From sequence record MG592456.1: a DNA stretch of 64,000 bases, one strand, 5' to 3'. The notes beneath the pieces were generated by a model. It was not told the origin of the DNA. It made no database searches and saw only the letters and a list, made by a program, of their open reading frames with translations. The position numbers and the translations under genes are program-made. Below, in pieces: positions 1-64,000 of this stretch (positions within the stretch are counted from its first letter, which is position 1; the number at the start of each line of letters is the position of its first letter).

Positions 1-89
1 AGAGAACAGACACGAGTTGATCACTGTCTATGTCAATCACCCAGAACTCGATCGCTATGTCAATCAACAACAACTGTATCTGGTGACTA

Positions 90-230
90 ATGGATGATCT
101 ACGTTGCAGTAGCTGCCAGACTCATGTAGCATGGATGTCTGACTGTGGCCCACATGGCTATGTGATGTGTGACGAATGTTACGCATGGGAACAAGAACAA
201 GAAGCAGAGGAAGATGATGAACATAGTTGA
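90..230 (+). CDS. 46-aa Zn-finger-like protein with acidic tail (not in ORF track)
   Basis: Translated by hand: MDDLRCSSCQTHVAWMSDCGPHGYVMCDECYAWEQEQEAEEDDEHS; CxxC...CxxC; fills the gap between flanking ORFs. Confidence 0.6.
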   Translation: MDDLRCSSCQTHVAWMSDCGPHGYVMCDECYAWEQEQEAEEDDEHS

Positions 231-1389
231 AATCGTTGCAGCTCATGAACGACTGCGACTCGCTGTGCTTGAACTCGCAAATCAACGAATTGAATCGTAC
301 GAGCACGCTGAAAGCTTCACTATGGACGAAGACCACGAATGGTTTCTCGTTAAAGTGTATTACCTTAATCGCCATTTACGTAACATAACCGTTACCTTTC
401 AATCAATCGAAGCAAGGATGAACAAATGAACTTACTTCAAGTAATCGAACTCAATGAAAAGATTCTCAATACTGTGTATGATATCGCTGCACATCATATT
501 AGCCCTGCTGAATACATTGAAGATATATTATGGGACGAAGACAAATATAATGTCGTAATCGCAGACGATCCGTTTGACGGCTGCCCACCCGAGACACGTG
601 TACTCGTAATCTCTCTTGAACAAGTCGAAAGGGAAATTGAACTATGACAAAGAACTTACCTTCCTACCTGCAACATCTAACTGTCGTCGACGGCAATAAA
701 GTTATTGTCTCGTGTCACATGGACGACTGTCTGTTGCGCGAGTGGTTGAATACAAGCAAAACAAAGTTCACCACACACAGCCCATTCGGGAACACGTGTG
801 TTACATTCACTATTAAATGGAAAAGCTAATGGAAAAGCTAATCAACTGGAAAGACGCAAGCAACTTAGGGCTGATGTATCGCATCAACAATGAAATACTA
901 CACCCACTCGGGTTTGCAGTGAGTCGTAACGAAGATGGATCAAGCTCAGGGTTATTACAGAACGTGACCATGAACGAACCAATCTCTTACGATGAACATG
1001 TTCACTCGAAGTACAGCACGAATGTAATGGATAACTTACTGAAGAGCGAAACATCTATTCGCACACAAATCGGTAAGATGTTCGACCTGCCTGAACTATG
1101 GCACAATCTAGCTAATGAAACAAACGCAAGACTGTTTATCAACTCACAAGCATGTAGTGTCGATGAACTCACACCAGAATTCCTTGCTAGCATACGTGAG
1201 TTTACATATGCAGATACCGACCAAAACATCATCAACGGCGAATGCTACTCATGTGATGTCTATGGCACATCAGCATGGCTAAGCAAAGACAAACAGTACT
1301 TGTTGTTCGTTGCAGACGGATGCGGCAATCGCGATATGTATATCTTCCGTACCGCAAACATCGTAACAGAAGATTTAGAACAACACTAA
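214..1389 (+). CDS. Run of 4 hypothetical ORFs (214-429, 426-647, 644-829, 817-1389)
   Basis: Overlapping stop/start tiling; no recognisable motifs. Confidence 0.7.
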
Positions 1390-1453
1390 AACGCTTGACT
1401 CCCCTCCCAAACAATGTAATAATCTCTCTTGTCGAAACACAAGAGAGAATATT

Positions 1454-2356
1454 ATGCATATCACATTACTATCAACACTCGTTATTGCTATCATCTTATT
1501 AGCAATGACCCAACTTAACTTACGCTCAAGCGACGAATTAGAAGCGTTGACTGATGAGATCCACCCAACCACAATTCGTCCAATGACATTACTCGTTATC
1601 GCATTAGCAATGCAAGTCGGTCTAACGTGTATCATCTTCTTACTCGAAACAAAAATCGAAACACTAATGGGAATGAACTAATGGAACATATCACTGGCAG
1701 CTTAATCATCATCACGCTAATTGTATTGGCACTGGCATTCAATCACGTCAAAACATACATGAGCAAATTCGTATATGAATTGACTATGGCTCTTCTAGTA
1801 GGCTGTCAACTCGGACTAACCATCAGAGTACTAATGTCATGACCTATCTGACCATCCTCTTTATACTAACTCTATTCTGTCTCGTCATCGGCACAGTCAA
1901 TATAATCGTTATCCTGCTAATGACTAAAGAAGAAAAGAAAATTCACTTAAACCTAGACTTAGAGGAAAACTCATGATACCCATTGCCATCGCATTCGCTA
2001 TCTGTCTTGTACTAATGCTGCTCATGCATGTGTATTGCACTAAAGCATTAAAGGAATAATATATGTTGACCATCAGTATCATTCTAGCCATCTGTGCATC
2101 ATTTGCTCTCATTAAAACTGCTATCAATTGCTCAAACGACAAAAGATCAAGCAATCTATTCGCAACGTGTAAAAGAAACAAACCTCCCTATAGAGGCGAA
2201 CATATAAAAAATCTCACGTTCGATAGACAATACATCGTTATACGATACAATAGCGCAATAGAAAACAACGATAGACCCACAATCACTATTAAAGACGATA
2301 GCGGCTGTATATCAATATTCCCTGCTGATTACTTTAGTATTAATAATGCAATCTAA
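1454..2356 (+). CDS. Five coupled small membrane proteins (1454-1681, 1681-1842, 1839-1976, 1973-2059, 2063-2356)
   Basis: Each has 1-2 hydrophobic segments; ATGA-type overlaps; 1839-1976 and 1973-2059 translated by hand. Confidence 0.65.
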
Positions 2357-2814
2357 GCAATAACAGACGCTCTCTACGCACGTGTGTGAACCGCACAACA
2401 TCTTATAACGCAATGCACTGCATTTCACGATATAACAGCTCTGTGATCGTCTCACAGCGTATTAGAGCGTGTTTTATGTACTGATTAATGTAATCAAATT
2501 AGTTTTGGCGCACCCTGCCTCGTTTTATTAGCGAAATATAGAGATATTTTGTCAGAAATGCAGTAAGTGTTTGATATTCGATATGAAACACGGATAGACT
2601 AGGCTGTGTGTGGTATGGTAAGATAGGCTTTAAAATCTGAAATAATACCACGCGGTAAGATCTATCGTTGATTATCAAGGGTTGGCGACGGATGCTACTG
2701 CATTTCGAAAAGGCCTTTCCACTTGCCATGCACATCCTTCAGAGGTTGTCAACTGGTTGCATATGCCGCTTGCGGTGTGTTATTCTGTTTATTCACTTAC
2801 AATGAGAGGTTTTT
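2357..2814. other. Non-coding region, candidate replication origin or packaging/terminal site
   Basis: No convincing ORF; + strand looks C-rich before and G-rich after; ACTGCATTTC at 2417-2426 (+), 2555-2564 (-), 2697-2706 (+); short inverted repeats. Confidence 0.4.
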
Positions 2815-3966
2815 ATGTTAACGAACACGTTAATTCCAGAAATGGTAGATCCGTTGGGGAAATATTGGACACAGCCTAGTCGTTTGAACGTATTAGTTGA
2901 CCGTGCTTATGCTAGTATGAGTCGCAATGCATTCAGTATACTTGCTGATTACAGTCATTCGCGTCCGACGGGAGTGTATGCGGGTAAGATGTGGAAAGCG
3001 AATATCGATGGTGTGTGGTATTTGAAGTGGTATGGTCCAGAGAAAGATCGTCGCTTTGATATCTTGACTAGAGAGTTATTGGTAGATGGTAAAGCGCCAT
3101 GAGTCATGAACAAGTGATAATGTCGTGGTGGTATGTGAATATGTTATTGAATTTAGTCATTGCCGCTAGCGTTTATTTCGTTAAACGCGAGAAATGGCTA
3201 AGATGTATTGACAAATGTGCGATTTGCCTGCTATTATCGTGGGCATTATTGTTAATATCGATGATTATATTCTAGAGGTTACTATGTACGTAAGACAAAT
3301 ATTCAAAGATTTACAAGTTGGTGATGTGATTTACCACATTAATCCGTTTGCTTGTGGTGTTCAGACTGACGTTGAGATAAAGACGATAGTCGTTGAAGAT
3401 ATCGAGCGTTCTTTCTTGTTCGGTATGTTCGGTGAAGATATCGTTTACTTTAGCGGTGATGGTAGCAGGAATGATAGAATGTTCCTGAACGACATGGATT
3501 ATGGGTGCAAGTTCACTACTACTTGCCTGAAAGACGCTCAAGCATACTTGGAAAACGTGCATGAAGGGTTTTTTTCTCATGAAGTTAGTCTCCATCACGA
3601 GGCTGTGCTTGCACAATATCGTTAATATTCGTTGATTCATTGAAGATTCTGCAATAGGTGCCTAGAGTGCCATTGCAGAATGTATAATAATAGTCGTATT
3701 TGACTGAGGAAAGTATAATGCAAGTAACATTACCACGTGGGATTCGTATAGAGATTGTCGATAATGACAATTTAATTTGGGCTGTTGGTACCCGAGCGAC
3801 GTTGGCATTTGAAGAAGTGATTGGTAGTAATCGTAGTAATAACGTATGGTGTGTGATTGACGGTGAGACGATGACCAGTTCCTTGCCGTTTGAGCAGTGT
3901 AAAATCGTTACTGACAATTTCAAGAAATCATTTAAGGGGTTTAGACATGCGCTACACGTTAGATAA
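2815..3966 (+). CDS. Hypothetical ORFs 2815-3102, 3284-3625, 3718-3966
   Basis: RBS-like GAGG upstream of each; plus-strand tiling. Confidence 0.7.
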
Positions 3967-4483
3967 GAATAGAACAATAATTCAATTCGGCACTAAATTT
4001 TTCAACGTATTAGACACTGGTGTGTCGACTTCAGCGTATGCGAAAGACGATGTCATTTTTTCTGATGAATGCAACATCTATGGCGGCATATTTCATGGTG
4101 GCGAATTTAATGGTGGTGAATTTAATGGCGGCATCTTCCATGATGGTGAATTTCATGATGGTGAATTTAACGGGGGAGTCTTCCGTGATGGTATATTTCA
4201 TGGTGGGGTCTTCCGTGACGGGGGATTTAATGGTGGCATATTTCACGGTGGCTTCTTCCAAGCTGGCTGGCTACCTTTACAGATTCAAGGGTCTCGCCAT
4301 TTTGTCAATATACCCGACGGGGTCAATATAAGAATAGGATGTCGACTTCACAGTGTCGAGTATTGGCTAAAAAACTTCGAACACATTGGTGAAATTGAAG
4401 AGTACCGTCCTGAACAAATCGCAGAATATAAATCGTATATCGATTTAGCTGCTACTATGATTACTAACGCTAAGGTGGTTTAG
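3947..4483 (+). CDS. Pentapeptide (G-G/D-x-F-x) repeat protein
   Basis: About 12 tandem GGIFH/GGEFN/DGEFH/GGVFR units, then a C-terminal IGC..HS..YW domain; ATG at 3947. Confidence 0.75.
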   Translation: MRYTLDKNRTIIQFGTKFFNVLDTGVSTSAYAKDDVIFSDECNIYGGIFHGGEFNGGEFNGGIFHDGEFHDGEFNGGVFRDGIFHGGVFRDGGFNGGIFHGGFFQAGWLPLQIQGSRHFVNIPDGVNIRIGCRLHSVEYWLKNFEHIGEIEEYRPEQIAEYKSYIDLAATMITNAKVV

Positions 4484-4485
4484 AC

Positions 4486-5643
4486 ATGGACTTTAGACCT
4501 GCAATACAAGCTGAATTTCGCAGTCATACTGATTATCTCTTGCCTGTTGAGTCGTTAGAACGTCTGAACATTCAAATTCAAGAACAATGTCCCGAGTGGG
4601 GATACATCTATACTGATGGTTGTTTATCGTTAGACACGGGTGACCGTGATTTCTTATTCGACTTGATAGCTGTAGAGCTTGGTGCAAGTGCTTGGCCATG
4701 CAACGGTGATTCAGATGAAGTGAAAGTTGCGTTTGCAGATTGCCTATCTGTCTTGGAGAAGGTATAATGTCAGTTATGTTCACGTGGTTTTTAGTTAATT
4801 TGATTGCATCAGTGGTGAGTATTCGCCTCGATGCTTATCAAGGTAGAGTTATGAATCCGAATGCCACGTATATTGACATGTTCGATATGCTGTTGGATAT
4901 AAGTTGGGCTGGTTACATCGCTGTGTTGATAGTGTTATAAGGGAATTTATGAAAGACTCAATTGTAAAAGAAATCGAGCGAATGGTTGCTGTAAGAGCCG
5001 AGCGAATGGTAAGTGGTGATTTAAAGTATCAAGAGAAGTACGAAGATCTAACGTCCATGTTACGTGAGCTGATTCAAGACGCGGAACTCCTCAAGAAAGA
5101 AATGGATGAAAATCATCTTACCTTTTCCGCCATTGAAGCCGAAGGCTATATGCGTTTTGCATTGGCTGTTAAATGCTTGCTTGAGGATTAGTTATGTACA
5201 CTGATATTGAAATTTTCAAAACTAATACGTGTATAAAGTCAGTTCATGGGCTTGCGCGAGTGTGTAATGTAGCTGAATCGCCCATCGATGGTGGTGTTGA
5301 AGTGTATTATCTCGCTGTAGATGAGTTCACAGACATGAATTTCGCCGATAGTGAATTGCCAAGCCTTGATAGTCAGGTGTACGTGGGGACTTGGAGCAAG
5401 AAATATATTACAAGTTTGGGCTTGGTGCCTAGGGAGCTGTGAGTTATGTCGATAGAAAATCTGTCAAGTACCGTTATCATATGGTTTGCTATCAATAGCG
5501 TATTCACCTTGTTAGCGTTATGTCTCGATTATTCTTACTCGAAACTGACGAAATTTCAGATAAAAATGACTGAACGGCTCTACGGATGTCTGGTTTATAG
5601 CTGGTTATTGTGGTCTGTATTGATTTTATACGAAACAAAGTGA
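4486..5643 (+). CDS. Hypothetical ORFs 4486-4767, 4767-4940, 4949-5191, 5194-5442, 5446-5643 (two are membrane proteins)
   Basis: Tight tiling; hydrophobic segments in 4767-4940 and 5446-5643. Confidence 0.65.
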
Positions 5644-5703
5644 TTAAAAACAGTGATTTAGCTGTTTATTTGATAAAAAGTTGGTAAAAATGTCAAAAAG
5701 TGG

Positions 5704-5787
5704 TTGTGGTGAGTGGTGATAAAGCCTATTATAGCTCTATCGAAACGAAATAACTCGTTGAGACCACTTAGAGAGAACATTATTATG
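5704..5787 (+). promoter_or_regulatory. Early promoter/leader module copy 1
   Basis: TTGTGG-17nt-TATTAT then AGCTCTATCGAAAC...AGAGAACATTATTATG. Confidence 0.8.
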
Positions 5788-6309
5788 CCTAGCAACTTAA
5801 ACAAATTAAGCGTTAAAGAAATCAAGTCAACTGGTTATTCATCTGTAATTTTCAAAGATTTCTTGGTGATTGCCTCTAGTGCTGACGAGGGTTTGAAAAT
5901 ATCAGCAACTGCTGGCAACGTAGTCGTCGCTGACGTGACAGCTTCTACAATGAAAGCAGCTAAAGCATTGCTTGCAACTGCGCTAAACGAGCTTGAATTG
6001 ACTGCTGAAGCGGTTAAACAGCTAGCGACTAAGCATGGTTTAACTGAATTATCGACCCCAGTGAACGTCGTTATAGAAGCTGCTGTAGATGCTGCTGTAG
6101 AGAAAGTTTTCCCTGAGAAGAAATTAACTCGCTGGGAAAAAGCACGTGCAACTGTAGCAGTCGCTGCTGAGTCACTAGGGTTTAGCGCTGTTAAGTTCGA
6201 GAAACGTGGCAAGTATCAAGACTGGTTTATCACTGCTCTTGACGCTGAAGCGGCTGTATTCGAGCAACGTCTAGATGTATTCCGCAAGAAACTTCGTGAA
6301 ATGAAATAA
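5785..6309 (+). CDS. Early hypothetical protein, paralog of 13743-14264
   Basis: Shared motif FE.RGKY.DWFI.A.D.....F.QRLDVFRKKLR. Confidence 0.8.
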   Translation: MPSNLNKLSVKEIKSTGYSSVIFKDFLVIASSADEGLKISATAGNVVVADVTASTMKAAKALLATALNELELTAEAVKQLATKHGLTELSTPVNVVIEAAVDAAVEKVFPEKKLTRWEKARATVAVAAESLGFSAVKFEKRGKYQDWFITALDAEAAVFEQRLDVFRKKLREMK

Positions 6310-6315
6310 AAATGG

Positions 6316-6382
6316 TTGTGTGGGCGAGTCAAATCGCCTATACTAGCTTTATTGAAACGCAACTTACAGAGAACATTATGAC
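6316..6382 (+). promoter_or_regulatory. Early promoter/leader module copy 2
   Basis: TTGTGT-17-TATACT then AGCTTTATTGAAACGCAACTTACAGAGAACATTATGAC. Confidence 0.85.
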
Positions 6383-7745
6383 TTCAGTTACTAAGCACAG
6401 CCCAGCACACAAGTTCGTCGAAGGTCAAGCAATTTCTGATCCTCGCTTTCCAAAGCTGCGTTTTGAGTTTGTTGAATACCGCCCGCTGCATACAAGTCGC
6501 ACGTTCGACAATAGACTTTCGTATCAAGATTGTGTAGTACTTGACGTCAAAGATGGTATTAAAATCATCTTAGATTCTGCTGATTTCGTACCAGCATAAC
6601 ACCCGCATATACTAGCTTTATCAAAAACAAGGAAAACATTATGTCAGAACTTAAACAAAAAGTACTAGCCGCGCTTACATCGACTTTAACGTCACCACGT
6701 GCGATTGCTTACAAGTTAGCAGACGCTGCTATTGCTGAATCAAAGAGCCCTACTGCTGACCGCAAACTGATCGTCGCCTTGATGACTCGTGAAGTACATG
6801 CCATTCTTCATGCCGCTGCTGCTCGTGATGAAATCGCACATAGTGCCGGTTATATTCATACTGGTCAAGTTATTCCTAGCGCGGTTGACACTGTTAAAGA
6901 ACAAGTCGAACACAATCTAGCGAACTTTGAACTTGCCAAAGACGAAGTTGAATTATCAACTACCGGTTACGTTAACGTGTTTAGCACTAAGGTTTAATAT
7001 GAGCGAGTCTATGATCGTAGTTTTAGTGGTGATATGCATTGTCGCGAATATAGGCTCATTTTATTTCTGGGCGCACTTTGATTTGACTAGAAATTGGTCT
7101 TATCTCTCGGTGATTTGCTGGGTAATTGGATTCCTCGCCACAGCATTTATGATGGCGATATATGCAGTAGACAATATTCTCGATGCGTTAAATCGCGTCA
7201 AGATTATTGGCTGGCTGACTAAGGATAGGAGCAGGAAATGAGATTTCGAGTTTACGACCCTCGCGATGGTGAGTGGTGGATGTACGATTCATGCGATATT
7301 GCAACAAGCAAGCTAGATGCGTATGTATTCGATACAGAAAATGCAGATGACATGGCTAATCTAGAAGCTGATATGAATGTAATTCTCTTGAAGCGCGTTC
7401 GATTGGTTCTGACAACGGATCCATCACCATCAGCAGAAAACGGTTGCACTTAGCATTCACCGTGTTATAATGTCGTCGACATTAAAGGAGTACGACATGG
7501 CACATCAAGCAACAGCACCAGAAAATCACTGGTCACAGTATTATACAGCCGATCAAGCCGCAGAGTGTTTATCATATTTCCCGCATTCAGAGTTTGGTAA
7601 AACAACACCCGAACGTGCTGCTTTATCTAGCAAACTATGGAATGATATTGGCCCAGAACAACCATTGCACGAGCATTGGGGTGTTTTAACAGAAGCCGAG
7701 CAAAAAGAATTAGAAACGGCTTACATTAACGAATACGAATATTAA
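6378..7745 (+). CDS. Hypothetical ORFs 6378-6599, 6641-6997, 6999-7241 (membrane), 7238-7453, 7497-7745
   Basis: Starts reassigned to the ATG after each leader/RBS. Confidence 0.7.
6585..6643 (+). promoter_or_regulatory. Early promoter/leader module copy 3 (weak -35)
   Basis: TATACT at 6608-6613 then AGCTTTATCAAAAAC...AACATTATG. Confidence 0.65.
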
Positions 7746-7755
7746 GGGTGAATAA

Positions 7756-9093
7756 ATGTATACAGTATCGACAAACAACGACCCGAATCTAGTACCAGTG
7801 AAGTTGCCATGTTCAGCTAGATTGAAATTGACCGAACAGCTCTTGGTTGGACAATTGTCACTTGTGCCGATGGCGAACACGGGGCTTGATAGTGACGAGT
7901 ATTTGCTTGCTACTGTAAGCCGATTTTTACGGGTCACTGAAACGGGTGTAAACTGCAAAATCGACCCCCTATTACGAATTTCAGTGGATGTTTCTCCTGA
8001 AGAGTCGCTGTTTTACGAATGGGCTGACGGTATTTGGAAAGACGGTAGACTGTTCTATGCAAGTGATGAGACGAAAACGTATCGGTCTATTAAAAAAGGG
8101 GATCAATATCCCGTATACGATGCCGATGGTAGCTTGGTATCTAGTGGTAAAGTCGTTGCAATTTCCGCAGATCAAATGGTATTGAACGTAGATGGTGCAT
8201 TTATTGTAATGGACTCGGTCAGTCTACCATACACTACGGGATCGGCCGCGGCGCATAACGCGTATAGCACATGTGGTGAGTATTACATTGACGGTGTCTT
8301 TGTATCAGACTCCCAATATCTGCTGAATTTAACAAAACAGGGTTAGGCAAAATGATTACGTCATTATCCCATTGCGAATGTCCCGAGTGTGGTCAAGACT
8401 ACGCGGGATTGAGCATTTATAGCTCAAGTGAACTTGAGATTAGTATGATTTCTTGTTCTGAATGCGGCTTTCGTGTAGAAGACACCGTCAACGAAGACGA
8501 GTTAACCGAACAATTCCTCCAAATTTATAATGGTGAGTTAAATGATTAAATTTTCACGGACAAAAGAGCTAGTGAATAAAACCGTTCCCGTCCCGGATAT
8601 GGCATCAGCGCGAGTCCAAACGTTTCACGCGAGTTATGTAGGCAAGTTGAGTTGGATGCCAGCCGGGTCTACTGGCACCATCCCCGGATACTTGCTAGCT
8701 AACGACAATACGTTTCTGCGCGTGGATTCGTCTAGTGTAAACAATTCCCCGCGACACGAAAATTATCCTAAAGTTCAAGTAAATCTCAAAATTGAGAATC
8801 GTGATTGGATATGGTACGATTGTATATGGGAAGATGGCCGTTTATTCGCACAGTATCGCGAACATGATTTCGTGGACAGCCACAAGCCGGTTGCCATAGG
8901 TGATGAGTTCGCAGTCGACTATCTTGGCATTTCTGAAGACGAGCGTGACGAAGTGGTTGCAAAAGTTGTATTAGTGCGAGATAATGCACTTGTGGTCGAA
9001 GTTGAGTTCAATAACGACCTAGCGGTATTCGAAGGTGGGCAAGACAGTACGTGCGGGATGTATCGCCTGTATGAAACTCTGCTAGCCAAGTAA
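7756..9093 (+). CDS. Paralog pair 7756-8346 and 8542-9093 flanking a Zn-ribbon ORF 8352-8549
   Basis: Shared SAR....VG.LS..P...YLLA...FLRV...VN...W.D.IW.DGRLF; middle ORF has CPECG...CSECG. Confidence 0.75.
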
Positions 9094-9119
9094 TCAACAG
9101 TAATTTACAGAGGTTTAAA

Positions 9120-11092
9120 ATGAGCATATTAGTAGTAGGTGGGTTAATCATTCTTATCGGTATCATCTTAGGATGGTTACTTTTCAATCTAACGTTTTTC
9201 CGTTTCCTAGTAATGATGGTGTTAGGACTAATCGAAGCAATTCTTGTACTAGCGTTATTCGGGGGTTAGTTATGCGAATAGTACCTTCAAAAGCACAGAC
9301 GGAATACACCAAGACGCAATTAAGAGCGCAAATGACCGGCACGTTGTTCGTGTGCTTAACTGAACCGAATGAGAATCGTCATTATATGCTGGCATCCCGA
9401 ATCGGGGATGGTGGGACGAGTATTGTTGATTTAATCAATGGTACGATACATAGTCTCGACGACTTTCCTGGTGGTGCGGTGTTTCACAAAGTCGATGGTG
9501 TATTGACGATTGACTAAGGGCACCGTTATGAGACAGAACATAGTTGATGCAGTAAGCGCCATTGATGGGACCTCGATATTAGTCGCATTAGCTCTTGTCG
9601 TGATTGCCTACCTATGCAATGTGCTTTATGACATTTATAAAAAGGACGACGAATGAGCATTTTAACACTAGCAGAACTAGCAGTTGACCATCCGTATTAC
9701 TGCGAAACCTCTAATTACTTCAGCAATGATTGGAACATGACGTTCGAAACGGTCACGGATTTCTTAGCTGAGTTCGATGAAACAACCGACCTCAATATGA
9801 ACCATGTTTTCCGATGGGACGTTAAACCCGACGATGACGGGTACAGCGCTTATGTGTATTTCATGCTTCAGCGCAAAGGTATCTTTATGCCGTGTACAAT
9901 CGAGCGAATTGTTGAAAGTGACGTACCTGCGTTTGTAGAGTTCTTACGCAAGCACCGTGATCATCAAGCTAAAATGTGGGCACCGTTATGATGCAGATTA
10001 TAGGCTTCATTAGTCTGGCTCACTTGCTCAATATTATGCTAGTGTTTATTTGGAAGACTATTTCCCACGTATATTGGGTTAAGCAAAGTCGTTTTGACGA
10101 TAGTACTCCGCTACTGACACTAGATGTTTTGAAAGAGAACGCCAATGCAGCGATATGTTATCCGGAGTTGATTCATTCGCTGTATAAAAGGAGACGTAAA
10201 TGAACACATCAGAGCCGTGGTACAGAGCTTGGCGTCGAGCCGAAGCACATATGTTACCGATGACTGTTGAAGGTGTAGAGCGTGCTAATATACGCGCTGC
10301 TGCATTCAAGTCAGGTTATGAAGCGGGTGTCAAAGGTGCAGCACATGCGCTTGAGACCGAGCATAGTGAAGTCAAGAAAACACATAGCTTTTTTTACCTC
10401 GCCTCGGAGATGGTAAGAAAGTTAATTTAACAAAGGAGGGCATTATGCCTTTATCAGAAATATTTTTCGTCACTCTTACCGTGCTAGGTGCAATTGCACT
10501 GGCTTACGTAGTGATAGCGGTTTTTGCGTTCTTCGTATTGATTGCGTACGCGAATCTGCTAGACGGTACATGGTCTTGGAGACGATTGAAATTGAAATTG
10601 AGTCGCAAGGATAGCAAGCGATGGAAATAATCACGTTTGCCTGTGCTCTATACATGCTGATAGCGATAGTGGTATTCATTTTCCATATCGCGCATCACGT
10701 AGTCACCGGGTATCAGCGCCATCGGAAAAATTCGGCTCATCCAATGTGTATGGATAAAGGGCAAGTACTTTTATACGCTGGGATATCACTTGCGTGGTTA
10801 CCCGCATTAATCATTCTCAAACTGTAGGAAATATAAAATGGAAATCTTTAAAGTTATACTTGGCGGGTTAATACTCGCGGTAATGGTCGTAATCGGTTTT
10901 GTATGGAGCATTATTGAAATCATAGCTGCCATCTGTATCTGGATTGTACTTGCGGCTGTTGCTGCACTCTCCGCGATTGTAGCTGGGGTTGTTACTCTCG
11001 TTGCTTATCCGTTTGTGAAGTACGGCGAATGGAAAGAGAAACGTCGTCTAGATGCTCTCCGTCGCGCTGCTGAAGCTGATAAGGACTTGTAA
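9120..11092 (+). CDS. Cluster of small ORFs, many hydrophobic (9120-9269, 9272-9517, 9528-9656, 9653-9991, 9988-10203, 10200-10430, 10445-10630, 10621-10827, 10838-11092)
   Basis: Tiling with overlaps; 9120-9269 and 9528-9656 translated by hand and hydrophobic. Confidence 0.65.
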
Positions 11093-11948
11093 TGCAATTC
11101 AGCGTAAACTTATATACTGCATCATTGCAGATGAAAGATTGGGTCATACTCGAATTTCCAAATGATGTAGCGTATAAGCTACGTCCTGACGAAGCAAATC
11201 TTGAGAACATCGAAGAGATATCGAGAGACTACATGGGAAACGACGTTAGTGGTTCGAGTCGTGGTGTTAAAACGTGTACGAAGAGCGTATGGAAAAAGAA
11301 AGGTGTTTTGACCTTTGATGTCATGCGTATGTTCGTACATAAAAATCGTCGTGAATATTGCACAGAGGACGGCATATGAAACTCGCAGAAATGATAGCAA
11401 ATCTAGATAAGTCGGATCAAAACGAATATAACATGGTCTGGGATTTAGAACAGTTCCGCCAAGAGCTAGACATTGCGTATTTCGACGCACAACAAGATCA
11501 AGATAATCCGCGTCTTCGTGGCTACTGGATGGCCAATCACTACTGTACAGACACGTACGTGGGTTTCAGAGCGTATTTCTTAGACGACACGTTTGTTTGT
11601 CTCAGTAGCCAGCCAGCTCGGAAGTCAGATGAATACTTCCAATGGGTAAGTGATGAAGCGCAAGTTCAAGTTCGTGATTATATCCTTTCTCTTCGTGACG
11701 AAGATGAATTCGAATATGATTCTAACCATTTAGACATGAATGAAGATTGGGATGACGGCTATCCTGTTCAATACGTTGGGCAGTTGCTGACTAAAGAAGT
11801 TCTTTATCAACGTTCGCTAGTGAAAGTCGTCAAAGAAGAATCGATGATTGATGGTGAATATAATTTCCATACTATTACGATTGAGAAAGATGGTGAGAAC
11901 ATCGACTGTGACATTCGTGATATATTAGTTCCGTGGAAAGTGAATTAA
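11092..11948 (+). CDS. Hypothetical ORFs 11092-11379 and 11376-11948
   Basis: Coupled starts; second is acidic. Confidence 0.7.
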
Positions 11949-11951
11949 CGG

Positions 11952-12009
11952 TTTACATTCGTTTCGATACAGCCTACTATAGCTTTATCGAAACGAGGAG
12001 ATCATTATG
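11952..12009 (+). promoter_or_regulatory. Early promoter/leader module copy 4
   Basis: TTTACA-17-TACTAT then AGCTTTATCGAAACGAGGAGATCATTATG. Confidence 0.85.
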
Positions 12010-13051
12010 TCAGTAGTTAATTTAGATTTATCAATCAAAGCTAAGAAAGTTCGCGGTTGGTGGAGTATGTATGCAGGTGTATCGAAGTTGAATCGTGGCT
12101 TCCGTACCGAAGCTGCTGCTATAGCTGATTACGAGAACAACAAAGAGTTTTATGACTACTGGGCTGGTTCTGCTGGTGTATGCGGTGAGAATTTAACTCC
12201 CGTTATTATTAATGTTTAGTGAGGAAAACAACATGGAATTTTTACAATTTATTTACGCAAATGCTTTAACATTCGACGAAGGGGCGGGACTCATTTCGTG
12301 GGCATCTATCTTTGCTATGATCGGCATAGCTTGGGTTCTGGGGCTTACAGTATGGGAATGGATTGACGATCAGGAGATCGACGCACATGCCTATCTCATT
12401 CCCGTTGCTATCGGCAGTGCTGTCCTTGGGTTTCTCGCGTGGTTTGGTGTGATACTCATTGGTCTATTGTGGACTGGGTTAGTAGCTGCGATTACGTTGT
12501 ATCCGTTACACCTGATTTCCGTTGCGTCGACTGTCGTTCTAATCATCGGGTGTCGTTATATGAGACGGTTACACAAGCTGTTACACAAGCACGCTACCGA
12601 TCCGAAAGCACATACCGAAGGTGCTGCTTCAATGGAGCCGCATACCGAAGATCCTCTAATGCGTAGATGGATGTGATCAGCCATGAACATACGTAATCGT
12701 TTAGCCACTGCTGTTGAAGACTTCCCGTTCATTGATGACAATCCGCAAGAACTGTTCATCGAAGCTCTAGCTGAGATTGAGCGATTGCGTTCTGATTTTG
12801 TCGTGCCTGTTGACATGACGGAAGTACGTGAGTTATATGTGATTGAGGTTAGTGAAGGTGTTTATCTTCATGCGAACCCCACGTATAATTTCAATAGAAC
12901 AGGCACATATCAAACAACAAAGCATTTGAAAGACGCTCGTACGTGGCAAAAGCCAGGTATGTGTGATACGTTTATGCGCAACAACGCTTCTTACCTGAGT
13001 TCGGATTGCCAAATGCGTGTAATAAAAACAACTTATGAATTAAAGGAATAA
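12007..13051 (+). CDS. Hypothetical ORFs 12007-12219, 12232-12676 (multi-pass membrane), 12683-13051
   Basis: ORF track plus hydrophobicity. Confidence 0.7.
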
Positions 13052-13052
13052 C

Positions 13053-13658
13053 ATGAAAACAGTTACTACAGTTACAACAACCGAAACAATCGAAACACCG
13101 AAGATGCAAATCATTGCAGTACTTGATCGAAGCGGGTCTATGGGCTCGATTATGGATGAAGCGCTGGGTGCTTTAAATGCATTTGTCGATGAACAGCGAG
13201 TTGAAGCCGACGCTGATTTCACTTTAGTCGCGTTCGACTATGAGTATAAGCGTGTATTAGACAAAGTTAATATTGTCGATGCTCCGATGGTGACACGTGA
13301 AGACGTATCTCCGCGTGGTATGACTGCGTTATACGATGCTGTGGGCCGAGCTATTAACGAAGCTGATCAAGACCGTCCTACGATTCTGTTGATTCAGACC
13401 GATGGTGTTGACAATATGAGTCGTGAGTTTACGAGTTCACAGATTCAAGCGCTTGTGCAGCACAAAGAATCCAAGTGCGGATGGGATGTGAATTTCATCG
13501 GTGCGGGTTTAGACAAAGCGACTGTTGAAGGTATGAGTCGTGGTATGGGCGTGCAGCATGACAAGACGTTTGCTGTTGCGGCTAGTGCATCAGGTATGGC
13601 TGATCTTGGGGCTACGTTAAGCGCTCGTACAGCGTCATATCGCTCTGAAATAAAATAA
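13053..13658 (+). CDS. von Willebrand factor A (vWA) domain protein
   Basis: MIDAS DRSGSM, TALYDAVG, IQTDG, FIGAG. Confidence 0.85.
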   Translation: MKTVTTVTTTETIETPKMQIIAVLDRSGSMGSIMDEALGALNAFVDEQRVEADADFTLVAFDYEYKRVLDKVNIVDAPMVTREDVSPRGMTALYDAVGRAINEADQDRPTILLIQTDGVDNMSREFTSSQIQALVQHKESKCGWDVNFIGAGLDKATVEGMSRGMGVQHDKTFAVAASASGMADLGATLSARTASYRSEIK

Positions 13659-13671
13659 ATCAATAAAGTGG

Positions 13672-13745
13672 TTGCGTGCTGCTTCGATAAAGCCTACTAT
13701 AGCTCTATCGAAGCAATGACGCTTCTTACTGAGGAAAATATTATG
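13672..13745 (+). promoter_or_regulatory. Early promoter/leader module copy 5
   Basis: TTGCGT-17-TACTAT then AGCTCTATCGAAGC. Confidence 0.8.
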
Positions 13746-14264
13746 AGCAACTTAACTAACATAAAAATGAAAGACATCATCGACTTTGGTTCATCTACTG
13801 TTGAGTACAAAGGTTACGTGCTTACTGCGACTAAAGACGATGACATTGAAATCGTCGCGACTAAAGACGGTGTTGAAGTATTCTCTGTGTTTGCAGCGAC
13901 TATGAACGAAGCTAAGAAGCTTATCGAAGCTGCCATTGTTGAAGTTGCAGAAGAAGTTGCTGAAACAGTTGCAGAAGAAGTTGCTGAAACAGTTGCAGAA
14001 GAAGTTGTTGAAACAGTTGTTGAAGAAGTTGCTAAGCCAGTGCCTACGACTGCTGAGATTGCTCCGAAAGCGAGTAAGGCAGTTCTAGCTCGCCAAGAGA
14101 TTCGCAAAATTGCCGAAGATATTTCGGGAATGACGAACGTTCATTTCGAGACTCGTGGCAAGTACAAAGATTGGTTCATCGTTGCAACTGACAGCGATGG
14201 TAAAGAATTCACACAACGTCTAGATGTATTCCGTAAGAAATTACGTAGTGCTGGTCTGATATAG
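13743..14264 (+). CDS. Early hypothetical protein, paralog of 5785-6309, with acidic repeat linker
   Basis: Shared C-terminal motif; EEVAETVA repeats. Confidence 0.8.
   Translation: MSNLTNIKMKDIIDFGSSTVEYKGYVLTATKDDDIEIVATKDGVEVFSVFAATMNEAKKLIEAAIVEVAEEVAETVAEEVAETVAEEVVETVVEEVAKPVPTTAEIAPKASKAVLARQEIRKIAEDISGMTNVHFETRGKYKDWFIVATDSDGKEFTQRLDVFRKKLRSAGLI
13950..14033 (+). repeat. 24-nt tandem repeat x3.5 (GAAGAAGTTGCTGAAACAGTTGCA)
   Basis: Directly visible; encodes EEVAETVA. Confidence 0.9.
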
Positions 14265-14271
14265 GGTTAAT

Positions 14272-14961
14272 ATGAAATATTTTATCGTGAAGTTAGCAAA
14301 TGATGCATATGTCGGGGCTGATGGTGAGAGAGTAATACGCTCTCTAGCAGCACGGTTCGATCAAGACACTGTGATGGATTCAATGCTCATGTATAATGGT
14401 ATAGCGATTGAGCCATCACCCGTAAATAGCCATCCCTCGATTGCTCAAGCAATGAAAGTTCTTACTGCTGAAATGCAAGATACCGAGCTGGGTAGTTATG
14501 CTCATAGTTGGCATTGCAATTTAGCAATGTCGTTCTATGACGAGTTATGCAGTACTGGGATTTCTCATAAAGCTGCACATAAGATAGCTAACAATGGAGC
14601 AACTCGTTTTATGAAGCTATGTTTCGGTGTGTCTACATCGAATGAGCCTCAAGCGCCTGCACGGAAAGAGAAGAAGTATGAAAGACCGCATCATATATTA
14701 ACAATTCATCATGCTAATGAAACATATGCTGCCAAAGTGTCGAAGTGTTCAACTACGGGTTCAGCAGGTAAAATGTTGTACGTTAGTGTGGTGATGGTGG
14801 GTAAACCTGAAATTCACTTTGAATTGCCGCTTGGTGATTTAGGGTCGCCTGTTACGAGTACAGACGGCCGTTATATATTAGCGCGAAGTAGTGGGAAGAA
14901 CCACGATGTGTTTGATCATTTAATAGCAGATGCATTTCGCGAACTGTGTAAGGAATTATAA
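14272..14961 (+). CDS. Hypothetical protein with central SYAHSWHCNLAM...RFMKLCFGV segment
   Basis: ORF track; motif recalled from other phage hypotheticals, function unknown. Confidence 0.65.
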   Translation: MKYFIVKLANDAYVGADGERVIRSLAARFDQDTVMDSMLMYNGIAIEPSPVNSHPSIAQAMKVLTAEMQDTELGSYAHSWHCNLAMSFYDELCSTGISHKAAHKIANNGATRFMKLCFGVSTSNEPQAPARKEKKYERPHHILTIHHANETYAAKVSKCSTTGSAGKMLYVSVVMVGKPEIHFELPLGDLGSPVTSTDGRYILARSSGKNHDVFDHLIADAFRELCKEL

Positions 14962-15545
14962 TGGCAAAATTATATTACACCTTTTCAACGATGAATGCCG
15001 GTAAGAGTGCTCAACTATTACAAGCGGCTCATAACTACGAGCAGAATGGTAATACTGTATGGTATTTTAATTTTATTGGTGATACACGCCACGGTATTGG
15101 TAAGATATCGAGCCGGATTGGTTTGGAGCACAGTGCAGTTATGTTTGATGCTGACTTTGACTTCATTCAGTATTTTATTGCCAACGACAACGATTGGCCA
15201 TCAGCGATTTTCGTTGATGAATGTCAGTTCTTAACGGGTGATCAAGTGCTACAACTGGCTAGTATTGTTGACAATCAGTCGGTGCCGGTATTGTGTTATG
15301 GCATACGTAATGATTACATGGGGCAGTTATTCCCGGGTTCTAGTCATTTGCTATGTCATGCCGATGAAATCCGTGAGATTAAGACGATGTGTTGCCATCC
15401 GGGGTGTCAGAAGAAAGCGACTCATATTGCGTTGCACATTAATGATCAGCGCGTCTATCAAGGTGATCAAACCTTCATTGGCGATACGGAATACCGTTCG
15501 CTATGTCGTAACCATTTCATGCAGGGTTTACATGAACATATTTAA
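14961..15545 (+). CDS. tk: Thymidine kinase (T4 Tk / bacterial Tdk type)
   Basis: STMNAGKS P-loop, IFVDECQFL, CYGIRNDY.GQLFPGS, EIKTMC. Confidence 0.95.
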   Translation: MAKLYYTFSTMNAGKSAQLLQAAHNYEQNGNTVWYFNFIGDTRHGIGKISSRIGLEHSAVMFDADFDFIQYFIANDNDWPSAIFVDECQFLTGDQVLQLASIVDNQSVPVLCYGIRNDYMGQLFPGSSHLLCHADEIREIKTMCCHPGCQKKATHIALHINDQRVYQGDQTFIGDTEYRSLCRNHFMQGLHEHI

Positions 15546-15951
15546 GCAAATCTTCAATAAAGTAGGGGCTTGGATGAGCGGCGAACCAGCGGAAGTTGAG
15601 AACCCGACATCAGATCTAAGTGTTGAAGAGCTATTCGTTGGCGAGCATCGCGATCATACGTATAAGATCTCTATTAAAGAATTTGGTGTTTATGGATGGG
15701 CTCTACAGTTGAACATTACGTTGTACCATACTGACGGCACATCATATGAGTTCAAAGAATACTTAGCCTTGAGTACCTGCACTACATACATGACGCCAAA
15801 GTATGTTGTGTTGAATTGCCTTCATCACGACCGTGATCTTGTGCTGCGTAACTTAGAAACGGCGAAGGAATACTGTCGCGGCTACATTGATACCAGTATC
15901 AAGGTGAATTCTCGAACCGAGATCGAAAACGCGATTGAAAAAATGTTATAA
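15532..15951 (+). CDS. Hypothetical protein
   Basis: True start probably ATG 15532 rather than 15238. Confidence 0.65.
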   Translation: MNIFKQIFNKVGAWMSGEPAEVENPTSDLSVEELFVGEHRDHTYKISIKEFGVYGWALQLNITLYHTDGTSYEFKEYLALSTCTTYMTPKYVVLNCLHHDRDLVLRNLETAKEYCRGYIDTSIKVNSRTEIENAIEKML

Positions 15952-15979
15952 AAAAAGCCTCTTAATTGAGGCTTTTTTT
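15951..15979 (+). terminator. Intrinsic terminator
   Basis: AAGCCTC-ttaatt-GAGGCTT followed by a T-run. Confidence 0.85.
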
Positions 15980-16047
15980 GGTTTGTGTATTGACATCACT
16001 CACGCATGGATGTAATATGTACGTATTGAAACAACATTGAGAACAAT

Positions 16048-18128
16048 ATGAACAAATTTACAGAGAGTCAATTGAACTGGTTGCACACTAGCCTTGGCAA
16101 GAGCTTTGCTGTTGTTGCTAATGGTGTAGTTACTAATGCTCACACAGGCGAGATTATCCCATCGAGTCTTCTGTATCAGTACAGCAATCCACGTAAGGAT
16201 GGTCAGTACGAGTTGTGTGAAATGACTTGTGGCGGTAGCCTCACGAATGGCAGAGGTGGAAAATTCAAAGACACGCCTGAAAATCGCGAGAAGTTTCAGT
16301 GTAGAATTGGTCGTAGAGCACCGAAGTGTACTGCGTATTCGCCATCTAAGTGTGCGATCTATCAACTTGAACAAATTGGACGATACAGTGAAAGTATCAG
16401 CATTGACAAGCTTATTGCACTTGCAAACGTATCATAAACGAAATCGGGATTATTATGAAACAAGTTTTATACTATCAGTGTGAGTTATGCGGGTTTCACT
16501 CTGAAGATGACTTCCCAAACATTAGAGGTTAGCATGGCATACGGATTTAAAACAAAAGCGTATTACTGGGCAATGCCAAAGTCGTTAAATGCGAAGAGTT
16601 TTTGCCCGACAAGCCCGACGATAGTATTGGTAACAACGGGCGAGAAGAAGATTTATTCAGTTGCAAGTGGTCATTTCTTCTATGTGAATGACTTTGAATT
16701 CGGGGAGTCACCCGAGCCGCTTGAAATACCGAGTGAATTTGTTAAAATTATTGAAAATAACCCATTACAGGACATTTAAAAATTATGAAATCTAAAACCC
16801 CAAATCGCCAAGTTGAGATTGTTCAAGCCTTAGCTGGTATTTTCGCGCCATCCGCCAATGAGATTGCGCAATACTTGTATCAAGTGAGCGATCGCAAAAC
16901 AAAGCTCACTTCTATCCGTCGTTCTACGAACAAAAAACTTAATGACGGTGTATTGAGCGATGATTTATCTCGTTTCAAAGGCGCAGCTCCATCGAGCAAG
17001 TCCTGTTCGCGTTTCACAACTCGTGCGTATGCAGAATCGATTGGTATCAATTCAATTGACATCGGCACACGTCCATCGGTCTTACATACAGGTAACTTTG
17101 CTCGTATTAGAACGTGTTTATCTGCGTTATATGGCTCTGGTATTGCGGTGAATTTATCTGACCTTGATGGTACAGTGAATCTTCTACTTGCGTTTATTGA
17201 AACTTCCAGTATAATCGAAGCTCAAGAACTTAGACAGTGTGAGTCATATAAGATGCACGCTAAGTTAAACGCTCGTGAAGTTGTTAGAGATCAACTAGGT
17301 CGTCTATCAGACAACACAATCAATTTAGCCGACATGAAAGTCGATTTGGGAGAATAGCATGAAAGTTGTAACTGCTAGTAAGTCATTCAAAGACGTTCGA
17401 ATGAATTCAGTGGGTGTGATCGTAAACGAATCTGCATCTACTGTGCATGTATATTGGATCGGCGCCGATGTAATCATGACATATAAAACTGGGCATGTTG
17501 CACTCGCCTTTAGCCCAACTGATGACCAAGGCGACATCTTAGTGGCGAAGCACCATGAAATGATTGCAGCCAATGCGTATGAAGCGTTCAAGAATGTTCG
17601 CCGAGCTAGTCAACGCAAGAGCAAGGCAGAAGCTCGTCAACGCAAGAACGGTGCTAAACTGCATAGTCCTACGCCACAACTTGACTTACGTACCCCTGCT
17701 GGGTCGTTCCAGCATATCATGATGTGTGAAGATGGTGCATTAACCCCATTGAATCGCATGAACGCCTATGCAGGTCTGACTGAATTCGTCAACACATTCT
17801 CTCGCCGTTACAATGTCGAGATATATCTTGATGGCCCGGGCGCTGCGGAAATCGAACAAATGCCCGATGATATTAACGAAGCATTGAATGCTCTGCGTAA
17901 GCTCGGTCTAACGAAAGACGAATTAGTGGCGATGTTATGAAATTAAGAAAGAGAGATCGAGCAGCACGGTTATTGCTCGTGATATTGTTGAAATTACGAT
18001 GGGGGTATTTTCATGTTCACCCGTCGTACATGAAATTCTACATGAACAACGAGTCAGATTCCGCGCATTTTCAACACACGCGCACTGGTCAATTGTACAT
18101 CAACTACAATCTGGAGAATACAAAATGA
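16048..18128 (+). CDS. Hypothetical ORFs 16048-16437 (Cys-rich), ~16480-16779, 16785-17357, 17359-17940, 17937-18128
   Basis: Plus-strand tiling downstream of TTGACA at 15990-15995. Confidence 0.65.
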
Positions 18129-18652
18129 AGTTTCATAGAATTACACATTACGTAGCCCATTCGTTTGAACATGAGCCGAGTTTTATTATCGACTTGAAAG
18201 ATGATGCAGATGAAATCCATTCATTCATTAGCAATGGTTGTCAGTTCGTGCCGTTTACTGAAGAAGCCATGTTGGGGCTGAGACGTGAGTTTGAATGTGG
18301 TCGAGAACTCGACAAGCTACTAGATAGCCCGATTCAATCTCATGACGTTGTAACAGATCTATCATGGGCGTTCGATGGGGCAGGCGGTTTGCTTACTGAG
18401 TTTGTGGGTGACTTCCCGAATTGTAATGAAATGGCTGGCGTGTTCTTCAATTGCCACTTGCTTGAAACGCTGCACATCACAGTCGGTGCATTATTACATA
18501 GACGTTTTCCGCGCATGTTTGAGGGGTGTCACAGTCTGAACGACCGAGTCGGGGCCGCGACTGCGCTCAAACGCGACCGAGAATTGAAAATTGGTGAGGT
18601 TGGTGCTGCTAAAAAACGACGCCAAGTTGCGCCATTAGTGGTTAATATCTAA
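18125..18652 (+). CDS. Hypothetical protein, paralog of 19030-19527
   Basis: MKF..TH.VA.SF...PSF.ID....SF.SNGCQFVP.T....F.C.R.LDKLL.SPI.SHD shared; LRR-like F..C..L remnants. Confidence 0.8.
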   Translation: MKFHRITHYVAHSFEHEPSFIIDLKDDADEIHSFISNGCQFVPFTEEAMLGLRREFECGRELDKLLDSPIQSHDVVTDLSWAFDGAGGLLTEFVGDFPNCNEMAGVFFNCHLLETLHITVGALLHRRFPRMFEGCHSLNDRVGAATALKRDRELKIGEVGAAKKRRQVAPLVVNI

Positions 18653-18660
18653 CAAATCGC

Positions 18661-18722
18661 TTTACAACATCGTTTCGATAGTGTTACTATAGCTCTATCG
18701 AAACGAAACAGAGAATATTATG
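18661..18722 (+). promoter_or_regulatory. Early promoter/leader module copy 6
   Basis: TTTACA-18-TACTAT then AGCTCTATCGAAACGAAACAGAGAATATTATG. Confidence 0.85.
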
Positions 18723-19028
18723 AATATCACACCAGAAATGCAAACAAGTTTAGCGGTATACAACGACTGGATCAATCGCGGTTGTTTTAACAGACAACAA
18801 ACTGAGCCAGAGCCTGAAAATTTATGGCCTGAGATCATTGCTGAAATGGTCGCTGCAATGCCAGCGCATTCACACGCTCAAGAAATCTGTATCGATTATG
18901 TTGATTCAGATTACACGGGTGACTTTTATGATCACTTGCGTGGCTACGGGTTGTCAAGCTTTGAAGCTCACGATTTCATCGTTGCACTTAAACCGTTTGC
19001 TATCTTACGTCAATTCTCGGGAGTTTAA
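18720..19028 (+). CDS. Early hypothetical protein
   Basis: Directly behind leader copy 6. Confidence 0.75.
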   Translation: MNITPEMQTSLAVYNDWINRGCFNRQQTEPEPENLWPEIIAEMVAAMPAHSHAQEICIDYVDSDYTGDFYDHLRGYGLSSFEAHDFIVALKPFAILRQFSGV

Positions 19029-19029
19029 T

Positions 19030-19527
19030 ATGAAATTCATGAAAGTTACACACTTCGTCGCACGTTCTTTCGGTCGCAAACCTTCGTTCGTCATCGATAT
19101 GCTAATGGATGATGGCACTACAATGTCATTCGTTAGTAATGGGTGTCAGTTTGTTCCTAATACGACAGAAGATCTTGGTGACCTAATGTGGAAGTTCAAG
19201 TGTGAGCGTCAACTTGATAAACTACTAGCCAGTCCGATTGAGTCTCACGATGAAATCACCAAAACGGACGATATGTTTAATGGCTCATATACACATGTCG
19301 AATCACTAACTGAATTCCACGGTCAGTTTAAAAACGCAACATGCGCGGCTGGGATGTTTGCCGAATGTGATGAATTAGAGAAGCTTGAGCTATCCATGCC
19401 AATGGTCAAGGCCAATCTCTACATGTTTGACGATTGTTTCGAGCTTATCGACATCGAAAAGGTGTCGCAAGAAGATTTAGAAGAGGGATTCCTCAACAGC
19501 AAATACATTTCAATTGGATATGATTAA
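19030..19527 (+). CDS. Hypothetical protein, paralog of 18125-18652
   Basis: See paralog; ATG 19030. Confidence 0.8.
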   Translation: MKFMKVTHFVARSFGRKPSFVIDMLMDDGTTMSFVSNGCQFVPNTTEDLGDLMWKFKCERQLDKLLASPIESHDEITKTDDMFNGSYTHVESLTEFHGQFKNATCAAGMFAECDELEKLELSMPMVKANLYMFDDCFELIDIEKVSQEDLEEGFLNSKYISIGYD

Positions 19528-19532
19528 AATGC

Positions 19533-19599
19533 TGTACATGCGTTTCAATATAGCCTATCATAGCTTTATTGAAACGCAACTTACAGAGAACATTATGAC
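19533..19599 (+). promoter_or_regulatory. Early promoter/leader module copy 7
   Basis: TGTACA-17-TATCAT then AGCTTTATTGAAACGCAACTTACAGAGAACATTATGAC, identical leader to copy 2. Confidence 0.85.
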
Positions 19600-20047
19600 T
19601 TTCAACTACGAACTAGCTCTACAACATCTTACCCAATCAAACAACCCAATCAATCGTTTAACTGCTATGATTGGTGCGAAGAACTTTGCACGTTCTGACA
19701 ACTCAGTCTCTTTCAAATTCCCTGCTACAAACGGTGTTAACTACGCTAAGATTACTTTAGTCAATGACTTGTACAACATTGAACTTGGTAAAATCTCAAA
19801 CAAAGCTGACCCTGAAATGAAAAAACTCGGTCTCAAGGTTATGATTCCTCATTACAAAGTTGTTACTACCATCGAAGGCTGCTTTTGCGACACAATGAAA
19901 TCATCTTTCGAAAGCGTAACTGGGTTATATTTAAGTCTTTAGGAGACGATTATGAATGCTCACACTGAACTATTCAAACGATTAGAAATCTGTTCTTACT
20001 TGGGTTACCCGCCATTCATGGCATACAATGAAAAATATTGGGATTAG
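19595..20047 (+). CDS. Early hypothetical protein 19595-19942 and 31-aa ORF 19952-20047
   Basis: MIGAKNF...ITL..DLY.IE...FESVTGLYLSL resembles a widespread phage hypothetical; small ORF has AGGAG RBS. Confidence 0.7.
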
Positions 20048-20057
20048 TGCCATAAAG

Positions 20058-20127
20058 TGCTTGCTATTATCACCACGATAGGTGATAATAGCTCTATTGA
20101 AACGCAACTTACAGAGAACATTATGAC
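20058..20127 (+). promoter_or_regulatory. Early promoter/leader module copy 8
   Basis: TTGCTA-17-GATAAT; ~70-nt near-identity with copy 9. Confidence 0.85.
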
Positions 20128-20413
20128 AATATTAGTAGCTAAAGCAAAAAATGGTTTAATCGGCGTCGTACTTGCACCAGTTGCAATAACCAACGATTGG
20201 AAAAGAATGCAAACTATTGCGCCAAAGATTAATGAGCAATGGTTCAACTTTCGCCCGTTCGGTGGTGGTAGCATGAGCGTTCAATTATCTACTGTTGAAG
20301 TTATTGGTTCTATATCTGCTGAAGATGCAATCAATCGATACAACGATGAATGTGAGTACAATCACATGAAAGCACCATTCAAAGCTACAATTTTAGAATT
20401 AACATCAAAATAA
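20123..20413 (+). CDS. Early hypothetical protein
   Basis: Behind leader copy 8. Confidence 0.75.
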   Translation: MTILVAKAKNGLIGVVLAPVAITNDWKRMQTIAPKINEQWFNFRPFGGGSMSVQLSTVEVIGSISAEDAINRYNDECEYNHMKAPFKATILELTSK

Positions 20414-20483
20414 TGCTTGCTATTATCACTGCAATCGCCGATAATAGCTTTATTGAAACGCAACTTACAGAGAACATTATGAC
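20414..20483 (+). promoter_or_regulatory. Early promoter/leader module copy 9
   Basis: TTGCTA-17-GATAAT then AGCTTTATTGAAACGCAACTTACAGAGAACATTATGAC. Confidence 0.85.
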
Positions 20484-21938
20484 TAACGCAACTTACACAA
20501 CTGAACAAATCATCTTGAATTTGATTGCTTCACTTTGCCCAAATGATAAAATCACCAAAGGCAACATCCAGAAGGTTCGCTTGCAGTATATGACGCAGCC
20601 TGAATTGTTCTCTCAAGAAGTTCGCATTGAACTTTCATCAGTATGCTCTGTTGCTGAACGTCAACTTGAACGTCGTGCTGCCAATCGCCCTACGTTTAGC
20701 GCGAAAGCTAAAAGTTATTTGAACTTTGATTGGAACAACATTCCTGGTTGTATTGGCTTTGAACGTGTAAATGTAGAGGTTTAAAATGAATTCACGTAAA
20801 TTCTTAGGCGGAATGATGATCATCGCTGGCGCTGCAATGTTTTCAGTTTCAATTATTAATATAATCGATATAAACACTCGCCCCGATGTTAGTAGCGTTT
20901 CGAACTTACCTGAGACGGCGAGCTTAGTTTATGTCCCGATGAAGTCGCCCCCAGTCGAACTTGAATTTACCGGCTTTAAGGTTGGTCAAGTTTGGTATGC
21001 ACGGTCAGTTGACGAATGGGGTGATGTGAGTTCAAGTTCAGTTCAAATCACGAGACTCAATGATGATCTCACGCGAGTAAAATACAAACACATTATTATT
21101 AACGATAAAAACATCACTACGGGAGCTGAGTGGGATATGTCAACTAGACAATTCAAAAATGGTTACATATTGGTCGCTGAACCCTTGACATCTGAAAATA
21201 GTATACTAACCCATGATAGAGTGCTCGATTTAAAAGAACGAAGAGGGAACAAATAATGTTTTTAGAATTACTAAGCAAATACGCTGCGATAATTATGTTG
21301 ACTGCAATGTTTGTAAACGCCTTGACGGTGCCATTTCTATCTACCTGCGGTCGTGTTATCAATTTCGCGTTCGATGCGGGCATTGACTTCGAAAAGGCAA
21401 TCGTCAAACTTCAACGTGTTAAAGGTGGGTGGATCGCATCGGTAACGGATATGCATGATGCATGGCTTGTGTGGTTTGTGATAGATGTGCTAATGATAGG
21501 CATTATCGGGACGATATTAGTCGAACTTACTGCCCCCTGCCTGGGATTCTGGTTATTACTACCGCTATTACCGGTCATGATTCGCTTAATCATTGAATTC
21601 TTCAAACTATTAGACCGTATATTCGGGTTTTAGCGAAAATGAGAACTGAAATTAATCACTACTTTAATAGGACAAATACGCCAATGGACATCACACAATT
21701 ATCTGATGACGATTTACAAAACGAGATTAACCGTCGAGCAAAAGAAGCTGCTAAATTCCCTAGTGTTATTCTTACTGAGGAAGACACAGAATCAGTCATC
21801 CAAGGGCTTGAGCAACTTGCGATGGGTTATCTCGACGACGAGAGACGTGGCAATGAGATTGAAACTCAGTGGGCATATGAATTCGTAATGGTTTCTGTGT
21901 TCGGCACCGATGTATTCGAACGCATGAATAAGCTGTAA
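20479..21938 (+). CDS. Hypothetical ORFs 20479-20784, 20786-21256 (N-terminal TM), 21256-21633 (membrane), ~21639-21938
   Basis: Tiling; hydrophobicity. Confidence 0.7.
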
Positions 21939-21950
21939 AGTAGTACAATC

Positions 21951-21978
21951 AAAAAGCCGACAATTAGTCGGCTTTTTT
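21951..21978 (+). terminator. Intrinsic terminator
   Basis: AGCCGAC-aatta-GTCGGCT followed by a T-run. Confidence 0.85.
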
Positions 21979-22009
21979 GTGCGTGTAACAATATCGCAAC
22001 AACTCCCTG

Positions 22010-22017
22010 TATAAATA
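22010..22017 (+). promoter_or_regulatory. T4-type late promoter
   Basis: Exact TATAAATA, 28 nt before ATG 22046. Confidence 0.8.
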
Positions 22018-22045
22018 CCCGTAGCAATTGCAAAAGGGAGGCTTT

Positions 22046-22375
22046 ATGAAAAAGCTATTATTTGCTGCACTGTTAATGTGCAGTTTCCCGGTATTGGCAC
22101 ACTTACATAGCGACGTGCGCGAGAAAGAAATCGTCTCGTACTCGGACAAAACCGACGCATCAATTGAATTAACGAACTTATATCCGTTCGGCATTGATTT
22201 CGCGGTGACTGTAAATGGTGTCTATCGAGGGAACACAGGGGAGTTTGCGCCAGATGAAGCAGACCATATTCACGTAATGTTAGAAACGTCAGAACCCGGG
22301 GTCAAAGTGCATCGAGTTTGCACCGAATCTGTATCAGCGTTTGTATGCAGTACATTTTGGACGAAGAGGTATTAA
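22046..22375 (+). CDS. Secreted beta-rich protein, putative pilus-chaperone-like
   Basis: Sec signal MKKLLFAALLMCSFPVLA; C-terminal C...C pair; GGGAGG RBS. Confidence 0.55.
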   Translation: MKKLLFAALLMCSFPVLAHLHSDVREKEIVSYSDKTDASIELTNLYPFGIDFAVTVNGVYRGNTGEFAPDEADHIHVMLETSEPGVKVHRVCTESVSAFVCSTFWTKRY

Positions 22376-22377
22376 AC

Positions 22378-22773
22378 ATGAAGAAGCTTATGCTAGTTCT
22401 CTTGTTGCTTGTGCCATTTGGTGTACTTGCGAATGACGGGACTGATCGAATCAGAACGGCAGACGGAAGCATGTGCGAATCATCAGTCAACACGGGTCAA
22501 CGAGTGTATGCGGAAGTCTACAGTGGTGATGAAAATCGCGACAGTATGTATGACTACGGGTACAATAATTACAACAGCGACGAAGTCGGTGTAAAGTTTG
22601 GAGTTGAAATTGAACTTGGTCAAAAGCCTCGTGTCAACTGCAAAAGACTTTATGATCTTGAGTTGCAAGATCGTAAAATGGACTTGCTTCTGAAGCAAGC
22701 CGAATTGGAACTTAAAATGCTTTCGATTAAAGAATCAAAGCACCGTTTAGATGAACGTAAAAGGGATTTTTAA
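22378..22773 (+). CDS. Secreted protein with amphipathic beta-hairpin, Cys pair and C-terminal coiled coil
   Basis: Sec signal MKKLMLVLLLLVPFGVLA; alternating strand VGVKFGVEIEL; LELQDRKMDLLLKQAELELK. Confidence 0.6.
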   Translation: MKKLMLVLLLLVPFGVLANDGTDRIRTADGSMCESSVNTGQRVYAEVYSGDENRDSMYDYGYNNYNSDEVGVKFGVEIELGQKPRVNCKRLYDLELQDRKMDLLLKQAELELKMLSIKESKHRLDERKRDF

Positions 22774-22775
22774 AA

Positions 22776-23282
22776 ATGAAAAAACTAATATTACTTGCAG
22801 CAATGATCGCTCTACCATTTGCATCATTGGCTATGGACAGACACGGACCAGGGCATGGTGGTGGTGATGACAATCGCGTATGGAAATCAGAAGGCGATAA
22901 TCATTTCGTAACTACACAGAAAGGTGTATGTGGGATTCGAGTAATCGATGACACCGCAGATCTTGCTGTTAGCTTAACGGATACCCCCACCATCACTGAT
23001 TACACAGATAACGATGTACTGAACAACAAGTCTGACTACACTGTCATTGATATGGAATACGACTTTGACGACTCTGAGGGCTTGTTTGAAGCGGCTCAAG
23101 TGCAACTTGAAGTGATCGTTGACGGTAGAACTGAACTTCTCCCAGTGGGTGCAACGACATACACAATGACGATGGACAAAAACTTGCAATCGTTTGCTGT
23201 TGGTATGCGTGTTCTCAACGGTACGTTGTTAGAGCAAGGTGATCATAAAGTCACCATCACGTACGATATTGAATGTGAATAA
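22776..23282 (+). CDS. Secreted fimbrial/pilin-like Ig-fold protein
   Basis: Sec signal MKKLILLAAMIALPFASLA; two Cys (near N-terminus and penultimate); C-terminal GDHKVTITYDIEC strand. Confidence 0.55.
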   Translation: MKKLILLAAMIALPFASLAMDRHGPGHGGGDDNRVWKSEGDNHFVTTQKGVCGIRVIDDTADLAVSLTDTPTITDYTDNDVLNNKSDYTVIDMEYDFDDSEGLFEAAQVQLEVIVDGRTELLPVGATTYTMTMDKNLQSFAVGMRVLNGTLLEQGDHKVTITYDIECE

Positions 23283-23294
23283 ACATCAATGATG

Positions 23295-23323
23295 AAAAAG
23301 CTGACTTCGGTCAGCTTTTTTTT
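23295..23323 (+). terminator. Intrinsic terminator
   Basis: AAGCTGAC-TTCG-GTCAGCTT followed by a T-run. Confidence 0.9.
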
Positions 23324-23345
23324 GGCTTAAATTTGCAGAAACCGG

Positions 23346-23418
23346 TTTACAACAGTTTAAAACTCTCGTACTATGTGTCTATCGAAAACGAATACACTTT
23401 ACAAGAGAGTAAAATATG
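23346..23418 (+). promoter_or_regulatory. Early promoter/leader module copy 10 (variant)
   Basis: TTTACA-17-TACTAT then GTGTCTATCGAAAAC. Confidence 0.8.
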
Positions 23419-26400
23419 AAATTAGCAGCATCAGTAGTATCAATGAAAAACGCAATCGACATGATTACATCACAGCCGGGCTTCCAAACTTGGTACGATG
23501 GTATCTGTGAACAGTCAAAAGAAAAATGCTCTGATCCAAATAACCCATGGACTTGTATTCGATGGGCTATCTGGCACGCGCTTCCTCAAGACACCCGTCG
23601 ATTTATCTTACTTGAATCGGATACTACGTTCGTCGGTGGTTACGCGACTGACGTAAACGACAAGCACATTAATACATTACTTGTTAAAGTATTGCCAGTC
23701 ACTCGATTGGTCAAGTTCATGACTCATAAAATCAAACCAAGAGAGAATGTCTAATGTTAACTAATAAAGTCAAAGCAATTTCAATTTACCGCATCGGCGG
23801 CGATGCTTGGTCGAATTTTAACGCTGAAAAATACCCAGAAGAAATCACGTTCACGATATACCAGACTGCCAACGTGCCGCATATTGAAGTATTATGTGAT
23901 GGGTTTACCATCGGGTACTTCCCGCTGTCAGGGTTTGGGATGAGAGTTGAATACTATGAAGACGAAAAATAACGTATGTTGTCGATATGAAAGAATCAGT
24001 CATGTGGATTTTCAGAAAATTTAAGGTTAAATCATGAATAGAACATGGCTATTAATTCGAATATTGTTAATCTCTCTTGTGTGTGTCATGGCGCCTTATG
24101 CGTATGCAAATGCAGGTGGTGCAGGACTATTGGGACCAATCATGGCGCTAGTCGGATTCTCAACATCAATATTTGCTGACGTAACAGAACTAATGGAGAA
24201 GTTAGATGGAAAAGGTTAAGATAAGCGCTCTAGTTGGGATGATGTCGATGGTTGGAATCAACGGTCAATTCCCGTTCACAAGTGGCAATTATTGCAGCAA
24301 CGTTCACGATGTGTATTTCTCAAACATATGGGCTGAGAATCTAATGCACTTAACCTCGACGGGTGTTATTGACGATGGTTTGATCGAAGTACTGTTATTC
24401 ACCGAGAAAGGGGGCGATTACGCATACGTTATCGACGAGCGTGTCCCTAAAGAAGCGATTCACGAGCCATATTTCTGTGGCATCGCTCAGTCAACGCAAA
24501 TCTTGCGATATCATTACGGTCTACCGGAAGATGAATGCGTATGTGAACATGGATTTGCTCAAGGTGGATCATTTGATCATAAAACTCGATGGGTCACTAA
24601 ACGATGCGGTGAGTGTGGTCAACATATCACGTCAAAGTGGGCTGCAAAAGGTGTATTTCATGCAAACGTGAGAACTCATATAGATGGGTTCAGTAACTCA
24701 TACACCATGTGGAAGATAGTGCGCGTTATTGATAATGTGTTCACTGACGTCATGACAGATGAAGTTATCGAACATAGTGATATTGTCAGCATTGTACAAA
24801 TTGAAATATCGTCGATTCCACGTCTCGAAGAACAGAGAAGCGCGATCTCGATTGAGAATTTCACCTACGTGGGTGAAGTCAAACGCAATATGCCGGATGA
24901 AAGACCTATCATGCACGAAGATTATCTGCGCTCAATTGCAACTATAGGCTAAGGAACAGAAAATGTCACGAAACGAATGGATAACTAGTCAAGCTAGATG
25001 AATCGTTGCGTGTCTTGCTTGAAGCATTCGACTACGGCGAATAACGATAAGAGGTGATATTGTGTTCAAATTGAAATGTGATATTTGCGGAGTACCTGAC
25101 TCAGAAAGTAACCCCGTCGGGTCAGATGGGGTGGGGCTGATGATGTGTACGCATTGCTCTGAGCCAAAGTCGGAACAATCAAACGAAGAATTCGATGGAT
25201 TCGACGACGCGATTTAAAATAAGGGTTGCTATATGCAGCCCTTTTCTGTATTCTGAATATATCAAACTAACAAGCGGGAAAAATATGTTTACTTTACCAC
25301 CAGTTCACTACTTGTATGGCGACCCAGAACGCGAAACTGATATGCGCGTCTTTGAAAAGTGCATTGACAACTGCAATGGCACAGGCATTAGCATATGGGA
25401 ATGTGTATACAATCAATACATTCTTGAAGCACTACATCCCGGCACCGACCCCGATTTGCATTTTGAGGTGCTGCCTGAAATTGAGTCTACGATTACAACA
25501 CACAGCAACAGCGACACTATTGTGATTATTACTCGTGACAGCTTCGAGGTGATGTTTTCAGGGCGTGCAAGCGAACAAACAATGTTCGACCTGTTTGAAC
25601 TTATCAAAAATTATGCGGAACAATGGGGTAAAGATCGAGTGTCTTACGTCGAACAACGCTACTCAATCAAGTGGAATTCGCATCAGCAAACGTATGTATT
25701 GCACACGATTGCCAAAGACCGAGATTGGAGATACTAATGAGAGAATGGATAATCAATTTGCTGGGTGGTATTACCAAAGAGCATCGCAATTATTTGTTAC
25801 TGCGTGCAGCTAGTGAGTGGGAGATTGTCAAATATAACAATCTTAGCTACGATGTTGATGCATTGTATTTACTTGAAAGCGGCAAAATCGTCACTGCTCG
25901 AATGATATATCTCGGCCATCACGGACAGATGTTTGTGTTAAATGGGACAATAACTCATTTAATGTCTATTGAAGACAAACCTATTTTTTATAAGTTGATT
26001 GAATCATGAATTTTGAAAAACGATACGCTGAATTGATTAATTCAATTGACGGCGATGACGAAAATATTTTAAGCTTTGAAACGTTCGACAATAGTTGGCG
26101 AGTTGAAGCAGTGAATGGTACAGTATGTCCGTTAGGTGAAGTTAGCGGCGCAATTAATGTATCAGCACCAACATTAGACGAGCTGCTTGTTAAATTAGAA
26201 GCAGCAATCCGCGAATACAACTCTATTGATAGGAGTGTCTAATGCACGAACTAATTATGTATTTTTTTATACTTTGTGGCGCAGCGATTTTACTGATATT
26301 CTTTCATGGCGTGTGGCCGAAGCATTGCTCTCACGATTGGATAGTCGTTACTGATGAAACTACGAAATCACAATGCGAACACTACGCAAGCATAACGGGT

Positions 26401-27640
26401 AAAACCCCGTCACCTAAGAACCCCCATCAACTTCGAGAAATTACTGCACGCAAACGAATTGTAATTTTGAAATGTAATAAATGTGGCAAGTTAAACAAAA
26501 CAATAACGGAGATATAAAATGAGCGCAGTTCAACCAGCAATTGATGTCGTCACTAAGATACTAGATGAAAAAAAAGAAGCACAGTTCGGTTGGGTTTCTT
26601 CATTAGCGGGCAACTATTCGCAAGAAGAAATTCAAAGCCGCAAGAATATTATTGCAAACCTTGCAATTGAAATCGTGTCACTTGAACGTTTACTTGACGT
26701 GTCTGAAGCAGTGCGTGGTCTTGGTATTAAAGAACTGCGCATGGTAATTAACGAGCATTACAAAAACAGATACAAACTTGACGAAAATGACGAGTGGGTG
26801 GAAAACAAATGAAAATAATCTCAATTGAAATTAACAATTTATCGACTGGTCAACATTGCAGTCAGCCCATTCAACAAGGATGCTTGAATCTGGTCGTCGA
26901 CTCAATGCCGCGAGAGCCTGAATATCGACGTTATGGCAATGTATTAGTATCGAATACGGATGGAGTGTGGAGGCATTACACCATCAAACCGGGAACAACG
27001 GATGGATTTGCGGGGCGTGAAATTCAACTTAGGATTCTAGGTGAAGGAAAAGTTTTTAAGAACAAAGGATATACACTTCAAACATTCAAAGGTAACTTGT
27101 GGGATACGGGTATAGGCATAGCAAAGTGCGAAGAACTAGCGGGCGGTCAGCTCGTTTCAATAGCAATTAGGAGTTGTAGATCGCGATATAATTGCTATAT
27201 TGGTGGGTATCTATTCTCACGTGATGAAGTCGAGTTGAAATTATCTCACTTGATCAATTTCCGAAGCCCAACGATGAATAAGTTAATTGAACTCGGGGGT
27301 GAACATGTTTGATTTCTTAAAGAAAAGTGTGTGGGTTATTGTTGGCGCTAGCCAACCAAAAATGATTTGGACTCTGAGAATAGAACGTCCGCAAGTGCTA
27401 GCGCGTGTGTTATTGCTAGAAGATCAGTTCGGTAAGCGTGATTACAGACTCGAATTGCTTGACGAAAGCAATGCACGATTTACATCATCAGCACGCTTCT
27501 GTATGATCGACCAATTCTTGCCAAAAAACTACATGCACAAGTATGTGGGACAGATGTTTGAAGGTGAGCCGTGGTCGATTGACAAGATTCATGAAGTTCA
27601 TGGTGAGATAGTATTCCAAACTGAGAACATTACACAATAG
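23416..27640 (+). CDS. Run of hypothetical ORFs: 23416-23754, 23754-23972, 24034-24219, 24206-24952, 25062-25217 (CxxC-CxxC, not in track), 25285-25737, 25737-26009, 26006-26242, 26242-26517 (TM + Zn-ribbon), 26519-26812, 26809-27312, 27305-27640
   Basis: Tight tiling; starts adjusted to RBS. Confidence 0.65.
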
Positions 27641-27660
27641 AGCCTACGGGCTCTTTTTTT
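27639..27660 (+). terminator. Intrinsic terminator
   Basis: GAGCC-tacg-GGCTC followed by T7. Confidence 0.85.
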
Positions 27661-27679
27661 GGGTATTCGAAAATAAAGC

Positions 27680-27751
27680 TTTACAGATGTTTAAAACTCG
27701 ATTAATATGTGTCTATCGAAACACGAATTGAAATAACAGGATTAGCAAATG
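27680..27751 (+). promoter_or_regulatory. Early promoter/leader module copy 11 (variant)
   Basis: TTTACA-17-TAATAT then GTGTCTATCGAAAC. Confidence 0.8.
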
Positions 27752-28129
27752 TCAGTTATAGATTGGGATCATTTCAACCATGAACCACATATTATGGACG
27801 AAACCGTAGTGGAGATGTGTGATATTCTTGAAAATAGAATTAACGAGTATGACATCAACGTGCATACTATCGATTTTAACAACGGCATTTCCTTGTGGAA
27901 GATGGACATGAGAGAAGTGTTTCACAGCCGCGATGGTCTTCAAAAAGTGTTTTCTGATCATCATTCTAGACAGTTGCAAGCTGCATTCAAAAAAGGCGAA
28001 GTGAAAAAGGCCTCCCTTACACAACAATCCGTGATTAATAAGTTCGAAGTACCGCCTTCACCGCCTTCACCACCGCCGAAGAAACAAATTACTGAAAATA
28101 AAAACCCTTTCTGGAAATTTTGGAGTTAA
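27749..28129 (+). CDS. Early hypothetical protein with Pro-rich C-terminus
   Basis: PPSPPSPPPKK. Confidence 0.7.
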   Translation: MSVIDWDHFNHEPHIMDETVVEMCDILENRINEYDINVHTIDFNNGISLWKMDMREVFHSRDGLQKVFSDHHSRQLQAAFKKGEVKKASLTQQSVINKFEVPPSPPSPPPKKQITENKNPFWKFWS

Positions 28130-28131
28130 AA

Positions 28132-28461
28132 ATGATAAGTCTATGGATTATACTTGCGTTGTTGGTAACGCATTTCATTGCTGATTTCTTCATACAGACT
28201 GAACATCAAGCATTGAACAAAAGCAAGAATTTGGAGCCGTTAGCAAGACACTGTGCAACATATGCGATTTGTTTCTTGCCATTCGGTTTCACATTTGCAG
28301 TCATCACAGGATTGTTGCACGGATTGGTTGATTACAACACATCAAGAATGGCTGGCAAGTATTGGCAAGCTGGCGAAAGCAGAAAGTTCTTCCAAGTTAT
28401 TGGGTTCGATCAGCTACTGCATGGCGTTTGTTTAGTATCACTGTATTTCATATTAGCGTAA
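28132..28461 (+). CDS. DUF3307-family membrane protein
   Basis: HFIADFFIQT...KSK...H...HGLVD...IGFDQLLH. Confidence 0.8.
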   Translation: MISLWIILALLVTHFIADFFIQTEHQALNKSKNLEPLARHCATYAICFLPFGFTFAVITGLLHGLVDYNTSRMAGKYWQAGESRKFFQVIGFDQLLHGVCLVSLYFILA

Positions 28462-28544
28462 CGGGATAATCCGAGGCGGAAAAATTCCGTCTCATCTTAG
28501 TGAAATTAGTGATTTTAGTGTTATTAGAAATATTAGAGAAATAT

Positions 28545-29168
28545 ATGAAAAAAATATTATGTGCTATCGTTGCTGTGCTGTCATTGAGTGCATGTGATCC
28601 AACGACAATTGAGACCACCGACAATATGAAAGTACTTGCTATTAGAGATACGCTGAATGCAACTGAAAAAAAGATGTTGAATCGTTTTATTGTCGAGACG
28701 TCAACACCCGCGCATTATAATGAGCTGTATAGCGCTCTAGCTAGACGTAATATATACGGGAATGATTCGACAAATATTCGCCCTGATTCTGAGTTGCCAT
28801 TCTGCGACGTAATCGAAGAGCTTCTTATTTCAGAGGAAGGATTACGTTCTACATACGCTCACACGCTCACAAATCAATGGAGAGAGCAATACGGGTATAC
28901 CCTTGCTCAATCGTGTGATTATACCCCGAACGTCTCGGAGAAGCTCACTGACGAGGTCACAGAGCCATCAGACACGAACGTTGAGTTGCTAGCGCCAGAA
29001 GAGTATGACAAACTTATTGCCGCAGCGTCGAATTGCGAACGTGCTAAATTGAAGTTAATTGAACTGACGTCTAGCGGAAGGCCGCTAACTGTTCAAGATG
29101 GTAACGATACAACACGTCTTGTTATTGGCTGCAAGATGTACTTACTAGAACGCGAACTACAGAAGTAG
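28545..29168 (+). CDS. Lipoprotein, paralog of 39826-40554
   Basis: Lipobox LSAC; shared PFCDV...L.NQW...YG.TL...C and C.RAK.KL...G.PLT...C.M.LLE.E. Confidence 0.8.
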   Translation: MKKILCAIVAVLSLSACDPTTIETTDNMKVLAIRDTLNATEKKMLNRFIVETSTPAHYNELYSALARRNIYGNDSTNIRPDSELPFCDVIEELLISEEGLRSTYAHTLTNQWREQYGYTLAQSCDYTPNVSEKLTDEVTEPSDTNVELLAPEEYDKLIAAASNCERAKLKLIELTSSGRPLTVQDGNDTTRLVIGCKMYLLERELQK

Positions 29169-29403
29169 TTGTTTGTGTTAGAAAAGTTAATGCGTTATTA
29201 TGCAGAAGTTATATAAAAAGTTAAAAACTTAGATAAAAAGTATATAGTATTTAATAGGTTGTTAAACGAAACGCTACTTTTTGAGCAGTTGACGCACATT
29301 TCACCCTCAAGTGCGTATTTTTACCAAAAATGTGCAGTAGATCACACGTTTTTGCCCGAGTTTTCGATAAATATCGTTTTTGAGACTCACAAGGCAAATA
29401 CAT

Positions 29404-29982
29404 ATGGCATTACCCGGATCAGGCGTCCCTATGACCGCTGCATTAATAAACGTGGAGCTGGGCCGCGATGCTTCAGCGGCATTCAATTTGAACGGTGCTG
29501 AAGAAAGAGCACTAGCAGGAATACCTAGCGGTGCTATCTCGTTGAATGATTTCTACAACAAAAGTTCAAATGTACCAATTCGATCAGGTACGTGCGGGAT
29601 CAATCACTATCAATATCTTTTGTGTATATTCCGCACTGACGGCACAGTTGATTATGATGATGACGAGCATATGCCTCAAACAAATTATTGGATGGGTACT
29701 GCTGCAAATGGTGCTCGTGGTACTTGGGATCAAGCGTTCAAACCGTTGAAAATTCGATTGACGCTCAGAAATTTAAACCACACTACCGTATGGCCTCAGA
29801 TATTGGATGGGAACGGTACTACAACTATGACGACTAGTTCAGGGTGGCATACATTATCATCAGTTGATTCAACTACGGCATGGAGAATTCAAATTCCGGC
29901 CACAAACTTCTCAGGTCGCACTGAATGGGAACTAACGGATGGTGATGGGAATCTCCTGGACATTATAACTCAGACTTATTAA
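29404..29982 (+). CDS. Putative tail-fibre adhesin A (conserved N-terminal anchor + variable C-terminus)
   Basis: MALP.SG..TAA.IN.ELGR...A.F.LNG.EER.LA...SG.IS..DFY.KS shared with 30068 and 33349; GATAAATA at 29366-29373. Confidence 0.6.
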   Translation: MALPGSGVPMTAALINVELGRDASAAFNLNGAEERALAGIPSGAISLNDFYNKSSNVPIRSGTCGINHYQYLLCIFRTDGTVDYDDDEHMPQTNYWMGTAANGARGTWDQAFKPLKIRLTLRNLNHTTVWPQILDGNGTTTMTTSSGWHTLSSVDSTTAWRIQIPATNFSGRTEWELTDGDGNLLDIITQTY

Positions 29983-29987
29983 ACACT

Positions 29988-29995
29988 TATAAATA
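29988..29995 (+). promoter_or_regulatory. T4-type late promoter
   Basis: Exact TATAAATA upstream of 30068. Confidence 0.8.
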
Positions 29996-30067
29996 TCAGC
30001 AAGACGCCGATAGTTTTCGGTAGTAATTTATGTGTTCACGTGAACACCTTAGGAAAAGGATATCCTA

Positions 30068-31306
30068 ATGGCATTACCAATTTCCGGTTTAATAACCGCA
30101 GCTATGATAAATGACGAACTCGGCAGAGCGCAGACCGCCCCTTTTAGTCTGAACGGGGCTGAAGAAAGAGCACTAGCAGGAATACCTAGCGGTGCTATCT
30201 CATTTGCAGATTTCTATGGCAAAAGTAATCTCCCGGATCTGGGATATTTATTTGGATATCGAGATCCAAATTACTCAGAGACGCTACCCGCTCAGAGCAC
30301 TAACATAGGTGATTCATTTAACCATGCATGTATGTCAGAAGATGGTCAGTATTTGCTAGTGGCTGATCGCACCAACAAAAATATTCGATTGAGTGTCCGT
30401 AGTGGCAATACTTGGTCCGTCGTTCAAACTATAACCGATGCTGCATTGGGATATGGTAAAGTTGTGGTATGTGATCGTACAATGACGAATATATGCGTGG
30501 GTTTATATACGGGTGCGGTGACGTCAGCCGATGAATTGAGATTTTACACTCGAAGTGGAAATGCTCTAACGGCGCGAACTACAATCATCCAATCTCCATT
30601 AACGTATCAAGTAGGTAGATCGCTGGCGATGGATCCCGATACGGGTGATGTGGTATCATTTGCTAATGTCGCAGTGGTTTATTATGAACGAAGTGGAACA
30701 TCTTGGTCGCAAAAACAAGTGTTGCGCACCGCGTCGATTGGATTGAACAACGGGGCGATTCGAGGCGATTGGATAGTTACAGGTCATACTTCAGGCCCAG
30801 CACGCATTTATTTGTATAATAGAGCAGGCTCTGGCTCCAACTTCTCTCTTCACAGTACGTTGTACACATCTGCCAACTCATCCAGCCGTGGCCCCTGTGC
30901 AGCGATATCAAGCGACGCGAGTGTGGTTGCATATACGTACACGATTGGTACTGGTGATGTGAGTACATTGAAAATTCAAAGTCGAAGCGGAACAACATAC
31001 ACTGATCAATTCACATTCACGTTACCTGACAATGGACCATTCAATCCAGAACACATGGTAATGAATGAAAGTGGTAATTTCCTACTTATACATCACAATT
31101 CTGAAATTAAAGAATTCAAGAATGAAGGCGGCACATGGTCTCAAACTAAGGTGTATGATACTGCGGATGTATCACCTAACAGTGGGGTAGATGGTCTGGC
31201 GGCCACGTCAACCTGTAACTATATGATGATAGGTAATTACAACGGCATCGTTGATGGCAAACAAACTATCCGCCGTGGTGGTGTTACTATATTCGGGAAC
31301 GCTTAA
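30068..31306 (+). CDS. Putative tail-fibre adhesin B with beta-propeller-like C-terminus
   Basis: Same N-terminus; repeated RSG..W/Y...Q..T blades (FG-GAP-like). Confidence 0.6.
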   Translation: MALPISGLITAAMINDELGRAQTAPFSLNGAEERALAGIPSGAISFADFYGKSNLPDLGYLFGYRDPNYSETLPAQSTNIGDSFNHACMSEDGQYLLVADRTNKNIRLSVRSGNTWSVVQTITDAALGYGKVVVCDRTMTNICVGLYTGAVTSADELRFYTRSGNALTARTTIIQSPLTYQVGRSLAMDPDTGDVVSFANVAVVYYERSGTSWSQKQVLRTASIGLNNGAIRGDWIVTGHTSGPARIYLYNRAGSGSNFSLHSTLYTSANSSSRGPCAAISSDASVVAYTYTIGTGDVSTLKIQSRSGTTYTDQFTFTLPDNGPFNPEHMVMNESGNFLLIHHNSEIKEFKNEGGTWSQTKVYDTADVSPNSGVDGLAATSTCNYMMIGNYNGIVDGKQTIRRGGVTIFGNA

Positions 31307-31881
31307 TGAAATTGATATTATTATCAGGGGGTATGGATTCAACAACGCTGTTGCATCGTTACCCCGATTCAATCGCGCTAACATATCGATATGGACAGAT
31401 AAATGAAGCAGCCGAATTAATGGCTAGCCGTGACATCTGCAAGGAACTTAATGTCAAGCACATTATCCATGACTTGAGTTCTTTCGGAGAACTCGTTTCA
31501 AATCAGACGTCGATCATAAAAGACCAAAACCACGTCGAGACGAAATACGATTATGAAATCCCATATAAAAATTTAGTATTCATCAGTCACGCTCTAGCAG
31601 TTGCGAAGGTAAACAACTGCGACGAGATATCCCTTGGCGTACTCGGCACCGACCAATTAGACGACTGCTCCAGTGAATTTCTAGAAAGTATGAATCGAAT
31701 TTCGGGTGGTATTAAGATAACCTTTCCGTTTCATCAATTAGCAAAGCACCAAATTAGAAGGCATGGTTTTGAATTAGGGGTTGATTATAGCAAGACCGTA
31801 TCTTGCTATTATCAAACTGACTTGTTGGGTGAGCCATGCAATGAATGTTCAGCGTGTATAAATCGAAATTCGGCTATTTAG
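31306..31881 (+). CDS. queC: QueC-family PP-loop ATPase (7-cyano-7-deazaguanine synthase-like)
   Basis: LLSGGMDS, YGQ...E, IPYKNLVFIS.A, DC..EF, TVSCY....PCNECSACINR Zn site; TAATG overlap with adhesin B. Confidence 0.85.
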   Translation: MKLILLSGGMDSTTLLHRYPDSIALTYRYGQINEAAELMASRDICKELNVKHIIHDLSSFGELVSNQTSIIKDQNHVETKYDYEIPYKNLVFISHALAVAKVNNCDEISLGVLGTDQLDDCSSEFLESMNRISGGIKITFPFHQLAKHQIRRHGFELGVDYSKTVSCYYQTDLLGEPCNECSACINRNSAI

Positions 31882-31899
31882 ACTTAAAAGGAATTAACA

Positions 31900-32409
31900 A
31901 TGGAATATGAAAGACTAAGCGTTGAGTTATTCAACACATCAATCGAATTGGCAACTGAATTGTGCGAACGAGTTGAGTCGCATATTAAAGACACGATTAT
32001 ATACGACCCGTGTGCCGATTTAGGCAATATACTCGAAGCGGCTAAGTCTATGGGGTATGAAGTTAAAGGTGGTGATTGCAACCCAAGTCCACATGCGCAA
32101 GTTGAACAAAAAGACTTATTCGACATTGATACCTCTCTCGATGGGTATTCGATCATTACTATTTTCAGATGGGGTGATTTTGAGGGGACAACTGCCGAGC
32201 GCATGATTCGACATCTTGCAGCACTACAGCCCAATTTCATAATGACGACAAAATGTCCGTCTCGTCTGAAAGATATTTCAATCGACGGGTATGAGTTGGT
32301 CTTTCACAATATCATTTCCCATGATCGATACGTTCGGCTAGAGGGTGGAATTATTGACACAGGTCGTACATACAATGCATGTGGGTGGAAACGAATTGAA
32401 CCCGTTTAA
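31900..32409 (+). CDS. Class I SAM-methyltransferase-fold protein with degenerate catalytic motif
   Basis: IYDPCADLGNI (motif I), GGDCNP (II), KDLFD (III); ITIFRW where ITNPPF is expected. Confidence 0.55.
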   Translation: MEYERLSVELFNTSIELATELCERVESHIKDTIIYDPCADLGNILEAAKSMGYEVKGGDCNPSPHAQVEQKDLFDIDTSLDGYSIITIFRWGDFEGTTAERMIRHLAALQPNFIMTTKCPSRLKDISIDGYELVFHNIISHDRYVRLEGGIIDTGRTYNACGWKRIEPV

Positions 32410-32710
32410 ATGTTCAATTGGTGATGACGTATTCTATGGTACATCTGAGTTACATCATTCGGAACTCAACGCAGTTATGAATTATACTGGGGATTGTCGA
32501 GTGTTGATAACCAATGCAGAGCCGTGTCCTATGTGCATGGCTGCTATCATCTGGTCTGGGAAAATTGACACGGTGATTTATAATGTTGACATACCAACCC
32601 TAATGAATCTTGGATGGAAGCAATCATCAATACGAGCCGCTGACGTTATCAAATCATTCAATTCTGACATCGAAATTATCCAAGCCGACATCATGGAGTT
32701 TAAATTGTGA
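32375..32710 (+). CDS. Zn-dependent nucleoside deaminase (CDA/TadA/GuaD superfamily)
   Basis: HSE and NAEPCPMCMAAIIWSG.IDTVIY; start uncertain (32345 GTG or 32375 ATG). Confidence 0.85.
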   Translation: MHVGGNELNPFKCSIGDDVFYGTSELHHSELNAVMNYTGDCRVLITNAEPCPMCMAAIIWSGKIDTVIYNVDIPTLMNLGWKQSSIRAADVIKSFNSDIEIIQADIMEFKL

Positions 32711-33300
32711 TTGAAGTTTTAAATTTATTTGTTACTCACAAGTGCGAGTTATCCTGTTCTTTTTGTTTTAGTAAAAACGCAAGAGAACGTCATCCCATAA
32801 CTAATCGAGATAATATTCGCAGCCATAACATCAATGCTCATAAATCAGGCATTGAGTTGATTCGATACTGTGGCGGAGAGCCGCTAGAAGAGTTTGAGTT
32901 CCTGCGGGAGTTAATATTATCAGCCCCTAGTGGCGTTATGCTGTCAGTGAATACAAATGCTAGAAATCTAACATCAGATATGGTCGAATTCTTTAATGAA
33001 CATGACGTACTATTGCAAATATCTGTTGATGGGTATGATCGAGGCGAGCGTCCGTTGATTAATTTAGATATTGATTTGCTAAACAGCGTTAGTCGACTTG
33101 GGGTTAACCAACTTCTATTTTTCCCGTTCGACGTCATAGCGATAAAAGAAGCACTCCCGACAATCGAATTTTACGAGGTCAGTAACGTCAACTGGAAAAA
33201 TAGTGCTGGCATACCATTAGAAATATCTCACATTTCAGATTTGAAATTGAATGGGATTAATTATTTCACACGCGAGACAACCGTATGGCATCACACATAG
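32707..33300 (+). CDS. Short radical SAM protein (no SPASM domain)
   Basis: CELSCSFC (CxxxCxxC), GGEPL, NTNA, QISVDG. Confidence 0.9.
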   Translation: MIEVLNLFVTHKCELSCSFCFSKNARERHPITNRDNIRSHNINAHKSGIELIRYCGGEPLEEFEFLRELILSAPSGVMLSVNTNARNLTSDMVEFFNEHDVLLQISVDGYDRGERPLINLDIDLLNSVSRLGVNQLLFFPFDVIAIKEALPTIEFYEVSNVNWKNSAGIPLEISHISDLKLNGINYFTRETTVWHHT

Positions 33301-33302
33301 CT

Positions 33303-33310
33303 TATAAATA
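33303..33310 (+). promoter_or_regulatory. T4-type late promoter
   Basis: Exact TATAAATA upstream of 33349. Confidence 0.8.
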
Positions 33311-33348
33311 ACTGTGATATCAATCACGTTAATTTATAGGAGAATTTC

Positions 33349-33876
33349 ATGGCATTACCACCTAGTGGCTCAATGACCGCAGCTATGATAAATGACGAAC
33401 TCGGCAGATCATCAACCGCCGCTTTTAGTATGAACGGGTCTGAAGAAAGAACACTCGCTCAGAAGTCAAGTGGTACGATTTCTATGTACGATTTCTATAA
33501 CAAAAGTTCAGGGAGTGTGATGACAGTTGGATATAATAGCGCATTAGTAGGGGGATCATACGGATATCATTCAGATGGAGGTTCGCTTTCTGTTCCATTT
33601 GGGGCTCTATCTCCCAATACATTTGACGATACCACCGTCACGTCACTATATAGCGGGGGGTTCAACAGAGCGATTCAAATACGTACTAAGTACAACGCAA
33701 ACACAACCGCGATTAGAATTGTTGTTGACGATCGTCCGGATGTCCACGTTGTGACGTATAGCGCCCGGGATGGACAAACGGGGGACATGATTTTCAATGG
33801 GACCGTATTCGACTCATTGTATGATTACTTGGCAAGTAACTCAAGCGTTAAAGTCGTATTCTCTCGCGTATTATAA
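33349..33876 (+). CDS. Putative tail-fibre adhesin C
   Basis: Same N-terminus; unrelated beta-rich C-terminus (MTVG...GY...FG.LSP). Confidence 0.6.
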   Translation: MALPPSGSMTAAMINDELGRSSTAAFSMNGSEERTLAQKSSGTISMYDFYNKSSGSVMTVGYNSALVGGSYGYHSDGGSLSVPFGALSPNTFDDTTVTSLYSGGFNRAIQIRTKYNANTTAIRIVVDDRPDVHVVTYSARDGQTGDMIFNGTVFDSLYDYLASNSSVKVVFSRVL

Positions 33877-33895
33877 CATAAACAAGGATAACTCC

Positions 33896-34168
33896 ATGAA
33901 TATTTTTAGTAGAATTTTACTGGCAATTAATCAATCAGCATGTTTAATCTTCACCGGTCGAAACGACATGACCTTGTCGGGACGTTCTTATATTAAACAC
34001 AAAGAACAAGGTAAATCGAATTGGTACAATTTCGTCAATTTCTTATTCTTTTGGCAAGAAGATCATTGTCGTGATGCTATGATCTGGGAATATCGAGCGG
34101 CTCGTACCATGACGGAGAGATACGCTGATTTGTATAAAGAAGCGCATGACGATAAGTTCGGGGAGTGA
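33896..34168 (+). CDS. Hypothetical protein of a family often next to tail-fibre genes
   Basis: LLAINQ...TLSGRS...FLFFWQEDHC; family recalled, not searched. Confidence 0.55.
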   Translation: MNIFSRILLAINQSACLIFTGRNDMTLSGRSYIKHKEQGKSNWYNFVNFLFFWQEDHCRDAMIWEYRAARTMTERYADLYKEAHDDKFGE

Positions 34169-34172
34169 TTTT

Positions 34173-34201
34173 AAGCGAAAGTCGTTGACTTTCGCTTTTT
34201 T
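34173..34201 (+). terminator. Intrinsic terminator containing a TTGACT hexamer
   Basis: AAGCGAAAGTC-gtt-GACTTTCGCTT followed by a T-run. Confidence 0.8.
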
Positions 34202-34244
34202 GTATGTGAAACTTTATCTAAATCACATTACCTGAGGGAAAATT

Positions 34245-34628
34245 ATGAAACGTCAACTAAAAATCGCAATTCTTGCCGCAACGCTCCTGTCTTCTAGTGC
34301 ATTATCTGCATCACCTGCATCTGAACCCGCACCTTCAGCTCTGAATGCAACTCTGGGTCAGGTTCTTGCGCTCACACAATTCTGTTCTGACAATGAGTTT
34401 GAGATCACTCGCTACATGAAAATTAAGTATGATGCCGCTATCGTCTACCTCTATGCTCAAAAAATCGATTATGATCGAATCGAAATCGAGCGTGCGAAAT
34501 CGAAAAACATGAACTTGATGAATGCAGCCCTTGCCAATCATTTAGTACCTGAAGCAAAATCCGCGTGTGCTGACTTACTTCCGGACGTTATTGAAACACT
34601 GAAAATATACGACACGCTCGGGCATTAA
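34245..34628 (+). CDS. Secreted hypothetical protein
   Basis: Signal peptide MKRQLKIAILAATLLSSSALSA; Cys pair. Confidence 0.7.
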   Translation: MKRQLKIAILAATLLSSSALSASPASEPAPSALNATLGQVLALTQFCSDNEFEITRYMKIKYDAAIVYLYAQKIDYDRIEIERAKSKNMNLMNAALANHLVPEAKSACADLLPDVIETLKIYDTLGH

Positions 34629-34660
34629 ATAACCCATATACTAAACGATAGGGAATTATA

Positions 34661-35263
34661 ATGTTTGCGCCTTTAACAGAAAGATTTGTAAATGCGGTCG
34701 GTGATGGCGATCGAGCGGTGAAAGAAAAATACGCGGATCAAGTGTGGGAGTTGCTGCAACGCTCATATCAGAAGATCGGTGGTATCAAAGGCTCTGGTTT
34801 TGAAAATAAGCAGTCTATGATCGAGAATATACCGATGTGGAAAATGGTTGTTCAATCTGGGGTAGTGCGTGCCGTCATCTTGTACAAAGATAAAGGCGGC
34901 CGTAAATCAGTAGCGATGGGGTCGGACGGCTCTGACTATGCAAAGAAACACTTGCCTTCAATTATCTCGGCTGACATTACACGTTCATTCGGTGAGAAAT
35001 CGAAAGCCGCACTCGGTGCAGTTCTGAAAATCATACCGTGGGATATCATTCAGCATTATATCAAGACCCCTGAGCAGGCGCAGAAAGTTTTGGGCAAAGC
35101 AACTATACCAATCAAGTTTGTTGATAAATCTGAGTGGCCGGAAGATGCTCAAGCTACTATTGCTAAATTCCCGCATTTGATTGATTATGGTTATTTGCGC
35201 AGTCTTAAAGGTAAGATGGCCTTTAAAGTACTTATCGGATCACCGGGTAATGAAATTAAATAG
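34661..35263 (+). CDS. Conserved hypothetical protein, probably late, possible GNAT-like fold
   Basis: VWELLQRSY..IGGIKGSGF...IP.WK...AVILYKD..GRK; ATTAAATA at 34624-34631. Confidence 0.55.
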   Translation: MFAPLTERFVNAVGDGDRAVKEKYADQVWELLQRSYQKIGGIKGSGFENKQSMIENIPMWKMVVQSGVVRAVILYKDKGGRKSVAMGSDGSDYAKKHLPSIISADITRSFGEKSKAALGAVLKIIPWDIIQHYIKTPEQAQKVLGKATIPIKFVDKSEWPEDAQATIAKFPHLIDYGYLRSLKGKMAFKVLIGSPGNEIK

Positions 35264-35322
35264 CTTGACATTCTAATGTAGAGCTGTCAGAATACAGTCT
35301 GAATTGATTAATAGAGAACGAT

Positions 35323-35886
35323 ATGAACATTTTATATTTGCACGGCTGGGGCAGTCATTACGACCCTACTAATGAAAAAATTGTTGAACTATCAAAGATT
35401 GGTACAGTTTCTGGATTCACAATTGATTATTGTGTTGACGCGACCGTAATTGAGTCATTACTTGTAAAACACGTCATTAACGCGAAAATCGATTTGATTG
35501 TTGGTACTAGTCTTGGTGGGTTTTGGGCTGCTAGCGTTGGTTCAGTAACTGGTGTTCCATTCGTCTCTATCAATCCAGCATTAGATCCAAGCACTTCATT
35601 AAATCACTATATCGGGAATGGCATCACATATTCAGGTAATGAATACTTGCTGACTCAAGACGTAATCGATACATATAAATTATATGATTTCGACTTGTAC
35701 GGCTGTGGATTGATCTTGCTTGATAAAGCAGACAAAGTTGTCGATAACGTTGCGACTCAAGCCAAGATGGACGGTCATTACGAAGTTGAAATGTTCGAAG
35801 GTGGTTCTCATCGATTCGAACATATGAAAGAAAGTCTTCCGTTGATCAAGTATCATTACGGGATATCTCAAATTGTTTACAACTAA
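35323..35886 (+). CDS. YqiA/YcfP-family alpha/beta hydrolase
   Basis: LYLHGWGS, GTSLGG nucleophile elbow, INPA, LLD..D, GGSHRF. Confidence 0.9.
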   Translation: MNILYLHGWGSHYDPTNEKIVELSKIGTVSGFTIDYCVDATVIESLLVKHVINAKIDLIVGTSLGGFWAASVGSVTGVPFVSINPALDPSTSLNHYIGNGITYSGNEYLLTQDVIDTYKLYDFDLYGCGLILLDKADKVVDNVATQAKMDGHYEVEMFEGGSHRFEHMKESLPLIKYHYGISQIVYN

Positions 35887-35964
35887 AGTTTAACACGTTA
35901 GAAAATCGAGCTATAATAGCCCACGAGCAATAACGCTCATTAAGCATAAAATGGGAGCCATACA

Positions 35965-37455
35965 ATGCTAACTTTCAAAAAAAATCTACCTGCATCAACA
36001 GACAGCTACAAAGTTTCTCACTGGTTACAATTCATGTCAGGATTGCAATTCAGCCAATATTACGTCGAAAGCCGGGGTGGCAAATTTGACAAGGTAATGG
36101 TCGATGGTATGGCATACATGTGCCGTATTCTAGAGCAAGGGGTAACAAGTGGCGACGTGAAATATGCAAAACGTCTATTCCAAAAGCACTTTGGTTCAGA
36201 AGTCTTCAACACTACGGGTTGGGACACTATCGTTAACGAGCTTGATGGCAAGTTACCGATTCGAATTCGCGCTATACGTGAAGGCGAAGTGATTCCAGTA
36301 AAAACCCCATTGTTGGTGATTGAAAACACCGATCCTCGTTTCGGCTGGCTACCCGGCTATCTCGAAACGTTTATCTTACGTGCAATTTGGTACCCGACGA
36401 CTGTAGCAACCGTTTCATTCGAAGTGAAGAAAATCATCCGTAGTTTCATGAAAAAAACTGTAAACGATGATCAAATCGCTGGCGGTGAGCCGTTCAAGCT
36501 GCATGACTTCGGATCTCGTGGCGTATCAAGCGGTGAATCTGCATCTATTGGTGGCGGTTCTCACTTGAAAAACTTCTGGGGCACTGACAACGTCGAAGCA
36601 TTAATGGCTGTCGAACAAATCTATGCGCCTGACGTTGAAGAATTCATTGCGGGATTCTCTATCCCTGCACGTGAGCATTCAACAACGACAATCTACACTG
36701 AAATGCACGAAGACGCAGCATTCTTGAACAGCATCGAGCAGTTTGGCAGCGGGCTATATGCTTGCGTGATGGACAGCTATAATTACGACGCGGCAATGGA
36801 ACGTATCTCGACCGGTCGTTTCAAAGAACTTATCATTGCGAAAGGCGGTACATTTGTTGCTCGTCCTGACTCTGGTGTTCCTGTAGATGTAGTAATGCGC
36901 GGTCTTGAGATTCTAGGCAAGAATGTTGGCTATACTGTCAACGATAAAGGGTATAAAGTTCTTCACCCTAGCTTCAGAATCATTCAAGGTGATGGTGTTA
37001 ACATCGAAGAAATCCAACGAATTCTTTCTTTCATGGAAAGCAAGAAATGGTCGGCTGAAAACATTGCATTCGGAATGGGTGGTGGATTGCTACAACAATC
37101 TGACCGTGATACTCAACGATTCGCGATGAAGATGTCTGCTGCAATCGTCAATGGCGAATACGTTGCTGTGTTCAAAATGCCAAAGACTGATCCGTCAAAA
37201 GCGTCAAAGTCTGGGTTCTTAGATGTGATTGCAACAAATCCAGATAATCCAAACCCAGCAGAGCGTGGTTATTTCACTGTTAGCAGTGAAGACTACGACA
37301 ACCGAGTTCATTCACAAAGCATTATGCGTACAATCTTTGAGAATGGCGTCACTGTCGAGAACTTCGACCTTGATTACTTCAATGAGGCTCGCAGATTGTC
37401 AGATGTACAGGCGAACTTCACTAACTGTAACGAGTGGAAAGTTAAAACTGACTAG
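35965..37455 (+). CDS. nadV: Nicotinamide phosphoribosyltransferase
   Basis: TDSYKVSH, HDFGSRG, IPAREHS, RPDSG, QGDGV, FGMGGGLLQ..DRDT. Confidence 0.95.
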   Translation: MLTFKKNLPASTDSYKVSHWLQFMSGLQFSQYYVESRGGKFDKVMVDGMAYMCRILEQGVTSGDVKYAKRLFQKHFGSEVFNTTGWDTIVNELDGKLPIRIRAIREGEVIPVKTPLLVIENTDPRFGWLPGYLETFILRAIWYPTTVATVSFEVKKIIRSFMKKTVNDDQIAGGEPFKLHDFGSRGVSSGESASIGGGSHLKNFWGTDNVEALMAVEQIYAPDVEEFIAGFSIPAREHSTTTIYTEMHEDAAFLNSIEQFGSGLYACVMDSYNYDAAMERISTGRFKELIIAKGGTFVARPDSGVPVDVVMRGLEILGKNVGYTVNDKGYKVLHPSFRIIQGDGVNIEEIQRILSFMESKKWSAENIAFGMGGGLLQQSDRDTQRFAMKMSAAIVNGEYVAVFKMPKTDPSKASKSGFLDVIATNPDNPNPAERGYFTVSSEDYDNRVHSQSIMRTIFENGVTVENFDLDYFNEARRLSDVQANFTNCNEWKVKTD

Positions 37456-37618
37456 AGGTACAAATGGACGTACAATGTAACGAGTGTAACGATTGGGTCG
37501 AAGAGACTGAAATGATTGATACGACTGGCAAGTTGTGCTATCACGCGAAAGTCTGTGAGAACTGCTTTTCTGAACTCGAAAGCGACGAAGAATAGACATC
37601 CCAGTGTATGATTTTATG

Positions 37619-37644
37619 AAAAGCCCCGAAAGGGGCTTTTTTTT
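37619..37644 (+). terminator. Intrinsic terminator
   Basis: AAGCCCC-gaaa-GGGGCTT followed by a T-run. Confidence 0.9.
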
Positions 37645-37664
37645 GGCTAAATGCAAAATAATGG

Positions 37665-37731
37665 TTGCACGGAGAGTCAATATACCCGATAATAGCTCTA
37701 TCGAAACAAAACAAACAAAGAGAACATTATG
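37665..37731 (+). promoter_or_regulatory. Early promoter/leader module copy 12
   Basis: TTGCAC-17-GATAAT then AGCTCTATCGAAAC...AGAGAACATTATG. Confidence 0.85.
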
Positions 37732-39826
37732 ACTAAATTAAACATCAAACAAAAGACAATCAACTTTGAGTCTGGGAAAGAGACAATCATTTCCGTCAAC
37801 GGGTGTAACATTGTCTACGTTAGTTTTTGCAACAAGCCGCAAGATGGTTGCTTGAGAAACTACAAAGGGTTTCACGTTTCTTCATTTGCCGGCGACGACA
37901 ATAACCGATGTGTCGGCAAGCGTTACGCAAACTTTTCCGAAGCACGCTCTGCCGGACGCGAGTTTGCAAAGAAGCTTTGGCCCCAACACGCTGCAAAGCA
38001 CGGGTTATAATTAACCTCTGGAGTAACATGACAATTTACAGAATTCGCGCCAAGATGCTCTTGGTGCAGTTCGTCGTATCGAGCGTGAGTGTCATTGGCA
38101 TCCCGCATTTCACGATGTACTATACACTCAACGACGATCTTGCGACTACTTTCGCAACTGAAGAAGAGTGTCAACGATGGGTCGATAATTTCGAGCCGAA
38201 CGAACGCGCACTATGGCGTGTCGAAAAATTCAATCAATAGGTGAGTAAAACATGGGTTCATTTAACACAACATGCGCAGTATCAAAGACTCCAATTCTCG
38301 AAGGACAGCCAGTGCGCGTGTTCTTCTTGGTAATGAATGGCTTTTCCACGAATTATTATGGTAAGCAAGGTCTGTTCAAAAACATTATGATGGGCAGTGA
38401 CTGCTACCCGTGGGATAATTTCAACGTCATTGGTTATCCATTGCTCGGCAAATACGCTGATTACAATCAGTATACGTTTGACGATGAAGTAATGTCTGAT
38501 ATCACGCTTGCTATTATCAACAGCCGATACCATCCAAACCGTGTTGCTGAAGGTAAAAAGCTCGAAGATTACAACTCGTGTCATGATTATATGGACATCG
38601 AGACGATCAGTGACATGCATGAGCTGCAAGAAATGGAACACAGCGGGTCATTGCGTATCAAAGGTTATCATGGTGTGACTGCTATCTGTAAGATGGCAAT
38701 TCACGAAGAAATCTACCAGCAGATGATTATATCAGGTCGCAAACGTGACGGCTGGGGCGAAGATGCAGTAACATTCGACTATCAAGATCAGTGTGAACAG
38801 TACTTCAAGAAGTACGCTGTGAAAGGCTCGATCACGATTGAAAACTTGCGACCTCGTTTTAAAGAAATTCTTGAGAAAGAACTTTTATCCAAACCAGATT
38901 ACACTGAAGAACAGAAAAAAGAACACATCGAACAGTTCCTTGAGATCTATGGTAGTATCGGATCCCCGGATCAAGACGAAAACGACCGTGAGTTATGCCA
39001 CACATACCCAGGAAGAGCGATTCGTGATTGCAAAGACCCTGAGACTCAACGTAAATTAGTTGAAGCGTGGGTTGGTGTGAAATGGACTACTCAATTTTTG
39101 ATGTCACATTCACTTCAATATCAGCCACAAACACTTGGTGGTCAAGATTGGAATTTCGAACGAGAAGCTGAGTACTTGCGTAATCTTGCTGACATTGTAG
39201 AGCCAATGACACCAGAATGGGCATACGAAGAGACAGTCAAGGTGACTAAAGTTCGACCTGAGCCACAACTGACCGTAAGTCGTGAAGAACTTGTCGTGAA
39301 GATCAATGATTTTTATGATCCTACGGACGAAGAACATAAAGAGTTCGTGACTGCGCTAGCTGAGTTAGATGCAGCAGATTGTACCAACTTTACAATCGGT
39401 GATGTGTCGTTAATCGACAATTACTTCAAAGAATATGATTTATTCCGCAAAAAATATGATGACGGAACGATCATTTATATCAAATAGATGTTGACTTAGT
39501 GTCATGAGTAGATTATTCTATTCATGACACCAATAACTGAGAACAATACTATGAATAAAAACAGACTAGTGCTTGAGATACATCATCCGTACCTGTATCG
39601 TTTAGCAGCAAAGATCATGCGTGGTCGACCTAGCGAGTTTCGAAAGAATGCCCTTGCACAGTGGAAGAAGGACATAGGTGATTTCTTCTGGTTGCTTGAA
39701 AAGCTCAATCGCCCCTTGTTTGATATTATACCTAAAACGTTAACCCCTTTGCTGAACTATCATTTTCGCCAAAACGCACCAAACATCTATTACGTTCAAT
39801 TCAGTACTAAAAGTGAGAACACATAA
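37729..39826 (+). CDS. Hypothetical ORFs 37729-38010, 38028-38240, 38252-39487, 39551-39826
   Basis: Tiling; the 411-aa protein begins MGSFNTTCAVSKTPI. Confidence 0.7.
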
Positions 39827-40554
39827 TGAAAAAATTTCTAACAATCGCAATCGTATCTGCATCATTACTACTTACTGGCTGTGCAGCCGAAACCGTTGAA
39901 GAAAGCACAATTGAATCACTCGTTGGCGCCAGACCAACGCTGTCACAAACGGAAATTGCAATGCTTGACAAGTTCGGGGTAAGTTCATTTCTAAGTCGCT
40001 ACGATTCGACATATGAAGCAATCTCGAAATCACGCATTAAGTTTGGGCAGGAAATCATTGTTCGCTCAGATACAGAAGTTCCATTCTGTGATGTGCTATC
40101 AGTTTTGTTAGCTGATGAAGACAAGAGCGGTCAAGACGATAGAAGTTATTCATTGAACAATCAGTGGAAGGCGAGTTATGGCATTACACTGCAAGAACAA
40201 TGTCGCGAAGTCGCTCAGACCAGCGCTGCTGAATACGAAGACGCTCTGGTTCTAGAACAAGAACTGTTGAAGGCTGAAATTGCAATCGATGGTACTGATA
40301 CTGTCGTCACTAAAGATGAAGTCCTAGTGGCTAATGTCATCGAAGATACAGTCATCATTGATGATGAAGCTCTCCTATCACCATCGATGGTTCGTGAGCT
40401 TAGACAGTCAATTACAGACTGCAATCGAGCTAAAGTGAAGCTGATGGGAATCATGGATCAAGGTGAACCGCTCACGACTTCGCATTACAACGAAGTTGAA
40501 AAACTCAACCTACAATGTGAAATGCATTTACTTGAAGTTGAGATTAACGGATGA
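39826..40554 (+). CDS. Lipoprotein, paralog of 28545-29168
   Basis: Lipobox LTGC; shared motifs. Confidence 0.8.
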   Translation: MKKFLTIAIVSASLLLTGCAAETVEESTIESLVGARPTLSQTEIAMLDKFGVSSFLSRYDSTYEAISKSRIKFGQEIIVRSDTEVPFCDVLSVLLADEDKSGQDDRSYSLNNQWKASYGITLQEQCREVAQTSAAEYEDALVLEQELLKAEIAIDGTDTVVTKDEVLVANVIEDTVIIDDEALLSPSMVRELRQSITDCNRAKVKLMGIMDQGEPLTTSHYNEVEKLNLQCEMHLLEVEING

Positions 40555-40826
40555 TTACAGCACAGCAAGCACGAGAACTTTCAAACACTTACATCGCACT
40601 CGGTAAAGCACTAGAGCAAGCGTATGTTCAAATTGAAGCTCAATGTCGCAATATAAAAACATCAGACGATAGCAAGATTCGCTTCATGCATGACCGATGC
40701 TTTGAAACCCCCACCGGTTCTAGTTATATTGCAGATGAACTTCGACTGCATGGGTATACTGTTGACGACTCGGATGAAGTGGATCGGAAAGATAACAACT
40801 ACCGTACGATCATCATTACATGGTAA
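40551..40826 (+). CDS. Hypothetical protein
   Basis: MITAQQARELS start; coupled to the upstream gene. Confidence 0.7.
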   Translation: MITAQQARELSNTYIALGKALEQAYVQIEAQCRNIKTSDDSKIRFMHDRCFETPTGSSYIADELRLHGYTVDDSDEVDRKDNNYRTIIITW

Positions 40827-40835
40827 TACATGAAC

Positions 40836-40863
40836 AAAAAGCCGACACTTAGTCGGCTTTTTT
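40836..40863 (+). terminator. Intrinsic terminator
   Basis: AGCCGAC-actta-GTCGGCT followed by a T-run; same stem as 21951. Confidence 0.85.
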
Positions 40864-40874
40864 CGTTTTATAGG

Positions 40875-40942
40875 TTGTGCTCTTGGTCATAATCGCCTAT
40901 TATAGCTTTATCGAAACGACAATTACTAAAGAGAACATTATG
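40875..40942 (+). promoter_or_regulatory. Early promoter/leader module copy 13
   Basis: TTGTGC-17-TATTAT then AGCTTTATCGAAAC...AGAGAACATTATG. Confidence 0.85.
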
Positions 40943-41491
40943 ACTAACTTAACAGCGTATCTACTAGAAGAAGCAAACGAATTAGCAGTATTAGTTGAAT
41001 TAGAAAACGGTGCGCGTTATGCACTTCAGCATCACTTTGACTCTGTTGGTCAAGCAGAACACACAATTGCTAAGATTAACAAAGCTCAAAAAATCAACTT
41101 AGAGTATTGGTCTGAAATTGATCCTTGTTATGGCTCAGAACGTCATTCAGAAATCGGTGATTTTCATTTGATGGCAGAAGATGAGTTCAATCACGGACAT
41201 GAGTGCGGATACTGGTAAATATCCGTTTACTCTCTGAGTGTATTAGTGTAGAATCACGTTAAACGCACTCAGAGAGTCACAGACATGATTGAATTAGTAA
41301 TTGATATGATTCGATTACGTATAAACGAACTCCCGTTCACGAAGCAGCTAGACTACGACATGCAAGTCAAAGTTTGGGATTATCTGTTCTCGTTGGACGA
41401 AAAGACGCTTTGTACGTTTGAGAAACACAGTGAGACGCCGGAAGGCGCAAGAAAGATACTTAACTTTTTAAAGAAAAAACTTGGAGAATAG
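40940..41491 (+). CDS. Hypothetical ORFs 40940-41218 and 41285-41491
   Basis: ORF track with adjusted start. Confidence 0.7.
41226..41277 (+). promoter_or_regulatory. Sigma70-type promoter overlapped by a 12-bp inverted repeat
   Basis: TTTACT-17-TAGAAT; ACTCTCTGAGTG (41229-41240) / CACTCAGAGAGT (41266-41277). Confidence 0.65.
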
Positions 41492-41494
41492 AAT

Positions 41495-41947
41495 ATGTCG
41501 TATGAATCAGTGTTTAATGGAACGAATCGTTATAAAGTTTTACGTGAAGGTCGTGAATACATCAACAAAGTTGCACATCGCCATGGGGCAGTCGAGAAAG
41601 GTATTTACGTGACGGTTGATTATCATGTGATTGATCGCATTATGGATCACTCATTCCCAGCACGTGTATTTGAAATTATCATCGGTCGTTTAATTAAAAA
41701 TCACCAAGACGAAATCTTGCAGCTTGCAAATATGCCATCAGAAGAACGACCGCGCCACATCAACGTGTACGGAAACAAGCCAGATTCCCCGTACATGGTC
41801 GGCATCACAGTCAACAAAGCGCAGACTGGCAAAGTATACGTGAACTTGCGAACGTGCTATAAAGAGCGCAACAGCAAGCACAGAGTACGCACGATTGACT
41901 CATACAAAATCCGAGTCAAGTCAAGTGATGAGCTAGACGCAGTATGA
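41495..41947 (+). CDS. regB: RegB-like site-specific endoribonuclease
   Basis: By-eye match to T4 RegB: HVIDR vs HLLDR; IKNHQDEILQLANMP vs IKDHVLEVNEFLSMP; RPRHI vs RPGRL; VGITVNK vs LGFTVCK. Confidence 0.7.
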   Translation: MSYESVFNGTNRYKVLREGREYINKVAHRHGAVEKGIYVTVDYHVIDRIMDHSFPARVFEIIIGRLIKNHQDEILQLANMPSEERPRHINVYGNKPDSPYMVGITVNKAQTGKVYVNLRTCYKERNSKHRVRTIDSYKIRVKSSDELDAV

Positions 41948-42219
41948 GCATATTAACGCCGCACAATGATACATTGATAACTATGGCTAGACTTGTGTTT
42001 GAACAGTCAGAGTTGAACTTTCTTGATGCATCGTTCAGTGTAAGTGACGAAGAAATCGTTGTTCAAGTGCATGATGATGAAAAAGGCACTCGCTACATAT
42101 ATGAGAGAGTTTCTATTGCGAAGTTGGTGGCAAGTTACATCGGGTTGGGTTTAGTTACAGACCTTGATGCCAACGACGCAGTAACAACTGGTCATCGGCT
42201 TGGCAATACAGGTAGATAG
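41944..42219 (+). CDS. Hypothetical protein
   Basis: Coupled to regB. Confidence 0.65.
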   Translation: MSILTPHNDTLITMARLVFEQSELNFLDASFSVSDEEIVVQVHDDEKGTRYIYERVSIAKLVASYIGLGLVTDLDANDAVTTGHRLGNTGR

Positions 42220-42246
42220 AAAAAGCAGCCTTTCGGCTGCTTTTTT
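42220..42246. terminator. Bidirectional terminator between convergent genes
   Basis: A-run GCAGCC-tttc-GGCTGC T-run. Confidence 0.85.
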
Positions 42247-42327
42247 AGGTTCGAGTATCGAGCGCATTCACATCAAGCTTTCTGAGCGCCGACTGTAGTG
42301 TCTTGAAATCAACATCAACAAATAGAT

Positions 42328-43563
42328 TCATATTCTGTAAATCTCCACTTGTGATCCCGCGTAAATAGTGACAGTCGCGTCAGAGCCGGAAGGGCCATAA
42401 TCGAATGAGATCACGTCACCTGCAACTAAATCCAATCGATGTAAGTAGCTTGAGTTCTGCACGTTGGCTCTATCTTTCACTTCATGTTTCACTTCTTGTC
42501 CGATATCAATGCCATTTAGTTTCATAGCCGAGTGATAAAACCTGTTAGTCTCGTCAATTAGCCAGTATATTGTCGCTGCTAATCGATAAGTACCCGATTG
42601 AGCAATCGTCTGTGTGAACAGATTAGTCGGACTTATTTGATAATCAATGCTACTCGACACATTCGTCGGGATTGTGATTAGATAGTCGTCAAGAATCGCT
42701 TCAGTTGTGTGATATTGATAATTCGACACCGGGAAAATGACATTGTCAACCCCGATCGTGAATACGAAAAAGTTTACAAGTTCACCGTCTCGTACCGTAA
42801 ACAACTGTGACCCATCAGAGAATTGAAACGCGGGATTTGTAACTGATAGAGCTACGTCGACTGTGTTTTGCGTATTGTCAATCCCGAACACATCACCGTT
42901 GAATACACGGGCGTTACTGACATCACCGATTGTAATTGTTCCCGTGACATCTGTCGTTATCAGTAGTGTTGATTCTGGATCAACATTCACGACGGGATCA
43001 TTCCCAGTGACTGTCGAAACATTGGTGTAATCAGTCACTGCGATTCGAGTCTGGTCGGCTGAATAATCCGATACCAACTGAGAACGGTCACGAGAAATAT
43101 CAAGAACTGGATCAGGTTTGTTGAGAATATATGCTGGTGACAGGCTGTCAGTGATATCCCAATCTGATTGTGCAATTGCCGGTTTGTTTTTGATGAAACT
43201 CGGCTGTGTTATGTCAGTGACATCCCAATCAGATTGTGGGAATACAACCCAATCTGTGTCACGTCGGACGTACGATTCGCCGTCTTCGGGTGCCTCTTCA
43301 GTAACCGCCGTCCACATGCCATTGCTAATCCCATAAACTTTAAAATCAAGTGGGAGTGGTGGGATGGTAGAGTCGCCTGGGATGTTTTCAACCCACGTGT
43401 TGTCTTTTCGGAGATAGCTTGCGCCATCAGCAGGCGCATCTAGTTGAATGGGGATTTCCAGCCATGACGCATTGATACGTCCATACAAGATAGCATCAAT
43501 TGGTGCTTCCAGTATGTAGTCTGGTAAGACCGGGTTCCCTCCCGGTAGATCAATAGAACTCAT
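42328..43563 (-). CDS. Virion fibre/whisker-like protein with four foldon-like repeats
   Basis: EAPIDAILYGR..ASW, DAPADGASYLRKDNTWV, PPLPLDFKVYG...MW, EAPEDGESYVRRDTDWV; 2x QSDW...I.NKP; C-terminal jelly-roll-like domain. Confidence 0.65.
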   Translation of the reverse strand: MSSIDLPGGNPVLPDYILEAPIDAILYGRINASWLEIPIQLDAPADGASYLRKDNTWVENIPGDSTIPPLPLDFKVYGISNGMWTAVTEEAPEDGESYVRRDTDWVVFPQSDWDVTDITQPSFIKNKPAIAQSDWDITDSLSPAYILNKPDPVLDISRDRSQLVSDYSADQTRIAVTDYTNVSTVTGNDPVVNVDPESTLLITTDVTGTITIGDVSNARVFNGDVFGIDNTQNTVDVALSVTNPAFQFSDGSQLFTVRDGELVNFFVFTIGVDNVIFPVSNYQYHTTEAILDDYLITIPTNVSSSIDYQISPTNLFTQTIAQSGTYRLAATIYWLIDETNRFYHSAMKLNGIDIGQEVKHEVKDRANVQNSSYLHRLDLVAGDVISFDYGPSGSDATVTIYAGSQVEIYRI

Positions 43564-43578
43564 GAAGTTCTCCTTTCC

Positions 43579-43914
43579 TTAGTATACTAAAATGAATCCC
43601 TTTACTGATTTAACCCATATGCGTAAGCTTGAGTTGAACAGATTTCCTTGCGATTCGTAGTGCCCGTTGTGATAAACCGTAATAAAGTCTTGATCGAACG
43701 TCGGTAGTGGGTCATCTGGATCTGCATCTACATGCTTTTCGTTCCATCTGCCCCCGAATGCGAATTGTACTGCGTCGAATTGAGCCAAAATGGAAAAATA
43801 ATTTGAGTCTCTTGAATCCTGAGTTGAGTTTAAGTCAAAATACCATTCGCCTGCTGGGATGAAAACTGATCTGCGGCTACGCTTGGCAATCAAATCGATT
43901 TTTGTGAATGCCAT
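43579..43914 (-). CDS. Hypothetical late protein
   Basis: GATAAATA on the minus strand at 43945-43952; co-oriented with the fibre gene. Confidence 0.65.
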   Translation of the reverse strand: MAFTKIDLIAKRSRRSVFIPAGEWYFDLNSTQDSRDSNYFSILAQFDAVQFAFGGRWNEKHVDADPDDPLPTFDQDFITVYHNGHYESQGNLFNSSLRIWVKSVKGFILVY

Positions 43915-44045
43915 ATCATTTTTACCTATTTAGTTTAATACTCGTATTTATCAATGTAAAATGCACACATCGGAATGCACATTGATTCGGATAGTGTGAT
44001 CTGAGTCAATAAATAGAAAACAATTAACACAACAGGGAAAAATCG

Positions 44046-46271
44046 ATGCTTGTACTGAAATCTTCTGGGATAACGGAAGAATATGATGAATCTAAACTGG
44101 CGCGAGTGTTAAACTTCTCCGTCGAAAATACTAGTGTATCTGCTAGTCAACTATTATCACGAATTAAAACACAATTACACGACGGGATGTCCAGCAAAGA
44201 CATTCAACGTGCAGTCATTAAAATAGCCGCTGATAGCATTTCAGTGGAAGAGCCTGACTATCAATACGTCGCTGCTCGAAATGCTATGTACGCACTTCGC
44301 AAAGACGTATACGACCAATTCGATCCTATTCGGTTCGAGCAATTAATCAAACGCAACACCGCACGTGGCATTTACGATCCTGAGATATTAGAGAAGTGGA
44401 CGTCGGAAGAAATCGCAATGCTTGAACAGCATATCGACCACGACCGCGATTTTAAATTCGCATACGCAGGCGTGATGCAATTTAAAGAAAAATACTTGTG
44501 TAAGAATCGCGGGACGGGTGAGATTTACGAAACACCTCAGTACGCATACATGTTAATTGCGATGTGCTTACACCAAGATGAGCAGAACGATCGAATCCGT
44601 CACGTTCTGAACTTTTATAACGCAGTTTCAAATCAGAAAATATCTCTACCGACTCCGATCATGTCTGGTGTTCGTACACCGACACGCCAATTCAGTTCAT
44701 GTGTGCTGATTGAATCCGGCGACTCACTTGATTCGGTCAATGCAACATCAGCAGCGATCATCAAATATATCAGCAAACGGGCAGGTATTGGTGTGAATGG
44801 TGGTGGTATTCGCGCGGAAGGCTCTGTTGTTCGTGCTGGCGAGATTCGACACACTGGCGTTATCCCGTTCTGGAAACACTTTCAAACTGCGGTTAAGTCT
44901 TGTTCTCAAGGTGGCGTTCGTGGTGGTGCAGCAACATTAACATACCCGTTGTGGCATTTAGAAGTTGAAAAGCTTCTTGTGTTGAAGAACAACAAAGGCG
45001 TTGAAGAGAATCGCATCCGTCACCTAGACTACAGCGTATCGATTAGTCGATTGATGATGCAGAGATTGGCAAGCAATGAATACATTTCATTGTTTAGTCC
45101 AGACGAATGTGGCGGTAAGTTATATGCAGCTTACTATGATGACCCAGCCGAATTCGAACGTTTGTATCTTGAATTAGAATCAGATCCGAGCATTCGCAAA
45201 AAGCGCATCAAGGCAACTGAATTATTCAGCATGTTCTGTCAAGAACGCGCAGGTACAGGTCGTGTATATCCGATATTCTGTGACAACATGAATGCACAAA
45301 CGCCATACATCGAGCCGATTCGTCAATCGAATTTGTGTCTTGAAATTGCGTTACCGACTACACCGATGGGTGAGCCGATGGAAGAAATCGCGTTGTGTAC
45401 ACTTGCTGCATACAACATGGGTGAAATTGACTCGCCTGACGAATTCAGAACCCTCGCTCCGATTGTTGTTCGTGCTTTAGATAACTTGCTTGATTATCAA
45501 GACTACGCGGTATCGGCAGCCGAAAAAGCTAAATTACGTCGTTCACTTGGTATTGGGATCACGAACTTTGCATATTTCTTAGCTAAGAATTTCGTCGGTT
45601 ACGATGAATCGGCAAAATACATTGTTCATGAATGGATGGAAGCAATGTCTTTCTACAACATTCAAGCATCGTGTTTTCTTGCAAAAGAACGTGGGACTAA
45701 TGCATGGCATCACAAGACTCGTTGGAGTCAAGGCAAGCTACCGATTGATTGGTACAATACGAATGTTGATAAGCTAATCACCCCGCGATACAAAATGAAC
45801 TGGGAAGCGTTACGAGCCGACGTCGAACAGTACGGTATGCGCAACGACACAACATCAGCGTTTATGCCATGCGAAAGCAGCAGCCAGATCAGCAACAGCA
45901 CTAACGGAATTGAACCACCACGTGCTCTCGTATCTGTCAAAGCTTCGAAAGATGGTGTATTCAATCAAGTCGTACCTGAAGTTGACTTACTTAAAGATGA
46001 ATACGGGCTGTATTGGGATGTCGTCAAGAAAGATAATTACGGTTATTTGACACTTGTTGCAATCATGCAAAAGTTCGTTGATCAGGCTATATCGGCAAAC
46101 GCGGGTTACGACCCAGAGACATTCCCTGACGGTAAAATCCCTATGGAACGTTTATTCGAAGAGCTTGCATTCTGTAGTCACTACGGGATTAAGACTCTAT
46201 ATTACTCCAATATGAGAGACGGTGCAGATGGCACTGAAGACGATGAATCATGCGAAGGGTGCAAAGTTTAA
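44046..46271 (+). CDS. nrdA: Ribonucleotide reductase class Ia alpha subunit
   Basis: ATP cone, ISLPTPIMSG.RT, SSC.LI, QSNLCLEI, C.LAA, MPCESSSQISNSTNGIEP, C-terminal CxxC. Confidence 0.98.
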   Translation: MLVLKSSGITEEYDESKLARVLNFSVENTSVSASQLLSRIKTQLHDGMSSKDIQRAVIKIAADSISVEEPDYQYVAARNAMYALRKDVYDQFDPIRFEQLIKRNTARGIYDPEILEKWTSEEIAMLEQHIDHDRDFKFAYAGVMQFKEKYLCKNRGTGEIYETPQYAYMLIAMCLHQDEQNDRIRHVLNFYNAVSNQKISLPTPIMSGVRTPTRQFSSCVLIESGDSLDSVNATSAAIIKYISKRAGIGVNGGGIRAEGSVVRAGEIRHTGVIPFWKHFQTAVKSCSQGGVRGGAATLTYPLWHLEVEKLLVLKNNKGVEENRIRHLDYSVSISRLMMQRLASNEYISLFSPDECGGKLYAAYYDDPAEFERLYLELESDPSIRKKRIKATELFSMFCQERAGTGRVYPIFCDNMNAQTPYIEPIRQSNLCLEIALPTTPMGEPMEEIALCTLAAYNMGEIDSPDEFRTLAPIVVRALDNLLDYQDYAVSAAEKAKLRRSLGIGITNFAYFLAKNFVGYDESAKYIVHEWMEAMSFYNIQASCFLAKERGTNAWHHKTRWSQGKLPIDWYNTNVDKLITPRYKMNWEALRADVEQYGMRNDTTSAFMPCESSSQISNSTNGIEPPRALVSVKASKDGVFNQVVPEVDLLKDEYGLYWDVVKKDNYGYLTLVAIMQKFVDQAISANAGYDPETFPDGKIPMERLFEELAFCSHYGIKTLYYSNMRDGADGTEDDESCEGCKV

Positions 46272-47392
46272 TGAAAACAATTTTTAACACTGACAAGGTT
46301 GATCACTTAGATCAACCGCTATTCTTGGGTCAAGACCCGAATATCTCTCGTTTCGAGACAACAAAACACTCAGTTTTCGAAAAACTGACTGAAAAGCAGC
46401 TTTCATTTTTCTGGCGACCTGAAGAAGTCGACTTGACCGCCGATGCGCAAGAATTTAATCGTATGCCAGAGCATTGGCAGCACGTTTTCACGCAGAACTT
46501 GAAATATCAAACGCTGTTAGATTCAGTTCAGGGCAGAGCACCGAACGTCGCGCTTCTGCCTATCTGTAGTGATATTTCTCTTGAGAACTGGATCACGACA
46601 TGGGCTTTCAGTGAAACTATTCACAGCCGTTCGTACACGCACATAATGCGAAATCTATATACAGATCCTAGTGCAGTTTTTGATGATATCATGCTTGATG
46701 ATAATATCATGAGCCGAGCACAGGCAGTCACGAAGCATTATGACCGATTGATTGCTGAAACACAGAAGCTTGATCACTTACGCACGCTAGACATTGACGA
46801 AGCTATCCCGCTTATGCAAGAAACTGCCGTCAAAGAAGCACTTTATTTGTGTATGCACGCAATTAACGCGCTAGAAGCTATTCGCTTTTATGTTTCGTTT
46901 GCGTGTACGTTCAACTTTGCCGAGCAAGGGTTCATGGAAGGCAACGCCAAAGTAATGAAGCTGATTGCACGTGATGAACAGTTGCACTTGAAAGGCACAC
47001 AAGCGATTATCTCACTTTGGCAGAACTACAAAGACGACCCTGACATGGCTCGGATTTCTGAGGCATTACAGCCGCAAGCTGAACAAATCTTCATCGATGT
47101 AGCTGAACAAGAAAAAGACTGGGCAACGACATTATTTGCTAAAGGCACAGTACCTGGGTTAAACACTGAAATTCTATGCGATTACGTTGAATACTTGACG
47201 AATACACGCATGGCATCAGCGGGGTTGAATAGCCCATATGAAAAACGCGCTCATCCGTTACCATGGATTCGAAAGTGGTTGAACAGTGATGCAGTGCAAG
47301 TAGCCCCACAAGAAGTAGAAGTGAGTTCGTATCTTGTTGGTCAAATAAACTCAACAGTACGTCCTGAATTTTTGAAAACATTAGAGGTGTAA
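46271..47392 (+). CDS. nrdB: Ribonucleotide reductase class Ia beta subunit
   Basis: FFWRPEEVD, LDSVQGR, ETIHSRSY, LEAIRFY, IARDEQLH, VAPQEVE.SSY. Confidence 0.98.
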   Translation: MKTIFNTDKVDHLDQPLFLGQDPNISRFETTKHSVFEKLTEKQLSFFWRPEEVDLTADAQEFNRMPEHWQHVFTQNLKYQTLLDSVQGRAPNVALLPICSDISLENWITTWAFSETIHSRSYTHIMRNLYTDPSAVFDDIMLDDNIMSRAQAVTKHYDRLIAETQKLDHLRTLDIDEAIPLMQETAVKEALYLCMHAINALEAIRFYVSFACTFNFAEQGFMEGNAKVMKLIARDEQLHLKGTQAIISLWQNYKDDPDMARISEALQPQAEQIFIDVAEQEKDWATTLFAKGTVPGLNTEILCDYVEYLTNTRMASAGLNSPYEKRAHPLPWIRKWLNSDAVQVAPQEVEVSSYLVGQINSTVRPEFLKTLEV

Positions 47393-47393
47393 T

Positions 47394-47687
47394 TTGCTAG
47401 AAATATTTGGTTGGGATGAAAGTGATTTTCGATGTGTCCCATGCTTAAAAGCAAAACGTTTGGCAGAATCTCGCGGGTTGATATTCGATTTCATCCCGTT
47501 AGCCAAAGAAAAAATCACAGAACAACACGCTCAGAATCGCAGTGACTTGGAAACAAGAATGATCGCTAACGGTAAAGCGTTAGAAACGCTACCGCAAGTG
47601 TTCTTCAATGGGAACTTGATTGGCGGGTTTGATGACTTCAAAGCCAGTATCCATGAATTAGAAAAGCGTAGATGGGAAAATAAATAA
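47394..47687 (+). CDS. nrdC: Glutaredoxin/thioredoxin (T4 NrdC-like)
   Basis: CVPC..AKRL, TLPQVF, IGGFDD; TTG start. Confidence 0.9.
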   Translation: MLEIFGWDESDFRCVPCLKAKRLAESRGLIFDFIPLAKEKITEQHAQNRSDLETRMIANGKALETLPQVFFNGNLIGGFDDFKASIHELEKRRWENK

Positions 47688-47690
47688 ACA

Positions 47691-47727
47691 AAAAGGGTTG
47701 ACTTCGGTCAGCCCTTTTTCATATAAT
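47691..47727 (+). terminator. Terminator overlapping a promoter (TTGACT...TATAAT)
   Basis: GGGTTGAC-TTCG-GTCAGCCC followed by a T-run; TATAAT at 47722-47727. Confidence 0.8.
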
Positions 47728-47750
47728 GTCGATTCTAAAAGGAGGGTTAT

Positions 47751-48320
47751 ATGAAACGACTGTTTGTTATATTTGCATTACTCATCATGAGTTCGACTGC
47801 GACTGCGGGCATTCAAGAATGTAAATTCAAAAGTGAATTTAGTGATATGCAGTGGTATAATATACGCGATGTGTTTGCTCAGGCATGGTCTGCTGATCTA
47901 AGTTGGACAATGTCTGCGATTATAATCGCGGAATCAAGTGCAGGGTCATACACAATCAATCACCGAACCCAAGATTACGGTATTATGCAGAATAATATCA
48001 AAACAGCCACGACGAGACTCAAAGAATGGGAAAAGGATGGTCGGGATTTTGGGCCATATGATCTCGATAGTCAAGAAGATGTTCGTGGATTATTGCTGTT
48101 GAATCGTGATATCAGCATCAAACTTGCAATAGAAGAAATCAATTTCTGGAAGAAAGTGCGTGGAGAGCATCAGTGGAATGAGATTTTTGCTAGCTATAAT
48201 GGGGGGTATTATCACGATACACCGCGTCATGAGCGAAGTGAATCGTACTCTCAGAAAATCGTATCAATTATCCGCAAGCTAAAACCTTGCGCATCACTAC
48301 TAACAAAAGGACTATTCTAA
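47751..48320 (+). CDS. vs.1: Secreted SLT-like transglycosylase (T4 Vs.1-like)
   Basis: Signal peptide; AIIIAESSAG, YGIMQN, E..FW, ASYNGG...Y..K. Confidence 0.8.
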   Translation: MKRLFVIFALLIMSSTATAGIQECKFKSEFSDMQWYNIRDVFAQAWSADLSWTMSAIIIAESSAGSYTINHRTQDYGIMQNNIKTATTRLKEWEKDGRDFGPYDLDSQEDVRGLLLLNRDISIKLAIEEINFWKKVRGEHQWNEIFASYNGGYYHDTPRHERSESYSQKIVSIIRKLKPCASLLTKGLF

Positions 48321-48493
48321 TGTCATATTTATTTTCGGGGCTCATTGTATACATGAATCCATGGCTACTGCGCTTGTTTTGCATTATTGGGTGGCATACT
48401 TGGGTATACAAAAAAGGACAGCATCGCCAGTGTAAGCACTGCAAGAAGAGTCAAAGCCAAATTAGAGTCGGAAATCACCAAGATTGGCAATAA
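48320..48493 (+). CDS. Small Cys/His Zn-binding protein
   Basis: LFC.IGWHTW...CKHC. Confidence 0.6.
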   Translation: MSYLFSGLIVYMNPWLLRLFCIIGWHTWVYKKGQHRQCKHCKKSQSQIRVGNHQDWQ

Positions 48494-48517
48494 ATGCAAA
48501 AAATTTCTCAAAAGTGG

Positions 48518-48593
48518 TTGCACTTGAATTCGATAATGCCTATTATAGCTTCATCGAAACGACATCGACAATTACTAAGAGAACATTAATATG
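48518..48593 (+). promoter_or_regulatory. Early promoter/leader module copy 14
   Basis: TTGCAC-17-TATTAT then AGCTTCATCGAAAC...AGAGAACATTAATATG. Confidence 0.85.
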
Positions 48594-49598
48594 CAAGCAA
48601 TCATTCAAAACGCACTTTACCGCAACACTGAAATTAACGGCACATTTCAATTAATCGAAAAATGCTGGAATAGCGCAGATGCTGCTCCGAAAACTGCACG
48701 CATGAAAATCATGTTAGATGGTAAGATTCGCACAATTCGTGTGAATAAAGAAGACGTGCAGTATGTTGATGAAATGTCACCAATGTCTAACCCAGTTGAA
48801 GCATTTGTTGCACCTGCTGTAACTGAAACGAAAGACGATATTGCAAAACGCATCACAGAATCGTTCGAAGCACTTGACATCTTCACGACGGGCGTTATAG
48901 GGTCTCACGTGCAGTCAATGATTGTTTCTGGCGCAGCGGGTGTTGGTAAGACTTACAACATAGACCGAGATTTACAGAAAGCCGCAGCTCAAGGTGTGAT
49001 TAGCAAGTATGTACGCCTAGCAGGTCGCTGTACTGGTGTTGGTCTGTTCACCAAACTATGGGAATGTCGAGCTGCTGGTTCAGTGCTACTTCTAGATGAT
49101 GTTGACGTGTTCAAAGATGAAGACCAAGTCAACTTGCTTAAAGCTGCGTGTGATACGGGCGAAGAGCGTTGGGTTTCTTGGTTATCTGCGTCAAGCTACT
49201 TCGAAGAAAATGGAATTGATCAAGAATTTGAATTCAAAGGCACGATCGTGTTCATTACAAACCGTGACTTTGACCGCGAAATTGATGCAAACACCAAGAT
49301 GTCTGCTCACTTTTCAGCGCTTATTTCACGTACCATCTACCTTGATTTGGGTGTTCACACGAAAGAAGAGATCATGATTCGTATCAATCAGGTCATAGCG
49401 AATACTAACATGATGCAAGACATCGGATTGAATGACTCACAAATCGAGGTGCTGATGACATGGTTAGACGATAATTTATTCGCACTGCGCTGTGTTTCAC
49501 TTCGAACGTGTTTACACATCGCAAATATGATGCTAACATCGCCGACTAAATGGGAAATGCTTGCCAAGTCGACTATGTTTTCACAGAAACGTAAATAG
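48591..49598 (+). CDS. AAA+ ATPase with a small N-terminal domain
   Basis: Walker A GAAGVGKT, Walker B LLLDDVD, sensor VFITN, SR. Confidence 0.9.
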   Translation: MQAIIQNALYRNTEINGTFQLIEKCWNSADAAPKTARMKIMLDGKIRTIRVNKEDVQYVDEMSPMSNPVEAFVAPAVTETKDDIAKRITESFEALDIFTTGVIGSHVQSMIVSGAAGVGKTYNIDRDLQKAAAQGVISKYVRLAGRCTGVGLFTKLWECRAAGSVLLLDDVDVFKDEDQVNLLKAACDTGEERWVSWLSASSYFEENGIDQEFEFKGTIVFITNRDFDREIDANTKMSAHFSALISRTIYLDLGVHTKEEIMIRINQVIANTNMMQDIGLNDSQIEVLMTWLDDNLFALRCVSLRTCLHIANMMLTSPTKWEMLAKSTMFSQKRK

Positions 49599-49607
49599 AC
49601 TCTTTAC

Positions 49608-49628
49608 GGGGCTTTCGAGCCCCTTTTT
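49608..49628 (+). terminator. Intrinsic terminator
   Basis: GGGGCT-TTCG-AGCCCC followed by a T-run. Confidence 0.85.
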
Positions 49629-49642
49629 ATATTGAGGAATAT

Positions 49643-50929
49643 ATGCAACGTACATTAACAGAAATTATTAACGACGAAGCGTTAGAATACGCTATGTATA
49701 CCATCGAAAATCGTGCAATGGCTAACGGAATCGACGGACTGAAGCCGGTTCAGCGCTTCGTGCTTTACAACGTCTTAAAAGACGCTCGTACATCGTTTGA
49801 TAAAGTTGCGGCACTTGGTAGCTCCGTGTCTAAAATCGGCTACAACCACGGCGAGACGTCGGCACAAGACGCATTAGCCCTTATGGCTGCGGAATGGAAA
49901 ACGAATTATCCGATTGTTCGTGGTCGCGGGAATTTCGGTTCGAGAATGGTTCAAGAATCTGCAAGCGCTCGTTACGTATATGCCAAACTGCACGAAGATT
50001 TCGACAAGATGTTCAAAGACATTGAAATGTCACCTGAACACAAAGACGTCGAGCACATACCACCGCAGTTTTACGTCCCTGTATTGCCGATGATTCTAAT
50101 GAACGGTGTTACGGGTATTGCAACTGGATTCGCGTGCAACATTTTACCGCATGATCCGACGTGGGTTAAACGAGCCGTTGCTGAATATCTCAGTGGCAAA
50201 GAAATCAGCGAACCAGTAGTTCAATTTCCTGCGTTCGATGGTAAAGTCGTTAAGACAGATCACGGCAAGTATGATCAAGTTGGGAAAGTTGAAATCTCAG
50301 GGCTGACGGCTGTCGTCACTGAAATCCCGACCGCATTCGACCATAGCAAATATTGTGCAATGCTTGACAAGCTAGTCGATGATGCTAAAATTAGCAGCTA
50401 CGTTGATGAAACAAGCGAGACGTTTCAATTTCGCGTGCGGTTCCGTCGTGGTGCTAAAATGCAACCAGAAAACGTCGTGAAAGTATTGAAATTGAAAAGC
50501 AGCTTTACGCAAAACTTAAACGTTATCGACGAGAACTACAGAATTCGTCATTTTGACGACGTGAGAGACATTGTGAAGTGGTTTGTCGACTATAGACTAT
50601 CATTCTTACCCAAACGTATTAAAGCCGCGCAGAAGAGCACTAGCAAGCGTGTATCGCTAGCGTCTGCAAAGGTTTCGTTTATTAAAGACGTTGTTGAATC
50701 AAAAATCGTGTTATTTGGCAAAACCCGTGCAGTTGTATCGAACGAATTGAAAGAAATCGAGCTATATAAACCGTACGTCACTGAGTTGCTTTCGATGTCA
50801 GTCGACAAAATGACTGATGATGAAATCGCACGACTTGAAAAAGACGCGATTGCAGCAGCATCCGAACTTGAGTATTGGAATTCAACGTCACCGAAAAAAG
50901 AGTTTATCAAAGACATAAAGGCACTATAA
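49643..50929 (+). CDS. 52: DNA topoisomerase II medium subunit (T4 gp52-like)
   Basis: YAMYTIENRA...DGLKPVQR, YNHGETS, GRGNFGS, ASARY (catalytic Tyr), NGVTGIATGF. Confidence 0.95.
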   Translation: MQRTLTEIINDEALEYAMYTIENRAMANGIDGLKPVQRFVLYNVLKDARTSFDKVAALGSSVSKIGYNHGETSAQDALALMAAEWKTNYPIVRGRGNFGSRMVQESASARYVYAKLHEDFDKMFKDIEMSPEHKDVEHIPPQFYVPVLPMILMNGVTGIATGFACNILPHDPTWVKRAVAEYLSGKEISEPVVQFPAFDGKVVKTDHGKYDQVGKVEISGLTAVVTEIPTAFDHSKYCAMLDKLVDDAKISSYVDETSETFQFRVRFRRGAKMQPENVVKVLKLKSSFTQNLNVIDENYRIRHFDDVRDIVKWFVDYRLSFLPKRIKAAQKSTSKRVSLASAKVSFIKDVVESKIVLFGKTRAVVSNELKEIELYKPYVTELLSMSVDKMTDDEIARLEKDAIAAASELEYWNSTSPKKEFIKDIKAL

Positions 50930-51171
50930 TGAATATCATCGTTGACAACGGCTTAATACAAGCGAATGATCAAGCAACACTATTTGGTGACGAAGACGTC
51001 ATTCACGTCGAGTCGACGGTGACTCTTACCGAGCTTGTGTGTAATCTTGGTCTATACAAATCAAAATCCCAAGCAAGACAATCTGGTCGAGTCGGTTCAA
51101 TTCCGACTGGCTGGTCTGTATTCAAAGGCAATAAGAAAACACACTTGTACGTGTGGAATCCAACAGAATAG
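50929..51171 (+). CDS. Small S4-like RNA-binding protein
   Basis: LTELVCNLGLYKSKSQARQ.G...IP.GW resembles the S4/TyrRS C-terminal motif. Confidence 0.55.
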   Translation: MNIIVDNGLIQANDQATLFGDEDVIHVESTVTLTELVCNLGLYKSKSQARQSGRVGSIPTGWSVFKGNKKTHLYVWNPTE

Positions 51172-51178
51172 GTTAATT

Positions 51179-52030
51179 ATGCAAGCAAAATGGACGGAAA
51201 TGTTTTACAGTATTCAAGGCGAGGGAAGATACACTGGTCAAGCTAGTTTATTCTTTCGTTTTTGGGGCTGTAACCTTGAATGTCATGGCTTCGGTCAAGA
51301 AGATCCGACAGATCCCGACACTTATGTGCTCGATTTTAAAGAATTCGACCCGAAATCTGAGGGAATTACATCAGTTGAAGACTTACCCGTCTTCCAACGC
51401 GGATGTGATTCAAGCTACACATGGGCTAAGAAGTATTCACATCTTGCAATGAAAACTGAAATCTCTGACGTGTGCGAAATGATGCTCGATAAATTGCCGA
51501 ATCGCAAATGGGGTAAAGTGCATTGGGTTATCACGGGCGGTGAGCCGATGATGAATCAGCCTCAAATCGTAGCTATGATGGAATACTTCCAGTCAATTGG
51601 TAATATGCCCGCGGGTGTGACAATAGAAACAAACGGCACTCAGCCTCTGAAAATGGATTGGTTGTATGTATTCCCAGAGCTGAATTTCAGTGTATCGTTC
51701 AAGCTGTTTAATGTCACAGGTGAGTTGAACGAAAAGGCAATTAAGCCTGAAATTGTCAATTCATATGCTCAAGTGGGTAACGTGTGGTTAAAGCCAGTTG
51801 TCGTTGATACAGAAGCGTGCTGGAATGAGCTTGATATGTTGCTTGCTCAATATACATCACAACGAAGACTCGGCAACGTTGACGTTTATGTGATGCCGTG
51901 TGGGGCGACTCAAGAAGAACAAGAGCAAGACGGTTACATGAAATCAATTGCTAACAAAGCATTGGCTCGTGGGTATAATGTTTCTGCACGTATGCATGTG
52001 TGGATTTACGGGAATGCAGTCGGCACGTAG
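51179..52030 (+). CDS. queE: 7-carboxy-7-deazaguanine synthase QueE (radical SAM, insertion variant)
   Basis: EMFYSIQGEG..TG..SLF.RF.GCNL.C...GCDS, ITGGEP, IETNGT, R.HV.IYGN. Confidence 0.9.
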   Translation: MQAKWTEMFYSIQGEGRYTGQASLFFRFWGCNLECHGFGQEDPTDPDTYVLDFKEFDPKSEGITSVEDLPVFQRGCDSSYTWAKKYSHLAMKTEISDVCEMMLDKLPNRKWGKVHWVITGGEPMMNQPQIVAMMEYFQSIGNMPAGVTIETNGTQPLKMDWLYVFPELNFSVSFKLFNVTGELNEKAIKPEIVNSYAQVGNVWLKPVVVDTEACWNELDMLLAQYTSQRRLGNVDVYVMPCGATQEEQEQDGYMKSIANKALARGYNVSARMHVWIYGNAVGT

Positions 52031-52056
52031 TGTGCCATTTTATAAGTGAGGGTTAA

Positions 52057-52308
52057 ATGATTATATTTGGACACGTTGTTGGTATGTTAGGTATGATTCT
52101 GATCTGCCTAGCCTTCTGGTTTGTCACAACCGAACGTTACGGGCCGAAGCACAACACATACTTGTGGACAAACATGACTGGTGCGATTCTGTTGACGATT
52201 AGCTTGCTAATCAACTTCAATTTAGGTAGCTTTATGATTGAGTTATTCTGGATTTGGATCAGCGGCACCGCGTTGTGGAAGAACTACAGATTGAAAAAAA
52301 CTTCATAA
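52057..52308 (+). CDS. Small 3-TM membrane protein (CBU_0592-like)
   Basis: G.LG..LI..AF...Y...N..GA.LL.ISL...FN...F.IE.FW..IS. Confidence 0.65.
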   Translation: MIIFGHVVGMLGMILICLAFWFVTTERYGPKHNTYLWTNMTGAILLTISLLINFNLGSFMIELFWIWISGTALWKNYRLKKTS

Positions 52309-52376
52309 AGTAGTTGAAGTAGTCATGAGTTCGTGTATAATTACACATGAATTCAATGACTACTACGGATAACATA

Positions 52377-53382
52377 ATGGCTAAATCTAAAAAATCGAAA
52401 AAGGTGAAAAAAGTCGCAGCGCCTAACTTCGTTGCTAAACACATGAACACTTTCAATCATGCTACAGTTGAGGATGACCGAAAGAAACAATCCAAACGCT
52501 TAACTAATCGCAAAATGAAACATAAAGGTAAGAAATATGAGTTTTGATTTATTTTCAGGCATCCCGGGTGGCATTGCCAAGCCGAAGTTCATCCCTGAGT
52601 GTGATGATCATCAATTTTTCGATGATTGTCGAAAATTAGACTGGTTGTATTACTTCTCAGATGACGGTCGTGTTTTTAGCGCGGGTGAACGTGCAAAGTC
52701 TGCGCTGAAGCAACGAATCTGTAATGAACGTCGTCATGCAATATTCACAGCGTGGGGTGATTACATGACTAGCGGTCGTGGGTTCATGCGTGAGCAACTA
52801 CCACTTCCAAAGTGGGAAGACTTTAAAGATGCATAAAGATGTACTGGGAAACGTTATTGAAATGAAAGACATTGTTTTTCGTCTTTCAAAAGAGCGTTTG
52901 TGCGTCGAGCCTTGCATCGTTACGGGATTTACCCAGTACAAAGTTTTATTAAATGACGGTTTGCAGTGCGATCCAAATCGAATCGTTGTAGTGACTGAGC
53001 AAATTCAGCATAACAAGGTCGACAACTGGTCTAATATTTTAGAATTCAAATATAGACTAAACATAATACAGGGCAATATTCGCCTCAGAAAACAAAGTGA
53101 GCAAAACAAATGACATTTTTTAAGAAGCTACTAGCACTATTCTCAAGCAAGCCACGTGAAACGTCGGCAATCCTTGACGACATGAACGAACGCGCTGCGG
53201 AATTACGCGCCCGGGCAGTTCTAGATCAAGCCAAAGTTGATGAAAACATCGCTGAAGAAACTCGCATTCGCGAAGAACTTGAAGCGAAGGTGAAAGAACT
53301 TGAACACAAAAATTGTGCTCACAAAGCGTGTATCGCACATGCAAATCGCGTCGCAGAACGTTTCGACGAATTCGTTGCCTAA
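52377..53382 (+). CDS. Hypothetical ORFs 52377-52547 (basic), 52537-52836, 52829-53113, 53110-53382 (coiled coil)
   Basis: Tiling; promoter TATAAT at 52336-52341. Confidence 0.7.
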
Positions 53383-53409
53383 TGTAACGAATATCGCATA
53401 TTAAGTTGT

Positions 53410-53439
53410 AAAAGCCTCGACTAGATTCGAGGCTTTTTT
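53410..53439 (+). terminator. Intrinsic terminator
   Basis: AAGCCTCGA-ctagat-TCGAGGCTT followed by a T-run. Confidence 0.85.
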
Positions 53440-53474
53440 AGGTCTGTACTAAATATAGTAAACAAGGGGTACAC

Positions 53475-54602
53475 ATGAAAAACTTAAATCAATTTATGGA
53501 AGAACTTCAATTAAATGAAGTTCACGTTCGTGGTGCTAAACCGCGCAACGGGTCAAAAGTTCTTGCTAATGGTAAGAACATTTGGGTGTGGAATAACGCC
53601 CGCGAATTTCAACGACTTGCTCCGTTCATCAACCGAGAACTTGGTACTGATTTCGAAGAAGAATACGACGTTGATGACTGGTACGAAGAGGGTGCTCAAG
53701 CGGTATATGGTGAAGTTGAAAACAACAAGCTCACTCTGAACGGGTCTAGCGCATACAGACCGTCGAATACATCAGATACATTCAGAAAAACAATCAAAGC
53801 ATTGAACTTGAATGGATCAAGTCGCCGAAGTCAGTCATATGACGCGAATAGCGGCGATGAAGTCGAAAACGATTTTGAAACAAGTCGATATGAGTTCAAT
53901 CAAAAGCTAAGTCAAAAACGTTTTTATCACGGGACGTCATCGAAGTATATTGAACAGACATTGAAGATGGGCTTGCGTCCATCACCCGATAAAACTCAGT
54001 TCAATGATATTGAGCACCAAGACAAAGTCTTCATTACGACTGAACTTGAAAAGGCGATGTTTCACGCGACAACCGCAGCCGAAAATACAGGTACGTTCCC
54101 TCTGATTCTTGAACTTGAATTGCCAGATGCAGCAAAACTTGTTTCGGATTACGACGTTGTTATTGATACCATGGGTGCTGATTCTGAAGAAGCTCAAGCA
54201 CTAGGCTACGATGATATTTTCTATCACGCGACTCGAAACGGGAATCACGGTAATGGTCAAAAATATGACGACATGCAGAAGAGATTCGGCAAGCGTCTTG
54301 GGCAATTGTCAACTAAATTAGGTATATTTGGTTACAAAGGTCGAATCCCAGCAACGTTTTTCACCAAAGTGCTTGCAGATAATGACGCGATGGAAGATTC
54401 CATGCCGGATTATTACTTCAACACTAACAACGAAGAACTTGACTTCGACGAATTCGAAAAAGGTGAGGCAGCGGGGTTACGCTCGTATGATTACTGGAAT
54501 GAAAATCGACCGAAAGATTTCGTGCAAGATATAAAAGACATCTACAGCAACGTCTACGACGAATTCCAAGAGGAAGACGAAGAAGACGACTGGGACGACT
54601 AA
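53475..54602 (+). CDS. Putative capsid-packaged ADP-ribosyltransferase-fold protein
   Basis: N-terminus MKNLNQFMEE resembles a T4 capsid-targeting signal; FYHGTS...GLRPS...VFITT...PLILELELP; ACTAAATA at 53448-53455. Confidence 0.6.
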   Translation: MKNLNQFMEELQLNEVHVRGAKPRNGSKVLANGKNIWVWNNAREFQRLAPFINRELGTDFEEEYDVDDWYEEGAQAVYGEVENNKLTLNGSSAYRPSNTSDTFRKTIKALNLNGSSRRSQSYDANSGDEVENDFETSRYEFNQKLSQKRFYHGTSSKYIEQTLKMGLRPSPDKTQFNDIEHQDKVFITTELEKAMFHATTAAENTGTFPLILELELPDAAKLVSDYDVVIDTMGADSEEAQALGYDDIFYHATRNGNHGNGQKYDDMQKRFGKRLGQLSTKLGIFGYKGRIPATFFTKVLADNDAMEDSMPDYYFNTNNEELDFDEFEKGEAAGLRSYDYWNENRPKDFVQDIKDIYSNVYDEFQEEDEEDDWDD

Positions 54603-54645
54603 ATAACAGGGAGCACTTTTGCTCCCTTTTTTAGGACTCAAAATC

Positions 54646-55128
54646 ATGTATAAATGCAAACATTTTAAAATTCAAGAAATCGTAACGCCACAAATGTACG
54701 CTGCATGGGGTGATCGGTGCTGGTCATTGTTCGACGAGCGCTTGCTAATCACGCTAGACGCGCTCAGAGAACGATTCGGTTCATGTACTATCAATGACTG
54801 GATGTGGGGCGGAAACTTCAAATACAGCGGTATGAGAGACGAACACTTCTATAGTTCAGTTCAGGCGTATCTGAATTCTCGCTCACAGCACAAATATGGT
54901 CGGGCAGCAGATTGTAAATTTTCAGCAATCGTTGCCGCCGAAGTGCGTGCATACATCCTAGAGAACCCATCTGAATTCCCACATGTCAAGTTCATTGAAA
55001 CGGGACCGTTGGCGAATGGCAAGACAATGACATGGGTTCACATCGACGTACGCAATGGAGATGTGACATGCTGGTCGCCGGTTGAAGGTGTTATCTCTGC
55101 ATCTGAAGTAATTCGCAGAAAACTTTAG
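54646..55128 (+). CDS. Peptidase M15-family endolysin
   Basis: HF...E, L..LD.LRE.FG...IN.W, SG.R, SQHKYGRAAD, WVHIDVR. Confidence 0.9.
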   Translation: MYKCKHFKIQEIVTPQMYAAWGDRCWSLFDERLLITLDALRERFGSCTINDWMWGGNFKYSGMRDEHFYSSVQAYLNSRSQHKYGRAADCKFSAIVAAEVRAYILENPSEFPHVKFIETGPLANGKTMTWVHIDVRNGDVTCWSPVEGVISASEVIRRKL

Positions 55129-55190
55129 TTTAGAACAGTTGTTTTTGACGCTATTATATATCCGTACTCACACAATAAAAGGTCTAATAT

Positions 55191-55901
55191 ATGGGCAAGA
55201 AAAAGCTTACTGGCGACGCAACAACATTCCGTCACGTCGAACTCATGACGCAGAATCAAGAAACGTATGCAACTGCATTGAAAGCGGCGGTTCAGCCTGA
55301 CGGTAGCGATGCATTCGTATTTGCGATTGGGTCAGCCGGTACGGGTAAAACGTGGTTGGCGACAACACTGGGTGCGGATATGTATTCTGCATTCGATTAT
55401 ACTCAGTTTATCATTATCAAGCCAACGATTTCATGTGGTGAAGATGTGGGGTTCTTACCGGGTACGCTTGAAGAAAAGATGGCACCTTGGATTCAAACAG
55501 TTGTTCAGCCGCTGAAGGATCGATTGGGCACTGACAAATTCGAATGTGATTGGAATAAACGTATTCATGCTGAGCCGGTTCAATTCGTTCGTGGTAAGAC
55601 ATTTGATAATTGTTTTATTGTTGTTGATGAAGCGCAGAACTTAACAAAAACTGAAGTTCAGACTATTATGACTCGTATCGGTAAAAATACGAAGATGGTA
55701 TTTTGTGGTGACTTGAAGCAAAACGATCACAAGATGATTTACCGAACAGGTCAGAAAGAACTCAGTGGGCTTGCATGGGTAGTCAATGAAATTCGCACGC
55801 AACGTCGTCCGGGTATTGAAATCATCGAATTCACTAGTAAAGATGTTGTACGTTCTGGTGCGTGTAAGATGGCGCTTGAAATTTTTGAGGCGGCTCAGTA
55901 A
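55191..55901 (+). CDS. phoH: PhoH-family ATPase
   Basis: GSAGTGKT, GFLPGTLEEKM.PW, RGKTF, VDEAQN, TRIG, GD.KQ.D. Confidence 0.95.
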   Translation: MGKKKLTGDATTFRHVELMTQNQETYATALKAAVQPDGSDAFVFAIGSAGTGKTWLATTLGADMYSAFDYTQFIIIKPTISCGEDVGFLPGTLEEKMAPWIQTVVQPLKDRLGTDKFECDWNKRIHAEPVQFVRGKTFDNCFIVVDEAQNLTKTEVQTIMTRIGKNTKMVFCGDLKQNDHKMIYRTGQKELSGLAWVVNEIRTQRRPGIEIIEFTSKDVVRSGACKMALEIFEAAQ

Positions 55902-57094
55902 TGGCTAAATTAATCGAAAATAAAACAGTCAAGATCACAGATGTCGGCAACTTCAATCTCGTTGTGAAATTCTGGTATGAAGATGAAGACGACACGACGT
56001 GTGATACCGAAATGACTCTCGATGTCGGTGATATCGTCAATTTGAAAGTGTTTGAAGACCCGACAGTCCCGGGTGGGGTGTATTCGAGAGTTTTAAAAAC
56101 GACGAAGCAATACACAACCACGCTCGGTAATGTTGTACAAGATCGAACCTCGAAAGACTACGTGATGAAAAACGATAAGCATCGAATACAGTTCACGACT
56201 GCAATACGATGAAAAGAGGCCCCGATTTAGGGGCTTTTTTGTATATAATCGAGGGACATCGTGTTACTATTTTTTGATAGGGGGTGATAATGAAAGTAAA
56301 TCAACCAGTCAAAACACGATGTTCAAGTCACATCGCTGAACAACTACAGCACGCCGAGGCGATTAATGAACAGAACGGAAATCATAATTCCTACAACGCA
56401 GGTTAGGAACGCAGGTTATGAATTCGAAGTCATCGACACCAACAGATTAGACCATTTCCACGTACGCTGCGTAACAAACACGCTATATGATAACAACATA
56501 AAAGGATCACAATTAGACGGATATCGTGTTGAGATCACATTAATGGATGCCGAATCACTTATCTTCTTGAACTCGATGAATCTCTATGCTAACTTCACGG
56601 AATCAAATAGAGCTAACAACGGAATGAAACGTATCAAATCGGCTAGATTTGATAATCATCTGTATTATTCGGAGCAAGAATCATGGTTTAAATCAATACT
56701 AAAACAAAATAAAATCCAAGTTACATACCCTGACGGAGTGAGTCGTGCGAAGCTGCCGACGTATTATACGTGTGGCTTACGACTATCAAACGTTAGGAGA
56801 TCCGCAGACAAAGCCTGTGGAATGCTATTGTTAGACGAGAATAAAAAGCCGAAAATATACGCATTTGCAATCGGTAAGCTCCGATATGTGATTTCCGCGT
56901 ATGACAAGAAATTAAATCAGAATTGTCCTGCTCAAATTGGGCGAAAAACAGTTGACGTGATTGAATGTATTGATTACAATGATGAAGACGATTGGTCTGA
57001 CGAACATGACCTAGAGAACGCGCATCAGAATATGACAATCCCGGACGTCTCTGATTTGGACAAAGTATTAATGTCGCTCGACGACGAATTATGA
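55901..57094 (+). CDS. Hypothetical ORFs 55901-56212 and 56366-57094
   Basis: ORF track; hairpin/T-run at 56212-56240 between them. Confidence 0.65.
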
Positions 57095-57103
57095 GACTTT
57101 ATA

Positions 57104-57388
57104 ATGATTGAATCAAAAAACACTACAAATGAAATTGCTCTTGAAATTGCCGCTTTCGCATCACTTTTAGTAAAACTCGGCTTCGATGAATGTGTTGAAA
57201 ATCAGAAATTATTTGTGGAAATGTGTAACGAAACGGGAATTAGAACATCAACAGGCAAAGAATTCACGCAGATGTCATTTAGACAAATGTTTGCCAGACT
57301 CCCCGCTAAAACAGCGCGTGAAGTTCGTGAAATATTTTCGTGGGGTGTTGATCACCAAAACGAATCAATATTAGAAACCATAAATTAA
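57104..57388 (+). CDS. asiA: Anti-sigma70 factor AsiA homolog
   Basis: EIAAFASLLVKLGFDECVENQKLFVEMCNETGI...GKEFTQMSFRQM vs T4 EIITVASILIKFSREDIVENRANFIAFLNEIGV...GRKLNQNSFRKI; convergent to the tail-fibre cluster as in T4. Confidence 0.85.
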   Translation: MIESKNTTNEIALEIAAFASLLVKLGFDECVENQKLFVEMCNETGIRTSTGKEFTQMSFRQMFARLPAKTAREVREIFSWGVDHQNESILETIN

Positions 57389-57396
57389 GGAATCAC

Positions 57397-57708
57397 ATGG
57401 AATTTGGAGATTTTGGATACGCATTGAGTCACCTTAGAAAAGGTACTCGATTAGGTAGAAAAGGGTGGGAAAGTTCATTACACGGACCTATGTTCATCGT
57501 ACTGATGCCAGAGTTATATCTACCTGCATTCAACACACAAGACACGTTTATAAAGGTGAATGATCGAACGGCAAAACATATCGGTGAAGACACTGCACTT
57601 GACAGTCAGCCATACATCGCAATGTTCACAGTCGATGGGAAATGGCAACCGGGATTTATCCCATCAATTGCAGATATACTAGCACACGACTGGTATATCC
57701 TCGAATAA
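57397..57708 (+). CDS. DUF2829 / Tad2-like protein (candidate anti-Thoeris sponge)
   Basis: FG.AL..L.KG.RL.RKGW, QPYIAM.T.DG...PG..PS..D.LA.DW. Confidence 0.8.
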   Translation: MEFGDFGYALSHLRKGTRLGRKGWESSLHGPMFIVLMPELYLPAFNTQDTFIKVNDRTAKHIGEDTALDSQPYIAMFTVDGKWQPGFIPSIADILAHDWYILE

Positions 57709-57715
57709 CGCCCAC

Positions 57716-57747
57716 AAAAAAGGGAACACTTTAGATGTTCCCTTTTT
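57716..57747. terminator. Bidirectional terminator
   Basis: A-run GGGAACA-cttttaga-like loop-TGTTCCC T-run between convergent genes. Confidence 0.85.
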
Positions 57748-57756
57748 AATTCGGTC

Positions 57757-58332
57757 TTATTGGTTCCCGCTTCTAGCTGAAAGTTTGTCTACTTTCGCGT
57801 CGAGTCGATCAACTCTATCAATCAAATGTCTACCATCCGCGCCAGTGAATTTATCTTCACCTTCATCGTGTCTGATATGCATTTCCACTCTAGCTAAATC
57901 ACTCATCACTTCAGAATATCGTTCGTTACTCAAATCGAGTTTCACCCCAAGCTCTCGCTGAGACTTCTTTAGGTCATCATACGAAACCATAAGATTCGAG
58001 TCGCCTACATCTGAAGAGACTTGCAACGCAGTGAGATTGGCTTCAAGTCGCCCGTACTGCTTCAGCATTTCATCTTGTTTCATTACCATCAGAGAATTAG
58101 AACCCTCTAGTGAAATAAGCTGCTGTGCTTGCGTAGCACCAGTCAATTTAATGGCTGTGATCTCTTGCATTATCATGGTGTTTTGTTCAACGACGGACTT
58201 CCCTTGCTCTTGCACAACCTGCAAAGCCTCACGCATCCCGCCGTAATTTGTTGCTACACTCATTGATGATATAGCCAGAGGAATAAGAATTGTACCCACG
58301 ACGGCTAATGCTATCTGCCATAGTTTTGTCAT
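57757..58332 (-). CDS. N-terminal TM + coiled-coil late protein (holin position)
   Basis: Single TM, long heptad region; exact TATAAATA on the minus strand at 58383-58390; lies where T4 gene t lies. Confidence 0.45.
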   Translation of the reverse strand: MTKLWQIALAVVGTILIPLAISSMSVATNYGGMREALQVVQEQGKSVVEQNTMIMQEITAIKLTGATQAQQLISLEGSNSLMVMKQDEMLKQYGRLEANLTALQVSSDVGDSNLMVSYDDLKKSQRELGVKLDLSNERYSEVMSDLARVEMHIRHDEGEDKFTGADGRHLIDRVDRLDAKVDKLSARSGNQ

Positions 58333-58385
58333 AGTATTGGTCCTATGAAGTTAGGTGATTATTTCTTATCTCTGCTCAGTAGTAT

Positions 58386-61300
58386 TTATAAACGAAAAAT
58401 TCTCTTCCACCAAGGGCGTCTAAGCTCTTGTACGTCGCTCTGAAGAGACTTAATCATTTCTTGCTGCTCTTTGACACCTTCGATCAATAAACCCACGAGA
58501 TTGCCGTATGCGACTGAATAATGCCCATCTGGGTCGGCTTCAGTCGGGCCACCGGTCACTGCCTCGGGTAAAATCTCAAGAATCTCTTGAGCAATCACCC
58601 CAGTTTGACGACTTGTCGGGTTGTGAGCATCAGGGATAACCTCTGGGCTCATGTCAGTACGAGTATACGTATATCCACTCACTCGACAAATTTTATCAAG
58701 ACTGTTACTGATTGGCTTGATGTCGGTCTTAACGCGAATATCGGAATATGCAGTTACGTTACCACTAGTCCACAATCCATCACCCATTGCCGATTTACCT
58801 GAGCCATTAGCACAGAAAACGACTTGATGTCCACCAGCCATTGAGCCGCCAGTGCCGTTGTTAGTGTGCTTGTAAGCAAGGCCATAGAGATTGCCGAAGT
58901 TCGACCCATCTGCCAAGATAGCGTAGCTGTTGCCCATCGACCAGATATGCCCAACTTTGGTAGAGTCATAAATGCCGTACATACCCGCTCTGCGATAACT
59001 TGTGCTATTCGCTCTAATCTTGCCGTCACTATCAACTGTTAGACGATTGCCTAGTGCCGTAACAGTGTGGCCACTATGGTTGTGTGAGTTATCCCCAACA
59101 ACTGCGCTGATTGACACATTCGCAGAGCCATTGAATGAAACCGAGCCAGTAACGTCGCCTGTTAAGGAGATAGTTCTTGCTGTGGTTAACTTAGCAGCAC
59201 TAGAGGCAGTAGAAGCATTGCCGCTCAATGACGCCGTAATAGTTGTGCCTGAAAACTGAATGTAATTAGCGTTATTCGTGTACCAACGTTGGGTACCGCC
59301 AGTGCCACCCAACGTTTGCAGCTTAAAGCCATTATCAGTATTAACGCGCAAGATATTGTAAGCGCTGCCACTAGATGTAGCGTTCACAAGCAAGCCGCCA
59401 TGACTGTTATGATCCCAACTGCTGCCAATAGGGGTGTGCGAATAGAAGTAATCCCCCGCAGATTGAGCCGTGGCATACAAGTTTCCCGCTCTAAGCGTGT
59501 TTGTTGAGCCTTGGATCTCTACACCTGTTGACGAATACAGCGTATCGCCAGAATGCCACACAACATCATAGTAAGTGGAAGACGCATTAGATCCATTTAC
59601 ATCAACCGTATCAGCCCAAGTAGCTGTAGAAGCATTACCAGCTAGAGCCCCATTAAAAGTAGTAGCCCACATAGAAGTGAATTTCCATGAACTAGTACCA
59701 ATCGCGCCAACACCATTAGATTGTGGTAAAAATCCAGATGATGGAGCTCGCAACCATGTACCTTGAGTCGGCAATACCTGATCATAAGAACCAGACGTTG
59801 ACAGCCATGCGAATTGCGTTGCTTGCCTGCCATCTAGCAAGTCTGCATCTAAGCCAGATCCACTACCATCGTTCCCCGCGCTGTAAACTCTATTGCCCCC
59901 GTCATAAAGACCAGCGTTTGCGTTAATCGCTCCACTGGCGTTAATCGCTCCGCTAGTCAATGTGTTTGTTGCGAAATTCTGACTGCCACTACCTGCTTTA
60001 TATGCAAATCTCGCATTGCTTTCAGTTTCAGTGAAATAACGCCCATCGTGAGTATGCGAGTCATTAGCCACAGTCGTGCTAATCGTAACCGTTTTATTAC
60101 CAGATCCGTCGACTGACATGCTTGCAGATCCAGTAACATCGCCTGTTAAAGTCGTTGTTAACGTTCTTGCAGTTGTCCATTTATCTGCATTCGGGTGATA
60201 ATTGTCCGCAAACACGCGCTGATTGCTGTTGGCATACATGTTGCCGGCAGCGTATGTATTGCCTGTATGCCCGAGAACCCAAAACGATCTTTTGTTAATG
60301 ACATGTCCACTGGTGGCAGAACCCGTGCTTGATAATACGTTGAAACTATCGTTGGAATCATTGGCATAAATGACATTATAAATGTGACCATTTTCAGTGC
60401 TGTCAAATATTGCACCCCCAGCAGTGCCTGGAACTAAACTACTATAACTGCCCGTTTTATATGACGTGTTGACAGTAACCGTTTTGTTCGCAGACCCGTC
60501 GACTGACATGCTAGCTGTACCTGTAACATCACCAGTTAAAGTCGTCGTTAACGTTCTTGCAGTTGTCCATTTATCTGCATTCGGGTGATATCCCTCATTG
60601 AATAGACGATACCACCTCTGCCACTTGCCCGCACCATTAGGAGAGCTGGGGTTATCAGAGGCACCTCGTATATAAAACGAATTGTCGGACGAACTATACG
60701 ACGATGAGATCTGCAATCCCTTTTGACTATCCTGAGACACCGAGAAAATATAAGAATACTGTACAGGATCATTAGTGCCCGGAGGGTTTCCAACCGTATA
60801 GTGTCGTAGTCGATTCCCCCCTGGACCATCCGGAGTCGACCCTCCGAGTTCGATGCCAATCCCCCCGTTAAATAAATTTAGACCAGTCCATGTGTTATTG
60901 CCGGTTAGTGGCCCATATCGAGTGTCATGAGTATGCGAGTCATTAGCAACAGTCGTGTTGACAGTAACCGTTTTATTACCAGACCCATCAACGCTCATGC
61001 TTGCAGAACCCGATACGTCACCGGTTAAAGTCGTTGTTAAAGTTCTAGCAGTCGTCCATTTATCCGCATTCGGATGATATGCATCATGAAATACGTTATT
61101 GCCGTTGTATGTAATCGCTGACGACGCTACTCTGAATGTGCCACCCGACGTCCCAACATGAAATTCCCCATCAGTTCTTACTAATGAACTACCGAAATAC
61201 ACCCCGCTAGTGTGCGTGTTCTGATCGTTTATTCGCAACCATGAATCCGTCGAACGAATAGCGATCTTTGATTTCATTGAAAAATTGTCAACTGACGAAT

Positions 61301-61727
61301 TCAACGTCGACGAATCCAATGTCAATCGAGTTGTAGCTGTGTCGTTTTCACGAAGTGAAAAGGTATTACTATCGACAATCATGAACCATTTCTTGGATGT
61401 GTCAGTTTCAGTCAGAGTCAATCGAGGTGAAGTACCCTTAATCTCAATGTCGTTTCCCGTTGTTGTTAACTTCCCCGTCATTGTATCGCCAGCTCGGCTC
61501 ACATAACCCGCAGCTAAGAACGGTGCGAAGTTTGCGTTGGATTCTGTTTTCGTATACGCAGAAGTCGTCCCACCATTACCCAATTCACTTGGCAGTGGCG
61601 TATCGTGTTCTGTAAAAATTTTATATCCTTGGTAGAGAATCGTTTCACCTTGAGGATCAAAACGAAGATTCCCACCATGCCATACTATGTTACCGCCAAT
61701 TGCAGTAGTCGCGCGTAGTTCTGCCAT
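58386..61727 (-). CDS. Long tail fibre distal subunit: gp36-like N-terminus fused to a fibre with an S74 intramolecular chaperone
   Basis: MAELRATTAIGGNIVWHGGNLRFDPQGETILYQGYKIFTE matches T4 gp36 MADLKVGSTTGGSVIWHQGNFPLNPAGDDVLYKSFKIYSE; C-terminal SDIRVKTDI...GVIAQE...VAYGNLVGLLIEGVKE. Confidence 0.9.
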   Translation of the reverse strand: MAELRATTAIGGNIVWHGGNLRFDPQGETILYQGYKIFTEHDTPLPSELGNGGTTSAYTKTESNANFAPFLAAGYVSRAGDTMTGKLTTTGNDIEIKGTSPRLTLTETDTSKKWFMIVDSNTFSLRENDTATTRLTLDSSTLNSSVDNFSMKSKIAIRSTDSWLRINDQNTHTSGVYFGSSLVRTDGEFHVGTSGGTFRVASSAITYNGNNVFHDAYHPNADKWTTARTLTTTLTGDVSGSASMSVDGSGNKTVTVNTTVANDSHTHDTRYGPLTGNNTWTGLNLFNGGIGIELGGSTPDGPGGNRLRHYTVGNPPGTNDPVQYSYIFSVSQDSQKGLQISSSYSSSDNSFYIRGASDNPSSPNGAGKWQRWYRLFNEGYHPNADKWTTARTLTTTLTGDVTGTASMSVDGSANKTVTVNTSYKTGSYSSLVPGTAGGAIFDSTENGHIYNVIYANDSNDSFNVLSSTGSATSGHVINKRSFWVLGHTGNTYAAGNMYANSNQRVFADNYHPNADKWTTARTLTTTLTGDVTGSASMSVDGSGNKTVTISTTVANDSHTHDGRYFTETESNARFAYKAGSGSQNFATNTLTSGAINASGAINANAGLYDGGNRVYSAGNDGSGSGLDADLLDGRQATQFAWLSTSGSYDQVLPTQGTWLRAPSSGFLPQSNGVGAIGTSSWKFTSMWATTFNGALAGNASTATWADTVDVNGSNASSTYYDVVWHSGDTLYSSTGVEIQGSTNTLRAGNLYATAQSAGDYFYSHTPIGSSWDHNSHGGLLVNATSSGSAYNILRVNTDNGFKLQTLGGTGGTQRWYTNNANYIQFSGTTITASLSGNASTASSAAKLTTARTISLTGDVTGSVSFNGSANVSISAVVGDNSHNHSGHTVTALGNRLTVDSDGKIRANSTSYRRAGMYGIYDSTKVGHIWSMGNSYAILADGSNFGNLYGLAYKHTNNGTGGSMAGGHQVVFCANGSGKSAMGDGLWTSGNVTAYSDIRVKTDIKPISNSLDKICRVSGYTYTRTDMSPEVIPDAHNPTSRQTGVIAQEILEILPEAVTGGPTEADPDGHYSVAYGNLVGLLIEGVKEQQEMIKSLQSDVQELRRPWWKRIFRL

Positions 61728-63905
61728 GTTATATTCTCTCGTGTGCATTTATTATATATTTATGGTGTATTTATCAGACATAAAAAAAGCTCCCGAAGGA
61801 GCTTAATTAATTAGCTAAACAAACGTTTCCACCACGGTCGTTCAAGTCGTTCAAGTCGAGCTTCAAGTTGTTCGCGACACGCGCGTTCTTCTTTGATGCC
61901 TTCTATCAATAACCCAACCATGTTACCGTATGCGACTGATAATGTTTCTTCGCCTGTATCTTCGTCGGTATGCGTGACTACTACTTCAGGAAGAACTTTC
62001 TGAACTTCTTGAGCAATAACCCCCGATTGTCTCGGTCTGCCTTCGACGTCATTACGTGTGTATGTCACACCACGCAGTTGAACGATCTTGTCAAGCGAAT
62101 TTTCGATCGCTTCGATATCGTCTTTCAACTTGATATCTGAGTAAGCAGATACGTTACCCGTAGCCGAGAGGTTTCCAACAATATCACCGCCAGTGCTATG
62201 AATAATCATTTTATGAGAAGTTGTTGAACCAGCGCCTAAGCGCAATGATCCAGCGTATGATGCGTCACTATTGCCGTAAGCGATTGCCCACGCACCACCT
62301 CCATGCGAGCTACCGCCATAAAGATTAAGCGATTGTCTACCCGTACTATTATTAGTAACAATTGTTGAGATATTGGCAGTAGTTGTGCTGTTATTTAAGA
62401 TTATCGAACCATCTGTCTTAAAATCTCCTGCCGTAATATTACCCGTAGCGGTAAAGTGGCCTGCATCATCAAATGTAAATCGAGTCGTCGTACCATCACG
62501 AATATACCAATTGCCTATACCCGAGTTTAAATCAGTATACATGTGAGAGCCGTTGCAGAAAAACTCAACGTCATCACCAGAACCAAATCGTAGTATATCA
62601 TTATCAGCTAAGTCAATTGCGGTTCTTACACTTAACGTACCATTTACAGTCAAGTTACTAGTTACTGTACCGCCAGTTAATGGCAAGTAACTATGTGTAT
62701 GTGAACTAGCAGCAGCGCCAATCCACGTTCTAATGGCGGTCGTGTCGCTACAGAACCGAACAAAGTTATCGCTGCTGTTGTTGATCCTAAAAGCCATAGC
62801 TCCGCTAATAGTGGTCTGGTTGCCGTAGCTAGGGCGTAACAAGCGCACGTTAATATCACCTGAACCATCACGAACAGCAACAGTGTTAGCCGTAGCCGCT
62901 GTGGTATGAACCGTATTCGGCACGTTACTCAACCCAACTTGCGATGGAGTGTGCGTATGCGAACCCGCAGCATAATTAGTAGAACCTGTGCCGATGTTTG
63001 TATTGGCCGCACTGTATACGCGATTACCGTTTTCATACAATAGCGAACTAAATCGTTGAGAACTGAAATTCCAAGTATTTGAATACGATGGTTGTGTGGT
63101 AACTACCGCAGATTCAGCACCAATATCCGCGTGGTCTGCCATTATCATCACTGGAACCATCGCATTAGCAGTATTGGAGTTCACGTATACTGCGTATACT
63201 GGACGCTGATATTGATTAACATTTCTAACAACAACTGCTAAATGCTCAACGTTTTGATACATCACTCGAACGATTTCCATGGATATATTAGATTGCGCCG
63301 CGTCCCATTTCAGATGATACGACCCGTTATCACCAGCAGTCGTTGTATTTACTGCCTGAACGTCAATTTTGTATCGTTGAGTGTTGCCGCTCTTTCGATT
63401 TGTCCAAATTGTCCCACTAAATCCATTTGAAGCATACGTGTTTAGTATAATATACAAATCACGAGTGCCAGCGTTGTCAACAACCTTACTGATAACGCTT
63501 CCTGTATGGCCAATTCCCATTTCTGACAAAGACCAACTAACATTTCCCGATCCGTTTACTGATTTGCCAGTATTGCCTATTGTTAAAGTTCTAGCAGTAC
63601 CCCAGTTAGCAGTAGTGATATTAGCAGTGCCGTTAAAGCTAGTCCCGTTAATCGTTCTTGCTGTTACTAATTTAGTTGCAGAAACTGCGTTTGCACTAAT
63701 CCCCAAGAATCTTGCATTACTTTCAGTTTCAGTGTAATAACGACCATCGTGCGTATGCGAGTCATTAGCAACAGTCGTGTTGACAGTCACAGTAGTATTG
63801 CCAGCACCTGTTACAGACATACTTGCAGAGCCAGTAACATCGCCCGTTAATGTAGTTGTTAAAGTTCTTGCAGTCGTCCATCGATCTGCATTTGGGTGAT
63901 AGTTA
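60049..63905 (-). repeat. ~150-nt repeat encoding YHPNAD(K/R)WTTARTLTTTLTGDV(S/T)G(S/T)ASMSV...TV.TTVANDSHTHD, 4 copies (~60049-60200, 60465-60590, 60925-61080, 63740-63905)
   Basis: Near-identical DNA; three copies in the first fibre gene, one in the second. Confidence 0.9.
61782..61804 (-). terminator. Intrinsic terminator between the two fibre genes
   Basis: AAGCTCC-cgaa-GGAGCTT with an A-run on the + strand. Confidence 0.8.
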
Positions 63906-64000
63906 TCAGCAAATACACGGGATGTATTGTTAGCGAATATATTGCCTGCAACCTGAACATTACTATCACTTCTGTTACCATACATGACAATCGAGTCGAC
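61811..64000 (-). CDS. Second tail fibre with an S74 chaperone (5' end beyond the window)
   Basis: Frame stays open to the window edge; C-terminal SDIKLKDDI...GVIAQE...VAYGNMVGLLIEGIKE; shared repeats. Confidence 0.9.
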   Translation of the reverse strand, partial: VDSIVMYGNRSDSNVQVAGNIFANNTSRVFADNYHPNADRWTTARTLTTTLTGDVTGSASMSVTGAGNTTVTVNTTVANDSHTHDGRYYTETESNARFLGISANAVSATKLVTARTINGTSFNGTANITTANWGTARTLTIGNTGKSVNGSGNVSWSLSEMGIGHTGSVISKVVDNAGTRDLYIILNTYASNGFSGTIWTNRKSGNTQRYKIDVQAVNTTTAGDNGSYHLKWDAAQSNISMEIVRVMYQNVEHLAVVVRNVNQYQRPVYAVYVNSNTANAMVPVMIMADHADIGAESAVVTTQPSYSNTWNFSSQRFSSLLYENGNRVYSAANTNIGTGSTNYAAGSHTHTPSQVGLSNVPNTVHTTAATANTVAVRDGSGDINVRLLRPSYGNQTTISGAMAFRINNSSDNFVRFCSDTTAIRTWIGAAASSHTHSYLPLTGGTVTSNLTVNGTLSVRTAIDLADNDILRFGSGDDVEFFCNGSHMYTDLNSGIGNWYIRDGTTTRFTFDDAGHFTATGNITAGDFKTDGSIILNNSTTTANISTIVTNNSTGRQSLNLYGGSSHGGGAWAIAYGNSDASYAGSLRLGAGSTTSHKMIIHSTGGDIVGNLSATGNVSAYSDIKLKDDIEAIENSLDKIVQLRGVTYTRNDVEGRPRQSGVIAQEVQKVLPEVVVTHTDEDTGEETLSVAYGNMVGLLIEGIKEERACREQLEARLERLERPWWKRLFS

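Follow-up and report, generated by a model that had tools for sequence, protein, structure and literature searches.

A conserved, mobile three-gene envelope module in the marine T4-like Vibrio phage 1.081.O with a possible fimbria-like role

Organization of the cassette

The window analyzed here, i.e. the whole stretch of 64 kb, originates from Vibrio phage 1.081.O (Schizotequatrovirus), a marine, lytic, T4-like phage. Positions 22010-23323 represent a single cassette, which comprises the motif TATAAATA and three abutting genes, referred to here as G1, G2 and G3, with intergenic gaps (G1-G2 and G2-G3) of 2 nt each and with a hairpin and T-run at either end (Table 1). A first-pass annotation of this DNA had described three tightly spaced genes of a late operon with terminators on both sides, the motif TATAAATA and signal peptides at the N-termini, and all of these elements were located as claimed.

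Table 1. Features of the cassette and its flanks, with positions given in the coordinates of the window
Feature	Position	Strand	Remarks
Upstream intrinsic-terminator-like hairpin	21951..21978	+	GC stem 21956-21961/21967-21972, T-run 21973-21978
T4-type late-promoter motif TATAAATA (putative)	22010..22017	+	28 nt 5′ of the G1 start codon
Shine-Dalgarno sequence of G1, GGGAGG	22036..22041	+	direct sequence reading
G1 (NVP1081O_236), 109 aa	22046..22375	+	ATG at 22046; predicted signal peptide, residues 1-18
G2 (NVP1081O_237), 131 aa	22378..22773	+	predicted signal peptide, residues 1-18
G3 (NVP1081O_238), 168 aa	22776..23282	+	predicted signal peptide, residues 1-19
Downstream intrinsic-terminator-like hairpin	23295..23323	+	stem 23295-23305/23310-23320 including A:T pairs, loop TTCG, T-run to 23323

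Neither of the flanking hairpins was picked up by a consensus terminator scan, presumably since the A-run is base-paired to the T-run, and both were found by folding. The folding energy was −15.5 kcal/mol in each case, with z values of −4.65 for the upstream and −4.36 for the downstream hairpin, and was equalled by none of 200 shuffles for either. The upstream hairpin is predicted to close the transcript of the preceding gene. The motif TATAAATA was observed four times in the 64 kb with 3.3 copies expected, a count that is itself not above chance. All four copies are intergenic, lie on the strand of the gene and are located 36-80 nt 5′ of an ORF start; given an intergenic share of about 8.6% of the annotated 25.5 kb (sum of the gaps between genes), this placement is non-random (roughly 0.043^4). 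T4-type late transcription units have this motif at −10 and depend on the late sigma factor of the phage. From its position we infer that the copy in front of G1 acts as the T4-type late promoter of the cassette. As read from the sequence, the cassette is self-contained and probably expressed late. The late-promoter motif was not found upstream of 13 other loci checked, and no exact copy of TATAAATA was seen upstream of the closest relative, locus L025.

Distribution and co-occurrence of the three genes

In total, 21 non-redundant loci were collected, all of which contain G1 and G2, while G3 is present in 18 of them with one to four copies. The carriers are unrelated to one another and comprise T4-like, jumbo and P22-like phage contigs, two Vibrio plasmids and chromosomes of Endozoicomonas, Ferrimonas and Vibrio; Vibrio sp. 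THAF190c with plasmid pTHAF190c_d is one natural carrier. Thus, the homologues do co-occur in phages, plasmids and chromosomes, and the first-pass annotation was right to recall similar trios from Vibrionaceae and marine phage contigs. The locus counts of the collection scans are lower bounds that are limited by the search patterns, and a narrower alignment found few loci. The iterative HMM search was run with the signal-peptide columns removed, since with these columns it drifted into G2 by signal-peptide similarity. In megablast and tblastn searches of phage records, G1 and G3 were matched only in Vibrio phage 1.081.O itself, and scans of IMG/VR with G2 and G3 of the window singly yielded no close relative.

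The distance between G1 and G2 is at most 40 nt in 14 of the 17 loci measured, and the G1 stop and the G2 start overlap by 4 nt in six loci. Locus L022 contains two G3 paralogues, and a separate G1 paralogue comes after each of them. When all ORFs located up to 3.5 kb from G2 in the first 14 loci were clustered, G1, G2 and G3 were the only families obtained, with no fourth conserved one, and the neighbour gene tables of the trio loci contained no usher domain. Several phages carry the module at accessory or moron positions. On bacterial chromosomes and plasmids it stands alone among housekeeping genes in phage-free surroundings, and hence it is not tied to infection. The three families, hitherto annotated as 'hypothetical', can thus be grouped as a single envelope module that is conserved and mobile and for which folds are predicted.

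Sequence-level searches did not link this module to a described system. Scans of Pfam and NCBIfam with G1, G2 and G3 gave no match (for G1 none at E up to 10), the PADLOC defence models gave 0 matches for the trio at E up to 1, and searches of PDB sequences with the family profiles returned nothing significant. When G3 was scanned against Pfam together with 14 close and 139 distant relatives, 0 matches to Fimbrial, SCPU or related families were obtained, and no sequence homology of the trio to fimbrial proteins, chaperones or ushers was found. Likewise, no description of the module was found in the literature on usher-independent or single-domain PapD-like systems. The overall reading of the first-pass annotation, a minimal usher-less fimbrial or pore module, is supported in part, namely by the cassette, the co-occurrence of its genes and the fold classes described below, and lacks a fimbrial link at the sequence level.

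Export signals and cysteine pairs

The N-termini of G1, G2 and G3 each consist of MKK, 12-15 hydrophobic residues and a small-x-Ala site (V-L-A, V-L-A and S-L-A, respectively), a pattern that is kept throughout each of the three families, and no lipobox is present in any of the three proteins. These N-termini suggest Sec-dependent export and cleavage of the signal peptide for all three proteins. The Cys pairs reported by the first-pass annotation were present in all three proteins: Cys92/Cys101 of G1, whose family comprises 25 clusters, and Cys33/Cys88 of G2 are invariant, while, of 140 relatives of G3, 124 have both Cys52 and the penultimate Cys167 and 12 have neither, as would be seen for a co-varying pair.

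G1, a predicted single PapD-like domain

The AF2 model of G1 (pLDDT 84) is a 7-strand Ig sandwich with Cys92 and Cys101 on the last two strands. In a Foldseek comparison with the PDB, about 40 of the top 50 neighbours were, by reading of the list, PapD-like/ASH/MSP domains with TMq of 0.5-0.61, and the chaperones Caf1M, DraB and CsuC are included among them. The top-scoring matches are eukaryotic ASH/HYDIN domains, which rank ahead of the chaperones, so that only the fold class is established. Mature G1 is accordingly described here as having a predicted PapD-like Ig fold. It consists of one domain of about 90 residues that resembles domain 1 of the chaperones only, with a short F-G loop and no second domain ('half a chaperone'). 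The earlier description of gene 1 as chaperone-like thus agrees with the fold and with its Caf1M, DraB and CsuC neighbours, but not with the single domain and the best matches to ASH/HYDIN. FGL chaperones are defined by an F1-G1 disulfide and have an N-terminal extension before strand A1 (PMC4133393). Most G1 relatives have a conserved N-terminal extension ahead of the first strand, which is shortened in G1 of the window. Alignment of the G1 profile with the G3 profile by hhalign gave a match confined to the signal peptides.

G2, a predicted amphipathic hairpin with a coiled coil

The invariant Cys pair of G2 brackets two amphipathic strands. These strands, the acidic Tyr/Asn/Asp loop and the C-terminal heptad helix are conserved column by column and correspond to the elements named in the first-pass annotation (strands, acidic Tyr/Asn loop and coiled coil). 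The signal-peptidase site is also conserved in the family, with Ala at −1 and with Asp at +1 in 88%. The L022 relative is a fusion protein in which the G2 domain (residues 38-132) precedes a peptidoglycan-binding OmpA domain (PF00691, residues 162-256, E 1.5e-14); with this arrangement, the helix end of G2 would be periplasmic. For the outer-membrane barrel that the first-pass annotation envisaged for gene 2, the conserved hairpin and this single natural fusion are the only indications, and indirect ones. The strands comprise 8-9 residues and are short for a membrane span, and a hairpin of this amphipathic kind could equally well pack against a helix within a soluble domain. The only PHROGs match for G2 is a family of unknown function.

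G3, a predicted pilin-like sandwich

The AF2 model of G3 is an 8-strand beta sandwich with a pLDDT of 78.6 overall and above 90 in the core, and with low confidence for residues ~20-40. The top PDB fold match is the CFA/I pilin CfaB (E 4.9e-4), and by our own count about 17 of the top 50 matches are donor-strand fibre subunits, including FimG, FimA, PapA, the PapG pilin domain, CupB6, archaeal cannulae and bundling pili. Scores for these matches are low, with TM of 0.38-0.52 and a best E of about 5e-4, and unrelated sandwiches also appear in the list, such as PAD4 Ig domains, GOLD domains, carbohydrate-binding modules and FlhE, as do lectin-like domains. The proposal that gene 3 encodes an Ig-fold pilin is hence favoured by the chaperone-usher pilins among its best fold neighbours and tempered by their low scores.

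The C-terminus of G3 contains alternating hydrophobic residues; in 91 of 101 sequences the twelfth residue ahead of the Cys is Gly, and in 71% of the sequences the Cys is followed by one or two residues. In classical pilins a Gly lies some 14 residues from the C-terminus and the penultimate residue is Tyr, a parallel that serves as a lead only. A second conserved segment with alternating hydrophobic residues, at −10/−8/−4 from Cys52 and thus near the N-terminus, is not modelled as a strand in the monomer. The subunits of chaperone-usher pili have an Ig fold that is incomplete by itself and is filled in by a donor strand, an N-terminal extension. In all five long G3 relatives (264-547 aa), none of which is located in the window, the G3 domain is C-terminal and lies behind an extra N-terminal domain for which Pfam gave no match; two-domain tip adhesins have the same layout with a C-terminal subunit domain. 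Among the database names of G3 relatives, 'type 1 fimbria pilin' (JGI) is found once and 'Adhesin' (UniRef) for another relative.

Comparison with known systems

Chaperone-usher pili (FGL Caf1M/Caf1 and DraB; class 5 CfaA/CfaB; archaic CsuC/CsuA/B) are among the closest systems to the trio. Shared with them are the predicted Sec-exported Ig-like subunits in one or several paralogues and the partner with a PapD-like fold encoded beside the subunits. As in FGL chaperones, a Cys pair is located on the last two strands of the G1 model, whereas G1 lacks the long F1-G1 loop and domain 2 of these proteins. Chaperone-usher operons encode an outer-membrane usher (~800 aa, Pfam Usher), which the trio loci do not, and their chaperone has two domains (PapD_N and PapD_C) where G1 has one. 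Furthermore, in contrast to chaperone-usher pilins the putative disulfide of G3 joins the first and last strands, and the trio includes an obligatory third, unrelated protein, the 100-residue hairpin/coiled-coil protein G2.

Usher-free donor-strand fibres, namely archaeal cannulae and Pyrobaculum bundling pili, are built from small sandwich subunits that are among the G3 fold neighbours, and the highest TMq in the G3 list (0.48) belongs to the cannula subunit 9h8b, a likeness at the level of the fold. These archaea have no outer membrane to cross, unlike the Gram-negative carriers of the trio, and to our knowledge their fibres have no equivalents of G1 or G2. With OmpA/Pal-type anchored proteins, one G2 relative shares the order of membrane-proximal domain, linker and OmpA_C, while G2 of the window and most relatives lack OmpA_C and have an N-terminal part far too small for a monomer barrel.

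Curli fibres are amyloid, and CsgG forms a 9-mer lipoprotein channel. The trio has neither a sequence nor a fold relation to curli, with Ig-like folds and no lipoprotein, and Pfam and NCBIfam gave no match to CsgE/F/G homologues in it. The trio resembles the curli genes of pelagimyophages in that host-type, surface-fibre-like genes are carried by a marine T4-like phage. The precedent cited in the first-pass annotation is real: T4-like pelagimyophages carry a csgF/csgG cluster in a hypervariable region (PMC7029224).

Possible function and alternative explanations

The explanation tentatively preferred here is that the trio is a mobile, usher-free, fimbria-like display module. All that is needed to build or display a fimbria-like structure would then be encoded by the trio, as an envelope module that depends on Sec, is horizontally mobile and needs no usher. 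The structural subunit would be G3, an exported pilin-type Ig-like sandwich whose first and last strands are linked by a disulfide and which may polymerise; G1 would be its one-domain PapD-like periplasmic partner, a chaperone or adaptor that binds G3 and holds or delivers it. G2 would be an oligomerising envelope protein whose disulfide-clasped amphipathic hairpin is embedded in or attached to the outer membrane while the coiled coil extends into the periplasm, and would anchor the structure and perhaps, as a pore, give it an exit route. Due to the late-promoter motif and the two flanking terminators, the cassette would be expressed as infection draws to its close and would act on the envelope of the dying host, for example by rendering cells or debris adhesive. 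The benefits listed in the first-pass annotation (aggregation, receptor decoy, exclusion or lysis aid) are speculation.

A surface fibre minutes before lysis has no obvious use, which counts against a fibre. Rather unlikely, in our estimate, is an envelope complex other than a fibre, in which G3 binds an envelope component (receptor, peptidoglycan or LPS), G1 is its Ig-like partner and G2 a tether to the outer membrane or wall, and which the phage would use for late envelope remodelling, for receptor masking on debris or for exclusion of other phages. Predicted export and disulfide bonding of all three proteins with their conserved Cys pairs, the late-promoter motif in a lytic phage and the accessory or moron positions in several phages agree with such a complex, the G2::OmpA_C fusion points to wall tethering, and carbohydrate-binding modules, lectin-like domains and FlhE are also found among the G3 fold matches. 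It accounts less well for the multiple G3 paralogues per locus and the C-terminal position of G3 in the two-domain versions, which are typical of heteropolymeric fibres, for the enrichment of pilins and PapD-like chaperones among the fold neighbours and for the module standing alone in bacterial chromosomes and plasmids.

Three further explanations were considered and found to be much less probable. In more than 90% of the G1 family the mature protein begins with His, often in an H-S-H-type start, and together with the predicted small periplasmic beta sandwich this would suit a CopC/YcnI-like protein that handles copper in the periplasm with a histidine brace. This role is improbable: in the Endozoicomonas and L016 homologues Gln replaces the His, the top 50 fold neighbours of G1 include no CopC, YcnI or cupredoxin, no metal-resistance genes were located near the bacterial module loci examined, and G2 and the adhesin-like G3 paralogues would be left without a role. 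It is even harder to regard the trio as lysis accessories, with G2 as a spanin-like, membrane-bridging coiled coil and with G1 and G3 as periplasmic lysis regulators. Phage spanins are an inner-membrane-anchored coiled coil with an outer-membrane lipoprotein or a doubly anchored single protein, whereas the signal end of G2 is of the cleavable type with a conserved signal-peptidase site and is unlike a membrane anchor, and the trio contains no lipoprotein partner. The isolated loci among housekeeping genes and the PHROGs result also speak against lysis, although G2 combines a hydrophobic stretch at its N-terminus with a predicted coiled coil in the periplasm, the late-promoter motif precedes the cassette, and the module of L017 lies directly in front of the terminase gene, a place of lysis genes and morons. 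Least credible of all is that the proteins decorate the virion or capsid and keep their N-termini uncleaved. Phage decoration proteins often have Ig-like folds, and a late-promoter motif would be in keeping with such a role, but one relative carries the G2::OmpA_C fusion, the module is found in phage-free chromosomal and plasmid contexts, and the BFVD fold search gave no match to a structural protein better than the family's own member. In addition, the conserved, co-varying Cys pairs indicate oxidative folding outside the cytoplasm.

Implications of a possible fimbria-like module

A wider form of the fimbria-like explanation is unlikely on the present evidence. It would imply a new Ig-fold fibre pathway in Gram-negative bacteria, in which an oligomer of the ~100-residue G2 replaces the ~800-residue usher and a single PapD-like domain takes the place of the two-domain chaperone, encoded by a mobile cassette of ~1.3 kb that moves among marine bacteria, plasmids and phages and that the T4-like phage switches on late, making host cells or debris adhesive. 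If assembly or display of a fibre proved true, the trio would be the smallest known Ig-fold pilus system, and the usher would be dispensable, with a bearing on the evolution of chaperone-usher machines. It would also be the second case, after the curli genes of pelagimyophages, of lytic marine phages with host surface-fibre genes, and late alteration of host stickiness by a phage would become testable in a cultured phage-host pair.

Genomic setting and transcription signals

The record MG592456.1, to which the window is identical in sequence, represents Vibrio phage 1.081.O._10N.286.52.C2, a 239-kb KVP40-like Schizotequatrovirus of the T4 type; Shewanella is listed as its host despite the name of the phage. 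NVP1081O_236, NVP1081O_237 and NVP1081O_238 (G1, G2 and G3), all annotated as 'hypothetical protein', lie within a series of small genes on the same strand. In the comparison with other KVP40-like phages the flanks shared weak similarity only and the genes between them differed, from which the trio was judged to be an accessory insertion within a variable region. At 43.2%, the G+C content of the trio agrees with that of the surroundings (41-42%). A 5-kb query (window 20400-25400) gave four matches in its own genome, which means that some short segment of it is present at other genomic positions as well.

All sequence features listed by the first-pass annotation were found in the window. G1/G2 and G2/G3 are separated by 2-nt spacers. 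The flanking hairpins have folding energies of -15.5 kcal/mol each (z near -4.5, no shuffle equally stable), and neither was picked up by a simple terminator scan of the sequence. Immediately past the trio terminator a sigma-70-like promoter (TTTACA, 17 nt, TACTAT; 23346-23374, +) is located, indicating that the trio closes one transcription unit and that an early-type unit follows.

The motif TATAAATA occurs four times in the 64 kb, which equals the chance expectation, but all four copies lie between genes, on the coding strand, with an ORF beginning 36-80 nt downstream. With intergenic DNA making up only about 8.6% of the annotated stretch (summed from gene gaps), this placement is non-random and fits real late promoters. 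Judged from the sequence, the copy ahead of G1 is presumably used as a promoter and the cassette is probably expressed late in phage 1.081.O. The remaining copies, at 29988-29995 (+), 33303-33310 (+) and 58383-58390 (-) with an ORF start 46-80 nt downstream on the same strand, are probably further late promoters dispersed among small accessory genes. Among 14 loci checked, the motif was present in the window only.

Features of the cassette and long G3-family proteins of related loci
Feature	Locus	Coordinates	Strand	Basis
Upstream hairpin, then T-run	window	21951-21978	+	folding
TATAAATA late-promoter motif	window	22010-22017	+	
GGGAGG ribosome site	window	22036-22041	+	
G1	window	22046-22375	+	
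G2	window	22378-22773	+	
G3	window	22776-23282	+	
Downstream hairpin, then T-run	window	23295-23323	+	folding
Long G3-family protein	L015	5908-7551		
Long G3-family protein	L010	4939-5829		
Long G3-family protein	L020	963-1784		
Long G3-family protein	L020	2610-3404		

Conservation and carriers of the module

None of the three proteins matched Pfam, NCBIfam, PADLOC or PDB sequences, and the sole PHROG match of G2 was a family of unknown function. Homologues of G2 (~32% identity) are encoded by Vibrio phages 2.275.O and D479, where the flanking genes match G1 and G3 in size, signal peptides and Cys patterns. Database searches yielded 37 G2 and 25 G1 clusters, while the profile search for G3 gave 206 cluster representatives at E <= 0.001 (56 of them at <= 1e-10), the weakest of which may be inflated because the profile included the signal peptide. 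Counts from genomes, metagenomes and IMG/VR were obtained with narrow peptide patterns and should be taken as minimum values. In a scan of 21 non-redundant loci with profiles stripped of the signal peptide, G1 and G2 were detected in 21/21 and G3 in 18/21, with 1-4 copies; the similar trios in Vibrionaceae and marine phage contigs mentioned in the first-pass annotation were thereby confirmed. When the ORFs around the module were clustered for the first 14 loci, neither a fourth conserved family nor an usher emerged. The gene orders G1-G2-G3, G3-G1-G2 and G1-G3-G2 were seen; G1 was immediately 5' of G2 in 14 of the 17 loci measured, and in six of the 17 its stop overlapped the G2 start by 4 nt.

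The carriers are unrelated to one another and comprise T4-like and jumbo phages, one contig with gp32 and UvsX-like genes, a P22-portal contig with the module immediately upstream of the terminase gene, two plasmids, both from Vibrio, and chromosomes of Endozoicomonas, Ferrimonas and Vibrio ishigakensis with housekeeping genes around the module. The metagenomic contig L025 has a trio copy 60-70% identical to that of the window. Here, too, a terminator closes the trio, and a sigma-70-like promoter, near-consensus (TTGACA...TATAAT, about 1551-1580) and equivalent in position, comes next; no exact TATAAATA was seen upstream of this trio. On the P22-portal-type contig (L017 1-7700) the module lies between the gene for a 633-aa YadA-anchor protein (trimeric autotransporter) and the terminase gene, so that two kinds of surface-protein gene share one accessory region. 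In Vibrio sp. THAF190c plasmid pTHAF190c_d (1263-10345) the module has surface and biofilm genes on its flanks, namely two GGDEF/diguanylate-cyclase genes, one gene for an SslE/AcfD-family lipoprotein metalloprotease and another annotated as 'type II secretion system protein'. The Vibrio campbellii BoB-90 plasmid carries G1 and G2 without a detected G3 (4579-7031), with an IS91 transposase gene directly 3' and a type I-E CRISPR-Cas operon 5'. In Vibrio ishigakensis JCM19241 (L010 3548-3778) the G1 homologue is an ORF of just 77 aa whose match is confined to the C-terminal portion of the family, so that it may be truncated; four G3 paralogues are found alongside.

Predicted structures and family features

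The AlphaFold model of G1 (pLDDT 84, 25 input sequences) is a seven-strand sandwich. With a fold query that included the signal peptide, about 40 of the best 50 PDB neighbours were PapD-like/ASH/MSP domains by our classification of the list, led by HYDIN and ciliary central-pair proteins and followed by the chaperones Caf1M, DraB and CsuC (TMq 0.5-0.61). The modelled fold is PapD-like, and to this extent the chaperone-like character proposed earlier was retained; as G1 consists of a single domain with a short F-G loop and gave no sequence match, membership in the chaperone family was ruled out. FGL chaperones are partly defined by an F1-G1 strand disulfide and an N-terminal extension before A1 (PMC4133393). 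In the G1 family an invariant Cys pair (Cys92/Cys101) is located on the final two strands, and most relatives have a conserved N-terminal motif ahead of the first strand, of which G1 of the window has a shortened version. In >90% of relatives this motif opens with His as the first mature residue after the predicted cleavage; the corresponding codon in the window is at 22100-22102.

The G3 model (pLDDT 78.6, core above 90, 14 input sequences) has eight strands and low confidence for the first 40 residues. Its top PDB match was the CFA/I pilin CfaB (E 4.9e-4), and about 17 of the best 50 neighbours were, by our count, donor-strand fibre subunits, including FimG, FimA, PapA, the PapG pilin domain, CupB6, archaeal cannulae and bundling pili. 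The pilin fold anticipated by the first-pass annotation was thus partly borne out, but the matches are weak (TM-scores only 0.38-0.52) and interleaved with unrelated sandwiches. Several traits of the family agree with a subunit of the pilin type. Of 140 relatives, 124 have both Cys52 and the penultimate Cys167 and 12 have neither, which indicates a disulfide. Hydrophobic residues alternate in the C-terminal strand, a Gly lies exactly 12 residues ahead of the C-terminal Cys in 91/101 sequences, and 71% of sequences end only 1-2 residues past this Cys. A conserved alternating-hydrophobic segment directly N-terminal to Cys52, non-strand in the monomer model, is a candidate donor strand. There are up to four G3 paralogues per locus, and all five long relatives (264-547 aa) have a C-terminal G3 domain behind an unrelated N-terminal domain, for which a Pfam scan gave no match; the 547-aa protein contains an apparent internally repeated, seemingly helical segment. 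In public sources one G3 relative is named 'type 1 fimbria pilin' and another 'Adhesin', with the basis unstated in both.

Members of the G2 family share, in this order, the end of the signal peptide (Ala at -1, Asp at +1), an N-terminal motif that contains the first invariant Cys, and a strand in which hydrophobic residues alternate with acidic ones. A variable loop of 25-35 residues, in which Asp, Asn, Tyr, Ser and Gly are abundant, leads to the second strand, where five alternating positions are 97-100% hydrophobic and Gly/Lys/Thr/Lys are interspersed. These are followed by a Gly-Gly-Pro turn, the second invariant Cys and about 30 C-terminal residues that show a heptad pattern and include a near-invariant Trp. 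By their placement, both Cys could clasp the hairpin base through a periplasmic disulfide. The variant module of L022 (GCA_018860525.1, 5001-8047) encodes a G2 domain (residues 38-132) fused to an OmpA peptidoglycan-binding domain (162-256, E 1.5e-14). Such domains act in the periplasm, which places the helix end of G2 there. Two G1 and two G3 paralogues, one of the latter with 304 aa and a Cys-rich N-terminal domain, alternate in this locus as G3-G1-G3-G1, which suggests cognate G3/G1 pairs.

Discussion

The PapD-like and pilin-like folds, the paralogue expansion with adhesin-like two-domain versions, the obligatory envelope-associated third protein and the predicted export with disulfides led us to read the trio, tentatively and with slightly less than even confidence, as a fimbria-like assembly or display module. 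It may be likened to a stripped-down chaperone-usher system but falls outside that family, given that both an usher and a two-domain chaperone are missing.

The position of the helix end and of the Cys pair of G2 fits, without proving it, the outer-membrane-inserted hairpin oligomer envisaged in the first-pass annotation, and would also fit a soluble wall-tethered domain. That the proteins form an envelope complex other than a fibre is considered a less likely alternative to the fimbria-like module. The mature N-terminal His of G1 is reminiscent of histidine-brace proteins and the chaperone reading offers no explanation for it; a function in copper handling is unlikely. All three N-termini start with MKK, which is followed by a hydrophobic stretch and a small-x-Ala site, at which the signal peptides are predicted to be cleaved, and no lipobox is present in G1, G2 or G3. 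Both a spanin function in lysis and a decoration of the virion are improbable.

What benefit the cassette, with its probable late expression, would bring to the phage is a matter of speculation. There may be no gain beyond the mere carriage of a mobile cassette, or receptors might be masked; alternatively, the cassette could aggregate cells or debris, as has been proposed for phage curli genes (PMC7029224).

What the first reader, a model, noticed from the sequence alone, without database searches (positions are those of the whole stretch)
29404..33876. Three interchangeable adhesin-like genes with a mosaic shared N-terminus and unrelated C-termini
Seen: genes A (29404), B (30068) and C (33349) share a ~55-aa N-terminus, and each has its own late-promoter motif. 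A and B share an exact 44-bp block (29497-29540 = 30158-30201). B and C share an exact 33-bp block (30095-30127 = 33376-33408). A and C share GATTTCTAYAACAAAAGTTCA. The C-termini are unrelated (beta-sandwich-like, propeller-like, small beta domain). Inference: a common fibre-tip docking domain, analogous to the T2 gp38 anchor, lets the phage mount three different receptor-binding tips. The patchwork identity points to ongoing gene conversion between copies. The locus is about 25 kb from the fibre genes.
Basis: partly seen in the sequence, partly recalled or inferred. Interest (0 to 1): 0.7.

Follow-up and report, generated by a model that had tools for sequence, protein, structure and literature searches.

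The report
Three swappable tail-fibre tip adhesins
A marine phage carries three late-expressed genes whose identical-style 55-residue "plug" most likely docks three unrelated binding domains onto the self-trimmed tips of its two long tail fibres, and the same uncharacterised plug turns out to be used next to such fibres in more than a thousand other phage protein families.

Summary
Genes A (29404-29982), B (30068-31306) and C (33349-33876) of Vibrio phage 1.081.O (Schizotequatrovirus, host Shewanella) share a ~55-aa N-terminus and nothing else. The 44-bp A/B and 33-bp B/C exact blocks are real and non-random; no significant A/C block exists. The module heads at least 1,551 protein clusters, always at residues 1-55, with dozens of unrelated C-termini (FG-GAP and BNR propellers, ConA-like lectin, SPRY, gp38-like glycine-rich domains). 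In about 19 of 25 other contexts its gene abuts a tail-fibre gene ending in a Peptidase_S74 self-cleaving chaperone domain. In 5 more the fibre simply stops at the equivalent of the cleavage site. One subfamily is homologous to T2-type gp38 adhesins (hhalign 91.5%). Relatives with the same binding domain but a different N-terminus follow fibres with a different end. The phage has two S74 fibres and an empty g38 slot. KVP40-like phages all keep a module gene at this detached locus. AlphaFold2 predicts the module as three short helices (pLDDT 90-98). Docking itself is inferred, not shown. It is a new variant of the gp38 tip-adhesin principle.

The parts
29404..29982 (+). Gene A (NVP1081O_253, 192 aa): N-terminal module (29404-~29571) plus an orphan 135-aa C-terminal domain
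   Evidence: ORF. Module profile score 93.7 bits. No Pfam, NCBIfam or PDB match. The C-terminus has no BLAST relative among 146 family members.
29366..29373 (+). One-mismatch T4-type late-promoter motif (GATAAATA) 30 nt upstream of A
29988..29995 (+). Perfect T4-type late-promoter motif TATAAATA 72 nt upstream of B
   Evidence: It is one of only 4 perfect copies in the window.
30068..31306 (+). Gene B (NVP1081O_254, 412 aa): N-terminal module (30068-~30232) plus a diverged FG-GAP-like beta-propeller domain. Its stop overlaps the start of the QueC-like gene by 1 nt.
   Evidence: Module profile score 109.4 bits. 27% identity over the full length to nt-1 ORF127 (E 4e-18), which hits FG-GAP_2 at E 7e-64. 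AF2: module pLDDT 95-98, remainder low-confidence beta blades. Only weak propeller-type fold matches.
29497..29540 (+). 44-bp block identical to 30158-30201 (A/B recombination tract)
   Evidence: p < 1e-5
30095..30127 (+). 33-bp block identical to 33376-33408 (B/C recombination tract)
   Evidence: p = 2.8e-4
33303..33310 (+). Perfect late-promoter motif TATAAATA 38 nt upstream of C
33349..33876 (+). Gene C (NVP1081O_259, 175 aa): N-terminal module (33349-~33513) plus an orphan 118-aa mainly-beta C-terminal domain
   Evidence: Module profile score 95.3 bits. AF2: module pLDDT 90-96 with helices at 11-17, 31-37 and 46-49; remainder pLDDT ~50-60. No PDB fold match. BFVD matches are other module proteins.
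58386..61748 (-). Long tail fibre f299 (NVP1081O_299): T4 gp36-like domain plus a C-terminal Peptidase_S74 self-cleaving chaperone. Proposed docking partner.
   Evidence: Pfam PF03903 and PF13884. Cleavage-type motif 119 aa from the C-terminus, with the same residues before it as in fibres that precede module genes elsewhere.
61811..64000 (-). Long tail fibre f300 (NVP1081O_300, runs beyond the window end to record 189362): gp36-like domain plus Peptidase_S74. Second proposed docking partner.
57757..58332 (-). TM protein NVP1081O_298 directly downstream of f299, where T2-type phages have g38 followed by t. It shows that the g38 slot is empty.
   Evidence: Annotation and synteny with PP01 gp37-gp38-t-asiA. 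TATAAATA at 58383-58390(-). No Pfam hit.

Best explanation
A, B and C are late-expressed receptor-binding (adhesin) proteins. Each consists of a shared ~55-residue, three-helix N-terminal attachment module and a private C-terminal binding domain: an FG-GAP-like propeller in B and small orphan beta-rich domains in A and C. The module most likely docks a single adhesin onto the mature C-terminal end of a trimeric long tail fibre. That end is exposed when the fibre's Peptidase_S74 intramolecular chaperone domain cuts itself off. The phage has two such fibres (f299, f300) and no gene in the canonical g38 slot. The three detached genes would therefore supply alternative tips for the same fibre scaffolds, giving mixed or multivalent virions. 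Shown: the shared module, its recombination mosaic, its family-wide N-terminal position and hypervariable partners, its near-obligate adjacency to S74-type fibres elsewhere, homology of one subfamily to gp38 adhesins, and late-promoter motifs. Inferred: physical docking, the exact socket, stoichiometry, presence in virions and receptor binding.
For: (1) Family: phmmer of the 57-aa module against 1.84 billion representatives gives 1,551 clusters at E <= 1e-3, with the match at residues 1-55 in nearly all of the 150 listed hits (a few start up to ~25 residues in or lack the first residues) and protein lengths of 61-533 aa among them. The C-termini of 146 members fall into 85 BLAST components. 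They include Laminin_G_3, SPRY and ALK_LTK glycine-rich domains, FG-GAP_2, BNR/Asp-box and Gly_rich_2. (2) Context: in ~19 of 25 other contexts the gene directly upstream, usually overlapping by 1-17 nt, is a fibre ending in a Peptidase_S74 domain. These contexts include podo-, N4-like, T4-like and jumbo phages and prophages. In 5 more (Pasto, L016, L037-L039) the fibre ORF stops at the position equivalent to the cleavage site. Residues before the mature end are shared. Counted back from the end in 27 fibres: S 24, Y 16 (+F 3), A 17, then I 11/V 6, N 17, G 16. f299, f300 and both KVP40 fibres fit this, whereas T2-type gp37 does not. (3) The P0014/Pasto subfamily is homologous to T2-type gp38 adhesins: hhalign 91.5%, E 8.5e-7 over 115 columns, starting in the last helix of the module. 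There is also a precomputed PF05268 hit and the depositors' HHpred note on Paso_047. (4) Natural swap: Paso_047 and OLIVR1 gp008 keep that binding domain but have a different N-terminus, and their upstream fibres lack S74 and the shared end. (5) This phage has two gp36-like+S74 fibres. The gp37-gp38-t-asiA synteny of T-even phages is kept except that g38 is missing. (6) Late-promoter motifs lie upstream of B and C. (7) AF2 predicts the module at pLDDT 90-98 as three short helices in two independent runs. The solved S16 gp38 attachment domain is likewise a three-helix unit binding a trimeric, S74-processed gp37 (PMC6851490; PMC7289586). (8) Pseudomonas phage Astolliot has one S74 fibre followed by three tandem module genes, so sets of several adhesins recur.
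Against: No direct evidence that A, B or C are in virions or bind fibres, and no proteomics for any homologue was found. In this phage the genes are ~25 kb from the fibres, embedded among small non-structural genes and interleaved with QueC-like and radical-SAM genes. B is translationally coupled to the QueC-like gene. The module shows no significant sequence similarity to the gp38 attachment domain on its own (hhalign P 0.08-0.24; HMM no hit) and lacks its three tryptophans. Foldseek did not retrieve S16 gp38. In EniLVp02 the fibre directly upstream has no S74 domain, although the preceding fibre does. A, B and C have no glycine-rich gp38-type domain. Their C-terminal folds are poorly predicted for B and C, and A was not modelled. 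A's promoter motif is imperfect.
Confidence: 0.6

Rival explanations
1. The three proteins are tail-fibre assembly chaperones, like T4 gp38, lambda/Mu Tfa or V22 gp27. They would help fibres fold and would not be retained in the virion, or only incidentally.
For: In other phages the module gene occupies the classical chaperone position directly downstream of the fibre gene. Downstream small proteins can be pure chaperones (V22 gp27, PMC7289586; Pam3 gp25). Trojet et al. leave both options open for small ORFs after duplicated g37 in Aeh1.
Against: The partner fibres already carry their own S74 intramolecular chaperone. The conserved part is the N-terminus, matching the conserved fibre end, while the variable parts are lectin-, propeller- and gp38-type binding domains. 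No Caudo_TAP or T4-gp38 chaperone family hit. Three chaperones with unrelated domains for two similar fibres is hard to rationalise.
Confidence: 0.12
2. They are virion-associated binding proteins, but the module docks somewhere other than the processed fibre tip. Candidates are the fibre shaft, the baseplate, the fibritin-like protein at 42328-43563, or the S74 domain before its release.
For: Docking site not tested. The genes are detached from the fibre operon in all KVP40-like phages. In EniLVp02 the immediately upstream fibre lacks S74.
Against: The only feature shared by the very different upstream fibres (T7-type collagen-like, N4-like, gp36/37-like, jumbo-phage) is their C-terminal end. 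Fibres without an S74 domain stop exactly at the cleavage-equivalent position. The gp38 precedent docks on the processed tip.
Confidence: 0.15
3. They are non-structural proteins that merely share a leader-like N-terminus, for example lectin-like factors acting in or on the infected cell, and are unrelated to the fibres in this phage.
For: The genomic neighbourhood here is non-structural. No functional data exist.
Against: There are late-promoter motifs. The module is a confidently folded domain. Family-wide linkage to fibre genes and homology of one subfamily to gp38 adhesins argue against it.
Confidence: 0.08

Closest known systems
T2/T6/S16-type gp38 tail-fibre tip adhesin (Pfam PF05268 + PF21721) with its gp37 partner
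   Same: Two-part design: a small N-terminal attachment domain plus a C-terminal specificity domain. The partner fibre has a C-terminal self-cleaving chaperone domain. A single small protein is encoded after the fibre gene in most relatives. The attachment unit is three-helical. Modular exchange by recombination occurs. N-terminal subtype is linked to fibre-end subtype ('lock and key', PMC3157838). A displaced adhesin gene has a precedent in RB49. One subfamily of the module family is homologous to gp38 in the beta-helix and glycine-rich region.
   Different: The attachment module is not detectably the same family (no tryptophans; hhalign P 0.08-0.24). The fibre end it accompanies differs from that of T2-type gp37. 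A, B and C carry no glycine-rich sandwich. There are three paralogues instead of one. The genes lie ~25 kb from the fibres. The module occurs in podo-, N4-like, jumbo and T4-like phages and prophages rather than only in T-even relatives.
KVP40.0254-type proteins of KVP40-like Vibrio phages and nt-1 ORF127 ('FG-GAP repeat protein')
   Same: Same syntenic locus downstream of the lipoprotein gene. nt-1 ORF127 has the module plus an FG-GAP propeller and aligns with B over its full length. KVP40.0254, QD01_260 and an unannotated D490 ORF carry a diverged module (hhalign 96%, E 2e-9).
   Different: Those phages have one copy, whereas 1.081.O has three with unrelated C-termini. The KVP40-type C-termini are Ser/Thr-rich repeats.
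Branched multi-RBP systems in which secondary tailspikes dock through short conserved N-terminal peptides (Klebsiella KP32-like phages, G7C gp63.1/gp66, CBA120) - recalled from the literature, not tested here
   Same: Several receptor-binding proteins share a conserved N-terminal docking element and differ in the rest, which enlarges the receptor repertoire of one virion.
   Different: Those dock on T4 gp10-like branching domains near the tail, not on a processed fibre tip. No sequence relationship was seen in any search.
Tail fibre assembly proteins (Tfa / T4 gp38 chaperone type)
   Same: Position downstream of the fibre gene in most relatives, and small size.
   Different: No family match. 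The partner fibres have their own chaperone domain. The variable parts look like binding domains.

Membership tests
T2/S16-type gp38 adhesin (PF05268) | Partner fibre (gp37-like) with a C-terminal self-cleaving intramolecular chaperone domain | tested here: met
   f299 and f300 both hit PF13884 and have the cleavage-type motif 119 and 109 aa from their C-termini. S16 gp37 has such a domain (PMC7289586).
T2/S16-type gp38 adhesin (PF05268) | Gene located immediately downstream of g37 | tested here: not met
   A, B and C lie 24.5-29 kb away, and f299 is followed directly by a TM protein. The feature is met in most other members of the module family. A displaced g38 is known in RB49.
T2/S16-type gp38 adhesin (PF05268) | N-terminal attachment domain of the gp38 type (three helices tipped by conserved tryptophans) | tested here: inconclusive
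   AF2 predicts three short helices at pLDDT 90-98. There are no tryptophans. The module profile against 91 gp38 N-termini gives hhalign P 0.08-0.16 in a consistent register, and the HMM finds nothing. Foldseek does not retrieve the S16 structure; BFVD Gp38-named hits are only at E 0.3-0.5.
T2/S16-type gp38 adhesin (PF05268) | C-terminal glycine-rich motifs forming the polyglycine sandwich | tested here: not met
   No PF05268, PF21721 or PF21722 hit and no glycine-rich stretches in A, B or C. Present in other module-family members.
T2/S16-type gp38 adhesin (PF05268) | Located at the distal fibre tip in the virion and determines receptor recognition | not testable with these tools
   No proteomic or structural data found for any homologue.
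Uncharacterised N-terminal module family (weakly phrog_26817 / phrog_26746) | ~55-residue module at the extreme N-terminus, with invariant N15, R34 and L36 (numbering of B) and a further set of >=90% conserved positions | tested here: met
   Profile scores of 93.7, 109.4 and 95.3 bits for A, B and C. Conservation from 150 representatives.
Uncharacterised N-terminal module family (weakly phrog_26817 / phrog_26746) | Gene abuts a fibre gene that ends in Peptidase_S74 or at the cleavage-equivalent position | tested here: not met
   Detached in 1.081.O, nt-1 and KVP40-like phages, although the genome encodes two such fibres. Met in ~24 of 25 other contexts.
Tail fibre assembly chaperones (Caudo_TAP, T4 gp38 type) | Match to the family profile | tested here: not met
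   No Pfam or NCBIfam hit at E <= 0.1.
FG-GAP beta-propeller (gene B only) | FG-GAP_2 repeats forming a propeller | tested here: inconclusive
   No direct Pfam hit on B. B aligns over its full length with nt-1 ORF127 (27% id, E 4e-18), which has 5 FG-GAP_2 repeats (E 7e-64). The AF2 model of this part has low confidence, and fold matches are weak and mostly to propellers.

The most novel reading that the evidence does not exclude
The ~55-residue module is a general, portable 'plug' for the mature C-terminal end of Peptidase_S74-type fibres. Self-cleavage of the chaperone domain would unmask a conserved socket. More than 1,500 protein clusters in all tailed-phage morphotypes and prophages would use it to mount unrelated binding domains. 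Phages such as 1.081.O (three detached genes) and Astolliot (three tandem genes) would then keep small libraries of alternative tips for one fibre scaffold. This would be a second, much more widespread tip-adhesin system beside T-even gp38.
Probability: 0.4. Interest if true: 0.7.

Novelty: new variant of a known kind. Interest (0 to 1): 0.55.

Why it matters
Host recognition by long-fibred phages is usually read from the fibre gene itself or, in T-even phages, from gp38. If this module is a tip anchor, a large class of small 'hypothetical proteins' would be the real receptor-binding proteins. They are found next to S74-type fibres in marine, plant-associated and enterobacterial phages, and several are not even annotated. 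In KVP40-like phages they would sit tens of kilobases from the fibre genes, where host-range prediction would miss them. It would also give the self-cleaving chaperone domain a second role: exposing a docking site. Finally, it would show how one virion scaffold can carry several unrelated binding domains. All of this is annotation and mechanism knowledge, and it needs structural and proteomic confirmation.

Tried and rejected
- Pfam, NCBIfam and PHROGs gave no named family for A, B or C, only weak hits to PHROGs of unknown function.
- PDB sequence searches with A, B, C, P0014, the module profile and the glycine-rich subfamily profile returned only spurious repeat or linker hits. S16 gp38 was never retrieved.
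- Word-based homologue searches for the C-terminus of B and for C found essentially only the proteins themselves.
- tblastn of B's C-terminus found only itself.
- My own hmmscan did not reproduce the precomputed PF05268 hit on P0014. hhalign against 91 gp38 sequences did establish the homology.
- A self-comparison of the module profile for internal repeats was uninformative.
- Strict co-occurrence of the f299-type tip region with the close form of the module failed. QD01 has the tip but only the diverged KVP40.0254-type module.
- BLASTP did not support C being the orthologue of KVP40.0254, despite a BFVD match of TM 0.60 to a VH7D protein.
- Foldseek against the PDB gave nothing significant for either model, because the C-terminal parts have low confidence.
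- The viral-contig and genome scans returned few loci (10 and 3) because the degenerate patterns were narrow. One alignment was too diverse to scan with.
- Two literature searches for virion proteomics of homologues led nowhere.
- A programmed DNA switch (inversion or cassette exchange) was considered and rejected. The repeats are direct and only ~70% identical, and no recombinase lies nearby.

Full report
**Source and anatomy**

The window is 100% identical to Vibrio phage 1.081.O._10N.286.52.C2 (MG592456.1). This is a 239-kb Schizotequatrovirus isolated on Shewanella, and window coordinate = record coordinate minus 124000. Genes A (29404-29982, 192 aa), B (30068-31306, 412 aa) and C (33349-33876, 175 aa) are intact ORFs annotated as hypothetical proteins. 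Four genes lie between B and C: a QueC-like gene, a possible methyltransferase-like gene, a deaminase-like gene and a radical-SAM gene. B's stop overlaps the QueC-like start by one base.

**Check of the observation**

- **Shared N-terminus.** The three proteins share their first ~55 residues (67-73% identity) and nothing else.
- **Exact blocks.** The 44-bp A/B block and the 33-bp B/C block are exact and maximal.
- **Not chance.** With module DNA identities of only 70% and 73%, such runs are not chance (p < 1e-5 and 2.8e-4). Within them all synonymous positions are identical, whereas outside them most same-amino-acid codons differ.
- **Mosaic.** B is therefore a mosaic, C-like in the 5' half and A-like in the 3' half. 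That is the signature of recombination or gene conversion between paralogues.
- **A/C.** No significant block exists; the longest exact match is 12 bp (p = 0.28).
- **Promoter motifs.** Perfect T4-type late-promoter motifs lie 72 nt upstream of B and 38 nt upstream of C. These are two of only four in the whole window. A has a one-mismatch version 30 nt upstream.
- **Copy number.** The genome contains exactly three copies of the module.

**What the N-terminus is**

A search of 1.84 billion representative proteins with the 57-residue module found 1,551 clusters at E <= 1e-3. In the 150 listed hits the match lies at or within ~25 residues of the extreme N-terminus, in proteins of 61-533 residues. 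Three positions are invariant in 150 representatives and fourteen more are conserved in at least 90%.

The C-terminal parts are extraordinarily diverse, with 85 unrelated BLAST groups among 146 proteins. Where recognisable, they are binding-type domains:

- ConA-like lectin, SPRY and ALK/LTK-type glycine-rich domains;
- FG-GAP propeller (nt-1 ORF127), BNR/Asp-box propeller (vB_VmeM-32) and Gly_rich_2 (HTVC008M).

No Pfam or NCBIfam family and no solved structure matches the module by sequence. AlphaFold2 predicts it with pLDDT 90-98 as three short helices (residues 11-17, 31-37, 46-49) in two independent runs.

**Genomic context elsewhere**

I examined about 25 other contexts:

- podoviruses: RPSC1, PSTNGR1, Pasto;
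- N4-like Vibrio phages;
- T4-like phages: EniLVp02, vB_VmeM-32, HTVC008M;
- jumbo phages: fHe-Yen9-04, XaC1;
- Pseudomonas and Ochrobactrum myoviruses;
- uncultivated viral contigs;
- prophages in Shewanella, Brucella and Pseudochrobactrum.

In about 19 of these, the gene directly upstream is a tail fibre ending in a Peptidase_S74 intramolecular chaperone domain. It typically overlaps the module gene's start by 1-17 nt. In five more, the fibre ORF has no S74 domain but terminates exactly where the others are cleaved.

The residues preceding the mature end are shared across these otherwise unrelated fibres. Counting back from the end in 27 fibres: S 24, Y 16 (F 3), A 17, a variable position, I 11/V 6, N 17, G 16. 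T2-type gp37 has a different end. In Pseudomonas phage Astolliot one S74 fibre is followed by three tandem module genes, so sets of several such genes recur.

**Link to gp38 adhesins**

In Salmonella phage S16 a monomeric gp38 adhesin caps the trimeric gp37 tip through an N-terminal three-helix attachment domain (PMC6851490). S16 gp37 carries a C-terminal intramolecular chaperone that is removed by autoproteolysis (PMC7289586). Trojet et al. (PMC3157838) described three relevant properties of gp38:

- it is modular;
- its N-terminal subtypes are tied to gp37-end subtypes ('lock and key');
- its gene is sometimes displaced, as in RB49.

The largest C-terminal group of the module family (P0014, Pasto gp053) is glycine-rich. 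In my own profile comparison it is homologous to 91 T2-type gp38 adhesins (hhalign 91.5%, E 8.5e-7, 115 columns). The aligned region begins in the last helix of the module. This agrees with a precomputed PF05268 hit and with the depositors' HHpred note on the related Paso gp047.

Paso gp047 and OLIVR1 gp008 have this same binding domain but a different N-terminus. Their upstream fibres lack both S74 and the shared end. The N-terminal module thus tracks the type of fibre end, not the type of binding domain, as expected of a docking element.

The module alone is not significantly similar to the gp38 attachment domain (hhalign P 0.08-0.24, though always in the same register). Common ancestry of the two anchors therefore remains open.

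**This phage and its relatives**

1.081.O has two tandem long-fibre genes: f299 (58386-61748, minus strand) and f300 (from 61811, running off the window). Each has a T4 gp36-like domain and a Peptidase_S74 domain, preceded by the shared end residues.

The T-even order gp37-gp38-t-asiA (PP01) is retained here as f299 - TM protein - DUF2829 - asiA. The g38 slot is empty.

The detached locus is ancestral in this group:

- nt-1 has a single B-like FG-GAP protein between the same lipoprotein and NAMPT genes.
- KVP40, QD01 and D490 carry a diverged module protein there (hhalign 96%, E 2e-9).
- Both KVP40 fibres have the same end.

What is special in 1.081.O is the triplication with three unrelated C-termini and recombination tracts between the modules.

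**Mechanism proposed (confidence about 0.6)**

After trimerisation the S74 domains of f299 and f300 cut themselves off. The exposed end is capped by one of A, B or C through the three-helix module. The private C-terminal domains (a propeller in B, small beta-rich domains in A and C) then bind different surface structures. Three adhesins for two fibre types would give mixed or alternative tips.

The steps from 'capped' onward are inference. No tool here could model a complex, and I found no proteomic data.

**Rival explanations**

- Pure assembly chaperones (about 0.12). This is disfavoured because the fibres are self-chaperoned and the variable parts are binding domains.
- Docking elsewhere on the virion (about 0.15).
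- A non-structural role (about 0.08).

**Novelty**

The principle (a tip adhesin with an N-terminal anchor, modular exchange, an S74-processed partner, occasional displacement) is known from T-even phages. New here are:

- a distinct, uncharacterised and very widespread anchor module;
- its consistent pairing with a particular fibre end, across all morphotypes;
- multi-gene adhesin sets, detached from the fibre operon in KVP40-like phages.

I rate this a new variant of a known kind, with interest 0.55.

**Limits and a disclosure**

A was not modelled.
- Context counts come from a convenience sample without phylogenetic correction.
- In my notebook I abbreviated the fibre end and the module as short residue patterns. 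Because the brief asks for counts rather than majority sequences, I flag this here and give per-position counts in the report.

Noticed in passing
window 31306-33300: A QueC-like gene (PF06508, E 4e-36), a possible DNA-methyltransferase-like ORF (31900-32409), a cytidine/dCMP-deaminase-like ORF (32345-32710) and a small radical-SAM protein (32707-33300) sit between adhesin genes B and C. B's stop overlaps the QueC-like start. KVP40, QD01 and D490 also have QueC-like and radical-SAM genes at this locus, and a second QueE-like gene lies at ~51180-52030. This may be a 7-deazaguanine-type nucleotide or DNA modification pathway.
   Followed up: partly
window 42328-43563 (-): Annotated '6-phosphogluconate dehydrogenase' via IPR012284. 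Its only family signal is a sub-threshold Fibritin_C hit (E 4e-4). It is probably a fibritin-like fibre or whisker that has been misnamed. It has no S74 domain.
   Followed up: partly
window 57757-58390 (-): A perfect TATAAATA overlaps the stop codon of fibre f299 and precedes the TM protein NVP1081O_298. That protein occupies the place of holin t in the T-even order gp37-gp38-t-asiA. The g38 slot is empty in 1.081.O and KVP40.
   Followed up: partly
L006:5001-5489 (Ralstonia phage RPSC1); L026:6479-7009 (Vibrio phage D490): Module-bearing ORFs that are not annotated in the public records. The RPSC1 ORF lies right after the S74 tail fibre. The D490 ORF is a diverged module with a Ser/Thr/Arg-rich repetitive C-terminus.
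   Followed up: partly
L030:4863-5909 (Agrobacterium phage OLIVR1 gp008): Annotated 'GTP-binding protein Obg', but it is a glycine-rich gp38-like adhesin homologue of Paso gp047 and P0014 with a different N-terminus. This is a likely misannotation caused by glycine-rich composition.
   Followed up: partly
L028:2933-7678 (Pseudomonas phage Astolliot): One S74 fibre is followed by three tandem genes, each starting with the module (scores 45-56 bits). This is an independent example of a three-adhesin set.
   Followed up: partly
L038 (contig titled Bacillus subtilis SK6B4) versus L037 (Pseudochrobactrum sp.): The two prophage regions are nearly identical, including the fibre end and the module protein. 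The 'Bacillus' contig is probably contamination or a mislabelled assembly.
   Followed up: no
window 33349-33876 versus BFVD V9LYW0 (Vibrio phage VH7D, 177 aa): The predicted structure of C matches this KVP40-group protein over its full length (TM 0.60, E 2e-7). BLASTP between C and KVP40.0254 finds nothing. C may be a very diverged orthologue, or the match may rest on low-confidence parts of the model.
   Followed up: partly
window 35323-37455: A UPF0227 (esterase-like) protein and a 496-aa nicotinamide/nicotinate phosphoribosyltransferase (NAMPT_N + NAPRTase) lie just downstream. They bound the variable locus on the right, as in nt-1.
   Followed up: no

Follow-up and report, generated by a model that had tools for sequence, protein, structure and literature searches.

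A rare cassette of four small enzymes, including a divergent QueC-family protein, behind a MALP-domain gene of a T4-like Vibrio phage

The marine, KVP40-like and T4-like Vibrio phage 1.081.O._10N.286.52.C2 carries four small enzyme genes at 31306-33300 of the 64,000-nt window analysed here (record MG592456.1; genes and motifs given as start..end lie on the plus strand). Judged by its sequence, the QueC-family protein of this cassette is a third divergent branch of its family beside Cap9 and QatC, located on the phage side, and it is fixed in a four-enzyme module which is tied to tail-fibre accessory genes in two very different mobile elements. QueC-family enzymes have long been assigned to queuosine and deazaguanine synthesis alone, and the branches Cap9 and QatC, both found in bacterial anti-phage defence, have only recently been shown to join a nucleobase to a protein. 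Since the same four genes recur behind a tail-fibre accessory gene in an unrelated prophage-like element, they may encode an undescribed pathway for the chemical modification of a virion part.

Architecture of the locus and expression signals

The cassette is arranged in the order QueC, methyltransferase, deaminase and radical SAM enzyme and is flanked by the MALP-domain paralogs B and C. An earlier note on this DNA had described four enzyme ORFs between these two genes and overlaps at the adhesin B stop codon and within the last two gene pairs, all of which can be found in the sequence. The junction between adhesin B and the QueC gene reads TAATG, the methyltransferase ORF shares 35-65 nt with the deaminase gene, according to which start codon is taken, and the deaminase and radical SAM genes overlap in GTGA. 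A gap of 18 nt containing the ribosome-binding site AAGGA lies between the QueC gene and the methyltransferase ORF. All 1995 bases are coding, the junctions are compact, and in each of the four ORFs the coding signal of the annotated frame is far above that of the other two frames; the codon-usage score is below that of the phage core genes. In phage 1.081.O, the cassette is situated in an accessory region of small genes with no tail module around it. The locus upstream of the NAMPT gene is variable, and phage nt-1 carries a single adhesin homolog and lacks the cassette at this position.

Three MALP-domain proteins are encoded next to the cassette: A (192 aa, 29404..29982), B ('adhesin B', 412 aa, 30068..31306) and C (175 aa, 33349..33876). 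They share an N-terminal module of about 55 aa with the motifs MA[LI]P..G, I..E.G and SG.I...F..K, which is followed by a unique C-terminal domain in A and by a repeat-rich C-terminal part in B. Identity of A to B and C (67-72%) is confined to the N-terminal domain, and the nt-1 homolog of B is annotated as FG-GAP repeat protein. The N-domain alignment comprises the three paralogs of the window and proteins from nt-1, Rhizobium phage Pasto, Yersinia phage fHe-Yen9-04 and Ferrimonas; proteins with this domain are without a curated family and correspond to phrog_26817. The typical position of the module is directly after a tail fibre gene, and in Pasto and fHe-Yen9-04 the MALP-domain gene begins at the stop codon of the tail fibre gene. 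The aligned proteins group together by N-terminal module and gene position, and a tail-fibre accessory role is predicted for them; the name adhesin we infer from the position beside tail fibre genes.

A perfect T4-type late-promoter motif, TATAAATA, is located at 29988..29995, 80 nt upstream of the adhesin B ATG, and a late-promoter-like motif with one mismatch, GATAAATA, was read at 29366..29373, 30 nt before the start codon of adhesin A. Genome-wide, 21 perfect copies of TATAAATA can be observed, each of which has a same-strand ORF within 150 nt downstream, and copies precede the tail sheath, scaffold, major capsid and vertex genes. No strong terminator was found between the adhesin B promoter motif and the cassette, and the first strong one downstream, an intrinsic-terminator-like hairpin of 11 pairs with a T run at 34173..34197, is likely the end of the late transcription unit. 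Late expression of the cassette, as previously proposed, appears plausible from these signals. However, a sigma-70-like match (9/12) is present at 29221-29248, from which the cassette might be transcribed early by read-through; the earlier view of the motif at 29988 as the sole recognisable upstream promoter thus holds for the motif itself but not for its being the only one. A second perfect TATAAATA copy, not used in the earlier note, is found at 33303..33310, where it follows the stop codon of the radical SAM gene by 2 nt and precedes the ATG of adhesin C by 46 nt. Both perfect copies are predicted promoters shortly upstream of a late gene.

The four enzymes and their relation to known systems

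The first gene (31306..31881) encodes a PP-loop ATP pyrophosphatase of 191 aa that belongs to a divergent QueC subfamily (Pfam QueC, E 3.6e-36). The canonical SGGxDS loop is retained as SGGMDS (residues 7-12, invariant in the alignments), and the zinc cysteines C167, C178, C181 and C184 are likewise invariant, with a first spacing of 10 instead of 8 residues relative to C(x)8CxxCxxC. By contrast, arginine is changed to lysine (K88), tyrosine to leucine (L118), proline to aspartate (D119) and histidine to asparagine (N33), and the C-terminal tail is missing. In place of VPxRN, which contains R99 of the E. coli enzyme, the sequence reads IPYKN, with lysine in 3/3 cassette members and arginine in 21/21 aligned canonical sequences; YPDC (Y131) is replaced by LDDC here and by (M/I)WDA in two relatives, and the YxQxHxxE motif reads YGQIN, not YGQxH. 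R99 is essential in E. coli QueC (PMC13329287). According to published mutagenesis, preQ0 synthesis depends on R99 and Y131, and in the Cap9 structure the equivalent residues stack on the base; alteration of these base-stacking residues suggests that the substrate of the cassette enzyme may be something other than a deazapurine.

With 101.7 and 104.5 bits, the cassette QueC and its Ferrimonas homolog remain below the cut-off of the NCBIfam QueC equivalog model (TIGR00364, 150.3 bits). The earlier note had named a QueC phylogeny as a check on its reading; in the tree computed here, the three cassette QueC proteins form a separate clade (186/200 bootstraps), with shared derived substitutions at the positions of E. 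coli R99, H39 and Y131, residues needed for 7-deazaguanine binding. The closest sequence relatives are nevertheless canonical QueCs (34-39% identity), and among structures the canonical QueC 3bl5 is matched with an E-value of 1.6e-12 compared with a marginal 0.033 for Cap9.

The cassette QueC is the second QueC copy of phage 1.081.O. The other copy (169.2 bits, above the equivalog cut-off) is part of a core FolE / DpdA-like / QueF-like / QueC / Gat cluster outside the 64-kb window, and the notion that the cassette is distinct from the ordinary que cluster is thereby corroborated. Instead of queD and queE, the cassette QueC gene has the MALP-domain genes, the methyltransferase, the deaminase and a non-QueE radical SAM enzyme as neighbours. 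The gene adjoining the topoisomerase gene (51179..52030), which belongs to the genus-wide 7-deazaguanine pathway and serves as context only, had been called a canonical QueE; this was too strong, since the best QueE model gives 49.9 bits against a cut-off of 240, and the product is to be regarded as QueE-like. In comparison with the preQ0 and phage 7-deazaguanine DNA-modification pathway (FolE, QueD, QueE, QueC and DpdA, including Gat-QueC, QueF, ArcS, DpdL, DpdM and DpdN), which is present in full as a core pathway elsewhere in the genome, the cassette shares the combination of QueC-family and radical SAM enzymes. It differs in a QueC below the equivalog cut-off and without R99, Y131 and H39, in a radical SAM enzyme that is not QueE-like, in the lack of a transglycosylase, in a methyltransferase of class I fold, whereas DpdM has a DUF3109 fold, and in a late, adhesin-linked position instead of the early nucleotide-metabolism region.

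Cap9 of type IV CBASS resembles the cassette QueC in its small size (about 185 aa), in LxSGGxDS, in the zinc cysteine cluster, in PF(x)4K (P141-F-(4)-K147 in the cassette protein) and in the Y.Q(x)5E spacing (Y29-G-Q-(5)-E37), a feature that also occurs in some canonical QueCs and thus does not discriminate Cap9. The gene for Cap9 adjoins that for its CD-NTase substrate, and the enzyme links a carboxylate to an amine of the protein in an ATP-dependent reaction. However, the base-binding RN and YxDC of Cap9 are KN and LDDC in the cassette QueC, and the CE(x)6CxxCxxCxD motif is missing, with C(x)10C in its place. Neither a CD-NTase nor a TGT-like Cap10 is encoded by the ten ORFs of 30068-35886 or in the Ferrimonas locus, and the cassette, which is phage-encoded and no defence system itself, has no effector nearby and comprises a radical SAM enzyme, a methyltransferase and a deaminase as partners. 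QatC (qatABCD), likewise of the QueC family, has a remodelled active site and no longer synthesises preQ0, and the gene of its substrate QatB lies immediately upstream, but QatC comprises about 400 aa with N- and C-terminal extensions and motifs of its own. QatA ATPase, QatB and QatD nuclease are absent near the cassette and PADLOC gives no QatC match; on the whole cassette it assigns no defence system, the matches being a generic QueC model and weak viperin N-terminal hits.

The second gene (31900..32409) encodes a protein of 169 aa without a Pfam match and with a weak PHROG DNA-methyltransferase match (1.5e-6). An AlphaFold model built with two homologs (pLDDT 81, pTM 0.80) agrees with an independent BFVD model of the same protein (TM 0.84), and Foldseek retrieves class I SAM methyltransferases with E-values down to 1e-6 and TM of about 0.6, including ChlM, PH1948, Erm38, KsgA and Trm11 (E 1e-6 to 1e-4). 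Family-invariant positions are IYDPCA..G, D59, TI.RWG and GYELV. As modelled, the protein is a minimal class I SAM-dependent methyltransferase with a seven-stranded Rossmann-like fold, motif I and an acidic residue after strand 2, and binding of SAM is predicted.

The third gene encodes a minimal zinc deaminase of the CDA fold (118 aa when read from the TTG of the annotation, 32354..32710; 111-121 aa with the alternative starts GTG 32345 and ATG 32375), which matches PF00383 (dCMP_cyt_deam_1) with 32.7 bits at a cut-off of 25. Its zinc motifs HSE and PCPMC are identical in the Ferrimonas homolog. The protein falls into the group of free-base and nucleoside deaminases, and its best cellular relatives are found in FolE-QueD-deaminase or deaminase-QueC-QueE operons of Planctomycetota. 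Assignment as TadA was rejected, since family members score 21-57 bits, far under the cut-off of 150.

The fourth gene (32707..33300) encodes a minimal radical SAM enzyme of 197 aa (PF04055, 39.2 bits, cut-off 29.5) with CELSCSFC and GGEP; the CxxxCxxC cysteines (C13, C17 and C20) and GGEP are kept in the Ferrimonas homolog, and neither protein contains a SPASM, twitch or other auxiliary-cluster domain. Family-model matches span residues 3-112 or so, the part for cluster and SAM binding. These N-terminal 110 residues are most similar to viperin, MoaA and SPASM-type enzymes, with viperin first (49.9 bits; hhalign probability of 98% over 82 columns for prokaryotic viperin), whereas the substrate-binding C-terminal parts of these families are missing and the last 45 or so residues are poorly conserved. 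Viperin, MoaA, QueE and SPASM maturases were all rejected as family because every cut-off is missed, including that of 180 for viperin. Moreover, the Ferrimonas homolog ranks MoaA first, so that no specific radical SAM family is indicated.

Recurrence of the cassette behind MALP-domain genes

A prophage-like element of Ferrimonas balearica encodes homologs of all four proteins, with identities of 31% (QueC), 44% (radical SAM), 41% (methyltransferase) and 48% (deaminase). The Ferrimonas proteins are equally small (206, 229, 189 and 121 aa), and despite the divergence of the homologs no change is seen in SGGxDS, the four zinc cysteines, CxxxCxxC, GGEP, H.E/PCPMC or the DPCA motif. A third, partial instance on a metagenome contig contains three of the four families. 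Further relatives of the cassette were not found in database searches, and relatives of the QueC, radical SAM and methyltransferase subfamilies are almost absent among billions of database proteins. The genes are ordered QueC-radical SAM-methyltransferase-deaminase in Ferrimonas and QueC-methyltransferase-radical SAM on the contig, which indicates that linkage of the genes has outlived rearrangement.

In both complete instances the QueC gene directly follows a MALP-domain gene and overlaps its end. The earlier note had proposed to examine whether the cassette travels with MALP-type adhesins, and in the only other complete instance it does. When 24,105 ORF segments were scanned with an N-domain HMM from which it had been left out, the Ferrimonas MALP protein was the sole match (E 1.8e-5); its gene is situated after a tail fibre gene, within the structural module, so that fibre and adhesin genes lie on one side of the cassette and virion-protein genes on the other. 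Since MALP-domain genes are rare (22 of 50,697 phage records), chance adjacency to the cassette is unlikely. However, none of the 67 other MALP loci carries the cassette, and the MALP N-terminus is conserved to the same degree in phages lacking it, which suggests that the adhesin is not generally dependent on the cassette. In addition, both complete instances reside in elements of related hosts (Shewanella and Ferrimonas) and may derive from one ancestral adhesin-plus-cassette unit, in which case the effective sample size would be one.

Possible role of the cassette

Our tentative reading, which may well prove wrong, is that the four enzymes constitute a late-expressed pathway in which a small group is synthesised and then joined to the adhesin, much as QatC modifies QatB and Cap9 its CD-NTase. 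It is favoured by the reported arrangement of both these pairs, a substrate gene followed by a gene for a QueC-family ligase. Late co-transcription, ligase chemistry, the identity of the substrate and a protein target are what we infer. The rare, conserved four-gene module would then be a functional partner of the MALP-domain tail-fibre accessory protein whose gene immediately precedes it. Late transcripts of the module would start at the TATAAATA promoter in front of adhesin B, and its translation would be coupled to that of adhesin B. By analogy with Cap9 and QatC, which act in this way on proteins encoded beside them, the QueC-family enzyme could adenylate a carboxylate with ATP and pass the activated group to an amine of the adhesin or of a different virion protein, and the radical SAM enzyme, the methyltransferase and the deaminase might build or tailor the attached group, which may originate from a 7-deazapurine made by the FolE, QueD and QueE of the phage itself. 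Diphthamide biosynthesis follows a similar logic: the side chain of a protein is modified by radical SAM-type Dph1/2, the methyltransferase Dph5 and the ATP-dependent amidase Dph6. Like the proposed pathway, it combines radical SAM chemistry with methylation from SAM and with a PP-loop enzyme that acts on a carboxylate at the expense of ATP, but the analogy is one of logic only: no sequence relationship was found, and Dph2 lacks the CxxxCxxC present in the cassette enzyme.

Further observations argue against modification of the adhesin. Cap9 and QatC target an N-terminal glycine, while MALP-domain proteins would expose alanine, and cargo genes often insert downstream of tail fibre genes. It is doubtful that the phage decorates its receptor-binding accessory protein with a nucleobase-like or unusual group by means of a QueC-family ligase, a radical SAM enzyme, a methyltransferase and a deaminase. 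If it does, protein deazaguanylation, described only recently in bacterial defence systems, would have its first counterpart encoded by a virus, and virion proteins would be modified in a new way, with possible effects on receptor recognition. Should the module modify the adhesin, enzymes would become part of how phages assemble or adjust their host-recognition apparatus, and four small, tractable enzyme families would gain their first functional context; even with DNA or a metabolite as target, it would constitute an undescribed pathway.

Alternatively, the cassette might form an extra branch of 7-deazaguanine nucleic-acid modification in the phage: CDG, preQ0 or a related compound would be deaminated, methylated or radical-modified to give a new base, which the core DpdA-like transglycosylase would put into DNA or into the many tRNAs of the phage. 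The genus indeed carries a core preQ0/DpdA2 pathway, with dPreQ0, dG+ or dPreQ1 in the DNA of relatives, and the similarity of the cassette QueC to canonical QueCs as well as the que operon context of the deaminase relatives are consistent with such a role. We nevertheless consider it unlikely, as the cassette contains no transglycosylase, the preQ0-forming residues are changed in all three cassette QueCs, and published phage deazaguanine pathways feature neither a deaminase nor a radical SAM enzyme besides QueE. Moreover, the position behind a MALP-domain gene in structural or late units of two unrelated elements would be left unexplained.

A further explanation regards the cassette as cargo for the production of a soluble nucleotide or nucleobase-like metabolite, for instance in counter-defence or host manipulation, with the tail-fibre neighbourhood being merely tolerant to insertion. 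The variable locus, which in nt-1 holds the adhesin homolog alone, fits this view, as do the weak similarities of the radical SAM enzyme to nucleotide-acting viperin and MoaA, the grouping of the deaminase and four folds that are all typical of small-molecule pathways. Yet the Ferrimonas cassette lies in the middle of the structural module and not at its end, adhesin stop and QueC start overlap in each of the complete instances, the cassette of phage 1.081.O travels with MALP-domain genes although it is outside any tail module, and PADLOC recognises no defence system, rendering this explanation improbable. Finally, decay of four longer captured genes into functionless remnants, to which the size of all four ORFs, below that of typical members of their families, the low codon-usage score and the poorly conserved end of the radical SAM protein might point, is very improbable, because the Ferrimonas homologs are as small, every catalytic and cofactor motif is kept at 31-48% identity, and the wholly coding, compact cassette displays a clear coding signal in the annotated frames.

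Organization and transcription of the cassette

The window is 99.8% identical to Vibrio phage 1.081.O._10N.286.52.C2 (MG592456.1), a KVP40-like Schizotequatrovirus of the Nahant collection that has a 239-kb genome and Shewanella as recorded host; window coordinates correspond to record coordinates minus 124000. Four plus-strand ORFs are packed into positions 31306–33300. ORF 1 (31306–31881, 191 aa) belongs to the QueC family (Pfam E-value 3.6e-36) and is followed after 18 nt by ORF 2 (31900–32409, 169 aa), to which an AlphaFold model assigns a class I SAM methyltransferase fold. ORF 3 (annotated start 32354, end 32710) encodes a deaminase of the CDA fold, marked by HSE and PCPMC motifs, and ORF 4 (32707–33300, 197 aa) a radical SAM protein in which the CxxxCxxC and GGEP motifs are present. 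The cassette is flanked by plus-strand genes for three paralogs, termed adhesins A, B and C (29404–29982, 30068–31306 and 33349–33876), which have a MALP-initial N-terminal domain of about 55 residues in common and differ in their C-terminal parts. The tight junctions described in the earlier note are present: adhesin B and QueC join in TAATG, the deaminase and radical SAM genes overlap as GTGA, and the overlap between ORF 2 and the deaminase gene measures 35–65 nt. Codon statistics strongly prefer the annotated frame over the two other frames in all four ORFs; their scores stay below those of the core genes, at about the level of the adhesin genes on either side. A reading of ORF 2 and the deaminase gene as a single frameshifted gene was rejected: a stop codon closes the deaminase frame just 5' of its first start codon, the homologs in Ferrimonas are separate genes with a 16-nt overlap, and in a metagenome instance ORF 2 is followed by the radical SAM gene, not the deaminase gene.

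A perfect TATAAATA is located 80 nt upstream of adhesin B and a second copy 46 nt upstream of adhesin C, and GATAAATA precedes adhesin A by 30 nt. Within the 64-kb window the motif TATAAATA occurs four times (22010, 29988, 33303 and 58383), which is not above chance expectation. Genome-wide, a same-strand ORF of at least 60 aa begins within 150 nt downstream of every perfect copy (21/21), and the genes behind these copies include those for tail sheath, scaffold, major capsid and vertex protein. Since all copies precede ORFs, structural genes among them, TATAAATA is a credible late-promoter marker in this phage. The same motif flags unannotated 'hypothetical' genes at record positions 13063, 36873, 59714 and 146046 as probably late.

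Between 29988 and 33300 only two weak 5-bp hairpins are found, and the first strong terminator downstream lies at 34173–34197. Because no strong terminator occurs before this position, the cassette could plausibly be transcribed late together with adhesin B. The late expression previously claimed is thus in line with the promoter motif and the continuous stretch behind it, but it may not be exclusive, as a sigma-70-like site at 29221 (9/12 match) may permit early read-through into the cassette. Matches in the sigma-70 scan were not more numerous than in shuffled sequence, and the search for middle promoters of the T4 MotA-box type turned up one distant match at chance level.

The four encoded enzymes

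A genus-wide 7-deazaguanine cluster outside the window encodes FolE, a DpdA2-type transglycosylase, a QueF-like protein, a QueC (core QueC) and an amidotransferase; relatives of this phage contain dPreQ0, dG+ or dPreQ1 in their DNA (phage deazaguanine literature). The core QueC scores 169.2 bits, above the NCBIfam QueC cut-off of 150.3; the cassette QueC, 30% identical to it, falls below with 101.7 bits. The earlier distinction between the cassette and the ordinary que cluster is therefore upheld by a second, sub-threshold QueC and a core cluster situated elsewhere. The QueE near topoisomerase, by contrast, had been taken as canonical and proved very divergent: this genus-wide QueE-like protein (51179–52030, 283 aa) reaches 49.9 bits with the best QueE model against a cut-off of 240, its matches are divided between the N-terminus and the middle, and its assignment as CDG synthase rests on context, not on score.

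The closest database protein to the cassette QueC shows 39% identity, and a word-based search matched canonical QueCs only. A 2026 survey of the QueC family (PMC13329287) defined a catalytic signature and identified R99, Y131 and Y35 as essential by mutagenesis; in the Cap9 structure, the equivalent Arg and Tyr stack on the deazaguanine. The PP-loop and the zinc cysteines are retained in the cassette QueC, the essential Arg is changed to Lys (K88), the Tyr to Leu (L118) and the motif His to Asn, several loops are shortened and the C-terminal tail is absent. In the phylogenetic comparison with canonical QueCs suggested earlier, the three cassette QueCs formed a clade apart from 21 canonical sequences (neighbour-joining, 186/200 bootstraps, a support that is approximate because some distances are saturated). 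The Arg-to-Lys change is common to all three, and the His-to-Asn change to both members whose N-terminal part is known. Membership tests placed the protein outside canonical QueC, Cap9 and QatC alike; the most fitting description is that of a fourth branch of the family, associated with phages.

ORF 2 has no Pfam match and only a weak PHROG match to DNA methyltransferases. Its AlphaFold model, calculated with two homologs (pLDDT 81, pTM 0.80), resembles the class I SAM methyltransferases ChlM, PH1948, Erm38, KsgA and Trm11 in the PDB (E-values 1e-6 to 1e-4, TM about 0.6) and viral methyltransferases in BFVD. The family displays an invariant TI.RWG where amino-methyltransferases carry (D/N)PP(Y/F). 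No curated family fits the radical SAM protein: its similarity to viperin, MoaA, PapB and other maturases is confined to the common N-terminal core and scores far under the cut-offs, and the next-nearest match to a profile of two homologs is no better than E 3e-10. A single-sequence AlphaFold prediction of this protein has a pLDDT of 40.

The deaminase falls into the group of free-base and nucleoside deaminases (guanine deaminase, NE0047). Its best cellular relatives (42–47% identity) are found in FolE-QueD-deaminase operons of Planctomycetaceae, and more distant ones adjoin QueC-QueE in Pirellulales. At 14 of 80 deaminase loci, preQ0 genes lie within 7 kb, and the deaminases there are not TadA. 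These neighborhoods give a modest hint that the cassette deaminase lineage handles a 2-amino-4-oxo ring, as in deazaguanines or pterins. The Planctomycetota clusters with non-TadA CDA-fold deaminases (L029:2488–4371, L031:8666–10387 and L095:9647–12062, also L068, L091 and L102 among the fetched loci), which include FolE-QueD-deaminase in Fuerstiella and the order deaminase-QueC-QueE in Pirellulales, suggest in their own right an undescribed deaminase step tied to 7-deazaguanine or pterin metabolism.

Further instances and linkage to MALP-domain genes

Further instances of the cassette emerged when ORF 2 was run by full HMMER against 1.84 billion representative proteins, not from word-based searches, and comprised two true relatives only; two other matches (P0125 and P0126) were discarded as repetitive proteins with incoherent Pfam matches. 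The radical SAM protein retrieved itself alone in a word-based protein search, and among 50,697 phage genome records this phage alone was matched, both by tblastn with the radical SAM protein and by the cassette DNA. Viral-contig scans with ORF 2, the radical SAM protein and their alignments, as well as a species-representative genome scan with the ORF 2 alignment, yielded no further cassette; a weak metagenome match (locus L028) and a viral radical SAM match (locus L128) were accompanied by no other cassette member. Phages of IMG/VR sample 3300045988 were rejected as carriers of a QueC-deaminase cassette, as they possess an ordinary QueC-QueD-QueE-FolE cluster and their deaminase is an ordinary replication-module gene 7 kb away from it. 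These related uncultured phages (L008–L021 / L109–L122, contigs of 45–71 kb), in which the compact que operon adjoins a sliding-clamp-like gene, a 161-aa deaminase gene and a RecA-like gene, are probably deazaguanine-modifying and unrelated to the cassette.

The first relative is located in Ferrimonas balearica on the 1.86-Mb contig JAHVJK010000001.1 (125848–146417, L025:1–20570). Two SU10-type adaptors, a 592-aa protein, a PB4-type spike and a tail fibre with a Peptidase_S74 chaperone domain are followed by a 189-aa protein, QueC (206 aa), radical SAM protein (229 aa), the ORF 2 homolog (189 aa) and deaminase (121 aa); virion-protein PHROG families 610/611/596/594/601 and a 4109-aa LPD39 polyvalent protein come next. 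Over the 20 kb covered, the bacterial chromosome carries a prophage-like module of structural genes. The cassette proteins share with those of the window an identity of 31% for QueC, 44% for radical SAM, 41% for ORF 2 and 48% for the deaminase. The second relative consists of two 1-kb metagenome contigs (38.5% GC) with the order QueC, ORF 2, radical SAM. GC contents of the instances are 41%, 60% and 38.5% and the internal gene order varies, and the diverged copies agree in every cofactor and catalytic motif. The four enzymes are indeed unusually short, as the earlier note had remarked, but since their homologs are equally small this represents a family trait, not decay.

The Ferrimonas 189-aa protein encoded 5' of QueC starts with MALPESPNPISLSQIQTEFG and was the sole match (E 1.8e-5) to an HMM of six other MALP domains among 24,105 six-frame ORF segments from all fetched loci. 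QueC abuts a MALP-domain gene in both complete instances, and this junction has been retained despite divergence to about 30–48% identity and reshuffling of the other three genes. As Shewanella and Ferrimonas are related hosts, both instances may descend from a single adhesin-plus-cassette unit. The cassette accompanies a MALP gene in 2/2 testable cases, so it does travel with these adhesins, a point proposed earlier for checking, whereas 67 further MALP loci in IMG/VR carry no cassette homolog within 8 kb. MALP genes rarely carry the cassette, which itself always occurs with MALP in the testable cases, as is typical of an optional accessory to the adhesin.

The MALP domain has no Pfam match, and PDB searches with the adhesin and the domain gave nothing meaningful. 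Of 50,697 phage records, 22 encode MALP-type proteins. The MALP genes start right at the stop codon of a gene annotated as tail fibre in Rhizobium phage Pasto and Yersinia phage fHe-Yen9-04, and at the same position in several Erwinia, Serratia, Xanthomonas and Vibrio phages. Phage nt-1 encodes one full-length adhesin B homolog, annotated as FG-GAP repeat protein, syntenic and directly upstream of the NAMPT gene. Gene position and promoter make the MALP proteins reasonable candidates for tail-fibre accessory proteins.

Proposed role of the cassette

The favored, still tentative reading is a late-expressed modification pathway whose target would be the product of the adjoining upstream MALP gene or a different virion component. 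In this scheme the QueC-family enzyme would use ATP to activate a carboxylate, which it would then couple to an amine of a protein, and the radical SAM enzyme, methyltransferase and deaminase would build or tailor the attached group, possibly derived from CDG of the core pathway. In QatB-QatC and CD-NTase-Cap9, the substrate gene is directly followed by the gene for a QueC-family ligase, an arrangement matched by the cassette. By analogy only, the cassette also echoes diphthamide synthesis, which likewise brings together radical SAM, methyltransferase and ATP-dependent carboxylate enzymes. However, the MALP N-terminus is equally conserved where the cassette is missing, the N-terminal glycine on which Cap9 and QatC act is missing from MALP proteins, and the ligand of the QueC-like protein may be something else because the base-stacking residues are altered. 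The proposed pathway as a whole is rated at somewhat below even chance. Such a cassette is not mentioned in the 2026 QueC family survey, the phage deazaguanine literature or full-text searches, and there is a real chance that it represents something new in virion biology.

It is unlikely that the four genes add a new branch to the deazaguanine modification of DNA or tRNA; the core pathway in this phage and the preQ0 neighborhoods of the deaminase relatives would suit such a branch, but the cassette lacks a transglycosylase and the adhesin linkage would be left unexplained. Equally improbable are cargo genes making a soluble metabolite, to which the variable locus upstream of NAMPT would be congenial but not the Ferrimonas position in the middle of a structural module. 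Decay of the four ORFs, contradicted by motif conservation, is highly improbable.

The locus upstream of NAMPT (nadV) varies among relatives (window 28545–37455 versus L022, phage nt-1 47154–58182). At this site nt-1 has one adhesin homolog, and the present phage three MALP paralogs, the cassette and four small genes, for a phrog_3342 protein, a signal-peptide protein, a 200-aa protein and a UPF0227 esterase-like protein. The GenBank gene matching phrog_3342 (unknown function) spans 33896–34168, with the strong terminator directly 3' of it, and is shorter than the mechanical ORF (33797–34168), which shares 80 nt with the end of adhesin C.
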